Below, piece after piece: positions 1 through 64,000 of a stretch of DNA of 64,000 nt. Both the position numbers and the translations under genes were made by a program. Origin of the DNA: Macrostomum lignano (taxonomy: Eukaryota); NCBI GenBank assembly GCA_002269645.1, contig NIVC01000126.1, positions 248,001-312,000 of the forward strand, read 5' to 3'. The notes under the pieces were generated by a model, which saw only the letters and a program-made list of their open reading frames with translations, searched no databases and was not told the origin of the DNA. Numbering within the stretch: the stretch's first letter is position 1; every line of letters starts with the position of its first letter.

Positions 1-441
1 CTATGCCAACCATCCACTGCTGCTCTGTTGTTGAGTGGCGAGGGTCGGCTTTGAAGGGATGGCAGAGCTGGAGACTGAGCCTACCTGGTTCTCTACCCTG
101 TTTTTCTCTTTCCAGCTCTTTTCTCTTTTGCCCATATTTTGCGAGCAGTATGCCATCCTCGCCGTCGCCCAAGTCTCTCTCCTTCTCCCACTTCAGCGAG
201 GAACAATGAGTCTGCCTTGCATCACGTCCTGCACACGGCCTTCAATCCGCGGCAGTCCCCGTGTTGATTGTCAATACAATCAATAGCTGCGTATTTGCTA
301 GGCCAGCAGCTATAGGAGGCTGCTGGATCGGATTGGGAGAGGGAGAGGGGTGGAGAAGAGGGGAGAGATGGAAACCAGGCATACTGTATTCATATGTTCC
401 GTGAAACATATTCAAGTATATACTGGAGATGTCTCTGAGTT

Positions 442-684
<243 letters not shown>

Positions 685-1682
685 TTATTTCTGTTAGTTT
701 GTTTGTTCCATCTTTATTTCATTCTATGAAAATATTTTTAATGCTACTGACAGTAATACAGCTATGACTGATTTTTTTCAAAAGTAAAAAGCGAATGGAT
801 TGCATGCACATGGATCTCTAAGCTTTCAATCCTTTGAGCAGCAGGAAGAGGGTGAATTGATTGACTTGTTAAAATTCCACTGCATTCTGCGAGGTTCTTA
901 GAGACTTTGGGGCCCCCAGGTGCAAGTAGCCCACTCTATCGTATCCATTATTCCATAAAGCGGAAGTTTATGAACGCTTAAACCGCTCGCTTGAGTATGC
1001 TATAGGCTAGCCTCATAGTCGTAAACCTGTCCGCGGCTTACAACTTAATATACTTCAAGCTTAATATACAAATTTTACTGAAGTTTAACTGATGTTTTCC
1101 TGCACTCTATAAATTTTCGTAGGCCAAAAATACCTTTAAATGATAAAATTTGGCATGAATTAGCTTGAGTTTAGCGACAATTAGGACTAAAAAGTGGTAT
1201 CTGCTTGGTCTTGGTGCCGCTCGTGCGAACAGAGTGACCCTTGTTAACCTTTTCTAGCTGTACCACAGATGCGGGTTAGCAATTAAATGTAGAGACAGAG
1301 CATTCCTGCCAATGACCTTGGTAATAAGGTAATAGCACTTTGGGCACGCAACAGTCATGATAAATTGAGCTTTTGGCCTCAACGAAAAGACATTAGAATC
1401 CACCTAGTTAATGCACAGGAGAAAGTTTAAACAATTTTAAGTTATTTGCTCTGAAGCTCTTAAGCATAGCTGCAGGTATGTGCCTAGCTCTTGCCAGATG
1501 GCAGCTGATAACAAACTTGTGAGTCCATACGCTGCTTGAGCTGGACTGATAAAATCTGGTTTAGCTTAACTCACCTGCGTTCTGTAGGAGCTGGTGGCAC
1601 CAGGGACAGACAAGAGAAAAAAGTGCTCGTTAGTTGCTCTCGAAATCGAAATCTGACAGTTTATTCAATAATTTCTCTACAG

Positions 1683-4600
1683 ATGGCCATCCGACAGCTT
1701 GTAGCGTGGATTCTGTTGGCTCTGGCAGTAATCTCGTGTCAATTCTGCGGCTTCGCCAATGGCGAATTCTGCCAGAAAGTTAATACAACAGGTGAGGCTT
1801 GCACCATGTTTTATAGGGAGTTCCTCAGCTACACGAGGTTCTCCCGAGGTTCTGGTAGCTTTTACTAGATTATTCTTCGGTACAACGTCTGTTATACAAG
1901 GTTCTGATAGCTTTGTCTTGATGTTCAATCGGTACAACGTCTGTTATGCAAGGTTCTGGTAGCTTTGTCTTGACGGTTCAACTGCCACGCATTGAAGACT
2001 ACTAAGGCTCGTAGAGAGCTTAATCTTGAAAGCATACATATATTTTAACGAATATACGCTCGTAATTATCCTGAAGCAATCCTAATTTTCTCATTTTATT
2101 TTCATTCTTTTCTTTTTCAGAGGGCGTCGGCCTGCCCTACATTCCACCATCCTACCAGACTAGGATCGAGATGAACATCCTCACTAAGAATCAGACTTAC
2201 GAATTTCAGGAATGGTTCGATGGTTACCTAGGAAACGTGAGGATCCGACGCTACCAAAAAAATGGAGAGATTGACGACTATATTTATAACAATGCCACCA
2301 GAGAGATCTATGTTATATTCAGTGAGTCTGCTGTCATACTTGCACTTTAAATTATGGTAATACAATTATCAGCATGTGTTTCGTGCAACCACAGATGACC
2401 TGGTCTGCCTCGTGATCAACATGACTGGCAAGACTGATTTGGATCTACTGTTCGGCGTAGATGGTAGACTGCTGCCATCATCGGCACTAATGCTTAGATT
2501 TAGCAAAGAATTTGGAATGGTAAGTAAAGATACCCGTACCCTTGAAAGAATTTTATTTGTTTGTACATTTAAAATATTTCAACAAGTAACCTTGGGGTCG
2601 GTCTAATATTTGACAGGAGTACCGCAACAGATCGATAGTTCGCGGCATCACGGTGGACTATTGGTACAGTTGTCAGACTTGGAAGGAACGAAAGGCGGTT
2701 TTTGAAGTGCACTGGTACTTTTCTGGTAAGTTAGGGCCCGAAAAGATGCTTACAACATTTCTGTGACCCTTTTAAGTTACTTTATAGTGCAGTTAAACAC
2801 GATACAATATTTTTAAAGGTCTTCATCAGATTTAACTTTCCAGTAGATTTCAGCAAAATTTTATTCCAAAACTTCGGTAGAATTTGATGACCTTCAGGTA
2901 TTACTTGAATGTTACATAAGCTCACTACACGTATGTAAGTCTAGTGGGCGGAGCAGTTCAGCGGCAAACGCGTATGAGTCTCGCGTCACGACCCCAGGTT
3001 CGATTCCGTACGAAGACGTGCGTTGTCGTGCGATTCACAGTCATGACTGCTCAGAAGGCCCAGAAAGTGTACATGCCTGACTGATTAGAAAGTCAGAGGG
3101 CCGCTGTATACCCTGCGTGAGCGTGTGTGTGAGTGCGTGCCTATATGTAGAGTATTGGCGCGCTTGTCTGTGCTCAGGGGTCAGCGAAATGCGCAGAATC
3201 GCCATCAACGTTTCACTGAAGGCGTTGCGCCAGGGTTGTTCGCAGTTCTCCTACAATTATTAAACTTATTACGAAGTATTGTGTAAACCAAGTTTTTACT
3301 GTGACTCTTACGTGACTGTTGCAGCCAGCAGCTGGAACACGCCGTACGATGTAAACCTGCCAGTTCGAGCGGAAGTCATTGGCGAGGCCGGTGACGTTAG
3401 CAATCCGAGAAAGTTTCACATGATTTACGACTTTGTGTCGTTTCGCGATGTACTGATGGCTGAAAATACCATCTTTGACGTGAGTTTTGGTATTCAGGGA
3501 TTTTTTTACTGCTGTAGGTCTAGCTAGTACTGTACTAATCTGTTTTTGGCCAATGCTGCTTACTGTGCTCTTGACGTGGGACGACAGTGCTCGAGGACCG
3601 TTTGACGTGTCATTTAGGGCATCATGTCTTTGCCAGCCTATTGGGAGGGCCCCCTTGCCCCCTGGGTACGAGGAAAGGGAGCAAAAGGAAGGGACTCGGA
3701 CAGGATGTCTCAGCGTTTCCAATCGACTGTTTCAATTAAGTTATTGATTTAACCTCGTGGCTCCGTTCCGATGTTAATTTGGCATGCGTTGAGCCAGGAT
3801 GGCCTCATAGCCCTCCTGCAAGTAATATTATTGTTGCTATCATTAATATAAATCTCTAGATTATTATCTCAACCTGTCAATTTAAAGGTTGAAAAAATTT
3901 AATGCTTTTTTCAATCGGTCAACAGGGAAACTTCTACAATTTCAAAGTTCATAACGTCATTTGAATTTTCCAATCAATAACTCCGCAACTCAATCTGTAG
4001 ACCCCAACCGGAGTGTACTGCGAAGATCGGATGCAGGTACAGAAGCCGCCAGAGCTGCCAGCTGTGATGAGCTACACCCAGGAGATGCTGGTGCACGATC
4101 CCGCCCTGGAGATGGTGCAGTACGGCAACGTGTACTACGATGGGTCGCAATTCTTGGTCAAGTACCAGTTCAGAGACCCCAATGGAGATACCAAACCGCC
4201 ATTCTATAATCCTGGCTCAATGACTGTTATTCAGGATTTCACTACTGGTAAGTAGAAACCATTAACAAACGAAATTTCCCTATTTATGAATTAAGCAAAC
4301 TAAGCATATTTGGTTTAGAATCGAATGTTTCGCTTAATATTGCGGTTTCCAGATACAAAAGCAATTAGCAATGCTTTGATTGAAGCAGACTAACAAACAG
4401 GCTATTTAATCATGCACGCTTTGAGCACAAATTGGAAAAAAAATAAATTAAAAAAGAAGTTTCTCATGAAGAGGGATTGCGTCCTGAAAATCTATTGATG
4501 TGCGATCACACGAAGGCTGCCATTACTACGAGTATACAGAGTCTTTTCAATTTAATTAGGACTAACTAACGTCATCGAGAAAAATTGGGTTGACAATGAG

Positions 4601-7600
4601 GACCCCACGACAGTTCTACCCCTTGAGAGTGAGGGGATCGGCGATATGGGCGCAGTCATAAAGGTGCCAAAAGTTACAATACAAGCAAGCTGAGCTGCCA
4701 TCTCAAAAATCATTTAAACAGGTATCTCCTATTTTATCGACGACCTGATCGGCAACTGCACCGACAAGCCGATCTCTAACGACTTCTTCGATACTGAAGA
4801 TCCACCGATCAAGGACCGGCCTGGCTGGGACATTATCGAGCTGAGAAGTCCCAAGGATTTGTTCAGGATCGATGAGACCTATCAGTTTACTGGCAAGGTA
4901 AAGAAGGTCTTACAGTTTACAGTAACTAACTTTTATCAGTAAAGTTGCGATTGCAAGCAATTTTACTGACGAGGAGTCAAAGCGTGCAATTAGCGCCCAG
5001 CTTGAGGGCCAAGCCCCAAATGCACAGTGAAGTGTACATGCCTAATAACGATAAATAAAGTTAAGGCCGCTGTACACTCCTGTGTGAGTGTGCGCCTGTG
5101 CGTATGACTGCGTACGTATCCGCGCGCTTGTATGCCTGCTCAGGGGAGTCGGCGGAATGGGCAGTAATTCCTGTCGCCGGTTGTGTGACAATGTCCCTTT
5201 CAACATTTTTAGCGCGTTGTTCGCGGCATTCCAATTCACCGATACATATCGCTGCGAAAGGACTATGAAATCAAAGGTCGGCCGGGCATGAACTTCACTT
5301 TTGAATACGAGATGCTTGATGTGAGTCTGGGATGGGGGCACAGGCCCTGACTTTGCCAACACTATGACAGTTTACAATTATACCTTTTGCTTTGGGATAT
5401 AGTTAGCCTTCGTAGGTAGAGTGCCAGACCCATCTGGTAATATCCTGATCATTAGTCAAACTCATATTGAAATCGTTTCGTCTTTCTATTGTTTTTTTTC
5501 AGCCTCGCGTGTCCGAAGTCGTTCTGGGAAAGAACAAAATCAACCAAGGGAAAAATATCCCTGTACAGTTGAGGATTACCAACTACAACACTCTGGGCCA
5601 AGTGAGTTTGGGGGCCTTTTTGTACTTTTGTTTATGTTGAGCAAGAAGGTTGCACCGAAATCAATAAATAGATTTAGATAACAGACAAGGCATCTTGACA
5701 TGGGAGCTGCATGATTCTACAGCTAAACACCTCTTAAACAGGGGTAAAAAAATATATTACCGCAACATTTCAGATTGATGATCCGACTTTTAACTACCAG
5801 GAGGTTTACAATTTCTACAATTTCGACACCCAAGTTGAACCCGACGCTGAGAAAGATTTTGATCAGCTTCAACCCTACGACTTGGACGTGACCCAGTGCT
5901 ACTCCAAGGCTGAGAGAAAGAACATTCTTATTCGATTCTTGAATGGTAAGGGGACAACCTACAACCGAGTGATCAGCTGACTCCCATAGACAACCGAGTG
6001 ATCAGCTGACTTCCATAGACAACCGAGTGATCAGCTGACTTCCATAGACAACCGAATGATCAGCTGACTTCCATAGACAATCGAGTGATCAGCTGACTCC
6101 CATAGAAAACTGATTGATTAGCTGACTCCTATAGACAACTGATTGATCAGCTGACTCCCATAGACAACTGATTGATCAGCTGACTCCTATAGACAACTGG
6201 TTGATCAGCTGACTCCCATAGACAACCGAATGATCAGCTGACTTCCATAGACAATCGATTGATCAGCTGACTCCCATAGACAACTGATTGATTAGCTGAC
6301 TCCTATAGACAATCGATTGATCAGCTGACTCCCATAGACAACTGATTGATTAGCTGACTCCTATAGACAACTGATTGATCAGCTGACTCCCATAGACAAC
6401 TGATTGATTAGCTGACTCCTATAGACAACTGATTGATCAGCTGACTCCTATAGACAATCGATTGATCAGCTGACTCCCATTGACAACTGATTGATTAGCT
6501 GACTCCTATAGACAATCGATTGATCAGCTGACTCCCATAGACAACTGATTGATTAGCTGACTCCTATAGACAACTGATTGATCAGCTGACTCCCATAGAC
6601 AACTGATTGATTAGCTGACTCCTATAGACAACTGAGTGATCAGCTGACTCCCATAGACAACTGAGTGATCAGCTGACTCCCATAGACAACTGAGTGATCA
6701 GCTGACTCCCATAGACAACTGAGTGATCAGCTGACTTCTATAGATTACTCAATGCTCAGAGAACTCCCAAAGATTTCTGATTGCTGACTATGACTATTTT
6801 TGCCTATGGATGTAACAAATAGACACAAATTCTATCTATGACCACAGGCGGTATCTACGACAAGTACGTGAAGGGCAGTCAAAATTTATTCATCCGCCGG
6901 GCCACCAAAGTACTGGCCAACGCTGACCTGGGTTTTGTCAATCCGATCAGATTTCAGCGAGTAAGACTCGACTATGACGATGTATTCATCTATTTAATCT
7001 TCACCCTGCTAGATGGGCCACATCCGTACGGTGAGGACGGAATCCGCTGCATCTATTGCATACTTAATTACATTTTAGCTGGTGATTCTACTGTCAGGGG
7101 AGTATAAGAGGATAATCTGAAACAGACTTAAGGCCAACATTGATATTTGCATTTGCGCGACAAGAACCTGTACGAGCTGCTGTGCTCTTTGGATAAAAAT
7201 TCATTCGTGAATTAATAATTGTGCGATTCAGCTTGGCTTTAAATACTGAGATCTCCTTTCATCATTTTTGAATAGGGTTCTTTAAGTAATGCTCAAGATT
7301 TCGGTTCATGGACTTATCAAAATCGAGATCTGGATTGGAAACGGAGCTCTAAGGCACTAGGGGGCTTTGGCACCAGGGGCTTTAGCACCAGGGGCTTTAG
7401 CACCAGTGGCTTTAGCACCAGGGGCTTTAGCACCAGTGGCTTTAGCACCAGTGGCTTTAGCACCAGGGGCTTTAGCACCAGGGCTTTAGCACCAGGGGCT
7501 TTAGCACCAGGGGCTTTAGCACCAGGGGCTTTAGCACCAGGGGCTTTAGCACCAGGGGCTTTAGCACCAGGGGCTTTAGCACCAGGGGCTTTAGCACCAG

Positions 7601-10600
7601 TGGCTTTAGCACCAGGGGCTTTAGCACCAGGGGCTTTAGCACCAGGGGCTTTAGCACCAGGGGCTTTAGCACCAGGGGCTTTAGCACCAGGGGCTTTAGC
7701 ACCAGGGGCTTTAGCACCAGGGGCTTTAGCACCAGGGGCTTTAGCACCAGGGGCTTTAGCACCAGGGGCTTTAGCACCAGGGGCTTTAGCACCAGGGGCT
7801 TTAGCACCAGTGGCTTTAGCACCAGGGGCTTTAGCACCAGGGGCTTTAGCACCAGGGGCTTTAGCACCAGGGGCTTTAGCACCAGGGGCTTTAGCACCAG
7901 GGGCTTTAGCACCAGGGGCTTTAGCACCAGGGGCTTTAGCACCAGGGGCTTTAGCACCAGGGGCTTTAGCACCAGGGGCTTTAGCACCAGGGGCTTTAGC
8001 ACCAGGGGCTTTAGCACCAGGGGCTTTAGCACCAGGGGCTTTAGCACCAGGGGCTTTAGCACCAGGGGCTTTAGCACCAGGGGCTTTAGCACCAGGGGCT
8101 TTAGCACCAGGGGCTTTAGCACCAGGGGCTTTAGCACCAGGGGCTTTAGCACCAGGGGCTTTAGCACCAGGGGCTTTAGCACCAGGGGCTTTAGCACCAG
8201 GGGCTTTAGCACCAGGGGCTTTAGCACCAGGGGCTTTAGCACCAGGGGCTTTAGCACCAGGGGCTTTAGAACCAGGGGCTTTAGCACCAGGGGCTTTAGC
8301 ACCAGGGGCTTTAGCACCAGGGGCTTTAGCACGTCTTACCTGTTTGATTATAATTTCAAATAATTTAATAACTTATTTAAAAAACGGCATTGCAGCCCAG
8401 TTCAACCGACTCACTGGACCAAACCGGTACATTGAAAGCGCCGAGCAGACTGCCAATGTAGCCAGCGAGCTGGACTGTCTTCGCCGCTGCAACAGCTTTT
8501 TGATGCCGCCCTGCAACAGTGTGGCCTTCTGCCCCGGCTCGAAATCCGGCTCGAACTGCCTGTTGAGCTCGTCTTTCAAAAAGGACACGGAGAACCCGGA
8601 TAAGACTCATCAGTGTTCCGTGCTCATTCGTGAGTAGAAGCTGTTTGAGTAGCGGAAATCTTATCGCTATTTATTGCTTTTGTTCGTTTTTTGCTATTTT
8701 AAAGTGACCAAGGATATTTGCATAACCGAGGAGAAGAACATTCCACCTTTTTACGGCTCGTAGACAGGCGAGTCACCTGCTGATAATAGAACAGCAATTA
8801 TACCTGCATGATATAGGTCAGTCACGTGCTGATAATAGAACAGCAATTATACTTGTATGATATAGGCCAGTCACCTGCTGATAATAGAACAGCAATTATA
8901 CCTGCATGATATAGGCCAGTCACCTGCTGATAATAGAACAGCAATTATACTTGTATGATATAGGCCAGTCACCTGCTGATAATAGAACAGCAATTATACC
9001 TGCATGATATAGGTCAGTCACGTGCTGATAATAGAACAGCAATTATACTTGTATGATATAGGCCAGTCACCTGCTGATAATAGAACAGCAATTATACCTG
9101 TATGATATAGGTCAGTCACGTGCTGATAATAGAACAGCAATTATACTTGTATGATATAGGTCAGTCACGTGCTGATAATAGAACAGCAATTATACTTGTA
9201 TGATATAGGTCAGTCACCTGCTGATAATAGAACAGCAATTATACCTGCATGATATAGGTCAGTCACGTGCTGATAATAGAACAGCAATTATACTTGTATG
9301 ATATAGGCCAGTCACCTGCTGATAATAGAACAGCAATTATACCTGTATGATATAGGTCAGTCACGTGCTGATAATAGAACAGCAATTATACCTGTATGAT
9401 ATAGGTCAGTCACCTGCTGATAATAGAACAGCAATTATACCTGTATGATAGGTGAGTCACGTGCTGATAAGAGCAGCGAGTCTTTTATGGAATGGTTCCG
9501 ACTGATTAATTTGTAAGCAAAGGTAGAAAAAAAACTAATTCATTAATTAATTAGAGAAACTTCAAAGAAGATCACCGCCAATGTGATTTTCAGGCCCGGT
9601 ATCAGTGATCCGTCCAGACGCCCTTGAGCTATCTTTGGAGACGGCATTCGACCTTCTAGTGACCTACGTTGACAGCAGCCTATTCCGGGTTCCAATGGAG
9701 AAAGTCGCACCGGAAACGGGAAACATCGACATTGTCAACATCACCGCTCTCGATATTGAACAATTCGAAGTTCGACCAAACGTAGACCTGGCTCTGACTG
9801 GCAGACACCTGTTCCAGTTCGAAGTGACCAAAAGTGCGGGAATGCCGCCAACCAGAGCCATGCTGGATGCCCTGTCTGTTGACGACTGCGCCGAAGCCTG
9901 CCTTGGCAACGCAGATTTCGAGTGCAAATCGTTCACCTACTGCTACAGCCTGGGCCAGTGCCTGCTCAATGACGCCTCGCCGAGGGAGCAGCCTGACAAG
10001 GTTGTGCAGAGAGGACTGTGCAACCTGTACGATAGTGAGTTACCAGTGCTAGCTGAGTCGTGAGACACCAAGACACTTAGACATCAAGGCACTAAGACAT
10101 CAAGACATTCGGACATCAAGACACTCGGACATAAAGACATTCAGACATCAAGACACTCAGACATCAAGACATTCAGAGACAAAGACATTCAGACATCAAG
10201 ACACTCAGACATCAAGACACTCAGACACCAAGACACTCAGAAATCAAGACACCCAGACACCAAGACACTCGGACATCAAGACATTCAGACATCAAGACAC
10301 TCAGACATCAAGACACTCAGACATCAAGACACTCGGACATCAAGACACTCAGACATCAAGACACTCAGACATCAAGACACTCAGACATCAAGACACTCAG
10401 ACATCAAGACACTCAGAGACAAAGACACTCAGACATCAAGACACTCAGACACTAATAAAGGTACACAGGTAGAGAGTTGCTCAACCACAAACTCCCTTCC
10501 CCAGAGACGGAGCTCGGTCTGTTCACCAAAGAGCCGGGCCTCTCCCGCCTGATCGACGTGCACAAAGACCTGCAGCTGGTGGACACAGAACGGGAGTGCG

Positions 10601-12961
10601 CAGCCGCCTGTGTCGGCTCGAGTCCCTCAAAGCCGTGTCGCAGTTTCGACATCTGCGATTTCGGCGAAGGCCTGAAGAAATTCTGCTATTTGAGCGCCAG
10701 CCACAAATCAGACGATTCGGTGAAATCAGAGCCCAACCTGAACTGTACTCACTATTCGAGGTCATTCACCACGGATTTCAAGCAGCAGTTCAAGGTGTCT
10801 CAACCGGACCTGTCAGCTTACACGGCCACATTCTCCGACCTCAACCTGGATTATTGTTCTCGTCGATGCGTTGAAGACTATGGCGAAAAATGCAATGGAT
10901 TTTATTACTGCGAGCCGTACAATGGGAACGAAGTGAGGTCTACTTGTAGCATTCGAGTGCCCGGGGTGGCCTTGGTAACTAAACCTAGCGGCTCAAGCGG
11001 AGTGCCGTCCTGCGCCTACTACAGTCGTGAGTTCTCAATGCAGACATCTAAACCCTCACCGGTTCTCAATTCAGACATCTAAACCCTCACCGGTTCTCAA
11101 TTCAGACATCTAAACCCTCACCGGTTCTCAGTTCAGACATCTAAACCCTCACCGGTTCTCAATTCAGACATCTAAACCCTCACCAGTTCTCAGTTCAGGC
11201 ATCTAAACCCTCACCGGTTCTCAGTTCAGACATCTAAACCCTCACCGGTTCTCAATTCAGACATCTAAACCCTCACCGGTTCTCAATTCAGGCATCTAAA
11301 CCCTCACCGATTCTCGGATAAGACATCTAAACCCTCACCGGCTCTTAATTCAGGCATCTAAACCCTCACCGGCTCTCAATTCAGACATCTAAACCCTAGC
11401 AAAGTAACTGAGGAATATCTCAACTGTACAAGGGTAGTTGATTTAATGAAATTGCAAAATTGCAGCACGCAGTAAACCCCGGCGACCTTTATGGATATTA
11501 GCAGCGGCTCAAAAGTTAGAAAGGAGCAATGAGATTATTGTCCATGTTACGGGCTACTTATCACCTGATCCTGTGCGGTGCTACTCATAATTATACTAAT
11601 TCCCTTAGCAATATCACATCTCTTCTCATACTGGACACATTATTTCGGTACAATCGCAGGTCACTAATATTAATTTGTTAATTGAATATTGAGACACCCT
11701 TGGACAGCGTAGAGAGTGTACACTGCATGAGACAGACATTTTTGGCCATTATTCATTATTCAACAGTTCTTCCCCAATGTACATTTACCCTATGTACAAA
11801 CAAATTTCATCACGTGACCGCTTTCCCGCGTTTTATCATCTATATCAACCCACACATCGTTACATGGTTTTCCAATCCAGTTGCCCAATACTCAAATCAA
11901 GTTCAAGCATAGCTCCATATCAAGTGCATAAAGTTCAGTTTATCTTACCATAAATGGTGAATCGTGAATCAGCCTTTGAACTGAGTTATTTGCACTTGAG
12001 TCTACTATTTTGCTGCTTGAACTAAAAAGCTTGTATTTGAATTAGACTGAAAAAGGAATGCAATAATGAAACCTTTTGCTGGGCAAAGTACATGTAACTA
12101 CAATATTACAATGGTATGCGTGCTGCCTGATGTACACCCTGTGTGAGCGTGTGCCTGATGTACATCATTTTTGAGCTATATAAAACACTATAAATAGTTT
12201 CTTACCGAATTTAAATTTTTATTTAAAGACTCCAAACTTATTCCTGAGTAACGGTAAGGCGAGCTGGTGAGCAGAGTCACACGAGTCACGCATGTCATCA
12301 CTGCATGCAGAGATATTCGTGATACTTGAATTGTAAATAAATCTTTCTTTTCGACAGCCAGAAATCCACTTTGTTAAGATCACATAGCTGAGAGAAGATT
12401 TTGCGGTTTTACTTTCATCATAGTCGATATTTTATTACCAACAATCATGAAAGCTGTTTCGAAAAAGAATTAAAATTAACTCGAAAATTCAATTTTCAAG
12501 AATAATAATTACTCTGATATTTTTCTGCCTTTACATGGTGCATGTGTCAAAAATCACCGGTATTTACTGGTTCGTCACCGGTATTTACTGGTTCTTCACC
12601 ATTCTTTATCGATTCCTTATCGATCTTTTCTGGTTCCTCACCGGTCTTCACCGGTTCCTCATGGGTCTTTACCGGTTCCTCACCGGTCTTTACCGGTTAC
12701 TCCCCGGTCTTTACCGGTTCCCCACCGGTCTTTACTTTAATTCTAGGTGAATACGACACCGATGGCTCAATCTGGATTGAACGAAACGACAGCGTCAACC
12801 CGGGCGACACCATCGGCCTGTCAGCGGTGGCCACCGTGCTGGCAGTGTTGGGAATTCTACTGGTCAGCATCCTGGTTGGCATGGGCTTCATCGGAATCTA
12901 CCTGTACTGCAAAAACCGCCCACTGCAGATGGAGGAGCCAGAAGTACAGTTCAGCCGTTGA
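1683..12961 (+). CDS. Type I membrane protein, ~1031 aa: signal peptide, two LolA/ependymin-like repeats, four PAN/apple domains, TM, short tail (15 exons)
   Basis: Hand-spliced phase-consistent GT-AG exons: 1683-1791, 2121-2321, 2395-2519, 2617-2725, 3325-3479, 4001-4247, 4722-4897, 5213-5320, 5503-5601, 5774-5945, 6848-7030, 8396-8629, 9594-10034, 10505-11026, 12747-12961 (3096 nt, stop-free). Signal peptide [22 protein letters not shown]; repeated VRGI motifs ([21 protein letters not shown]); PAN Cys patterns (DCLRRC..CNSVAFC, DCAEACL..CKSFTYC, ECAAACV..CRSFDIC, YCSRRC..CNGFYYC); [27 protein letters not shown]. The LolA-like fold label is inference. Confidence 0.85.
2944..3230 (+). mobile_element. 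tRNA-derived SINE, family A
   Basis: A-box-like AGTTCAGCGGCAAACGCG and B-box GGTTCGATTCC; body (GTACATGCCTGA..TTAGAAAGTCAG..GTGAGCGTGTG..GAAGGCGTTGCGC) recurs at 15168-15430 and partly at 5020-5190. Confidence 0.7.
5020..5190 (+). mobile_element. Headless copy of SINE family A
   Basis: GTGTACATGCCT..GGCCGCTGTACAC..TGTGTGAGTGTG..CGCGCTTG..TGCTCAGGGG matches the body of 2944-3230. Confidence 0.55.
5961..6744. repeat. 29-bp intronic minisatellite (ACAACTGATTGATCAGCTGACTCCCATAG)
   Basis: About 27 tandem units in intron 10 of the PAN gene. Confidence 0.95.
7355..8332. repeat. 15-bp intronic minisatellite (TTAGCACCAGGGGCT)
   Basis: About 65 nearly identical units; source of the ALAPG and LKPLV ORFs. 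Confidence 0.97.
8769..9475. repeat. 49-bp intronic minisatellite
   Basis: Unit AGTCACCTGCTGATAATAGAACAGCAATTATACCTGCATGATATAGGTC, period 8771->8820, about 14 copies. Confidence 0.95.
10064..10452. repeat. 16-bp intronic minisatellite (GACATCAAGACACTCA)
   Basis: About 24 tandem units. Confidence 0.93.
11031..11398. repeat. 31-bp intronic minisatellite (CAGACATCTAAACCCTCACCGGTTCTCAATT)
   Basis: About 12 units starting right after the exon 14 donor. Confidence 0.93.
12555..12733. repeat. Degenerate 21-bp repeat (ACCGGTCTTTACCGGTTCCTC)
   Basis: About 8 units just before the last acceptor of the PAN gene. Confidence 0.8.
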
Positions 12962-13886
12962 CAATCTGCGTCTGTTAATAAATACTGGAGGGACCTTTGA
13001 AAGTGATTTTAATTGTGTTTCTTTTCATAGAAACATTTTTCATTTTGACATAGAAATTATGAATGAATTCATCATTTCCTATAACCGTGTTACTAAAATA
13101 GATTCATTGCGAATGATTTCAATTGACGTTGATTTTTTTGTTACGTAAATTTACAATACTTGCGTATACTTGCGTAATGTGTATTGAGTCCTGCACGCTT
13201 TCATCCATTCATTTATTATCATCATTCATATTTTTAAAGGCCAATAGATTTTCTTAAAGTGTTTTAATTGTTCTGCGACAAGAATAAAACAAATTTAACA
13301 AATTTATTTATCTCTGCAAAATATTATAAACAAAGAAAGAAGTTTACGTTTTAAAAGTTAATGTTGACGTAAAACATCGTATTAAAACAAATTTCTTAAT
13401 ACGAGAAAAGATTTTCAATTTTGAAAGAAATTTTAGAAACGTTTGTGAAATAAAATAATTCTACTTTGATCAGTTCTGTAAAATTTCAGACTGAATGAAA
13501 GCAATATTGTTATGAAGTTTTAAATAGTTTTTTCCAACCCCAACAATGTAATTGCATGTAATAATATAATTACTTACAACAAAAGACCTACAGGTCAGTT
13601 TTAGATGCAGTCGGTGCTTGCGATTATTTATTCATAATTGAATATCTAAATAGTCCTGTGTGCCTATGCAGTACACCCGCCAAGCAGTCAGAATCTGCCG
13701 AGTTTATGCTCGAGAAAAGGCAGTAGTACCTGCTAATACACCAGAATTATGATAAAGTTTAAACAGAACTTCTGGGCATGGAAAACTTTAGTTCGCCTTT
13801 GAGGACAATAAAGAAATTAAAACATTATTTGATAGTGAAACCATTCTAGCTAATTCGCGATCCAACTACTAATCTGATAACTGCCG

Positions 13887-16800
13887 CTATCCTATCTGAT
13901 AACTGCCGTTAGCCAAACCATTTGCTCTCCGCTGATTCGAGCCCTCCTGCTCATCAGCTTGCCGGACGCTTTCAGGTTCCTCATCGTCCAAGTCCAAGTC
14001 CATGCCGCTGTTGACGCCATTCATTGCCAAGCCGCCTGGGATTCCGCCAGCGGGCCGGCAGCCTCGTCGCTGATTCTCAATAAATCTCTCCCTAGAAGTC
14101 AGAATCGAGTTGAACGCGAACAGCCTCAGGCAGAGTTCGATCATCTCGCAGAGTGTGAGCACGCTCATGCCAAGATAGAGTCCCAGTATGCCGCCGATGT
14201 CGGACATGAGATCGTACACTTGATAGCCCCAGTTCTCCTCGGTGAGCAGACCCAGGCCGAGGCTGTCACCGACTCGAATTCGTAACGCCAGGAAATTCTG
14301 CGCCACTGTGGTGTCCTGGCTCTCGTCTAGCCGGTTGAACGCTTGATGCAGATGCCAGTTGGTCGCTCGGACGAAGTCCGTGTTGATCGTTTGCGCCGAT
14401 CGTGACGTTCCATTGAGAAAGAACACGTTGGATTGAAGCCATCGTTCGAGCAGCGGCTGGAGAAACTCGCCGGTTGACACTGGCCAAGCGTTCGACATGA
14501 AGCCTACTGAGTAGGTCCTAGTGAGACAGTTCTCTAAGCAGCTCTGCATTCTGGTGTCGTTGGTCACCAGGATGCGAGCCATTCTCAAGCATGTCTCATT
14601 GTCCAACAGGCTCTCAATAATGGTTGGCAGCCGGTAAGTCCCATTGCTGCTCTGGTTGGTGCTGTTGAACACTTCGCTCACTAGATCGATGATGTAGCCT
14701 GGGTCCGGACTGGACGAGTTCAGGTACAAGTTCGACAGGTTGCCCCTGCGATGCTGTTCGATAACTTCTGATCCAATCGGTTTGTTTGGATCCACGAATC
14801 CGCAGTTTTCCACCAGGTATTCCTGAGCAGCCCGAACTCGACAGTCGGTTGGCAATTTCTTGAACTGTTCCAGCGTTGCTTTGCCATCCTTCACCACCAT
14901 GTAGCTTGTGGTGTCCGACGGTCCGGAGGCTCCCGTGTCCAGACACTGCATCTTCCTAGTGTTCATGGCCGTGTACTTTTGATAACGAACGTCTACTATG
15001 GTTTCCTGATTGTTTGAGGCTTCTATTAGAAGACCATTGGTTGGATAGGTGCCTGGGAGGTGAATGAGCACGGCTGCTCCACCGTTCGTCTGCATGTTGA
15101 ACTCGTCGCCTACAAAAATTGAAATAATTAAACTTTGTTTCAAGGATTCGACTGGTGTCTAATTAACGTGCTCAGCGGTAAACGTATCCGACTCTCGCGC
15201 CGTACGACCCCTGGTTCGATTCCGTGCCCGATTGTCGTGCGATTTACAGGCATGAAGGCCATCCCCAAGGCACAGAGAGCGTACATGCCCTGACAATTAG
15301 AAAGTCAGGTCCGTTTCACACCCCCTGTGTGAGCGTGTGTATGAGTGCGTGCCTGAGTACAGTATCCGCACGCTTGAGTGTGCTCAATCCTCAGAATTAG
15401 TTTTGAGATGTCGCCGAAGGCGTTGCGCAAGTGTGCCCGCAGCCGTCCTGCAGGAATTATTTTTACTTAAACGCGATCGATTCGAACGCCTTACCGCTGA
15501 GCTACCCAAAAACCTTCAAACCGTACCTGGCACGTTGGCTAAAGCCGCCGTGATGTCTGGATGCCGGTTCACCGAGTCAGTGAACAGCACCATTCGCAAT
15601 TCGTTCAGATCGTTCACCAAAGTGCCCCGTCGTTGTCGGAACTGATCCAGGCTAAACGTCAGGCAGGATGGATAGGCGGTCAGCGTCATCGCGGAGAAGT
15701 CATTGTGGTCGCAGGCCAGAGAACCGAACGAGCACCAGAGCAGCATCTCTTTGGGATCGAGGGCGAACTGGGAGACTCTCTCCAAGCCGTAGGTGTCTCG
15801 GATGACCAAATCTGTGGGTTTAATGTCTGTCACAATGAGCTTTTTTCGTCGACAGCGAGCGTAAAAAATCGTGAGTTTTAGCTTTGTCGAGTAACTTTGT
15901 CTTCATCTTTTTTGTCGCTAGAGGGTGGTGTAGCCTAGTGATTAGAGCGCCGGACTCACGACTTGAGTCATGAGTCGGGGGTTCGATTCCGGATCCCACT
16001 GGAATTAAATGGCTGCCAGCATTAGCTGGGGTGATTGAAGGCGTGTGTGGCGACCCCCCCCCCCAGTCTTCGGACTGAACAGCCGTACGCAGCCTTCAGA
16101 TGCGCCGCGCAATAGCTGCGGCTGAGCTGTCGGCTGCACATCTGCCGTTATGGCAGGTATAATCAATTAGTATATTATTATACCTTTTTACGTTCTATTT
16201 GATAAAAACTGCAACCAATTTGGCCACGGCTCAGCCTGACGCAGCCGCAGCAATTTTCCATAGACAGCCACCGCTAGCGGCAACCAATTTGGTAAAAACT
16301 GCGAGCTATTTTGCCAGCTTGAAGATAGCAGCTCAATAGCATAACAATAACGATAAAGAATGTTAACAATACATGCACGAAGTCAGAACATTATGTCCTC
16401 AGCATTCAAGCACCGATTGAAGTACGTCTGGGAATGGTTGATCCAGCGCAGGCACTTGAGAGGCGTGATGCAGTTCAGTGCTTGCTGCACTTCTCTCTTC
16501 AGAATGCGCATCCTGTGCTGATGCAGTGTCGCACCTGCTGCAGCAGCCAGTCCAGTATCTGCCAACTCTACCAGTTCGTTCATACGTGGTCACGATGTTC
16601 CTCACTGTCGGTTTCTTCATCCCCATCATTCTGCCAAGCTCTCTCCAGTCGTCGCCACTCCTGTACGCTCTCACGATTCGCTCTCGATCCAGCTGACTTA
16701 TCTTTTGGTACGGCCCACGATTCGCCATCAGAGCAGCTGCTATCTTCAAGCTGGCAAAATAGCTCGCAGTTTTTACCAAATTGGTTGCCGCTAGCGGTGG

Positions 16801-18455
16801 CTGTCTGTGGGAAATTCTATGTCTATGGTCAGGCTGAGCCGTGGCCAAATTGGTTGCAGTTTTTATCAAATAGAACGTAAAAAGGTATTTTATTGTCATG
16901 GACAACTAAAGTAAAAAGGACACTGCACGATGTTAAATCGTGGGAGTTTTAACTTTTTCGAGTAAATTAAGTTCGTCTTAGACTATAGACTATAGTATAG
17001 CATTTTGCAAGCTAGTAGAGACTACGAGCAAGCAATTTAATCCGAGATAGCAAAAACACATGCATTTTGAGCCTCACTGCTAGTTGTCTATGGTAAAAAG
17101 TGTGTCAAACCGGCAGGCAATTTAATCCTTGGAGCACCCATTTAAGCACTGAAATCCATAAACAGCGCTGTCTATGCCGTTCCACTCTCAGTTTTGTCAA
17201 TATGTCAGACGAAAGTGACCAAGCCAGCACCATTTTTGAAGACAGTGAAACATCTCGCAGTCGGAGCGCCCCTGTGCAATATGCTAAGATTAGCGACAAA
17301 AAGCATAGATTGATAATCGACGCTATCGACAGAGGCGATAACAACAGAAGCATTGCCAACTTAGCACGCAGGCAAGAATTCGCACAGGCTGCATCGCTGG
17401 AGATGTGATTATGTAACTTACTGAAGTTTAAACGTACATGTAAAAACTTTTCTGTCGTGTGTTTCTTTATATGCAGGTTTCGTTAAGCGAACTTTTTGCT
17501 GAACCTTGTTCTACGTCGTAACTTTTTCATATGGAGCTTCCTGGTTGGTTTGGTTGGAGGCTTGCATGAAATAAATGGAAAGGCCGAGCAAGATAGTGCT
17601 TAAATGAGTGCATCAAGGATTAAATTGCCTGCCGGTTTGACACACTTTTTACCATAGACAACTAGCAGTGAGGCTCAAAATGCATGTGTTTTTGCTATCT
17701 CGGATTAAATTGCTTGCTCGTAGTCTCTACTGGCTTGCAAAATGCTATAGTAGACTATAACAAATATATATTCTGGTTTAGTGCACCTCCACTTTAAGCT
17801 AATATTGTTAAAACTCAGGGCATTGCTAATTAATTACTATCGGAACCCAAAGACTCAGGTGAGAGGGAGTACCTAATTGAAGGAAGTGCTCCGGGGCATC
17901 ACCCTTTGAACTCAAGCTTTTGTCTCTATATGGCAGAAGAGCAGCGAAGTCAGCGCAACTCACTTGGCAGATTGTACAGACCGTCATCTTCAACCCTGAG
18001 CAGGCTCGTATCCGACTCGTAGTTGCCGAATTTCTCTAACAGATACTGCCGGACGCTCTTATTTAGAATGTCTCTGACTTGTTGAATATCGTCGTACAAT
18101 GGCTTAAATTTTTTATTCAAAGTGTATCTGAACACTGGCTTCGATGTTGTCGAATTTTGGGTCTTGTTTACCAGATGCTGGTCGAATATCTTGCTGATGG
18201 CGAACATCATCAGGTTGCACACGGTAATGTCCGGATAGAGAAACCTGCTGCCTTTGGGATCAATTTTTGTAGTAATTGGTTCGTCGAAGTATTTCACGAC
18301 TAGAGTGACCAGGTGAACGCTGAAGCCCACGAAGGCGCACCCGATGAGTATCAGCCAGCCGATCTGGAAGGCTCTGACTGGATGGTTCAGCTTGTGAAAA
18401 CCATGAGCAGTTGTGCTGGCTGCAAAGAACCTCAGTGTGTCTACTCGCTTCTGTG

Positions 18456-18543
<88 letters not shown>

Positions 18544-18834
18544 AGGCTGCTGCTGCTGAGGCTGAGGCTGCTGCTGCTGAGGCTGCTGCTGCTGAGGCTG
18601 AGGCTGCTGCTGCTGAGGCTGCTGCTGCTGAGGCTGAGGCTGCTGCTGCTGAGGCTGCTGCTGCTGAGGCTGAGGCTGCTGCTGCTGAGGCTGCTGCTGC
18701 TGAGGCTGAGGCTGCTGCTGCTGAGGCTGCTGCTGCTGAGGCTGCAGGACGTGCCTAGACTGAGACGGAATGCCAACTATTGCTGCTGTTGCTGCTGCAG
18801 CAGCGGATACGGAATGGGGTGGCGCCTGTCTCAT
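13887..18834 (-). CDS. DEG/ENaC (ASIC/FaNaC superfamily) channel subunit, ~792 aa, 3 exons
   Basis: Exons 18834-17964, 15811-15527 (alternative acceptor 15826), 15109-13887, phase 1/1, total 2379 nt. Motifs: pre-TM1 STTAHGF, post-TM1 YPDITVCN, WCSFGSLACDHNDF..YPSCLTF, TM2 DLMSDIGGILGLYLGMSVLTLCE with GxS filter. Confidence 0.93.
15168..15430 (+). mobile_element. tRNA-derived SINE, family A (ENaC intron 2)
   Basis: GCTCAGCGGTAAACG A-box, GGTTCGATTCC B-box, body colinear with 2944-3230. Confidence 0.7.
15923..16144 (+). mobile_element. tRNA-derived SINE, family B, CORE region deleted
   Basis: GGTGTAGCCTAGTGATTAGAGCG..GGGGTTCGATTCC head; 3' ~120 bp almost identical to 59400-59520. Confidence 0.8.
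16183..16885 (-). mobile_element. Non-autonomous Tc1/mariner-type DNA transposon (internally deleted)
   Basis: ~150-bp imperfect TIRs (16183-16333 / 16734-16885), TA on both sides; retains HTH start MANRGPYQKISQLDRERIVRAYRSGDDWRELGRMMGMKKPTVRNIV and C-terminal ITPLKCLRWINHSQTYFNRCLNAEDIMF. Confidence 0.85.
16998..17747 (+). mobile_element. Second non-autonomous Tc1/mariner-type element
   Basis: 153-bp TIRs (16998-17150 / 17595-17747), TA-flanked; internal remnant YAKISDKKHRLIIDAIDRGDNNRSIA resembles the HTH start of the neighbouring element. Confidence 0.8.
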
Positions 18835-19307
18835 AATATTTTATCAGATCGAAAAATTCTTGCCTTTATCAAACTGACTCTGAACTTGATAACTTTCTCT
18901 GCATCTCTGCATCCGAACCAGTTCTGAGACGCTCTAAGAAATTTCAAGAGTCGTCCATCTACAAGAGGAAGCCTTTCAACCAATCAGATCAGTCTCTCTT
19001 CAGTGTTGACGTCAAGGTGTTATATTACTGTAGTTTTCCATCAAGCATTCCAAGTCTGTTCCGCATCTTTAGGTTGACTGGGAGTTGCTTCTTTCGAGGA
19101 CAAAGTAAAGTTAAATTCAATTATGAATATTAGCTCTGTTCGGCTGTCTAATCAGTGTAAAAGTTGCGACTTGTCTGGTTAAAAAAATTGGGTTTTTCCC
19201 ATCCCCGAGCGAGAGCTGTGCTGGATTCACATTTCACTGTGCATTTGACAGAGCTGTGCATGTCAACACATTTCAAGAAATTTGGTTTATGCAACAGTCT
19301 CAACTTC

Positions 19308-19422
19308 AACTAACTAACTAACTAAATAACTAACTAACTAACTAACTAAATAACTAACTAAATAACTAAATAACTAACTGACTAACTAACTAACTAACTA
19401 AATAACTAACTAACTAACTAAT

Positions 19423-19461
<39 letters not shown>

Positions 19462-19462
19462 T

Positions 19463-19505
<43 letters not shown>

Positions 19506-19566
19506 ATAACTAACTAAATAACTAAATAACTAACTGACTAACTAACTAACTAACTAACTAACTAAT

Positions 19567-19613
<47 letters not shown>

Positions 19614-19614
19614 T

Positions 19615-19657
<43 letters not shown>

Positions 19658-19718
19658 ATAACTAACTAAATAACTAAATAACTAACTGACTAACTAACTA
19701 ACTAACTAACTAACTAAT

Positions 19719-19761
<43 letters not shown>

Positions 19762-19762
19762 T

Positions 19763-19793
<31 letters not shown>

Positions 19794-20006
19794 ATAACTA
19801 AATAACTAACTAACTAACTAACTAACTGACTGACTAACTAACTAACTAAATAACTGACTAAATAACTAACTAACTAACTAAGTAACTAACTAAGTAACTA
19901 ACTAACTAACTAACTTACTTACTTACTTACTTACTAACTAAGTAACTAAGTAACTAACTAACTAACTAACTTACTTACTTACTTACTTACTAACTAAGTA
20001 ACTAAG

Positions 20007-20037
<31 letters not shown>

Positions 20038-20103
20038 ATAACTAACTAACAAATTAACTGCCCAACTAACTAACTAGCTAACTAACTAACTTGACTAACT
20101 AAC
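19308..20103. repeat. (AACT)n microsatellite
   Basis: ~800 bp of AACT with AAAT/AAGT/ACTT variants. Confidence 0.97.
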
Positions 20104-20914
20104 AACCTTTATTTCATTAGTTTGAAGGTAATCAAAACTTTGCAACCTTTTTCTCCTTACTACTGTTCTTCAGTAGTTTATTAAGGAAGGTACTTTAATT
20201 CTTAGAAAATAATCACCCTTCTGTCATTGCGTAGGAATATTCTGTATTTTAACGATCTGTCAGCTAATCAGATAGGACGAAAAAAAGCAAATTGAATGAT
20301 TTTTTACCAGTAAATTTCTAAAAATATACGTTAATTAAAAATACAAAAGCAAAGTAAATTTGCTGTCAGCTCTCTTTTAATTGATGCGAACTCAATACTG
20401 CTCTTCATTATTTCTTTTAAAACCGTCATTCAATTCTATTTTCCTAAAAAATTGAGTTAAAATTTAAACGGACTTAGGCCTTTGATCTTGCGGGCTCACA
20501 GCCAAAACAACATTTTATAAGGCGTCAATATAATTCGGGAAAATTTTTAAACTGGACAGATAATTTTTGAAATGTTTTAAGGTACTTTAATTAGGTCTTT
20601 AATAGGGGCTTGGGATATGTAGAGAGTGCCTTTGCGATTTTTAGGGAAACTTATGGATCTGTAGACTGACTTTGGAATCCTAAGGGGACTTTGAAATCGT
20701 AAGGGGGACTTTGGGATCTGTAGGCGAAGTTTGAATCTTCTAAAGGGGACTTTGGGATTCTCAGGGACTCTATGATCACTAGAAAGGAGAGCTGCATTCC
20801 ACTTTGGGATGTTTAGAGGAACTTTGGGATCTCCAATTTATATAATACTTCTGTATGTACATGAAATGAAAGAATAATTTTCAAGTTTCTAAACTCATTC
20901 AGGGTAAGCATCAG

Positions 20915-23900
20915 TTAACGTGGACGTCTGCAGCGAAGCAGGCGGCCGAACGCCCTTCGAAAATCCGCATTGAAAATGGTGTAGATAACCGGGTTCAGGG
21001 CCGAGTTCAAATAGCCAAGCCACACAAACAGGTCGAACACCGCTTTGGGAGCCGGCAGGTCCCAGACTCCGCCCAGGTAGACTACAAAAAATGGCAGCCA
21101 ACAGAGCATGAAAATTCCCATAATGATGCCGAGAGTTCTCAAAGCTCGGCGCTCATGGCTCAGGGATATTCTCTGCCGGTGTTGAGATTGCTCAACCAGC
21201 ATCCGTGACATGGCCGCCTCGGTTGGACGCCTTCCCGCTGCTTCGCCGTCGCCTCTGGCGTCCACGAAACCTTGGTCGTCGTCAGCCTCGTTGTCCAGAT
21301 CGTTTTGCTTGTTTTCGTCTTCTTGAAGCTGCTGCTGCTGAGTCGGCTGCGGGCGCGCATGATGTTGATTAGCTTCGCTGCTGTCGTCCTAGAAAATGAA
21401 ATTTATGCGTTTGCCGCGGTTTTATTTTGTTTAATTGCGTGCTATTTACTGACGTGTTTTTGTTGCTTCAATGCGTGTCATTTATCGCGTTTAATACTGC
21501 TGAAGTACTCGTACATTTCGTTTGTCGTTTCTTGTTTAAATGCGTGCTATTTATCGCGTTATTTTTGCGTTTCTTTGAAAATGCATGGTCATATCGTGTT
21601 TTTTGTTATTTTAGCGCGTGAAGTTCATCGTGTTTATTTGTAGTTGCTATTTATCCCGTTTCTTTTTGTTTAAAAGCTTTCTATTTATAGTGTTTGTTGT
21701 TGTTTTAATGCGTATACTTGATCATATCTGTTGCTATTAAAATGTCACTTTTATGTATGCTGTTTAAATTTAGTAACAGTTCCATCCGTGTGTTCCATTC
21801 TTGCGTCTTGTTATTTGTTTAAATGTGTGTCCTTTCGTGTTTTTAAAAATGCATTTGTCATTTTTTGTTTTTTTGTTTTTTAATATTGTCACATTTGAAA
21901 ACAACTAAAGGATAGGGGAGGGTAAAGTGCAATGGGAGATAGGGGAGGGTAAAGTGCAATGGGAGATAGGGGAGGGTAAAGTGCAATGAGAGATAGGGGA
22001 GGGTAAAGTGCAATGGGAGATGGGGGAGAGTAAAGTGCAATGGGAGATAGGGGAGAGTAAAGTGCAATGGGAGATAGGGGAGGGTAAAGTGCAATGGGAG
22101 ATAGGGGAGAGTAAAGTGCAATGGGAGATGGGGGAGGGTAAAGTGCAATGGGAGATAGGGGAGAGTAAAGTGCAATGGGAGATAGGGGAGAGTAAAGTGC
22201 AATGGGAGATAGGGGAGAGTAAAGTGCAATGGGAGATGGGGGAGGGTAAAGTGCAATGAGAGATAGGGGAGAGTAAAGTTAGGGGAGAGTAAAGTGCAAT
22301 GGGAGATAGGGGAGAGTAAAGTGCAATGGGAGATGGGGGAGGGTAAAGTGCAATGAGAGATAGGGGAGAGTAAAGTTAGGGGAGGGTAAAGTGCAATGGG
22401 AGATAGGGGAGGGTAGAGGCTAAGGAAGATAGGGGAGGGTAAAGGGCAAAGGCGGCAGGAGAGGGTAAAGGGTAAGGGAGACAGGGGAGCGTATTATGCA
22501 CGGTTGCATGCAATTGTGTTCTAAACTTTCGCCGGGACAAATCAAAAGTACAATTGGTAACTTCGTTCCTTCAAGATAATATACCAACAGAAACCTAATA
22601 ATCAGGTTTTCTTGTATAGTAATTAGCAAATTGCAGAAATGCAGAATCGAAGATCCTTAAAGTTTAGAGCTAATCCGAAGATCGCATAGTCATTAGCTAA
22701 CTGTCTAGCGCTGGGAATCGAGCTCGCGAACTCTGATTTGGGTCAATAATTGGGTTTGCCGGCAACGGTCTTTTGGGGGATTTTTATTCCTGACCTTTTC
22801 TTCAAGTTCTTTGGCTCTTTTGATTTCGGGGCTTTCTCCTTCGCTGTGCGTTATGCCTCTCTCTACCCTCTGGTCTGTTCTACTCTCACTTCTACTCTCT
22901 AGTTAGTGTGTTCTACTCTCACTTCTACTCTCTAGTTAGTGTGTTCTACTCTCACTTCTACTCTATAGTAAGTGTGTTCTACTCTCACTTCTACTCTCTA
23001 GTTAGTGTGTTCTACTCTCACTTCTACTCTTTAGTTAGTGTGTTCTACTCTCACTTCTACTCTCTAGTTAGTGTGTTCTACTCTCACTTCTACTCTCTAG
23101 TTAGTGTGTTCTACTCTCACTTCTACTCTCTAGTAAGTGTGTTCTACTCTCACTTCTACTCTCTAGTAAGTGTGTTCTACTCTCACTTCTACTCTCTAGT
23201 TAGTGTGTTCTACTCTCACTTCTACTCTCTAGTAAGTGTGTTCTACTCTCACTTCTACTCTCTAGTAAGTGTGTTCTACTCTCACTTCTACTCTCTAGTA
23301 AGTGTGTTCTACTCTCACTTCTACTCTCTAGTTAGTGTGTTCTACTCTCACTTCTACTCTCTAGTAAGTGTGTTCTACTCTCACTTCTACTCTCTAGTTA
23401 GTGTGTTCTACTCTCACTTCTACTCTCTAGTTAGTGTGTTCTACTCTAAATAAAATCAGCACTCATAAGAAGTAGTTGTCAAGCGAGTAAGCTTATAGTC
23501 GGGTGCCGAGTGCAACCTCAGACAGCATAATAACATTTATTAGTTTTGTCTAATTAGGGGCCGTGCATCAAAACTTCTGTAGACAGCATAATAAAATTTA
23601 TAGCATTGATGACTGCCTACCGCATTGATTGGTAGATTAACCAGTTCCCGAAGCTCTGATAAAACTCTGCTCACTTTTTTGTATTGCGTACTTTCTCGTG
23701 CTTACGCTCCCATACCCTCTCCTGCCGCCTTTGCCCTTTACCCTCCCCTATCTCCCCTACCCTTTTTTACACTCCTCTGTCTCCCTTGTCTTTTACCCTC
23801 CCCTGTCTGCCTCACCCTTTACCCTCCCCTGTCTCTCTCGCCCTTTACCCTCCCCTGTCTCCCTTGTCTTTTACCCTCACCTGTCTCTCTCGCCCTTTAC

Positions 23901-26534
23901 CCCCAGCTCCCTTGCCCTTTACCCTCCCCTAATTTTTAGTCTTACCCTCACCCTTTACCCTCCCCTGTCTCTCTTACACTTTACCCTCCCCTATCTCCCA
24001 TTGCACTTTACCCTCCCCTATCTCCCATTGCACTTTACCCTCCCCTATCTCCCATTGCACTTTACCCTCCCCTGTCTCCCATTGCACTTTACCCTCCCCT
24101 ATCTCCCATTGCACTTTACCCTCCCCTATCTCCCATTGCACTTTACCCTCCCCTGTCTCCCATTGCACTTTACCCTCCCCTATCTCCCATTGCACTTAAA
24201 TGATTGACAGGTACAGGTATAACATCTGATAGTTTCCTGTTTCAGTTAGTGAAGACTTGGCTCTGATATTGTATTATTTCCAGACTAAAGCCATCAGATA
24301 CATCGACAGGAAGGCAGCTATGCTAATCTTAATCTTCGTCTGTTTTTGCTTGGTTTTTTGTTTAGGTTTCTGTTGCTGAGAAACCGATTAATTTAGTCAA
24401 TTGCGTGCCAGCTTTTGCGGCTTCTATAAATTCTAGGATTTAATATAAACTCGCAGGGTGAGATTTTTCAGTGTTGAGATTTCCAGGATGAAATTCTTTG
24501 GGTCAAAATCCGAGGTTGAGATTTTCAAAGTGAGATTCTCAGCGCAAGATTACCAGGGTGAGATTATCAAGGTAATAAGATTATCAGGTTGAGATGATCA
24601 AGGTGAGATTATAAATGTGAGATGATCAAGGTGAGATATCAAGGTGAGATTATCAGGGTAATAAGATCATCAGGTTGAGATTATCAAGGTGAGATTAGCA
24701 GGGTGAGATTAGCAGGGTGAGATTATCAAGGTGAGATAACGGCAAACGCGCGAGTTCTGAAGCAATTACATTGTAGATAATCGTTGAGGAATTCCTTAAT
24801 CCAGAACATTTCTATGCAAAATCATAAAGCAATAAAAAATATCAATCGACGATATTTACTGGCTGAGAAATCAAAGCCTTAAAAATAAAACTTAGATTTT
24901 TGCTAATGAGATTGTTCAGAAACGAGTCAAAACTTTCACTGCTTTTTAGTCAGTGTCAGGGATTACCAAAAATAACACGTGGATTGGATTGCTCACTGTA
25001 AGATTTCCTGTAAAGATTTCAATTCAACCATGTCATTGAAACAAGAAGAGAATAGGGCAGCAAAGACAGTTCCAATGGAATTTCTTTCTTGCTCTTTCTA
25101 AATTATTTCTAACTCTAATTTCTAATTTTAACTTATACATACGAGTCTAGAGATTATAGATACACGAGTCGAAAGATTAAATCTATATAATACATTTTTA
25201 AAGTTTGATTAGATATGCGACTCTAATAAATTGATTAGACGATTTGAGATTAGATTCAGACGATTTGAGATTAGATTTAGACGATCTGAGATTAGATCAG
25301 CTGATTTGAGATTAGGTCAGGCGATCTGAGATTAGATCAGCTGATTTGAGATTAGATCAGCCGATTTGAGATTAGATCAGCCGATTTGAGATTAGATCAG
25401 ACGATTTGAGATTAGATTCAGACGATTTGAGATTAGATCAGCTGATTTGAGATTAGATCAGCCGATTTGAGATTAGATCAGACGATTTGAGATTAGATTC
25501 AGACGATTTGAGATTAGATTCAGACGATTTGAGATTAGATCAGACGATTTGAGATTAGATTCAGATGATTTGAGATTAGATTCAGATGATTTGAGATTAG
25601 ATCAGCTGATTTGAGATTAGATCAGACGATTTGAAATTAGATTCAGACGATTTGAGATTAGATTCGGACGATTTGAGATTATATCAGACGATTTGAGATT
25701 AGATCGATTTGAATTCAGAATGTATAATTTAATTTTCTTGCTCACCTGAGCAGCCTGATGAAGCTGGTTAATTCGATGCGCAGCAGACGCAGCCGCCCTC
25801 TTCTGCAGCCGGCGTCGCAGAGCAAAGAAGATGCTGATGTAGAGCGATATGATTATCACAGCCGGTATATAGAAACTCCCCATAGCGCTGAAGAACACAT
25901 AGCCTTTCTGTTCTGGTAATTTGCATTTTCCCATTGAAATTTCCGTAATATTATTAATATTATCAATAGTATTAATAGTAGTATTAACCGTAGGATATTC
26001 TTTATTCGCCGAGTTCCAACTAAGTGTCGGACCAATGCTAATTAGTCCGCTCAAAAAGAAAATTGCAAAAATCATTAATAGCACTGTGGTTGTTGTTCTC
26101 TTGGTGGCGTAGGCAATGGGGTACTTGATAGCGCAATACCTGTCCACTGCTATGCCGGCTAGGTTTAGAATACTCGCCGTGCAAAAGAATATATCAGATG
26201 TAGTGAACGCGGCGCACAGCATCCAGGGTAGCAACCACTCTTCATCAGTGACGTACAGCTTCACTTGCAGAGGCAGTACCAGGATGCCAACAGCCATGTC
26301 TGCGCAGGCCAGACTAACGATCAGGAAATTCTGCGCTTGACGCAGAAGACGCGACGTGAGCACGGCCAGAATGACCAGGGCATTACCGCAAATGGTCATA
26401 GCAATGACTATGGTCATGAGACCGGCGGTTAGCCATTTCTCATAGTGGAAATTGTCGGGCATATTTGAAGAGCTATTTTGAGCAGACTGCAGACTGCAGG
26501 TAGACGTCATTGAATTTGGCCCTTTATTTACCAT
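20915..26534 (-). CDS. Biogenic amine GPCR, type-1 tyramine (Oct-TyrR/TAR1)-like, ~420 aa, 2 exons
   Basis: Exons 26534-25746 and 21388-20915 (phase 0). TM3 [21 protein letters not shown] with Asp3.32; TM5 [10 protein letters not shown]; [30 protein letters not shown] closely follows the tyramine-receptor [22 protein letters not shown] signature; NPVIY in TM7. Confidence 0.9.
21911..22480 (-). repeat. 27-bp minisatellite arm (GGGAGAGTAAAGTGCAATGGGAGATAG)
   Basis: About 19 units plus a unique head; reverse complement of 23700-24196. Confidence 0.92.
22876..23448. repeat. 33-bp minisatellite (TTCTACTCTCACTTCTACTCTCTAGTTAGTGTG)
   Basis: About 17 units; gives the [14 protein letters not shown]. 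Confidence 0.95.
23700..24196 (+). repeat. 27-bp minisatellite arm, inverted relative to 21911-22480
   Basis: CTTTACCCTCCCCTATCTCCCATTGCA units, degenerate on the left. Confidence 0.9.
25232..25710. repeat. ~20-bp minisatellite (GATTTGAGATTAGATCAGAC)
   Basis: Starts ~35 nt after the GPCR donor; a related degenerate GAGATT repeat lies at 24430-24728. Confidence 0.9.
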
Positions 26535-27044
26535 CCTGACAGCATTTCTTAATTATAGCGTTTGATGCCTTTTAGCCAATAGCAGCTCTTGCACGCGCCG
26601 CGAGAAATAAAGGGGCATCCTGACCGAGCCAAGGACAACTAAGTATATATTCGTGTCGCGTCTGGATTGGAAACTAAAAAGCTTTAATTATATAATGTCG
26701 TTTCTTATTTTTTGAAAATTTCTTTTACACAGTCAATAAGTACTTTCGTCGTCTGTAAACTCCTCGACTGTCACGTACTGCCCATGTTGGTATCATTTGA
26801 TCAATATAGGACAAATTGACCTATCAATAATTGATGTTGATCAAGCATATGTCAATCAATAAATAATAATGATCAAGCGCAATTATCAATCAATCAATCA
26901 CTAAAACTGATCAATCAAGATTGTCTCAATTCAACTTAATATATGATATTGGTAAATCATAATTTAGTCTAACAATGAAATTGATCAAGCACAATTATAA
27001 ATTAATCATTTGAATTTAGCGAGCACAATTATCAATCGATCTAT

Positions 27045-28415
27045 ATACCGAAGAAGGCAGGGACAACGCGGAAAGAAGACCACCGCGGGATCTCGCTGAT
27101 GTCCGGCACCGCGAAGCTCTTCAACCGGCTGCTGATCGATCGTCTGCAGTCGGTGCTGGACCCGTACCTGCGGTACGAGCAGAACGGATTCCGGCGGCAA
27201 CGCGGTACAGTGACACAGATCCTCGCACTCCGCCGTGTCATCGAGGAGGCGCGCATTCACCAGTCTATGCTGATCATTGTCTTCGTTGACTTTCGAAAGG
27301 CGTTTGACTCGGTGTTGAGAGCCGCGCTTTACTTTGTCCTTCGAGTCTACCGGATACCCCAGCAGCTAATTGACGCTGTCATGGCGCTGTATTGCGATAC
27401 TCGAGCTGCTGTGGTGACGGCGGACGGCCTGTCTGACCTGTTCGACACTTCATCAGGAGTTCTGCAGGGTGACACTCTTGCGCCGTTCCTCTTCGTGCTG
27501 CTCCTGGACTGGGTGCTTCGGACTGCACTCCCCTCGGCTAACGACGGCTTCCTGCTGCCCAGACGCATCGGTCGCCGCCACGGAGAAAAGCGCCTAAGCG
27601 TGCTTGGCTACGCCGACGACCTCGCCCTCCTGTCCTCGTCCGTTGAAGGTGCCCAGCGCCAGATCGACAGGTTGGTCGAGGTGGCATCGAGCGTCGGTCT
27701 GGTTGTCAACAACCAGACAACCAGACCTGAAGACCGAGGTGCTGACTGTGCCGGCCGACATCCCAGCGGACCTGACGTGCCGCGGCGCAGACGGGCAGAC
27801 GACCAGACTCGCACGCTGCCAGCGGTTCACCTACCTCGGCGGTCTGGTGCCTCACGTGGGTGAAGACCTCCGGCGGCGCCTGGGCGGCCTTCCGTTCAAT
27901 CCGGGCCGTCGTCCAGTCCGAAGCGCTGCCCGACCGCCAGAGGGCTCGGCTGTGGCAGGCGGTGGTCGAAACCGTCCTGCTATACAACGCCGAGACGTGG
28001 ACGCTGACGGCTACGCTGGAGCGGCAGCTGAACTCGGCGCACCCAGGGCTGCTCCGTGCGACCTTTAGAGCTGACGAGAGCGTCGGGACCGAGGCCCTGT
28101 ACGATTGGGCCAAGCTGCAGCGCCCGTCCATCATCCTGCGCCGGCGGTGACTTCAACTGGCGGGCCACGTGATCTGGGCCGAGGGCTACTGCCCCCAACC
28201 TGTTCAGGACGTCCTGCTGCTCACCTTGCAGGGCCCGCTGAGGCGGGGTCAGGCCCGAACCCGTCGATACGTGGACTGCCTGCTGTGCGACGCTGGGGCG
28301 CCCGATATTGCCAACGGAGCGGACTTCATTCGCTCCCAGGCTCTGCGGCGCACCATCTGACGCACCCTGCTCTGTGAGTTTGATTGCGGGGCCGCGTATT
28401 TTGTTGTTGTTGTTA
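27045..28415 (+). mobile_element. 5'-truncated, frameshifted non-LTR retrotransposon (RTE-like RT)
   Basis: IPKK..HRGISLMS, EQNGFR, FVDFRKAFDSV, GVLQGDTLAPFLF, GYADDLAL, FTYLG, LLYNAETW, LQLAGHV; frameshifts near 27715 and 27880, in-frame TGA at 28148; ends in (TTG)n tail. Clade assignment is inference. Confidence 0.92.
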
Positions 28416-29963
28416 TATAGAATACAAGAGTTGATCTACTGTAACTGTCTCCACACGTAGCTTCTTTATTCCTACAATTTGAAGAAGTGTTTGCCTCCCT
28501 CATTCCCTAATTGCAACGGTTCACTTAATTCTTTCGCACGTTTGGCGTTTTTTGAGTGGCTCATTTAATACGACTCGGTAATTCTTGGCCTCCATTTATC
28601 TATCTATAGCTGCCCCACACAGATCCCCGCCTGAAGATCCTCTCCATTCTCGGATTTGGGCGGTCAATCGACCGAGGAGGAAGATAGGTAAATATACAGT
28701 AGTATTTCCAATTCAGAAATTACCCAAGTGAAACTGAGAAGAAAGTGAAGTTTTCTCAATCCCATTTCTTCTAGAGTTTTTTCCGGCTTCATGAGATACT
28801 GACGAATGGCTAAACTAAAGACCTTTCAGAGTGATTTCCTTGCGAGAACCCATATATTTTCACGGAACTCATAATTTTTCCAAGCAACTTCGCCGATTTA
28901 AGGTGCATTGGATTAGTTTTGGGCCCGCATAATTTGAATTGGCCGAAAAAGGTTAATAAAATCTTTGATAACAGTCATCCATTTTAAACAAAACTAAAGC
29001 GCGCTATATGAACTAAAACTTTCATAATTTACAAGAGATACGAAATTCAAACAAATAAATGATATTTTAATTTAAAATATTGTGTTATTTCGGTAATTAA
29101 AAATTCTACTACTTATTAGCAGCCGATTATTAACTTCATTTTTTAAACATTTTTAACTGAATGTGCAGTTGCTTGTCTCCACAGGAAATCTGTCCGATTA
29201 AATTGATAAATTTACTTGACCAGTATTCGGAAAATTAAAAAAGGCTATGACAAACAAAACACATCAGCATAGGAAACAATTAGTCTTGTACTAAAAAATA
29301 AATATTTATAATAGGGTTAGAAAGGTAAGAAAGTTAAGTTATTTACAAATCACTCTACTGACATCTTGTAAGTAGTATAATGCAAGATATAGCGCATCAG
29401 AAGTAGAATTAATATATGGTTGAAACAAAAACTATTACTAATTATAAACATATATAATAATGCTTCTATGCAAAATAATTTATAATTCAGTTCTAGAATG
29501 ATTTCGATTAGTTAAAAATGGAGCCTGGTCTTGTTGACGATTGACGGCAACCCCCGTGGGCAAAAAATAAAAGGAAATTCACGAAAAACTATTCTGTGAA
29601 ATTTGTAAGGTAAGGAGTGTAGCAATTGTAGGGGTTAGCAGGGACTACTCGATAAGTACATGTAGTAGCATTCAATTTCAATTGTCTTGAGAAGGGCGTC
29701 CAAATTGACAGTGCCTTCTGCAACCTGTGTAGATTTTTTACATTTTTATTTAGTTTGTAATTATAAATTACGAGAAACCGGTTTGAACTACACTGATATT
29801 CTACTCAAAGTAATATTGATCGAACTTATAACGTAAATAATATTACTTCTTAAAGGTTTCACAAAGCGCCAGTCATAATTTAGTGTCCCTCCTACTGATA
29901 CATTAGCAGCCCCTCTAACACTTTCTAACACAGACTATAGCTACTTTTCTGGCATTTTCCATT

Positions 29964-30205
29964 AGCGCCACTCCTGACACAAAGTTAAAGCGCCACTCCT
30001 GACACAAAGTTAAAGCGCCACTCCTGACACAAAGTTAAAGCGCCACTCCTGACACAAAGTTAAAGCGCCACTCCTGACACAAATTCAAGCGCCACTCTTG
30101 ATACAAATTTAAGCGCCAATCCTGACACCTGCACTATAGCGCCACTCCTGACAGAAGTTTAAGCTCCACACCTGACACAGATTTAAGCGCTACTCCTGAC
30201 ACCAC
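29964..30205. repeat. 25-bp minisatellite (AGCGCCACTCCTGACACAAAGTTAA)
   Basis: About 9 units, period 29964->29989. Confidence 0.9.
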
Positions 30206-30295
30206 GTTTTCGCCAGTAAAGAATTATAACCTTATTCTAACTGTTAAATATCCTCTGTCTACGGTTGCCAATACAGAATCATCATTGTTTCCACA

Positions 30296-33200
30296 TCAAG
30301 GTGAAGCTTCCAGATCATCGTCCGGGGAGTGAACGGGGATTCCGTCCACCATCCCGACGCCGCCACCACCTGTGAGAGCCCCGCCGATGCTTGGCAGCTC
30401 GGGCAGTCGGCTTCTCAGCGAAGGTCCCGAGTTCGCGTGCTGCTGCAGTCTAATTCTGCTTTGATTTGGTCGCTGATTGCTTCTGCTTGTGCCTGCTGTG
30501 CCTGCTGCTGCTGCTGCTGCTGGCTTTTTCTGATTGAAAGAGTTTCGACTTTTACGTTGCGATTCTTGCGATGGGATTCTGGAACGATTCCCGACTGATG
30601 TGGCTTCCGTAGGCCTGCTGTTGCTATTGCTTTTAGTTGGCAATTGATTTTGCTGCTGTTGATGTAGCGGAGAGGCTGGACCGGCTGAACTGCAACCGGA
30701 ACTCGCTAGAGCAGCCTGAATTATTGATTATAACTGCTCAGTGACACATTAGGTAATTCAGCTTTCGTCATACTCCCAGATTAGCTATTCACTTGATATT
30801 TACCCTCTATGATCAAACCGCCAATCTATGACTGATAAAAAACATACTTTTTGACGGGCGTAAAAGGCCACCCTATATGACCGAAAACAAAGCCAGCCTC
30901 TAGGACAGATCAAAAAACACACACTACATTCATATGATCAATAGAAAACCACCCTCTATGACAACGACCGATATTAAAAGGCATTCTCCATGAGCGACAG
31001 GAAAAAGCATTCTCTTTGACTGATCGAAAAAACACCCTCTATGACTAATAGTAAAAACAAACCCCTATGACCAATTTCCAGTGCCACCCTTTGTGACCCA
31101 CAGTAGAAATCAGGTTCTATGACCGACAGTAGAAACCAGCCTCTATGACCGACAGTAGAAATCAGGTTCTATGACCGACAGTAGAAACCAGCCTCTATGA
31201 CCGACAGTAGAAATCAGGTTCTGTGACCAACAGTAGAAACCAGCCTCTATGACCGACAGTAGAAATCAGCCTCCATGACCAATCGTAGAAAAAAACCTCT
31301 ATGACCGTCAATAAGTACTCGTGCCACCCTCTATGACCGATAGAATAAATCACCCTCTATGAGCGACAAAAAGCCGCTCTCTACCGAGCTCACCAGCGGA
31401 CTGGCGGGCTGAAAATTTATGACGTCATCGTCAACTGCTCCCGGCTCTCTGCTGGCATGCCGTGGCTTCTCGCCCACAACTGACGATGGCGATTGAACCG
31501 GCTGACCCGGCGGCACGTCAACGATCACGTGATCCATGGACTGGACAGGGGAGAGGGTTATGGCTGTGTGTACATTTTCTGTAGTTTCCACCGGTTGTAC
31601 TTCAGTCTGTATATTTCTGTTTGTCTGTACTTTCACTCTGTAATACTGTCCGTCTGTCTGTAGTTCTGTCTGTAATTCTGTTTATCTGTAACTTAGTCTT
31701 GTCTGTAATTCTGTCTGTCTGTAATTCTGTCTGTCTGTAATTCTGTCTGTGTGTAATTCTGTCTGTCCGTAATTCTGTCTGTCTGTAATTCTGTCTGTCC
31801 GTAATTCTGTGTGTAATTCTGTCTGTACTTCTGTCTGCCTGTAATTCATTCTCTCCTGCATCTCATCCAACATCCAAACAGGTAATTACAGCAGCCGTGA
31901 CAGCCACTCCCATCGCCTACAGACGGGATTCCGCTTTCGCGATCGATTTGAAAATCCTCGGACAGCGAAACCGGCCGCCTCTGCTGGACAGACGACGCCA
32001 GCTGACGTTGCCTTCTTTGGCGTCGATGTTCTCGACTGCCTGCGCTGTAGCCGACCGCTCGCCGCCGCCGCCCGCCGGCCGCCGCCGCCGCGCCCATCGC
32101 GCCGCCGAAGCCGCTGCAGCTGCTCGCACTTCCCTCCTCTCGACGTTTCCGACGATGGCTGTGCAGTTCTTCTTGAGTCTGCTGCTGCGATTGCCAGTAA
32201 TTTTACTCGCTTCAGATTCCATCGATTAAACGATTCCCAATTCCCATAATTCCAGCTTCCCAAATCCATTCCAGCTTCCCAATTCCAATCCAAGCTTCCC
32301 AAATCCAATTCTCAGCTTCCCAAATCCAATTCCAGCTTCAAATCCCAATTCCAGCTTCCCAAATCCCAATTCCAGCTATCCCAAATCCCAATTCCAGCTT
32401 CCAAATCCCAATTCCAGCTTCCCAAATCCCAATTCCAGCTTCCCAAATCCCAATTCCAGCTCCCAAATCCAATTCCAGNNNNNNNNNNNNNNNNNNNNNN
32501 NNNNNNNNNNNNNNNNNNNNNNNNNNNNNNNNNNNNNNNNNNNNNNNNNNNNNNNNNNNNNNNNNNNNNNNNNNNNNNNNNNNNNNNNNNNNNNNNNNNN
32601 NNNNNNNNNNNNNNNNNNNNNNNNNNNNNNNNNNNNNNNNNNNNNNNNNNNNNNNNNNNNNNNNNNNNNNNNNNNNNNNNNNNNNNNNNNNNNNNNNNNN
32701 NNNNNNNNNNNNNNNNNNNNNNNNNNNNNNNNNNNNNNNTAGAAACCAGCCCTATGACCGACAGTAGAAATCAGGTCTGTGACCACATCACTAGAAACCA
32801 GCCTCTATGACCGACAGTAAAATCAGCCTCCATGACCAATCGTAGAAAAAAACCTCTATGACCGTCATAAGTACTCGTGCCACCCTCTATGACCGATAGA
32901 ATAAATCACCCTCTATGAGCGACAAAAAGCCGCTCTCTACCGAGCTCACCAGCGGACTGGCGGCTGAAAATTTATGACGTCATCGTCAAACTGCTCCCGG
33001 CTCTCTGCTGGCATGCCGTGGCTTCTCGCCCACAACTGACGATGGCGATTGAACCGGCTGACCCGGCGGCACGTCAACGATCACGTGATCCATGGACTGG
33101 ACAGGGGGAGAGGGTTATGGCTGTGTGTACATTTTCTGTAGTTTCCACCGGTTGTACTTCAGTCTGTATATTTCTGTTTGTCTGTACTTTCACTCTGTAA

Positions 33201-36200
33201 TACTGTCCGTCTGTCTGTAGTTCTGTCTGTAATTCTGTTTATCTGTAACTTAGTCTGTCTGTAATTCTGTCTGTCTGTAATTCTGTCTGTCTGTAATTCT
33301 GTCTGTGTGTAATTCTGTCTGTCCGTAATTCTGTCTGTCTGTAATTCTGTCTGTCCGTAATTCTGTGTGTAATTCTGTCTGTACTTCTGTCTGCCTGTAA
33401 TTCATTCTCTCCTGCATCTCATCCAACATCCAAACAGGTAATTACAGCAGCCGTGACAGCCACTCCCATCGCTACAGACGGGATTCCGCTTTCGCGATCG
33501 ATTTGAAAATCCTCGGACAGCGAAACCGGCCGCCTCTGCTGGACAGACGACGCAGCTGACGTTGCCTTCTTTGGCGTCGATGTTCTCGACTGCCTGCGCT
33601 GTAGCGACCGCCGCCGCCGCCGCCGCCGCCGCCGCGCCGCCGCCCATCGCGCCGCCGAAGCCGCTGCAGCTGTCGCACTCCTCCTCTCGACGTTTCCGAC
33701 GATGGCTGTGCAGCTTCTTCTTGAGTCTGCTGCTGCGATTGCCAGTAATTTTACTCGCTTCAGATTCCTCGATTAAACGATTCCCAAATCCCAATTCCAG
33801 CTTCCCAAATCCCAATTCCAGCTTCCCAAATCCCAATTCCAGCTTCCCAAATCCCAATTCCAGCTTCCCAAATCCCAATTCCAGCTTCTCAAATCCCAAT
33901 TCCAGCTTCCCAAATCCAATTCCAGCTTCTCAAATCCCAATTCCAGCTTCCCAAATCCCAATTCCAGCTTCCCAAATCCCAATTCCAGCTTCCCAAATCC
34001 CAATTCCAGCTTCCCAAATCCCAATTCCAGCTTCCCAAATCCCAATTCCAGCTTCTCAAATCCCAATTCCAGCTTCTCAAATCCAATTCCAGCTTCCCAA
34101 ATCCCAATTCCAGCTTCCCAAATCCCAATTCCAGCTTCCAAATCCCAATTCCAGCTTCTCAAATCCCAATTCCAGCTTCCCAAATCCCAATTCCAGCTTC
34201 CCAAATCCCAATTCCAGCTTTCCAAATCCAATTCCAGCTTCCCAAATCCCAAATCCCAAATCCCAATTCCAGCTTCCAAATCCCAAATCCCAAATCCCAA
34301 ATCCCAATTCCAGCTTCCCAAATCCCAAATCCCAATTCCAGCTTCCAAAATCCCAATTCCAGCTTCCCAAATCCCAATTCCAGCTTCCCAAATCCCAAAT
34401 CCCAATACTAGATTCCCAAATCCCAAATCCCAATACTAGATTCCCAAATCCTAAATCCCAATTTCAGATTCCCAAATCCCAAATACCAATTCCAGATTCC
34501 CAAATCCCAAATCGCGATTCGAGATTCCCAAATCCCCCCAAATCCCGATTCCAGATTCCCAAATCCCAAATTCCGATTCCAGATTTCCAAATACCAATTC
34601 CAGATTTCCAAATCCCAAATCCCAGTTCCAGATTCCTAAATCTCAAACCCCAATTCCAGATTCCTAAACCCCAAATCCCGATTCCAGATTCCCAAATCCC
34701 CAATCTGGATTCAAGATTCGCAAATCCCAATTTCAGATTTCAAAATCCTAAATCCCAATTCCAGATTCCTAAATCCCAAATCCCAATTCCAGATTCCCAA
34801 ATCCCAAATCCACATTCCAAAATTCCAAATCCCAATTCTAGATTCCTAAATCCCAATTCAAGATTCCAAAATCCCAAATCCCGATTCCAGATTCCTAAAT
34901 CCTAAATCCCGATTCCAGATTCCTAAATCCCAATTCCAGCTTTCCAAATCCCAAATTTCCAGCTCCCTGCAGGGTCTACATCTCTAATTCCCTCTATTCC
35001 GGTACAGTGCACCAGCAATCATATTGAACGAGTTTGCACTGAAGCATAGCATGAATGCAGACATATTGATATAAAGATTAGAAAGAATCTGTTTGCTGAT
35101 AAAATGTCATTGACTGTGCTATCGATGGCTTAATACAATAGGTATCCATCAATCCAATATATATTGCTTTGCACTGAATGCACTGTCTTTTCGTGTAGGA
35201 TTTCGTTTGTGTTGACTCTCCTTTCTCTCTTCCTTTGTCTCGTGTCATAACAACTCCGGCGCATACTGACTGACGCTTGAATAACATTTCAGTACAGATT
35301 AGCTTTATAAAGTGCGATAGTTATGCCTGTAGCTGCAAGGAAAATATTCCGATTGTAATTTTTTTTTGATTTATCTATATTAAGACATAGACACGCTGAA
35401 TTTTTTAATATCTTTGTCGTTTGTTGTTTTCAGCGTGCTTTTTGTTGTGCTTGTTGTTTTCAATGTTTTCTTTGTTGTGTTGTTTGTTGTTTTCAGTGTT
35501 TTCTTTGGTGTCTTGTTTGTTGTTTTCAGTGTTTTCATTGTTGTGTTTTTTTAGTGTTTTCTTTTGTGTCTTGTTTGTTGTTTTCAGTGTTTTCTTTGTT
35601 GTGTTTTTTAGTGTTTTCTTTGGTGCCTTGTTTGTTGTTTTCAGTGTTTTCTTTGTTGTGTTTTTTAGTGTTTTCTTTTGTGTCTTGTTTGTTGTTTTCA
35701 GTGTTTTCTTTGTTGTGTTTTTTAGTGTTTTCTTTGGTGCCTTGTTTGTTGTTTTCAGTGTTTTCTTTGGTTTCTTGTTTGTTGTTTTCAGTGTTTTCTT
35801 TGTTGTGTTGTTTGTTGTTTCAGTGTTTTTATTGGTGTGTTGTTTGTTGTTTTCAGTGTTTTCATTGGTGGTCGTTTGTTGTTTTCAGCGTGTTTTTGTT
35901 GTGCTTGTTGTTTTCAATGTTTTCTTTGTTGTGTTGTTTGTTGTTTTCAGTGTTTTCTTTGGTGTCTTGTTTGTTGTTTTCAGTGTTTTCATTGTTGTGT
36001 TTTTTTAGTGTTTTCTTTTGTGTCTTGTTTGTTGTTTTCAGTGTTTTCTTTGTTGTGTTTTTTAGTGTTTTCTTTGGTGCCTTGTTTGTTGTTTTCAGTG
36101 TTTTCTTTGTTGTGTTTTTTAGTGTTTTCTTTTGTGTCTTGTTTGTTGTTTTCAATGTTTTCTTTGTTGTGTTGTTTGTTGTTTTCAGTGTTTTCATTGG

Positions 36201-39200
36201 TGTTGTTTGTTGTTTTCAGTGTTTTCAGTGTTGGTGTTGTTTGTTGCCTTCAGGTAGGTTTTGCAAGATTTAATTGAGATTTGCAAGCAAACTACTAACT
36301 GTAGTTTTCCGGTAATTTCAAATCCTATGGTGCTGTTTAACACTCACCGAAATCGCAGAATCGCTGCCACCAGGAAGAATGCTGATATAATGGCACCGCA
36401 TACGGTGAACACCACCGTCTGCTTCAGGGTGATGGCCGCGCTGGTTCGCTCTGCAATAGGAAATTTAAGAATTTGAGATCCCCAATTCCACATCCCCAAT
36501 CCCAGATCCCTAATCCCAGTCCCCAATCTTAGATGCCCAATCCCACATCCCTAATCCCAGTCCCTAATCTTAGATCCCCAATCCCACATCCCTAATCCCA
36601 GATCCCTAATCCCACATCCGTAACCCCACATCCCTAATCCCAGACCCCCAATCTCAGATCCCCAATCTCAGATCCCAATCGCACATCCCCAATTCCCCAA
36701 CAGTATGCCCCAGTGCATAGTCTTCAGTATCCCGTAGTCTTTAATATTTCACTCAAAGTAATGTGCTGCAGCTTAGATTAAAGGGAAAACTTTTACTAAT
36801 AAATTAGTAGTCATGTCTGAAACAAAACTGACTGCTCGCTATCCAACGTCCTTTAATCATGTTTTCTCTGCACTGACAATATGTTTTGCTCATTACTATA
36901 GGCTCCTTTAGCCCTCCCTTATTCCATATTATTCTATTTCTTTTCTAGCTAATGCTTTTAGACCAAGAGAGAAGTTCTAGGCAGCAGATCTCTGAGCACA
37001 GAGATAGGTCAATACTCACTCTATATATCTTAGCAGATTCTAATATAGCTCAACTCTTAGTTATCCGTTCGATTCAGAAGTCATTCATCATTTATTACTT
37101 TGGAGGGAAGGCTTCTCGCGGCAGAGCCATATGGCTTTCCCCGAATAAGCCCAGACTTCTCCAGGCCCCTCCATCATACTACTCTATATATGCAGGTCCC
37201 TAGAGATTGAAAATACTCGATATATATCTACTGAAAACATAATCCCCACACGCAAGATCCAATTCATTTTCTCCCTGCGAGATTTTTCTCCAGATTGTAA
37301 AAAAATATTACTTAGCGCCCGCTAAATTTATCTCGTGGACAGCTAGAGGTAGTTTATTGGTACTGTTGAACTGAGGCTACAACCTCCTCCTAGACTGCAA
37401 TTTGTGTCTTAGAGCAAGACATTTAACTCTACATTGCTTCAGTTCACTCAGCCGTAAAATGAGTGCCAGCATTAGCTGGGGTAATTGAGGGTGGGTGTGC
37501 ATGGCGACCCCCCTGTCATTGGACTGAACAGCCGTACGAGAATAATCCGCTCTCAAGTCTGATTTCTCGTCGAATTTTCAACTCAAAAATCATAAATACG
37601 AGTATATGAAAGGACTACATGAGTACACCGAGTACAATACCTGAAAATGTTACTGCATTTGTAAGCCCAAGCAGTAAAACACGGACCAACTTCATCGTAG
37701 TAGAGTTTATGAAAATTAATTTTAAAAGGCCCGTTTTAAATTAAAATGCTTTTTTTCTTGAAAACAGTAAATTTTCAAATTTTCGGAACTGAACTTCACT
37801 TACCTACCCGGTAGGTTGATAACTATAGCCATATATTTTACTGCGGTGGGGTTAGCTATCACGTTTTTCTGCAATATTGCTGTAAAATTTATCTACTTTG
37901 GCAGCATAACCAAAGTAACTAAATCTAAAAACTTGAAAAAGACCCCACCTTGGGCATACAGTGTACTGCATACAGTGTACTACAGCTTCTCATAATCTTT
38001 ATTTGTAGCCATAGATTAAAAATTTAGGAATTTTCTCGTTCGTTAATTAGGACTTCGAATAAACTCCCCATTTTCATTTTGAAACGTTGAAGTTACGTCC
38101 TTTTGCTACCAGTTGATGCTTGCACTAAAGTATTGTACTATACTTCCCTGGGGGGGGGGGCTTTAGATGGCTAGTCTACATATACTAAAATGCCGATAAA
38201 TGTAAGTCTGTATATACGAGTACAATGATACGAGCGTACGTCTATCAGCTTTTCATGCATAACTGCAGAAATCCATTTTCTTCCCAGGACGAACACTAGC
38301 TATAGATAGATAAGTAAGGAAACAAACACAGTACTGTATTTATGGCATTGCATTGCGGCTTGGCCATAGGCTAGGTTACAGAACGGGCAGATTAACTCTC
38401 TCTCTCTCTCTCCCCCTCGCGATTACAATTTCTAGATAGATTTATATTTTTTGTCCTGTCTTTGTTTTCCTGTACTGCCGTTGCTGTTCTAATGCGGTTA
38501 TAAGCTAACTAACTACATGTAGCTATAAGTTGTTCCGATGGACAATTTTCCCGTCTGGCCATGGGCTACTAGACTTACGAGTTATCTGGATTGGAAACTA
38601 ATTGTTCAGGTTAGATTTATCTTCATAAATTTGCTATAATATTATATATGTTTTAATTTCATACATATTAAACTATTCGTTTAGAGCTTCCCGGAGCCTC
38701 ATTCATCGTTAGTCAGCGATACACGAACATCTTCGTGTATCAAGGGTGAAGATTGACGAGAAGAAAAAGAAGAGAATATATGAGAGGATAGATAAAAGGG
38801 GGAGATGAGATGAGAATGAGAGGAGAGAATGGGGGAAGGAAGAGAGAAGAGGGACCAGAGAAAGAAGAGAGGAGAAAGAAAAAGATAGAAGAGAAGAGGG
38901 AAGAGAGAAGCGAGAAGAGGGAAGAGAGAAGTGGGGAGAGAGAAGAGGGGAGAGAGAAGAGAGGAGAGAGAAGAGGGACCAGAGAAAGAAGAGAGGAGAG
39001 AGAAGAGGAGAGAGTAGAGAAGAGGGGAGAGAAAAGCGAGAAGAGGGGAGAGAGAAGTGAGGAGAGGGAAGAGGGGAGAGAGGAGAGGGCAGATAGAAGA
39101 GGGGAGAGAGAAGAGGGGAGAGAGAAGAGGGGAGAGAGAAGAGGGGAGAGAGAAGAGGGGAGAGAGAAGAGGGGAGAGAGAAGAGGGGAGAGAGAAGAGG

Positions 39201-42200
39201 GGAGAGAGCAGAGAGGAAAGAAGAGAGAAGAGAGAAGAGGGGAGAGAGAAGAGAGAAAAGGGAGAGAGAGAGAAGAGAGGAGAGAGAAGAGGGAGAGAGA
39301 AGAGGGAGAGAGAAGAGAGAGAAGAGAGCTGAGAAGAGACACAAGCCTTAAACGGGCCGGATTGCTATTGTGAAGTTACAAAAGACCCCGAGGGCCGGAT
39401 GGCGAGGGATGGAGAGGAGCGCGTTGCCGGATGCCCGCTCTAACTGGTGATAGCCATGCCCATAAGCGCAGTGTGCATGCAGTGCATTCAGCTCAGCCCA
39501 GCCAGGGGTATAAAAATGGGCCAAAATGTACACTTGGTTTCGTATATTGGCCCAGGCAAACTAATCGCCCATGGCGCGTAGCAGGTTGTTTAGACTCTTT
39601 CAGTGAGGGTAATATAGGGCGGCCGATGCGATGGGCTGGGAAGAGGCAGAGTCAGAAGTACTATTAATTCTAGCCAAAGGCTTGTATATAATATAATATA
39701 CTTGTTCAATAGAGCCTGCTGCTGCTGCTTCTACATATGTGTGTTGAAGACAAACGCAAGGCCATTACTGCAGCTATTTGGATCAGAAACAGAAGCGATC
39801 CTCAATAGATAGGGACGAGAGGACGCCAGGGCAGAGGGTTGACGGTGAAGAGGTCCGAAAACGGTTCACACAGACAGATGGTAGGCAACTGGAGGAGGGG
39901 GCTCTGCGCAGTTGTAGAAGCTGGGAAAGTGTTGATTTTTTAAAAAACTGCCGCTAGATGGGAATTCAGCTCGATTTGGGAAACCTTTTTCGATTGAAGA
40001 TAAAATACATGTACATTTCATTGGCGTCAGATGAGCTTCATTGAACTGTGTCAGGATGTACTGTTGGGGGATGTCAGGTGAGCTTCATTGAACTGTGTCA
40101 GGATGTACTGTAGGGGATGTCAGGTGAGCTTCATTGAACTGTGTCAGGATGTACTGTTGGGGGATGTCAGGTGAGCTTCATTGAACTGTGTCAGGATGTA
40201 CTGTTGGGGGATGTCAGGTGAGCTTCATTGAACTGTGTCAGGATGTACTGTTGGGGTGTCAGATGAGCTTCATTGAAGTGTGTCAAGATGTACTGTTGGG
40301 GTGTCAGGTGAGCTTCATTGAACTGTGTCAGGATGAACTGTTGGGGGATGTCAGGTGCGCTTCATTGAACTGTGTCAGGATGTACTGTAGGGGGATGTCA
40401 GGTGAGCTTCATTGAAGTGTGTCAGGATGTACTGTTGGGGGATGTCAGGTGAGCTTCATTGAACTGTGTCAGGATGCACTGCTGGGGTGTCAGGTGAGCT
40501 TCATTGAACTGTGTCAGGATGCACTGCTGGGGTGTCAGGTGAGCTTCATTGAACTGTGTCAGGATGCACTGCTGGGGTGTCAGGTGAGCTTCATTGAACT
40601 GTGTCAGGATGCACTGCTGGGGTGTCAGGTGAGCTTCATTGAACTGTGTCAGGATGCACTATTGGGGTGTCAGGTGAGCTTCATTGAACTGTGTCAGGAT
40701 GCACTGCTGGGGTGTCAGATGAGCTTCATTGAAGTGTGTCAGGATGTACTGTTGGGGTGTCAGATGAGCTTCATTGAAGTGTGTCAGGATGTACTGTAGG
40801 GGGATGTCAGGTGAGCTTCATTGAAGTGTGTCAGGATGTACTGTAGGGGGATGTCAGGTGAGCTTCATTGAAGTGTGTCAGGATGTACTGTTGGGGTGTC
40901 AGATGAGCTTCATTGAACTGTGTCAGGATGTACTGTAGGGGGATGTCAGGTGAGCTTCATTGAACTGTGTCAGGATGTACTGTTGGGGGATGTCAGGTGA
41001 GCTTCATTGAACTGTGTCAGGATGTACTGTTGGGGGATGTCAGGTGAGCTTCATTGAAGTGTGTCAGGATGTACTGTTGGGGTGTCAGATGAGCTTCATT
41101 GAAGTGTGTCAAGATGTACTGTTGGGGTGTCAGGTGAGCTTCATTGAACTGTGTCAGGATGCACTGTTGGGGGATGTCAGGTGCGCTTCATTGAACTGTG
41201 TCAGGATGTACTGTAGGGGGATGTCAGGTGAGCTTCATTGAAGTGTGTCAGGATGTACTGTAGGGGGATGTCAGGTGAGCTTCATTGAACTGTGTCAGGA
41301 TGCACTGCTGGGGTGTCAGGTGAGCTTCATTGAACTGTGTCAGGATGCACTGCTGGGGTGTCAGGTGAGCTTCATTGAACTGTGTCAGGATGCACTGCTG
41401 GGGTGTCAGGTGAGCTTCATTGAACTGTGTCAGGATGCACTGCTGGGGTGTCAGGTGAGCTTCATTGAACTGTGTCAGGATGCACTATTGGGGTGTCAGG
41501 TGAGCTTCATTGAACTGTGTCAGGATGCACTGCTGGGGTGTCAGATGAGCTTCATTGAAGTGTGTCAGGATGTACTGTTGGGGTGTCAGATGAGCTTCAT
41601 TGAAGTGTGTCAGGATGTACTGTAGGGGGATGTCAGGTGAGCTTCATTGAAGTGTGTCAGGATGTACTGTAGGGGGATGTCAGGTGAGCTTCATTGAAGT
41701 GTGTCAGGATGTACTGTTGGGGTGTCAGATGAGCTTCATTGAACTGTGTCAGGATGTACTGTAGGGGGATGTCAGGTGAGCTTCATTGAAGTGTGTCAGG
41801 ATGTACTGTTGGGGTGTCAGATGAGCTTCATTGAAGTGTGTCAGGATGTACTGTTGGGGTGTCAGGTGAGCTTCATTGAACTGTGTCAGGATGCACTGCT
41901 GGGGTGTCAGATGAGCTTCATTGAACTGTCAGGATGTACTATTGGGGTGTCAGGTGAGATTCATTGAATGAACTATCAGGATGTTGGTGTCAGGTCACGT
42001 CAATGTCTCACCTTCGCTGTTACTGTTGCCATGGAAGATGAACTTCCTAGCTTCATCGCTATCCTCAGAATCGATTAGCCAGCCGCTATCGTTGCCACCC
42101 GGTCGGATCAGTGAACGACAACCGGTCAGCCGCAGCACCAGAGTGAGCTGCCTCTCGCCCAGGTGAACCCTCTCCGCCGCCGGTGCAACTTCGACCAGCT

Positions 42201-42360
42201 CGCTAGATAAGACACTCCGACAGCTGTAGTTGCCATGACCGGCTAAGTTTAACACAGTTCGCATTAATAATTGTCGACTACGGTGATCCAACTGTTCGGC
42301 AGATCCGATTGATAATAGGATTATTGGCAATATCGAAAATAACGATCGCCATAAATGCAT
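30296..42360 (-). CDS. Uncharacterised single-pass membrane protein (signal peptide, ~100-aa ectodomain, TM, long low-complexity tail)
   Basis: Exon 42360-42012 ([21 protein letters not shown].., phase 1) joins 36450-36348 ([26 protein letters not shown], phase 2); then 33732-33446 (duplicated at 32184-31890, both with indels), 31540-31394 (duplicate 33096-32950) and 30715-30296. The frame through the duplicated exon cannot be fixed from this assembly. Confidence 0.55.
31060..31345. repeat. 26-bp repeat (CTCTATGACCGACAGTAGAAACCAGC)
   Basis: Tandem units; repeated at 32740-32900. Confidence 0.85.
32479..32739. other. Assembly gap (261 N) flanked by a duplicated ~1.3-kb block
   Basis: 31182-32478 recurs from 32740 to ~34050 with many 1-bp indels. 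Confidence 0.95.
33780..34955. repeat. 21-bp minisatellite (TTCCCAAATCCCAATTCCAGC) degenerating rightwards
   Basis: Source of the PNPNSSF / FGKLELG / WNWDLGS ORFs. Confidence 0.93.
35420..36245. repeat. TG-rich minisatellite (TTGTTGTTTTCAGTGTTTTCT..)
   Basis: Tandem units; gives the hydrophobic pseudo-ORFs. Confidence 0.9.
37398..37538 (+). mobile_element. Diverged, truncated copy of CORE-SINE family B
   Basis: TTTGTGTCTTAGAGCAAGACATTTAACTCT..GTAAAATGAGTGCCAGC..GGACTGAACAGCCGTACG matches 59336-59465. Confidence 0.75.
38760..39340. repeat. GA-rich low-complexity repeat
   Basis: (GAGAGAAGAGGG)-like units. Confidence 0.92.
40025..41970. repeat. 41/43-bp satellite with an 826-bp higher-order duplication
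   Basis: Unit GTCAGGTGAGCTTCATTGAACTGTGTCAGGATGTACTGTTGGGG(GA)T; ORF pairs 40188/41014 and 40419/41245 are offset by 826. Confidence 0.95.
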
Positions 42361-42867
42361 GCTTTGTTTCGCAATAATTATTGAAATCTGTGAAGGAGAA
42401 ATGGCAGATTAACAAATAGAACTAGCTAACGAAACCAGCGAGCATGAGGCATGTCCTTTTAATACACTGCATACAGACTGTTCGGTTCGTGGTCCAATAG
42501 GGGGCAACACCTAGGAAAGGGAATTATTGGCCGTCGCATGGAGTACCATAGACGTGTAATCTGGATAGGGACTCCGACTCGTGGAGTACGTAGAATTAAG
42601 ATCTAGATGGTACGAGGGGTGTCCCAGAAGTAGTGTCACTTTTGCTTGCTTCCACGGGTGTTTATGTGTGTTAAGAAATCATATGCCTTATAAGTTAGCG
42701 GCTTATTTTAGCTTTCATGCCATGAAAGTCCGATTTTTATAGGTGCTTCCTGCTGTAAGCAGCATGCATTTGTTCGCATACCCTTAGCCATAGAAATACA
42801 CACCACATAGTGCTTCTATGCTCACTCAGAAGAAAGCCACAAGTAGAGCTGATCAAGCACAAAGTTG

Positions 42868-42909
<42 letters not shown>

Positions 42910-43224
42910 GACTAAGTAACTAACTAACTAACTGACTAACTAACTAACTAACTGACTAACTAACTAACTAACTAACTAACTGACTAACTGACTAATTAAA
43001 TAACTGACTAACTAACTGACTAACTAAATAACTGACTAACTAACTGACTGACTAACTAACTAACTGACTAACTAACTAACTAACTAACTGACTAACTAAC
43101 TAACTAACTGGCTAACTAACTGACTGACTAACTAACTAACTGATTAACTAACTAACTAGCTAACTAAGTAAGTAAGTAACTAACTAACTAACTGACTAAC
43201 TAACTAACTAACTGACTAACTAGT
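42868..43224. repeat. (AACT)n microsatellite
   Basis: AACT/GACT run. Confidence 0.95.
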
Positions 43225-43777
43225 TAATTTTTGCTTTCAACTCTCTACGAAAAAAATGAATCACTGGTGCATTCCTTTACAATATTATCGAGCAACAGTA
43301 TCTGAGCAAGGGCAGACCTATAGTTGCCCAAGCTTCTTAGCCCTGCACTGTCTGTCCAACCTCATGGATGCTTCACTGTATCATTATTCTTTTTGTTTCG
43401 CACCTTAATAGCTTTGATAATATACTGTGCATGCTAGCTGTAGATAAAGCCGTTGCTTTGATCCTATCGGATTAATATCATTTTGGTAAATAGTCCATTC
43501 TGCGTGGGCGCAAACCAAATTCGAATATATAAGCTTACCTGTTAGTTGCACGATGCAGGTAAAATAATGATGGAGAAGTTGACAAGAGAGATGCTGAATT
43601 CCAATTTCTTTCTGATTACTTAGATAGCCTATGGTGTTCTGCTAGATAAGCTAAATATGGTTTTTGCACATGTACTTAGTGAACTCGATTTGTGTGGGGG
43701 TTCCCGGGAATTCTGTAGTATAGCACCTGTATTTTTTGTGCCAGTCACCTCTAAGCTCTTTTTTGGGTGGTGCCATA

Positions 43778-44285
43778 TCGAGCGCCTATTAGTTATGATT
43801 TAGAGGAACTAACGCCATATCTAGCCCCTATTAGTTATGATTTAGAGGAACTGGCGCCATATCTAGCCCCTATTAGTTATGATTTGAGGAACTAACCTCA
43901 TATCTAGCGCCTATTAGTTATGATTTATAGGAACTAACGCCATATCTAGCGCCTATTAGTTATGATTTAAAGGAACTGGCGCCATATCTAGCGCCTATTA
44001 GTTATGATTTAAAGGAACTGGCGCCATATCTAGCGCCTATTAGTTATGATTTAGAGGAACTGGCGCCATATCGAGCGCCTATTAGTTATGATTTAAAGGA
44101 ACTGGCGCCATATCTAGCGCCTATTAGTTATGATTTAGAGGAACTGGCGCCATATCGAGCGCCTATTAGTTATGATTTAGAGGAGCTGGCGCCATATCTA
44201 GCGCTTGAACTTATGAATTGAGGAAACTGGTGCCATATCTAGCGCTTGTATTTATGATTTAGAGAAACTGGCGCCATATATAGCA
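43778..44285. repeat. 42-bp minisatellite (GCGCCATATCTAGCGCCTATTAGTTATGATTTAGAGGAACTG)
   Basis: About 12 units. Confidence 0.92.
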
Positions 44286-44784
44286 CCCTAGCTGTTGTTA
44301 AATTAGAGAGGCTGGTGCCTACAAAATAATTCTCAATTATTTTGTGTGGCCTAATCCCTCGACATGAAATATAGCCATACGTATATATTAGCACAAACTT
44401 ACTGTATTGATCAAGAGTTCTCTTAATCGCGTGATGAAAATCGATCTTACAGAGTGCACGTATATCTATACCGAGTGCCAATCCTTAATTATGCTCGAGC
44501 AAAGAGCTGAGAGAGCAGATAGGGATCATAGGGTCTGACAAGCATACATTATTTATCTCGCTTTCTGAAGTCCGAGATATTGATCTATTTCCCGAGCTTA
44601 TCGATCTGTGCGTCTTCGGTTTCATTGCTTCATTTTCTAATCAAAAAACCCTATAGAAATATTATATAAGAACAAGCACGCAATGGTATCGGATACTTGT
44701 GCTAAATTAGTATACAGTATATATAATATTTTGTATTTAATTAGGAGCAGAGATAATTACATCCGATGCGGTTGGCGGGAAGGA

Positions 44785-45390
44785 TTGAGGTGGGTGACTA
44801 CGGGGGGGGTTTAAACATGCTATGGGGTTGGGGGCAGGGAGTGAGGTGGGTGATTGGGGGTGTTCAACATGCTATGGGCTGGGGGCAGGGAGTGAGATGG
44901 GTGACTGGGGGGGGTTAAACATGCTATGGGGCTGGGGCAGGGAGTGAGGTGGGTGATTGGGGGTGTTCAACATGCTATGGGCTGGGGGCAGGGAGTGAGA
45001 TGGGTGACTGGGGGGGGTTAAACATGCTATGGGGCTGGGCAGGGAGTGAGGTGGGTGATTGGGGTGTTCAACATGCTATGGGCTGGGGGCAGGGAGTGAG
45101 ATGGGTGACTGGGGGGGGGTTAAACATGCTATGGGGCTGGGGCAGGGAGTGAGGTGGGTGATTGGGGGTGTTCAACATGCTATGGGCTGGGGGCAGGGAG
45201 TGAGTTGGGTGACTGGGGGGGGGTTAAACATTCTATGGGACTGGGGCAGGGAGTGAGGTGGGTGATTGGGGATGTTCAACATGCTATGGGCTGGGGGCAG
45301 GGAGTGAGGTGGGTGACTGGGGGGGTTAAACATGCTATGGGGCTGGGGCAGGGAGTGAGGTGGGTGACTGGGGGGTTAAGTATACTATGG
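44785..45390. repeat. G-rich dimeric minisatellite
   Basis: Alternating ~47-49-bp units AACATGCTATGGG..GGGGCAGGGAGTGAG.TGGGTGA. Confidence 0.9.
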
Positions 45391-46209
45391 GATGCTTGAG
45401 AAAATTTTAAAAAGATTTTTTTTGATTAACCTAACGGACACATTGGAATAGGATGCTATAAACTGCAAGAGCAATAAGTCAAGTTATCAATGCTTCACAC
45501 ATTTCCAACAAAGTGTTTGCCCAAGGACACAGCTGTCCATCATATTGGTACATTTGATCTTCTTCATTGGGAAAGGAGTGTAATCATATAAACTGCCTGT
45601 ACATACAGGTACAGGAACTTCATTCGGCATATCGATCCACGAGTGGTTCATAAAAGTAGATATGGATACTTGAAATACAAGCTGTCCTATGATTGTACAG
45701 ATCATTGCAAGGAAATTAGAGTTTTACCTTGTGTAGGTAGCTTTTACTGTTTGACCATTTGCTTGTACTTTAAACACTATATATGATAGGGTGTGAATAT
45801 TTGCAATTTCCAGCTACTATATTAATATATGTTTTGGGCGGAGTCGTGCCACAGCTATTCAAATCAGTTTAGTTGAAGTCAATCAAATTTTTTTTCATAA
45901 CAGCATGAATAGAGCTGGCATTGAGCACCTTTTCTTTGCAAAAGCGCACGAAACCCTTTAAACGAAGAAAAAACTCCTAACTACACTAGTCTGTATGATC
46001 TGCATCGCAACAATATGCCACTTCTATTGTTGTCTGCAGTTTGAATGAGTCAATTTTTTATGACAATATTCTATAACTGCTTTGGATCTAAGTCATCAAT
46101 GTTTTTGGTCACGAAGAAGCCTTGTGACTTTCTGAAGTTAGGGGCATCGATAAAACTACACTCTGGTATTTGTCCGATAGAGTAAGCTTAGATGCCATGC
46201 CAAGGGATG

Positions 46210-47185
46210 TCATGTCATTTGATGGGATGCCATGTCATTTGAGAGGATGTCATAACATTTGATGGGATGCCATGTCATTTGAGGGGATGTCATAACATTT
46301 GATGGGATGCCATGTCATTTGAGAGGATATCACAACATTTGATGGGATGCCATGTCATTGGAGAGGATATCACAACACTTGATGGGATGCCATGCCATTT
46401 GAGAGGATATCACAACATTTGATGGGATGCCATGTCATTTGAGAGGATGTCATAACATTTGATGGGATGCCATGTCACTTGAGGATGTCATAACACTTGA
46501 TGGGAGGCCATGTCATTTGAGAGGATATCACAACATTTGATGGGATGCCATGTCATTTTAGAGGATGTCATAACATTTGATGGGATGCCATGTCATTTGA
46601 GGATGTCATAACACTTGATGGGATGCCATGTCATTTGAGAGGATATCACAACATTTGATGGGATGCCATGTCATTTTAGAGGATGTCATAACATTTGATG
46701 GGATGCCATGTCATTTGAGAGGATATCACAACATTTGATGGGATGCCATGTCATTGGAGAGGATATCACAACACTTGATGGGATGCCATGCCATTTGAGA
46801 GGATATCACAACATTTGATGGGATGCCATGTCATTTGAGAGGATGTCATAACATTTGATGGGATGCCATGTCATTTGAGAGGATGTCATAACATTTGATT
46901 GGATGCCATGTCATTTGATGGGATGCCATGTCATTTGAGAGGATATCACAACATTTGATGGGATGCCATGTCATTTGAGAGGATATCACAACATTTGATG
47001 GGATGCCATGCCATTTGAGAGGATATCACAACATTTGATGGGATGCCATGTCATTTGAGAGGATATCACAACATTTGATGGGATGCCATGTCATTTGAGA
47101 GGATATCACAACATTTGATGGGATGCCATGCCATTTGAGAGGATATCACAACATTTGATGGGATGCCATGTCATTTGAGAGGGGG
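46210..47185. repeat. 40-bp minisatellite (CATTTGATGGGATGCCATGTCATTTGAGAGGATATCACAA)
   Basis: About 24 units. Confidence 0.93.
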
Positions 47186-47847
47186 TGCCATGTCACTTGG
47201 GGGGTTGCCATTTTAAGAGGTTGCCATATCATTCAAGGTTATGGCGGGTCATTTGAAGGGATACTGCTATTATTTTGAAGCTAATAAACATAATTTTCAA
47301 GTTAACTTAATCAGGAGAACTAAGTAGATGTGCATGGACATGCGCATATACCTGTAGGTTGTGTCGGTAAAATCTATTGAAAATAGTCAATGTAAATTAA
47401 ACTCTAAAGCAGCTTGAAGGATAAGACAAGAATTCATGAAAAATAAACTATTTATAAATCAGTCAAAACACAGGTGCTGTTTATGCGGTATCACACTAAA
47501 CAAGTAGACATATAGAAGCCAAGCACACGAAAAGTCGATTTACGCTCGAGCCAGATTATTTTTAGAACTGCAACAAAATCGATAAGCAGATTCAAGATAG
47601 CAGTCGAACGAGAGTTTGAAAGAAAACGGTTAATAGAATCAATTGCTAATTCAGTTGGCACGGGGTCATTGATCGAACGAGCGCGCAAAATGGAACAATT
47701 TTCGATCTTCTTTTTATCTTATCTCAGAGCTTTCGCGGGCTTGAGCTGACAGGTATTGAGTTGTTTAAATGCCTCAACGCGAAGAAGTCTAAATGACAAG
47801 GAGAAGGTTGATTCGCGAAGCAAATTCTCTGGCATCAATTAAACAGC

Positions 47848-48300
47848 ATGGCTGGAAAGTTGAGCACAGACGATCTGGTCCACTACAAGCAGGTGTTCGA
47901 CCTGATTGACACAGACCAGGACGGCTCAATCTCCTCAAAAGAGTTGGGCATGTTGTTTAACAAACTGGGCATCAAGGAGATCGGCCCGGAGTCGCTGGAG
48001 GAGATGATCGAAATGGTGGACAGAGACCGCAATGGGGCCATCGAGTTCCCCGAGTTCCTGACCATGATCAGCCGGTATCGAACTCAGGACGAGGCCAAAG
48101 AGATTCGCGACGTGTTCAACGCGTTCGACACCAACAAGGATGGTCAGATCGATTTTGAAGAGCTCAAATCGATGATGAAGCACATCGGCGAGAATCTGAC
48201 GGACGAAGAGGTCAGACAGATGATCAAAGCCGGCGACATCGATGGCGACGGGCTGATCAACTTTGAGGAGTTCACCCAGCTGATGGGCGGCAAGAAGTGA
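47848..48300 (+). CDS. Calmodulin-like EF-hand protein, 150 aa, intronless
   Basis: Four canonical loops DTDQDGSISSKE, DRDRNGAIEFPE, DTNKDGQIDFEE, DIDGDGLINFEE; IGENLTDEEVRQMIK. Too divergent to be canonical CaM. Confidence 0.93.
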   Translation: MAGKLSTDDLVHYKQVFDLIDTDQDGSISSKELGMLFNKLGIKEIGPESLEEMIEMVDRDRNGAIEFPEFLTMISRYRTQDEAKEIRDVFNAFDTNKDGQIDFEELKSMMKHIGENLTDEEVRQMIKAGDIDGDGLINFEEFTQLMGGKK

Positions 48301-48502
48301 AACTGAACTTGAGGACTCGAAAGATGGACTCGTTTAAAACAAATAATTTATCAAATCAGATCAAATATGTAATAGCATATTAGCATAACATTCTCTTTAA
48401 ATTGACATGATTTTCCTGTGTAAATATACCGGCCTTCAAATATAGATATGAATTAATATTGGCAATCGCCATATTTAGTGCTTTGATGACTACGAGTAAT
48501 AT

Positions 48503-48757
<255 letters not shown>

Positions 48758-49779
48758 CGATTTACCCCCTCGAGGTTGTAGTCTATGGTTAATTTATCAG
48801 GCCAGGCTTCGCCTCGGCCAATAAATGCAGCCCTCAGCCACTCTGTCGACCAAATAAATGAATACATGGGGTGATACCATATACTTATCTATGAATGAAT
48901 GAACTAATCTATCTACCTATCCAGCCAACTCTTCCTATTGTTTTTTAAAAAATGCGCGGACATAAATAGAATTTACTAATAAAAATTATTACACACAAAT
49001 CTTTCTCGAAATTATAACTAAATTCAATGCAAAGCCATCGCACCGAAAGCAGCAAGGTTCAATAAAGAGTATTTTTTATGTAAAATTATTATTTAAAAAA
49101 GTTAACATCACCCCATTTATAGACAATACACAATGTACATACACTACACGCACACGCTAAGCAACTCAGGTTAGGAAAATGACGAATTGACAGACAGCAT
49201 AGAAAAAATCAATAGACACAAAGGAGGCAGAACAGATGATACTAATAATTACGCATCTTACAGTACTAGTAGTAGTTAAGCAGGACAAATACTCAAGCAA
49301 AGAATATAACCGAAAAACCTGATATATACATATTTATTATATCTTCCTAAAACTAGAAGAATTATTAATTAAATATGTTAGCGTTTTTTAGGTTTGAATT
49401 ACTCGTAAATCTCTCAGCTAAATGTATTAATAAATGCTACTATTCGCGATCGAACGAATGAGCCAGTACGAGTGCTGACTGACTGATTCTTATTTAAATA
49501 AATAACTTATAAATAGCAATGAGCAGTAGAGCATCAGACACAAGATAAGACTGCCGTATACAAACTTATTTATTAATTGAACAGGAGGAAATTATTTGAA
49601 ATTGAAATATACATTTACAACATGCCAGACTAATTTATAGCACAAATTTATAAGGAAAACCAATCAAAGGATTAGCAAATTTAAATACAAACTTCAAGGC
49701 AAGGCCATGTTTGTTTTTGCAAATTGAAAGTGGGAATTCGATCTATCAATCAATCAACCAGTTGAAGGTGATGCACTAT

Positions 49780-52700
49780 CTATGCGCAGAACGAAGACGA
49801 AGCAGAGCCGCCAACGGACGAGCCGTCAGAGTTACCGGCAGCTGCGGCAAGTGCTGCGGCCGCGTCTGGGCCCAGGGCATTGTTCTTCCTGGCTAGGCTC
49901 ACGATGAGGTCCTGCGCGATCGGATTTGGGGGGCGTGGAGTTATGGACTTCCTTGTATGGGCCATGGACACCTATCTTAACTGGGCCATGGACACCTATC
50001 TTAACTGGGCCATGGACACCCATCTTAACTGGGCCATGGACACCTATCTTAACTGGGCCATGGACACCTATCTTAACTGGGCCATGGACACCTATCTTAA
50101 CTGGGCCATGGACACCTATCTTAACTGGGCCATGGACACCTATCTTAACTGGGCCATGGACACCTATCTTAACTGGGCCATGGACACCTATCTTAACTGG
50201 GCCATGGACACCTATCTTAACTGGGCCATGGACACCTATCTTAACTGGGCCATGGACACCTATCTTAACTGGGCCATGGACACCTATCTTAACTGGGCCA
50301 TGGACACCTATCTTAACTGGGCCATGGACACCCATCTTAACTGGGCCATGGACACCTATCTTAACTGGGCCATGGACACCTATCTTAACTGGGCCATGGA
50401 CACCCATCTTAACTGGGCCATGGACACCTATCTTAACTGGGCCATGGACACCTATCTTAACTGGGCCATGGACACCTATCTTAACTGGGCCATGGACACC
50501 TATCTTAACTGGGCCATGGACACCTATCTTAACTGGGCCATGGACACCTATCTTAACTGGGCCATGGACACCTATCTTAACTGGGCCATGGACACCTATC
50601 TTAACTGGGCCATGGACACCTATCTTAACTGGGCCATGGACACCTATCTTAACTGGGCCATGGACACCTATCTTAACTGGGCCATGGACACCTATCTTAA
50701 CTGGGCCATGGACACCTATCTTAACTGGGCCATGGACACCTATCTTAACTGGGCCATGGACACCTATCTTAACTGGGCCATGGACACCTATCTTAACTGG
50801 GCCATGGACACCTATCTTAACTGGGCCATGGACACCTATCTTAACTGGGCCATGGAAACCTATCTTAACTGGGCCATGGACACCTATCTTAACTGGGCCA
50901 TGGACACCTATCTTAACTGGGCCATGGACACCTATCTTAACTGGGCCATGGACACCTATCTTAACTGGGCCATGGACACCTATCTTAACTGGGCCATGGA
51001 CACCTATCTTAACTGGGCCATGGACACCCATCTTAACTGGGCCATGGACACCTATCTTAACTGGGCCATGGACACCTATCTTAACTGGGCCATGGACACC
51101 CATCTTAACTGGGCCATGGACACCTATCTTAACTGGGCCATGGACACCTATCTTAACTGGGCCATGGACACCTATCTTAACTGGGCCATGGACACCTATC
51201 TTAACTGGGCCATGGACACCTATCTTAACTGGGCCATGGACACCTATCTTAACTGGGCCATGGACACCTATCTTAACTGGGCCATGGACACCTATCTTAA
51301 CTGGGCCATGGACACCTATCTTAACTGGGCCATGGACACCTATCTTAACTGGGCCATGGACACCTATCTTAACTGGGCCATGGACACCTATCTTAACTGG
51401 GCCATGGACACCTATCTTAACTGGGCCATGGACACCCATCTTAACTGGGCCATGGACACCTATCTTAACTGGGCCATGGACACCTATCTTAACTGGGCCA
51501 TGGACACCCATCTTAACTGGGCCATGGACACCTATCTTAACTGGGCCATGGACACCTATCTTAACTGGGCCATGGACACCTATCTTAACTGGGCCATGGA
51601 CACCTATCTTAACTGGGCCATGGACACCTATCTTAACTGGGCCATGGACACCTATCTTAACTGGGCCATGGACACCTATCTTAACTGGGCCATGGACACC
51701 TATCTTAACTGGGCCATGGACACCTATCTTAACTGGGCCATGGACACCTATCTTAACTGGCCATGGACACCTATCTTAACTGGGCCATGGACACCTATCT
51801 TAACTGGGCCATGGACACCTATCTTAACTGGGCCATGGACACCTATCTTAACTGGGCCATGGACACCTATCTTAACTGGGCCATGGACACCTATCTTAAC
51901 TGGGCCATGGACACCTATCTTAACTGGGCCATGGACACCTATCTTAACTGGGCCATGGACACCTATCTTAACTGGGCCATGGACACCTATCTTAACTGGG
52001 CCATGGACACCTATCTTAACTGGGCCATGGACACCTATCTTAACTGGGCCATGGACACCTATCTTAACTGGGCCATTGACACCTATCTTAACTGGGCCAT
52101 GGACACCTATCTTAACTGGGCCATGGACACCCATCTTAACTGGGCCATGGACACCTATCTTAACTGGGCCATGGACAACTATCTTAACTGGGCCATGGAC
52201 ACCTATCTTAACTGGGCCATGGACACCTATCTTAACTGGGCCATGGACACCTATCTTAACTGGGCCATGGACACCTATCTTAAATTGGCCATGGACACCT
52301 ATCTTAACTGGGCCATTGACACCTATCTTAACTGGGCCATGGACACCTATCTTAAATTGGCCATGGACACCTATCTTAACTGGGCCATGGACAACTATCT
52401 TAACTGGGCCATGGACACCTATCTTAAATTGGCCATGGACACCTATCTTAACTGGGCCATGGACAACTATCTTAACTGGGCCATGGACACCTATCTTAAC
52501 TGGGCCATGGACAACTATCTTAACGGGGCCATGGACACCTATCTTAACTGGGCCATGGACACCTATCTTAACTGGGCCATTGACAACTATCTTAAATTGG
52601 CCATGGACACCTATCTTAACTGGGCCATGGACACCTATCTTAACTTGGCCATTGACAACTATCTTAAATTGGCCATGGACACCTATCTTTACTGGGCCAT

Positions 52701-55700
52701 GGACACCCATCTTAACTTGGCCATGGACACCCATCCTAACTAAGCCATTGATACCGATCCTAACTGAGCCATGGACACATCCTGTTCGTCATGGACACCC
52801 TTCTTGTCTGAGCCATGGACACCCTTGTCTGAGCCATGGACACCCAAACTGAGTGAGACAGGCATACATACATGTAAATCTCACAGAAGACAGTCCACAC
52901 AACAAAAATATACCTGTATCTCTGCCCGTTTATGATTAATCTCTTCCTGTCGAAACCAGCTGCTCATCTCCAGCTGGAAATAGTTGCGCGTAAACTCGCG
53001 AACTGGCCGTTTGAAAAACAGCTCAGCGTAGTGCAGCACGTACGGCCCGCAGTCCACAGTGTTGGGCTGCAGCGGCACACACGGACAATAGCCGCGTATT
53101 GTCTCCTTGTCGAATACTTTGGGACCTTTCATTGATCTCTTTTTGATGTCCCACTCGACTTGCAGGTATCTGCAGTGATTTATTAATCAAATTAACTTTT
53201 ACTGAATACGTTTCGAATTGATACTGCAATCAACCGCTGCAACAGCCCCCACTCAGACACTGCAACAGCCCCCACTCAGACACTGCAACAGCCCCCACTC
53301 AGACACTGTAACAGCCCCCACTCAGACACTGCAACAGCCCCCACTCAGACACTGCAACAGCCCCCACTCAGACACTGCAACAGCCCCCACTCAGACACTG
53401 CAACAGCCCCCACTCAGACACTGCAACAGCCCCCACTCAGACACTGCAACAGCTGTTACAGTGACCAAGCAAGCTCCGAGAAAGAACACACAATGTCACG
53501 TGACTCACTCTCTAATAGCCAGCACGTTCGGACTTCGGGTGCTGCCCATCAAGCTGTCGAACATGAGCACGCACGGCATTCTAAGCGTGCCGTCGCTGGC
53601 CATTCGAACGTCGAACGGCAGCAAGCTGTTGACTTGAGCCTCAGCGCTGCCTGTATAATTCACCATGCCAACCATCCAGGGAAAGCAGATGACGGCTAAG
53701 AACCAATGACAATTCTCATTGATAGGAATGAGAATAAAGTCCTTAGTGAATAAATCAACTTTTCTAGTCCACTTGGCAACTGTCTCGTGCCGACGGATAG
53801 CCAAGGAAGCGGCTGATTCGTCTTTCCCAGGCGGCGGGTCCAGTTTCTGACTGAGCCGTTTAAAAAAGAAACAATTAAATATGTGCGTACTCTTGCGCTG
53901 TTCCGGCGTTAGCATCTCGTGGTACATGTACTTTAAATAGAAATCTATTGCCACGTCGTTCAGGTACTCGCACGGGTTCAGGCACATCAGATCCGCGTTC
54001 GTGATTGTTATGCCGTTTGTGCCGCCAGGTGAGTAGCTGAACTTCTCAATAACCTGACCGGTGAGGCGGGGCGGCGGCTTGCTGTTGCTGCTTGAGGTGG
54101 TTGTGTCAGCGGCTCCTGACGATGTCGGAGCCGATGCTGATGTTGCTGTTGACAACTGGCGCTGGTCCTGAGACGACTCGCCCTGAAGAATTTCGTTAGG
54201 GAAATCCAGAGTCTTCAGTTCCCTTCCACAGATTCTTCAGTTCCCTTCCACAGATTCTTCAGTTCCCTCCCACAGATTCTTCAGTTCCCTCCCACAGATT
54301 ATTCAGTTCCCTTCCACAGATTATTCAGTTCCCTTCCACAGATTCTTCAGTTCCCTTCCGCACAGATTCTTCAGTTCCCTCCCACAGATTATTCAGTTCC
54401 CTTCCACAGATTATTCAGTTCCCTTCCACAGATTCTTCAGTTCCCTTCCGCACAGATTCTTCAGTTCCCTTCCGCACAGATTCTTCAGTTCCCTTCCACA
54501 GATTATTCAGTTCCCTTCCAGATTATTCAGTTCCCTTCCAGATTATTCAGTTCCCTTCCAGATTATTCAGTTCCCTTCCAGATTATTCAGTTCCCTTCCA
54601 GATTATTCAGTTCCCTTCCAGATTATTCAGTTCCCTTCCACAGATTCTTCAGTTCCCTTCCGCACAGATTCTTCAGTTCCCTCCCACAGTCTTCAGTTCC
54701 CTCCCAAAGATTCTTCATTTCTCTCCCACAGATTCTTCAGTTCCCTTCCACAGATTCTTCAGTTCCCTTCCACAGATTCTTCAGTTCCCTTCCACAGATT
54801 CTTCAGTTCCCTCCGACAGATTATTCAGTTCCTCCCACAGTCTTCAGTTCCCTCCCACAGTCTTCAGTTCCCTCCCACAGTCTTCAGTTGCCTCCCACTG
54901 AGTCATCGTTTCCGATTCTTAACTAATTTCTCACCTGCAGAGACGATGGCTCAATCGCAGAGGCGTCAAATTGCTGGGACGCGGTTCCATTACCAACAGA
55001 CGAGTTCTGCTGCTTGTGCTTCTGTTGCACAAGAAGACCAATAGCCAGGTTGGAGTTCGCCACCTTCTGATACAGTTCGGCAGATTTAGCAACAGAAGAA
55101 GCAGACGTTGCAACAGCGGAAGCAGACGATGCATTGCTGGAACTAATTGCTGCTCCAGCTGTTGAAGAGCTGCTGTGGAGCCGCTGTAAAGTTGAAGACA
55201 TTGCCGGTGCCGAAGCTTGTTGTTGCGGCAAGCCGAGCAGCTCGTTGAAGAATCCCTGCTGGCAATGATCCAGCATGCCTCTAGCCGATACTTTATTCAA
55301 GTTTTGCAAATCGAAATCAAATTTAGCCTGGGACTCGGCCTTCTTATCCGTATAGAATGCGAATAATTTTCTTAGCTCGTCTTCACGCTCATTATCGGAC
55401 ACCAGCACGATCCACTTCTTGCCTAAATCGCGGGTCTCGGCGGCCGACAGGGTGCCCGGCTGCAGTCCGGCCTCCGAGCAGATTCGCCGACTGAACTCTG
55501 TCGATTTCAAGCGAAACGCTACGAAACAGGTTGGCTCGATGGCGAACGACACTTTGCTGATCTGGGCGTGGTGCAGGTGAATCTGGGCGTACTCTACTTC
55601 AGCCTCCTCTTCTTCATCGTCATCGTCATCGTTGTCGGCCATGTCGTCGTAGTCGTCGTCTTCTTCTGAATCGATGACGTCATCAGCAAATTCGTCGTCG

Positions 55701-58175
55701 TCTTCGTCTTCGAAATCGTCGTCATCGAAGCCGCGCTGCTGCCGACGACGACGGCGTCGACGCCGGCGACGCGCTTTGGCGCAGTCGTTGGACCGAGGAA
55801 AACTGAACTGGGTGAAGCCGTGGTAGACCTTAAATGATGGGGTAATTAATTATTCATTATTGAAATACATTCAGATGCTCAGATTGGCATTCCATAGGTG
55901 AATCCACCATTAAAGATTCCCCTAGTGAATTACCCATCAAAGATCTATCAGGTTAATTCCCAATCAAAGATTCCCCTGGTGAATTACCCATCAAAGATCT
56001 ATCAGGTTAATTCCCAATCAAAGATTCCCCTGGTGAATTACCCATCAAAGATCTATCAGGTTAATTCCCAATCAAAGATTCCCCTGGTGAATTACCCATC
56101 AAAGATCTATCAGGTTAATCCCCCATCAATGATTCCCCATGTGAATTACCCATCAAAGATTCCCCAGGTGAATTCCCTATCACAGATTTTTCAGGTAAAT
56201 TACACACTAAACATTCCCAGGCAATTCCCTGTCAAAGATTCCCCAATAATTATTCCCTTGACGCTGATTAGCCTACCTTTAACAGGTTATGCGGCGGGTC
56301 GACTTTCTGAAAAGCGGAATTGCCGATGCACACCTGATCCAGGGGCATCTCAACAACAGGACTGCCTAGCAGCGACTGATTCGAAGAGCTGTTCATTGAC
56401 GGTCGAGCTGTCGGAGGTGCTGCCGGAGTCGGCAGTGGCAGCCGAGACTGCGATGCTGGCAAAGTGGCTGGTGCCTCTAAGCGAGGCCGCTTACTGCAGA
56501 ACCCGGAGCTAGTCACTGGCTTGTTAAAAGCTGGTAAAGATTTTGCAGCAGCTGAAGCCACGGCGTCACTTTTCTTTTGCAGATTAATTTTTCTGCGAAT
56601 AAAAAATAGTAAGAAAGGAACTGCATTAGAAATGGGATTCTTTAAAAGATGGATCCCATAGTACTAAAGTTTGATACTAGTACAAGACGGTAAAAGTCGC
56701 CAAAAAAGTCAATTTGAGGCGATGAGGCCAATGACTCTGGGGCTGTAGAGTCGTATCTGAGGTCTTTCTGATTTTCCATAGATTTTTTATAGATGTACGA
56801 AATGTACTTTTTTATTGTGCATTATCATACATGCGCAACCCCCTGATTTATTTACGTCGGCCTACTTACTTAATTACCGGCCCGGCTTACTTTTTGACCA
56901 AAAAATGCGACTTACCTATGTAAGAAACCCAAGCAAAATTGAAGTGATTTCGGGTAAACGGCAGGAGTAACTATGACCGAATTAACAAGGCTAAATGCCT
57001 CGTCCTCTAGTTATAACAACTCTTGCTAAATACAACTCTTGGGACGACTTTTTTTCGACTCTTTTACGATTCTTTAACTCACGTGATGCGCTGGTGACTA
57101 ACAGTCGCCTCTCCGTCGCATTAAAGTCGTTTGAATCGTTAAAAAAGTTACAAGAGTCGTGGCCCAGAGTCGCTGAGTCACTAGTCAGCTGTTTGCAATG
57201 ACTCTTTAGCGTTTCTGGTCACGACAAATGAGATTAAAAAAGTAAGATTTGATACTTATGAACCTTTAATCCTCTGTGATTAAGTAAACTGTGATTTTAA
57301 ACCCTATAAACAATAGAACTAAAAATTAACTACCCTCCAACGCTAACGAGTTGGCGCTGTACAGAAGCTACACGAGGTACAGAAGCTTTCGCTACAGCAA
57401 CAGCAGCCGAAGCCGGTGCCGGCAGCCGGTTGTTCAATGAACTCGCCGCTACAGACGATGCAGAAGATGCTGCAGACACTCGAATAGAGGCGCTACGCGA
57501 CGCTAAGAATCGTTGGATATCAGCCGACAGAGCGGCGCCAGTCTGCAGACAGCTGGGTGGAACAGCACCGAGCTGACCTGATGGCCGCTGGGACTGTCTA
57601 TGCTGGGCAGCGGCCACAATAGGCGACTTAGTAGGAGAAGACGAGGCGGGATGCACTGAAGCAGAAGCGCTACTAGAAGCAGCAGCAGCAACAGCAACAA
57701 CAGAAGACGAGGACGAAGCAGAAGCAACAGCAGGGGTGGCAGACTTTCGTTTAGCAGTAGTAGCGCTAATCATACCGGCCTTGTTATCAGACTTGGTTGC
57801 AACTGCCGGCATTGGCAAATAGCGGCCGCACAAATTGCAGGTGGCTAATTCTACGCCTAAACTGCCGCAACGCTCGCAATATACTACTAATTGCCGATAG
57901 TAGCCTCTGGCGGATGAATTATTGTTAGCGTAATTACTATTATTATTAATAGAGTCGGAACTGCCAATCGCTTGGAGAAGAGCCTGACGAAACGATTTCG
58001 TACAAATTGATTTCGGACGCTCCAAATCCAGATAAGTTGTTGCCACTAACCGGGCAGATCTCTTCTGCTTTTTCAAAGCAGAGCGTTTTCTATTTCGATT
58101 AGGAATTTTCTTAAGCGACAACAACTGCTGCCGCGGCGGCTGCTGCTTGCTACCAGAGCAATGCTTACGCAGCAT
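49780..58175 (-). CDS. SUMO-specific protease, SENP6/7 (Ulp2)-like, peptidase C48, ~1037 aa, 6 exons
   Basis: Exons 58175-57334, 56592-56277, 55828-54935, 54182-53509, 53169-52914, 49911-49780 (3114 nt, phase-consistent). ITNADLMCLNPCEYLNDVAIDFYLKY, DLFTKDFILIPINENCHWFLAVIC (His), MFDSL (Asp), QPNTVDCGPYVL (Cys), KRAEIQDLIVSL. The exon 1 start and donor are less certain. Confidence 0.88.
49958..52850. repeat. 24-bp satellite (GGGCCATGGACACCTATCTTAACT), ~120 copies, filling the last SENP intron
   Basis: Source of the 990/617/559-aa repeat ORFs. Confidence 0.98.
53232..53452. repeat. 23-bp minisatellite (CACTGCAACAGCCCCCACTCAGA)
   Basis: About 9 units in a SENP intron. Confidence 0.92.
54210..54900. 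repeat. ~20-24-bp minisatellite (CAGATTCTTCAGTTCCCTTCCA)
   Basis: Fills a SENP intron. Confidence 0.92.
55890..56250. repeat. 54-bp (2x27) minisatellite
   Basis: Period 55925->55979; fills a SENP intron. Confidence 0.88.
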
Positions 58176-58414
58176 AAAAATAGCAATAGAAAGTGATTGA
58201 AATTGCTTATGTGTTCAGCTCACTGTTCTGTTGCTGGATTTTCTATTTTTTTGCTGTCAATTCTTGGAATAGAAAATTCTAGGAATTTCCCGCGCTGCTT
58301 CGAATGCAGCTTAGAACGGGTTTGGTTGCGCTGGCGATCTGAATGGCTGAAATTGATAGATAACTTTGATGTAGAATAATGGAATTAGTTTTAGCAGTTT
58401 GTTTGCACATTGGG

Positions 58415-58965
58415 GACCGGGTATTGATCATTGAGTGTACATCAGGGGACTGGGTATTGCTCAGAGTGTACATTAGGAGACTGGGTATTGATCATTGAGT
58501 GTACATTAGGAGACTGGGTATTGATCATTGAGTGTACATTAGGAGACTGGGTATTGATCATTGAGTCTATATTAGGGAACTGGGTATTGATCATTGAGTG
58601 TACATTGGGGACTGGGTATTAATCATTGAGTGTACATTGGGGACTGGGTATTGATCATTGAGTGTACATTGGGGACTGGGTATTGATCATTGAGTGTACA
58701 TTGGGGACTGGGTATTGATCATTGAGTGTACATTGGGAACTGGGTATTGATCATTGAGTGTACATTGGGGACTGGGTATTAATCATTGAGTGTACATTGG
58801 GGACTGGGTATTGATCATTGAGTGTACATTGGGGACTGGGTATTGATCATTGAGTGTACATTGGGGACTGGGTATTGATCATTGAGTGTACATTGGGGAC
58901 TGGGTATTGATCGTTCAATGTACATTAGGGACTGGGTATTGATTATCGAGTTTACATCGGAAACC
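58415..58965. repeat. 32/33-bp minisatellite (GAGTGTACATTGGGGACTGGGTATTGATCATT)
   Basis: About 16 units upstream of SENP. Confidence 0.92.
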
Positions 58966-59258
58966 GGGCTTGATGATTCATTCAATCTAATGTGCTAACT
59001 TACTAAAGGCTAAATTACTTAATAATTCTACATTAAATAAAATTTGTTAAAAAATATTACGCAAAAGCAAGGCAATTTCAAAATTCAGTTACAAAAAAAT
59101 GTGTCATTTTTCAGAACAGGAAAATTCACAACAAATATTTTACTTAGCAAGAAGTGACAATAATCATAAACTAAATTTTTATTCGCAATACTATACTTCA
59201 ATCAAAGGAAAAAACTCAGTATTTTAGAGTCGCTAGTAGTACTAGACCCTTGACCCTT

Positions 59259-59520
59259 GGGTTGTAGTCTAGTGGTTAGAGCGTCGAACTCACGACTAAT
59301 AGGTCGGGGGTTCGATTCTCAACCTACTCGGAACAATTTGTGTCCTTGAGAAAGACACTTAACTCTGAATTGCTTCAGTTCACCCAGCTGTAAAATGGGT
59401 GCCAGCTGGGGTAATGAGGGTGTGTGGCGACCCCCCCCCCAGTCTTTGGACTGAACAGCCGTACGCAGCCTTCAGATGCGCCGCGCAATAGCTGCGGCTG
59501 AGCTGTCGGTTGCACATCTG
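59259..59520 (+). mobile_element. tRNA-derived CORE-SINE (family B), full length
   Basis: A/B boxes GGTTGTAGTCTAGTGGTTAGAGCG..GGGGTTCGATTC; central GTGTCCTTGAGAAAGACACTTAACTCTG..TTCAGTT..CTGTAAAATGGG resembles the MIR CORE consensus. Confidence 0.85.
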
Positions 59521-59786
59521 GCCCAATGAAAGACAGTTGTAATCAATTATTACAATTATTAGATACTTGAGTTGTGTACTTCAGTCAAAACTAGTACAAC
59601 ACCTTCAATTAAGTTTCTGTTGTCCGTTAGAATCGAAAGAAAGTATTTCATTTATTAAAATAACAAAGCCTTATCCTGATCTTGAACATCAGCCCGATAA
59701 AAACAATGACCAATTACAATTTAAACATTTTAACAAAAATCAATGGAAAATCAGAAAGACCGCAAAAACAAACTTTATCAATCGTT

Positions 59787-60449
59787 TTATGGCATCAATT
59801 TCAACGAGGGCTTAGCAATTACAGCCAAAGCCAAAGCCGACGATATCAAACCAAAGAATCCTTGGGCTCCAGGCGACAGTCGAACATAGTTCAAAGATAC
59901 TACTGGTAGGAATAGATCGCAGATATTCTTAGCAGTATCGAGCAGCAGTGGACGGTCGCGCAGCGCTCTAGACAGGCCGCCAGACGCCTGGCAATAGTTA
60001 CTAATATCGTAAGCGTCGCGTGTCAACCCTAACAGAATGGACAATAGCCAGAACCGATTGCTAATTGAACTCCATTTGGTTTTATCAACTTGAGCCAAGC
60101 CTACTCGACCAACCCATAGCCAATGGTCAATCAGTAAGAATATTGCCGATGCAATCCTAGACATTGTAATGGTGAATCGGTGTACATCGTTTTTAATATG
60201 CAGACTTCGCAAAGCAGCGTAGATTGAATCGGCGCTATTGCCGAGTCGCAACAGCTTTCTAGCTGTGCTCAAATGAAGCTCTAATCTGGTTAGCTTAACT
60301 ATCAGCTCCTGTCTAGCTCGAAGTCCATCTAATCCGCCTAATCGTTTCACTTCGAGAAGGTGCGCCAACAGACGGCTGGCATATTGCACCAAACGGAACA
60401 GTTTATCGCGGAAAGCTGTCTGACGAATTAATATTAATACTTTCTCCAT
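59787..60449 (-). CDS. PEX11: Peroxisomal biogenesis factor 11, 220 aa, intronless
   Basis: RDKLFRLVQYASRLL, LSTARKLLRLGNS, FLLIDHWLWVGRVGL, SNRFWLLSILLGLTRD, LLDTAKNICDLFLP, GFFGLISSAL; ATG at 60449 (the track start at 60488 is a GTG). Confidence 0.93.
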   Translation of the reverse strand: MEKVLILIRQTAFRDKLFRLVQYASRLLAHLLEVKRLGGLDGLRARQELIVKLTRLELHLSTARKLLRLGNSADSIYAALRSLHIKNDVHRFTITMSRIASAIFLLIDHWLWVGRVGLAQVDKTKWSSISNRFWLLSILLGLTRDAYDISNYCQASGGLSRALRDRPLLLDTAKNICDLFLPVVSLNYVRLSPGAQGFFGLISSALALAVIAKPSLKLMP

Positions 60450-63161
60450 TCTTTGATGCTTATTGATGAAGAAGTTGAGAAACTGCACTGTGGTCTAGAC
60501 GGACCTGGCAGATGCTGTAATTGCCAGATGGCATCGAAGATTTAAGCTACAAACAGCTTAAATCAGGAGCAAAAGAATGAGGCCATATACTTTGCTATAT
60601 TTATTAGACCTAGAGCACTTTGTAAGAGAAAAAACAGTGTGGCAATAGCAAAGAACCTTAAATGTAAAAGCATGGTTCTGCTTTGCTCTTACATGGCTAT
60701 TTTAGCATGTAGCATACTTTTCTGCAGTCTATATAGGCTTGTGTAGTATAAGCTTATAGACTAGTAATTAAAAGGCTTATTTTCTTATTATAAGATCTAG
60801 ATAAACAGTTAGTTGTATTACACAATTTAAACTGATACATAACTAGTAATTGTGTACAATGCTAGCAACAAATATTCAAGATTGGATATTTTACTATCTA
60901 GTTGTACTACTATAAGACTCAACAACTATATACTTTGTAAAAGCTAAAAACTAAGGCTTTAAGGTTAATTGTTAATTGCAAATTGTATTGCCACAACATG
61001 ATAGTAATGAGTGGTGCTAATAGAGAATTCCACTAATGTTTTAGGCCTTTTAGTTATATGAAGGGTATACTATACAAAAGTTTTGGCAACTTGCCTTTAA
61101 CACTAATTTTTAGTATAATGGATTTAAACCTTAAAAATGGAAAATTTCATTACTAATCAGTAGTAATTTTATGTTTTCATATAGTCATAGATGGGTAAGA
61201 ATGCAAAAAATTCAATAGAAAGCAGTTATTTTATATCAGTTTTCCTACTAGATTGAATCAATTAGAACTAGCCAACACTATCATTGATAGCCCTCACTCT
61301 GAAAGGCCAATTATATCTATGACCAAGTAATAACATTATGATAATATAGAAGACTTTAATCCAAATATCATTATTGCTTTGATAAGCAAATAACATTTGG
61401 CAATTAAGATTATTCCTTATGACCAATGCAACAGTGTTGCTATTTTTAATACCATTGATAATTATAAAAAAAACTTGACAAAATAATCTCTAACAAAACA
61501 AAATTTTCCACAGTGGAATATTTTAAGAATAGTAATAAACATCTTGTGCTTAAAAAGGGGCTATGCATTTAGGGTTACTATTACAAGCATTTGCTCAAGT
61601 TTGTCCCCACTGAAATTTACAAATGCATATATGCAAAGGGTAGCAAAGTGGACCAACTTTATGGAACCTATAAGGCTAGTTTCTTTATCCCATAGTTTTG
61701 GTTAGGATTGCCAAAAATCATCTTGCTAAGTACCTAGACTCATTCTTTTAAATTCATATAATGGCTATATTATATTTATATAGCTAGTTAGCCAATGTAG
61801 ACCATATGTTTGAACCTTGTCAAATGTGCAATTTAATAAAAATTATAACTAGCTACTGCTGCTTATAGATTATTGAATCTATTGAATCTAAATTATAGAA
61901 TATTGAATATAATCTATAATCTATATTGAATACATACTGAATATATATATATTAAATATTATTGAAACATTAAAAACTTTATGGAGTATAAAATAATTGA
62001 AAAATATTTTATAAAGTATTTTAATGACTTTAATCTATGTAATTTTTATAATATATCCTGCATTCTTGAAAATTATCTTTTAATTATTTAGTCAGTACTT
62101 ATTTAGTAGTGATTTCCTTCTTGCTGTGATACTTATTGTATATACTTTGCTAATATAGTTTTACTATATATTAAGTCCTATTGTATTTCAAATATGAATG
62201 GGCCTTTTTGTGATAGGGATTGTCAAGGCTATTAGATTAGCCTAGCTTATCCACTTATTTAGTATCCCTAATAATTTTAACAGGCTCTATTATTTTGACC
62301 TTGCTTGACTAGCTTTAATTAAAATTTAGTCCTATCAATATCTATATGATTTATATTTTATCTAATGACTAATGCTAACAAATAAGATCTTTGACTTTAA
62401 AGATTGGAAAAAGGGTTTTTTGTAAGTACCAAGATACAATATTGCATTCAAGGTCCAATTTTAGGATGCAATTTAGATAGTCAAGATGTCATATAGCATC
62501 CATGACCAAGCCTATGTTTTTTTGCTAGTACTAGGATACAAAATTGTATCAAAGATCTAATTTGAAGATGCAATTTTTTAAGCCAAGATTGCTTTAAAGA
62601 ATAGCTCTTAAGAATAGCTATGGAATTTTTATTGCACAAAAAATAAACCAAGGTTAGAAAGAATTATATAATATTTTTTTTTAATTTTAGGCCCCTTACC
62701 TATAATCCTATGCTAGAAATACAAACTAATTTGACAATGTATTTAATAGATAAGATCTTAATTTAATTGTTATTATTCAAGTTTGAATACAAAAAAAGCT
62801 TATTGAATAAAAAACTAAAAGCTACTCAAAGCTAGAATGGCTTTTTAAAAGATTTTGGGCAAATCTTAGACTTAGGCTTAGGCTTAGGGTGGCAGGGCCT
62901 ACTAATAATTTTAATAATATACTAAACCCTTGGCCTTATTTGGCAATTTTAATATTAGGCCTAGAGTTTAGCCTTTAGGTATAGATAGAGGGCCTATCTA
63001 GAAATTTTTTTTTGTGTCCATTTTTATATAGAATGACCTTTATGTACTTTAACTTGTTTGCCTATTTTTCTTTTGCTTTTTAACCTATTTTAACTTTGTA
63101 CTTCCTAGGTTAAAAATATATATATATTTGAACAATACTATGCATAGCCATATATTCTGGG

Positions 63162-63493
63162 TGTTGTGGGTTTCGTTACGATAATTCCGTAAATAGTTTT
63201 CTAGAACTTTCTACCACTTGTTATAACACTCTGTTGTTTCCAGAATCTTCTCTGCGCCTCCCCCGCGGGCTATCTATGAGAACTTTCTAGAAAGTTCTCC
63301 CACTCGCTCCCCAGGCTATAAATAGAACCCCCGCGCGGTGCATACACTCAAGCACCTTTCCAGTATTTAATAATACTGCTGTTACAAATATACGCTTATC
63401 CAGTCGACTGCCAAGTGCTCTTTTCGGCGCTATACTTACATTTACCAACACTGCAATTGGAATCTCTGTATTCGTTACTTCAAGAATACAACA
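63162..63493 (+). mobile_element. 5' LTR of a Ty3/Gypsy retrotransposon
   Basis: TGTTGT..ACAACA inverted termini, TATAAAT at ~63317; followed by PBS-like TGGCGTCGCAAGCAGGATC at 63503. Confidence 0.8.
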
Positions 63494-63592
63494 GGGATTT
63501 TCTGGCGTCGCAAGCAGGATCTTGATCAACTTCGAGGACGTCTAATCTACAACGACTGTCACTATTGACCGAAGGATCAAGCTACTACAATC

Positions 63593-64000
63593 ATGCCCGA
63601 AACGATGCAAGACGAGGATATAATCAGCCTCCTACGGCAGCAGATGGAAGAAGAGCGCCAACAGCGGAACGCTGACCGGCAGATGATGCTCGACCTCATT
63701 CGGTCTCTAAAGCCTGCAGCGGACCAGTCCCAGGCTGCAGCTTTGCCGACGCATGTGACGACGTCGACTCCGAGTTTCTCGCCATTCGACGCCACGTCCG
63801 AGCTCTGGCCCGACTACTTGGCCAGATTCTGCACCTTCACGGGCGCGAACTCCATACCCGACGACAAGAAGGCTCGGGTGTTCCTGACGAACCAGTCTCC
63901 GTCTGTCTACAAGCTTCTCTCAAACTTGGCAGCGCAGCAGACGCCGCGGAAGGAGATCAACCAGCTCACTATGGACGAGATTGAGAAGTTCATGGAAGAA
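63593..64000 (+). CDS. gag: Gypsy (Mag-like) gag N-terminus, runs off the window
   Basis: Open 136 codons: MPETMQDEDIISLLRQQMEEE..PSFSPFDATSELWPDYLARFCTFTGANSIPDDKKARVFLTNQSPSVYKLLSNLAAQQTPRKEINQLTMDEIEKFMEE. Absent from the ORF track because it has no stop. Confidence 0.88.
   Translation, partial: MPETMQDEDIISLLRQQMEEERQQRNADRQMMLDLIRSLKPAADQSQAAALPTHVTTSTPSFSPFDATSELWPDYLARFCTFTGANSIPDDKKARVFLTNQSPSVYKLLSNLAAQQTPRKEINQLTMDEIEKFMEE

Follow-up and report, generated by a model that had tools for sequence, protein, structure and literature searches.

A CpG-free intergenic domain upstream of PEX11 in the flatworm Macrostomum lignano and its possible origin by germline cytosine methylation

The intergenic DNA upstream of the PEX11 gene of Macrostomum lignano contains an interval of 2,637 bp (positions 60537-63173) without a single CG dinucleotide, and the substitution patterns at this locus suggest that germline methylation followed by deamination is its probable cause. 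The interval lies in a 64,000-nt stretch of contig NIVC01000126.1 (below, the window, to which positions refer unless stated otherwise). The original prediction had claimed, for an animal genome, that CG is absent between 60535-36 and 63174-75; the organism is indeed an animal, a flatworm, and listing the CpGs yields precisely 60535 and 63174 as the flanking ones. With 353 C and 376 G in the block (GC 27.6%), base composition predicts 50 CpGs, or approximately 48 if scaled by the observed-to-expected ratio (o/e) of 0.96 found in the other AT-rich non-tandem DNA of the window, and none is observed (P ~1e-21).

The rest of the window does not share this property. Throughout the 64-kb stretch, non-tandem 500-bp windows of all GC classes, including GC<0.35, have CpG o/e between 0.86 and 1.16 and carry at least seven CpGs each, in line with the earlier remark that other AT-rich stretches hold CG regularly; thus, unlike the domain, they are not CpG-depleted. 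The remaining CpG gaps of at least about 500 bp are all tandem arrays, whereas no tandem repeat structure was found in the block itself. A second long gap, 49934-52524 (2,590 bp), was considered and set aside, being a 24-bp satellite not comparable to the block. Hence, the block is a strongly non-random CpG desert in a window whose unique DNA is otherwise without CpG depletion, and, since the background o/e is about 1, the desert needs a local cause. The block also stands out in TpA, with o/e 1.07 vs. 0.80 in the AT-rich background, and in the tetranucleotide CTAG, which occurs 21 times in its 2.6 kb vs. five times in 6 kb of background; both had been called conspicuous beforehand, and a recount of 60721-60780 reproduces the reported 12 TpA vs. 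six ApT. TpG and CpA, the products expected from CpG decay, are not in excess (1.05 and 0.98, vs. 1.10 and 1.15 in the background).

On its left, the block borders directly on the PEX11 promoter, and it does so in each of the three copies described below. The called PEX11 gene (59787-60449, minus strand) is a single exon of 220 codons plus stop (PF05648, E 4e-42), matches GCA_002269645.1 exactly, and has 38 CpGs vs. 34.5 expected (o/e 1.1). Its 5' region (60450-60536, minus strand) forms the proximal boundary and carries two CpGs, at 60500 and 60535, both invariant in three out of three copies (9914/9949 in L001, 9914/9949 in L002, and 9908/9943 in L003). The left edge of the block lies upstream of the PEX11 start codon, 51-86 bp away. 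The AT-rich, non-coding block proper (60537-63161) is the intergenic DNA that lay upstream of PEX11 before a mobile element was inserted, and the CpG-free interval continues to 63173, that is, 12 nt into the long terminal repeat (LTR) of this element. The only internal repeat is a pair of 72-nt copies (62416-62589), 76% identical and 102 nt apart.

The right edge is of a different nature. The 5' LTR of a young Ty3/gypsy-type element (63162-63493, plus strand; 332 bp, TGTTG...CAACA) has 15 CpGs with o/e ~1, and the first CpG after the block, 63174, is already within it. The LTR is preceded by the target-site duplication CTGGG (63157-63161), whose second copy is at about 68226-68230, beyond the window, while copy L003 is an empty site with a single CCCAG. 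The intact gag-pol ORF of 1,420 aa starts at 63593 on the plus strand, passes the end of the window (64000) and runs to about 67855 (2595-6857 on the minus strand in L001 coordinates), and the element itself extends to about 68225. All relatives of the polyprotein possess RVT_1, RNase H, and integrase domains; a protein search with it found none from M. lignano, and its top matches (64% identity) come from a snail and metagenomes. Separately, for the GPCR of the window, the protein search matches M. lignano entries. The right edge is therefore secondary, made by the insertion of a young LTR retrotransposon and not by the decay process, so that of the two sharp edges proposed initially the one near PEX11 stands, and the one at the LTR is an insertion artefact.

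Three contigs of one assembly carry PEX11 with the block upstream of it, in the regions of about 297.8-318.4 kb on NIVC01000126.1, 224.9-245.6 kb on NIVC01000814.1, and 41.4-62.1 kb on NIVC01001613.1. Identity among the copies is 93-96%; they have insertions of their own, and contain zero, zero (L002, 7467-9913), and three (L003) CpGs, the sequence of L003 having been taken from alignments and a scan of the CG pattern. Gene-conversion mosaicism among the copies blurs their lineages. The three-fold redundancy of this draft, Mlig_3_7 (PMC5730564), lends itself to measurements of mutation spectra on a local scale.

Such a comparison separates the block from the co-duplicated flank. Per site-lineage, C>T at non-CpG sites reaches 0.0232 in the block vs. 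0.0079 in the flank (~3-fold), while transversion rates are equal; T>C is also elevated, ~2-fold, and divergence is, overall, quicker in the block than in the flank. Among the non-CpG contexts of the block, C>T is fastest at CpA, and cytosines preceded by a pyrimidine change more often (TpC 0.036 and CpC 0.030, vs. about 0.015 for ApC and GpC; P=0.012). Substitutions that would create a CpG are scarce: T>C at TpG is seen once in 630 site-lineages, whereas the T>C rate of the other contexts predicts 6.2, an about 6-fold deficit (P=0.014). Clean double differences TG<->CA are found at columns 2149, 2238, and 2851 of alignment A1, while about 0.4 would be expected if no transient CpG lay in between, and about three if one did; the TG/CA-like columns 335 and 1175 were excluded, as they are beside gaps or poorly aligned. 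Column 792 is CA/TG/CG across the copies, and column 954 is TA/CA/CG, with ambiguous ancestral state. Outside the block CpGs are retained: PEX11 and its 3' flank keep 92-97% of them in each lineage, their C>T rate is low, the 24 ancestral CpGs of the co-duplicated 3' flank underwent only four losses in 72 lineage-sites, and in the 10 kb downstream the transition rate is 0.031 at CpG sites vs. 0.012 at non-CpG sites. The equilibrium GC predicted from the substitution spectrum nearly coincides with the actual one both in the block (0.289 vs. 0.281) and in the flank (0.371 vs. 0.371). Each of the comparative tests involves small counts, with P about 0.01. The comparison of the copies shows an ongoing CpG decay limited to the domain, whose composition is at its local mutational equilibrium; the C>T excess in the domain is estimated at roughly 10-100-fold for CpG and about 3-fold for the remaining cytosines. 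The initially proposed path CG->TG/CA->TA agrees with the CA/TG/CG and TA/CA/CG sites, the scarcity of new CpGs, and the CpA preference.

CpG-specific changes are also seen in the repeats of the window. The 5' and 3' LTRs of the young element (332 bp each) differ at three positions, 63413, 63425, and 63473, all of them CpG<->TpG/CpA, although CpG sites make up ~10% of the LTR (chance of three out of three, about 1e-3 or less). In the tandem arrays, 24 out of 30 units have no CpG, with eight CpGs observed vs. 36 expected (o/e 0.22, P=2e-8); here, CpA (1.41) and TpG (1.32) are in excess, and GpC is 0.89. These data fit the suggestion made at the outset that a targeted methylation or repeat-mutating system is at work, and, together with a CpG-free domain beside a gene of normal CpG content, they point to repeat- or heterochromatin-like targets and not to gene bodies.

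The block is probably best explained by germline 5-methylcytosine on repeats and on this intergenic domain, with subsequent deamination. Under this scenario, the block would be old non-coding intergenic DNA in a sharply bounded domain where C->T proceeds much faster than in the adjacent gene. DNMT1 and DNMT3 would lay down dense germline 5-methylcytosine on the domain, and spontaneous deamination would convert CpG to TpG/CpA and some of these to TpA, so that in the long term the domain would settle at its own equilibrium of about 28% GC, with no CpG and an excess of TpA. The same process would act on repeats in general, among them the young LTR element and the tandem arrays. Thus, the block appears to be one footprint of repeat- or heterochromatin-directed methylation and not a one-off hypermutation. 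As neither TpG nor CpA shows an excess in the block, this reading has to assume in addition that both went on to become TpA. Moreover, CpG methylation alone does not account for the 3-fold increase of non-CpG C>T or for the pyrimidine bias before C. Flatworms are commonly regarded as having lost DNA methylation. M. lignano is reported to keep DNMT1 and DNMT3 and to have little 5mC overall, and descriptions of a methylation pattern are lacking for all free-living flatworms (PMC11292947, PMC9246332, PMC10658182).

Several other origins of the block have to be weighed. Chance or an assembly artefact has next to no probability: the redundancy of the draft assembly is the only point in its favor, while P for the absence of CpG is ~1e-21, and three contigs, assembled independently, show identical junctions with a CpG-free block. 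We also consider it very unlikely that the block is foreign, organellar, or mobile DNA that arrived CpG-free due to native CpG avoidance, too recently to regain CpGs. Its dinucleotide signature does differ from the window norm beyond CpG (TpC 0.61, GpA 0.80, CpT 1.26, GpC 1.95), and CTAG is frequent. However, three diverged copies, each with its own insertions and each joined to PEX11, rule out a contaminant or a chimera. ORFs of the block do not exceed 73 aa in the standard code or 88 aa under codes 4, 5, and 9, which include the mycoplasma and flatworm-mitochondrial ones; for the longer stop-free stretches that codes 14 and 6 allow, there is no Pfam match, and thus an origin as a nuclear mitochondrial insert or from a ciliate or a mycoplasma, each considered as a candidate, is rejected. 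Rfam and ARAGORN identified no RNA family or tRNA in the block, comparison with phage and plasmid collections gave no match, and there are no terminal inverted repeats at the block ends. Present substitutions also reproduce the composition of the block (the above equilibrium GC of 0.289) and still purge new CpGs. The old element proposed as its source stays conjectural: self-BLAST against the window yielded no further copies beyond the weak internal 72-nt repeat, and in the window and the three loci the block shows none of the hallmarks of a transposable element, be it terminal repeats, a target-site duplication, remnants of coding sequence, or extra copies.

Two further alternatives address the mutational process itself. 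A RIP-like or deaminase mechanism, in which a dedicated enzyme (an analogue of RID/DIM-2, or an AID/APOBEC-like one) triggered by duplication or by a former mobile element edits C to T, independently of methylation-linked spontaneous deamination, would explain why non-CpG C>T is increased about 3-fold and is quickest at CpA and after a pyrimidine, as well as the sharp domain edges; three copies of more than 90% identity are a possible RIP substrate, and the product is AT- and TpA-rich, the TpA/ApT index being 1.11, above the RIP threshold of 0.89, vs. 0.86 in the background. On the other hand, PEX11 and its flank, co-duplicated at equal or higher identity, are spared, which indicates no dependence on duplication; the second RIP index, (CpA+TpG)/(ApC+GpT), is 1.28, as in the background (1.25) and outside the RIP range of <1.03; runs tests detect no strand coordination of C>T and G>A in any of the three copies (P 0.34, 0.26, and 0.54); and the spectrum is at equilibrium, with no sign of a burst. 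Animals are not known to have RIP machinery. We consider this mechanism quite unlikely, and RIP in the fungal sense, as proposed originally, is not supported because of the spared co-duplicated flanks, the failing index, and the lack of strand-coordinated runs. Unlikely as well, if somewhat less so, is a methylation-free origin through regional conditions of mutation or fixation (AT-rich strands that open more easily, a low level of GC-biased gene conversion, late replication) and/or through selection against CpG in a functional AT-rich region upstream of PEX11, such as a matrix-attachment or regulatory one. It agrees with the block and the flank each being at its own mutational equilibrium GC, with the position of the block at the PEX11 promoter in three out of three copies, and with the ~2-fold increase of T>C. 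But equally AT-rich non-tandem stretches of the window retain CpG o/e about 1, the block diverges faster than the flank and hence is not under constraint, and unmethylated genomes are not known to lose CpG completely, while the CpG-only LTR differences and the CpG-poor, TpG/CpA-rich arrays point to CpG-specific mutation at the locus.

Taking all this into account, the earlier interpretation holds as far as the non-random desert and the path CG->TG/CA->TA are concerned, and is not supported in the fungal-type RIP and the LTR edge, with the old element a conjecture. Methylation aimed at repeats and heterochromatin-like DNA instead of gene bodies, if true, would be unusual for a protostome. A bolder possibility, which we regard as improbable, is that M. 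lignano has a germline defence marking repeats and chosen intergenic domains while sparing gene bodies, mutagenic enough to erase all CpGs and to raise C>T at every cytosine; it would act via dense CpG and non-CpG methylation or a recruited deaminase, and be an animal counterpart of the fungal RIP/MIP-type "defence by mutation".

The footprint is of a known mutational kind, seen here in an animal with an undescribed methylation pattern. A close likeness is to the 5mC-driven germline decay of CpG in vertebrate bulk DNA, in methylated transposons, and in the "mosaic" invertebrate methylomes with bimodal CpG o/e, where CpG -> TpG/CpA transitions are likewise confined to some domains; as there, repeats (LTRs and arrays) are affected, and the host is reported to encode DNMT1 and DNMT3. 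The differences are that the depletion here is complete (zero out of ~48) compared with o/e about 0.2 in mammals, that the adjacent gene body is undepleted, whereas most invertebrates methylate gene bodies, and that non-CpG C>T is also increased; methylation at this locus is, furthermore, putative. Fungal RIP (Neurospora RID/DIM-2 and the CpG-context, TCG, RIP-like patterns reported in some basidiomycetes) similarly leaves a sharply bounded AT- and TpA-rich non-coding relic via C>T, with CpA as the fastest non-CpG context, but here the decay does not depend on duplication, the CpA+TpG index shows no decrease, strand-coordinated runs are absent, and the change is gradual and at equilibrium rather than a burst, in an animal host without a known RID. 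Footprints of AID/APOBEC in retroelements share the excess of C>T/G>A and the bias toward a pyrimidine just ahead of the edited C; in our case, however, both strands are equally affected, there is no clustering, the block has no retroelement features, and CpG-specific extinction is not an APOBEC signature. Finally, scaffold/matrix-attachment regions and the "CpG deserts" of vertebrates are also AT-rich, CpG-free, non-coding regions of kilobase scale beside genes, but the vertebrate deserts lie in globally CpG-depleted genomes, whereas the domain upstream of PEX11 is set in a background with CpG o/e about 1.

The absence of CpG claimed in the original prediction was confirmed: the gap from 60535 to 63174 is the longest in the window, and the CpG-free feature is real and well delimited. 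With 353 C and 376 G, the 2,637-bp block would be expected to contain ~50 CpGs from its composition, and 48 from the observed/expected ratio (o/e) of other AT-rich non-tandem DNA of the window (0.96), so that P(0) is ~1e-21. The remaining long CpG gaps, including one of 2,590 bp at 49934–52524, are tandem arrays with units lacking CG; once tandem repeats are masked, the CpG o/e of 500-bp windows is 0.86–1.16 in each GC class, with a minimum of seven CpGs per window. The earlier counts of TpA and ApT were exact on recount. TpA o/e is 1.07 in the block versus 0.80 in the AT-rich background, an excess of ~90 dinucleotides over the background expectation, and CTAG is ~10 times denser. Relative to the same background, TpC (0.61) and GpA (0.80) are low, and GpC (1.95), CpC, and GpG are high; TpG and CpA show no excess within the block, and its base composition is strand-symmetric.

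The adjoining PEX11 ORF (59787–60449, minus strand; Pfam PF05648; matching a called gene on NIVC01000126.1) is present in the Mlig_3_7 assembly (GCA_002269645.1) in three copies with 99% protein identity, which fits what is known of the sequenced M. lignano line, its redundancy and its hidden polyploidy (PMC5730564). The block lies directly upstream of PEX11 in all three locus copies, namely, L001 (the reversed copy of the window stretch, reaching 6.4 kb past the window end; window = 70450 − L001), L002, and L003. Its copies are 93–96% identical to one another, the two PEX11-proximal ones, L001 and L002, being identical over the final ~520 alignment columns, and contain no CpGs in L001 and L002 (7467–9913) and three in L003; the CpG-poor domain of L002 minus its private insertion spans ~3.7 kb and has 8 CpGs versus 83 expected. 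From ~9400–10480 onward in the three loci (alignments A1 and A2), L001 and L002 are identical for ~1 kb, from the promoter of PEX11 through the first (5′) half of its coding part, and further downstream L002 matches L003; such a mosaic points to recombination or gene conversion between copies. The block has no notable ORF under the standard code or those of mycoplasma and flatworm mitochondria; its longer stop-free stretches, seen under codes in which fewer codons are stops, match nothing in Pfam. Neither a tRNA nor an Rfam family, similarity to phage and plasmid records, terminal inverted repeats, nor a second copy within the window was found for it.

Each locus copy carries a private insertion. 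In L001 it is an LTR retrotransposon (L001 2225–7288, i.e., 63162–68225 in window numbering) with 332-bp LTRs (TGTTG...CAACA) and a 5-bp target duplication (CCCAG in the L001 orientation, CTGGG in that of the window), for which L003 is an empty site. Thus, the sharp right edge at the CpG-rich LTR, pointed out in the original prediction, is present but was made by a recent insertion into AT-rich DNA; beyond the element, CpG-poor DNA goes on for ~370 bp with two CpGs (L001 1844–2224). The insertions of L002 (6177–7570; 1.4 kb, CpG o/e 0.39) and L003 (5308–5947; 640 bp, with inverted ends of ~100 nt) lie within or beside the CpG-poor domain, the latter resembling a MITE (a short non-autonomous DNA transposon). 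The LTR element is of the Ty3/gypsy type, young, and apparently intact, with CpG o/e ~1 and an intact gag-pol ORF of 1,420 aa; the closest proteins, 64% identical, come from the snail Batillaria attramentaria and marine metagenome contigs, and the search with its polyprotein returned no M. lignano protein. Its two LTRs differ at exactly three positions (window 63413, 63425, and 63473 vs. L001 2305, 2293, and 2245), all of them CpG versus TpG or CpA; with CpG sites making up about one tenth of the LTR, the chance of this is ~1e-3 or less.

We compared the mutation spectra of the block and of the co-duplicated PEX11 3′ flank by assigning each change private to one copy to the lineage of that copy, an assignment blurred by gene conversion among the three copies. 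Non-CpG C>T changes occur at 0.0232 per site-lineage in the block and 0.0079 in the flank, T>C at 0.0088 and 0.0046, and transversions at ~0.007 and 0.005–0.008, respectively. Misalignment is not the cause of the raised C>T, because it would also have inflated transversions, which are similar in both. The GC content at equilibrium implied by the spectrum (0.289 in the block, 0.371 in the flank) is close to the actual one (0.281 and 0.371), that is, each segment is at its own mutational equilibrium. Among non-CpG contexts in the block, C>T is fastest at CpA (0.032), and its frequency roughly doubles when a pyrimidine precedes the C (P = 0.012).

Each of the comparative tests involves a handful of events. 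CpG-making T>C at TpG is seen once in 630 opportunities in the block, versus 6.2 predicted from other contexts (P = 0.014). TG versus CA is the commonest adjacent double difference in cleanly aligned sequence (A1 columns 2149, 2238, and 2851), and columns 792 and 954 read CA/TG/CG and TA/CA/CG across copies. The measured rates predict ~0.4 TG–CA doubles if CpG is ordinary, and ~3 if new CpGs decay fast, each being quickly lost, half by reverting and half by changing further. It is the fast-decay model that agrees with the tally: 6.2 CpGs made, one still CpG, three to four converted, and the rest reverted. Setting the number of CpGs now present against the rate at which they are made, we estimate, roughly and from small counts, that CpG decay in the block outpaces that of other cytosines by one to two orders of magnitude.

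CpG in co-duplicated DNA is nearly as stable as other sites: four losses in 72 lineage-sites (24 ancestral CpGs) in the PEX11 3′ flank, four in 120 (40 ancestral CpGs) in the PEX11 CDS, and, in the 10 kb downstream, transitions between L001 and L002 affecting 3.1% of CpG and 1.2% of other sites. Such stability speaks against a CpG effect throughout the genome and, as the block and these segments were duplicated together, also against a process triggered by duplication. Contamination and chimerism of the block are excluded by its three independently assembled junctions. The label of repeat-induced point mutation (RIP), originally proposed as RIP-like hypermutation of an old element, is not supported: flanks that were co-duplicated are unaffected, the CpA+TpG index is no lower than that of the background (1.28 vs. 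1.25), C>T and G>A changes form no strand-coordinated runs, and the spectrum is at equilibrium, with no burst. A recruited deaminase acting on the domain is a possible alternative.

Tandem arrays make up ~27% of the window. Consensus units without CpG account for 24 of 30 across it (8 CpGs vs. 36 expected, o/e 0.22, P = 2e-8), CpA (1.41) and TpG (1.32) being enriched and GpC normal (0.89); the whole-window CpG o/e is 0.675, though that of unique DNA is ~1, because the arrays are CpG-poor. A 24-bp satellite at 49958–52778 (117 copies, 97% identical) lies inside the span of a called Ulp1/Peptidase_C48 gene and yields long spurious ORFs on both strands. Near-duplicate segments with the same arrays (31.0–31.9 and 32.7–33.4 kb) on either side of an assembly gap (261 N, 32479–32739) may reflect assembly duplication. 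The window also contains exons of an amiloride-sensitive sodium channel (13887–18834, minus strand), a rhodopsin-type GPCR (25617–26534, minus), and a reverse-transcriptase fragment (27099–27863, plus). A 66-nt tRNA-like segment of the PEX11 3′ flank (59259–59324, plus), kept in all three copies and called by neither ARAGORN nor Rfam, may be a SINE or tRNA pseudogene.

The simplest reading of these sequences is that repeats and the intergenic domain of the block would carry germline CpG methylation and decay through deamination, with PEX11 and its flank left unmethylated. The proposal of the original prediction that a methylation system is targeted is largely supported, the same CpG signature being seen in the LTR differences and the tandem arrays. 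A path in two steps, from CG to TG/CA and then to TA, is plausible and also largely supported: C>T outside CpG is fastest at CpA, and TpA, unlike TpG and CpA, is in excess in the block. M. lignano is reported to keep DNMT1 and DNMT3, unlike planarians and parasitic flatworms, and to have low overall 5mC, and the genomic methylation pattern of free-living flatworms has been stated to be unknown (PMC11292947, PMC9246332, PMC10658182). Methylation limited to DNA already stripped of most CpGs would fit such a low overall level. Footprints of this kind are known, and the block adds an instance that is informative in this organism.
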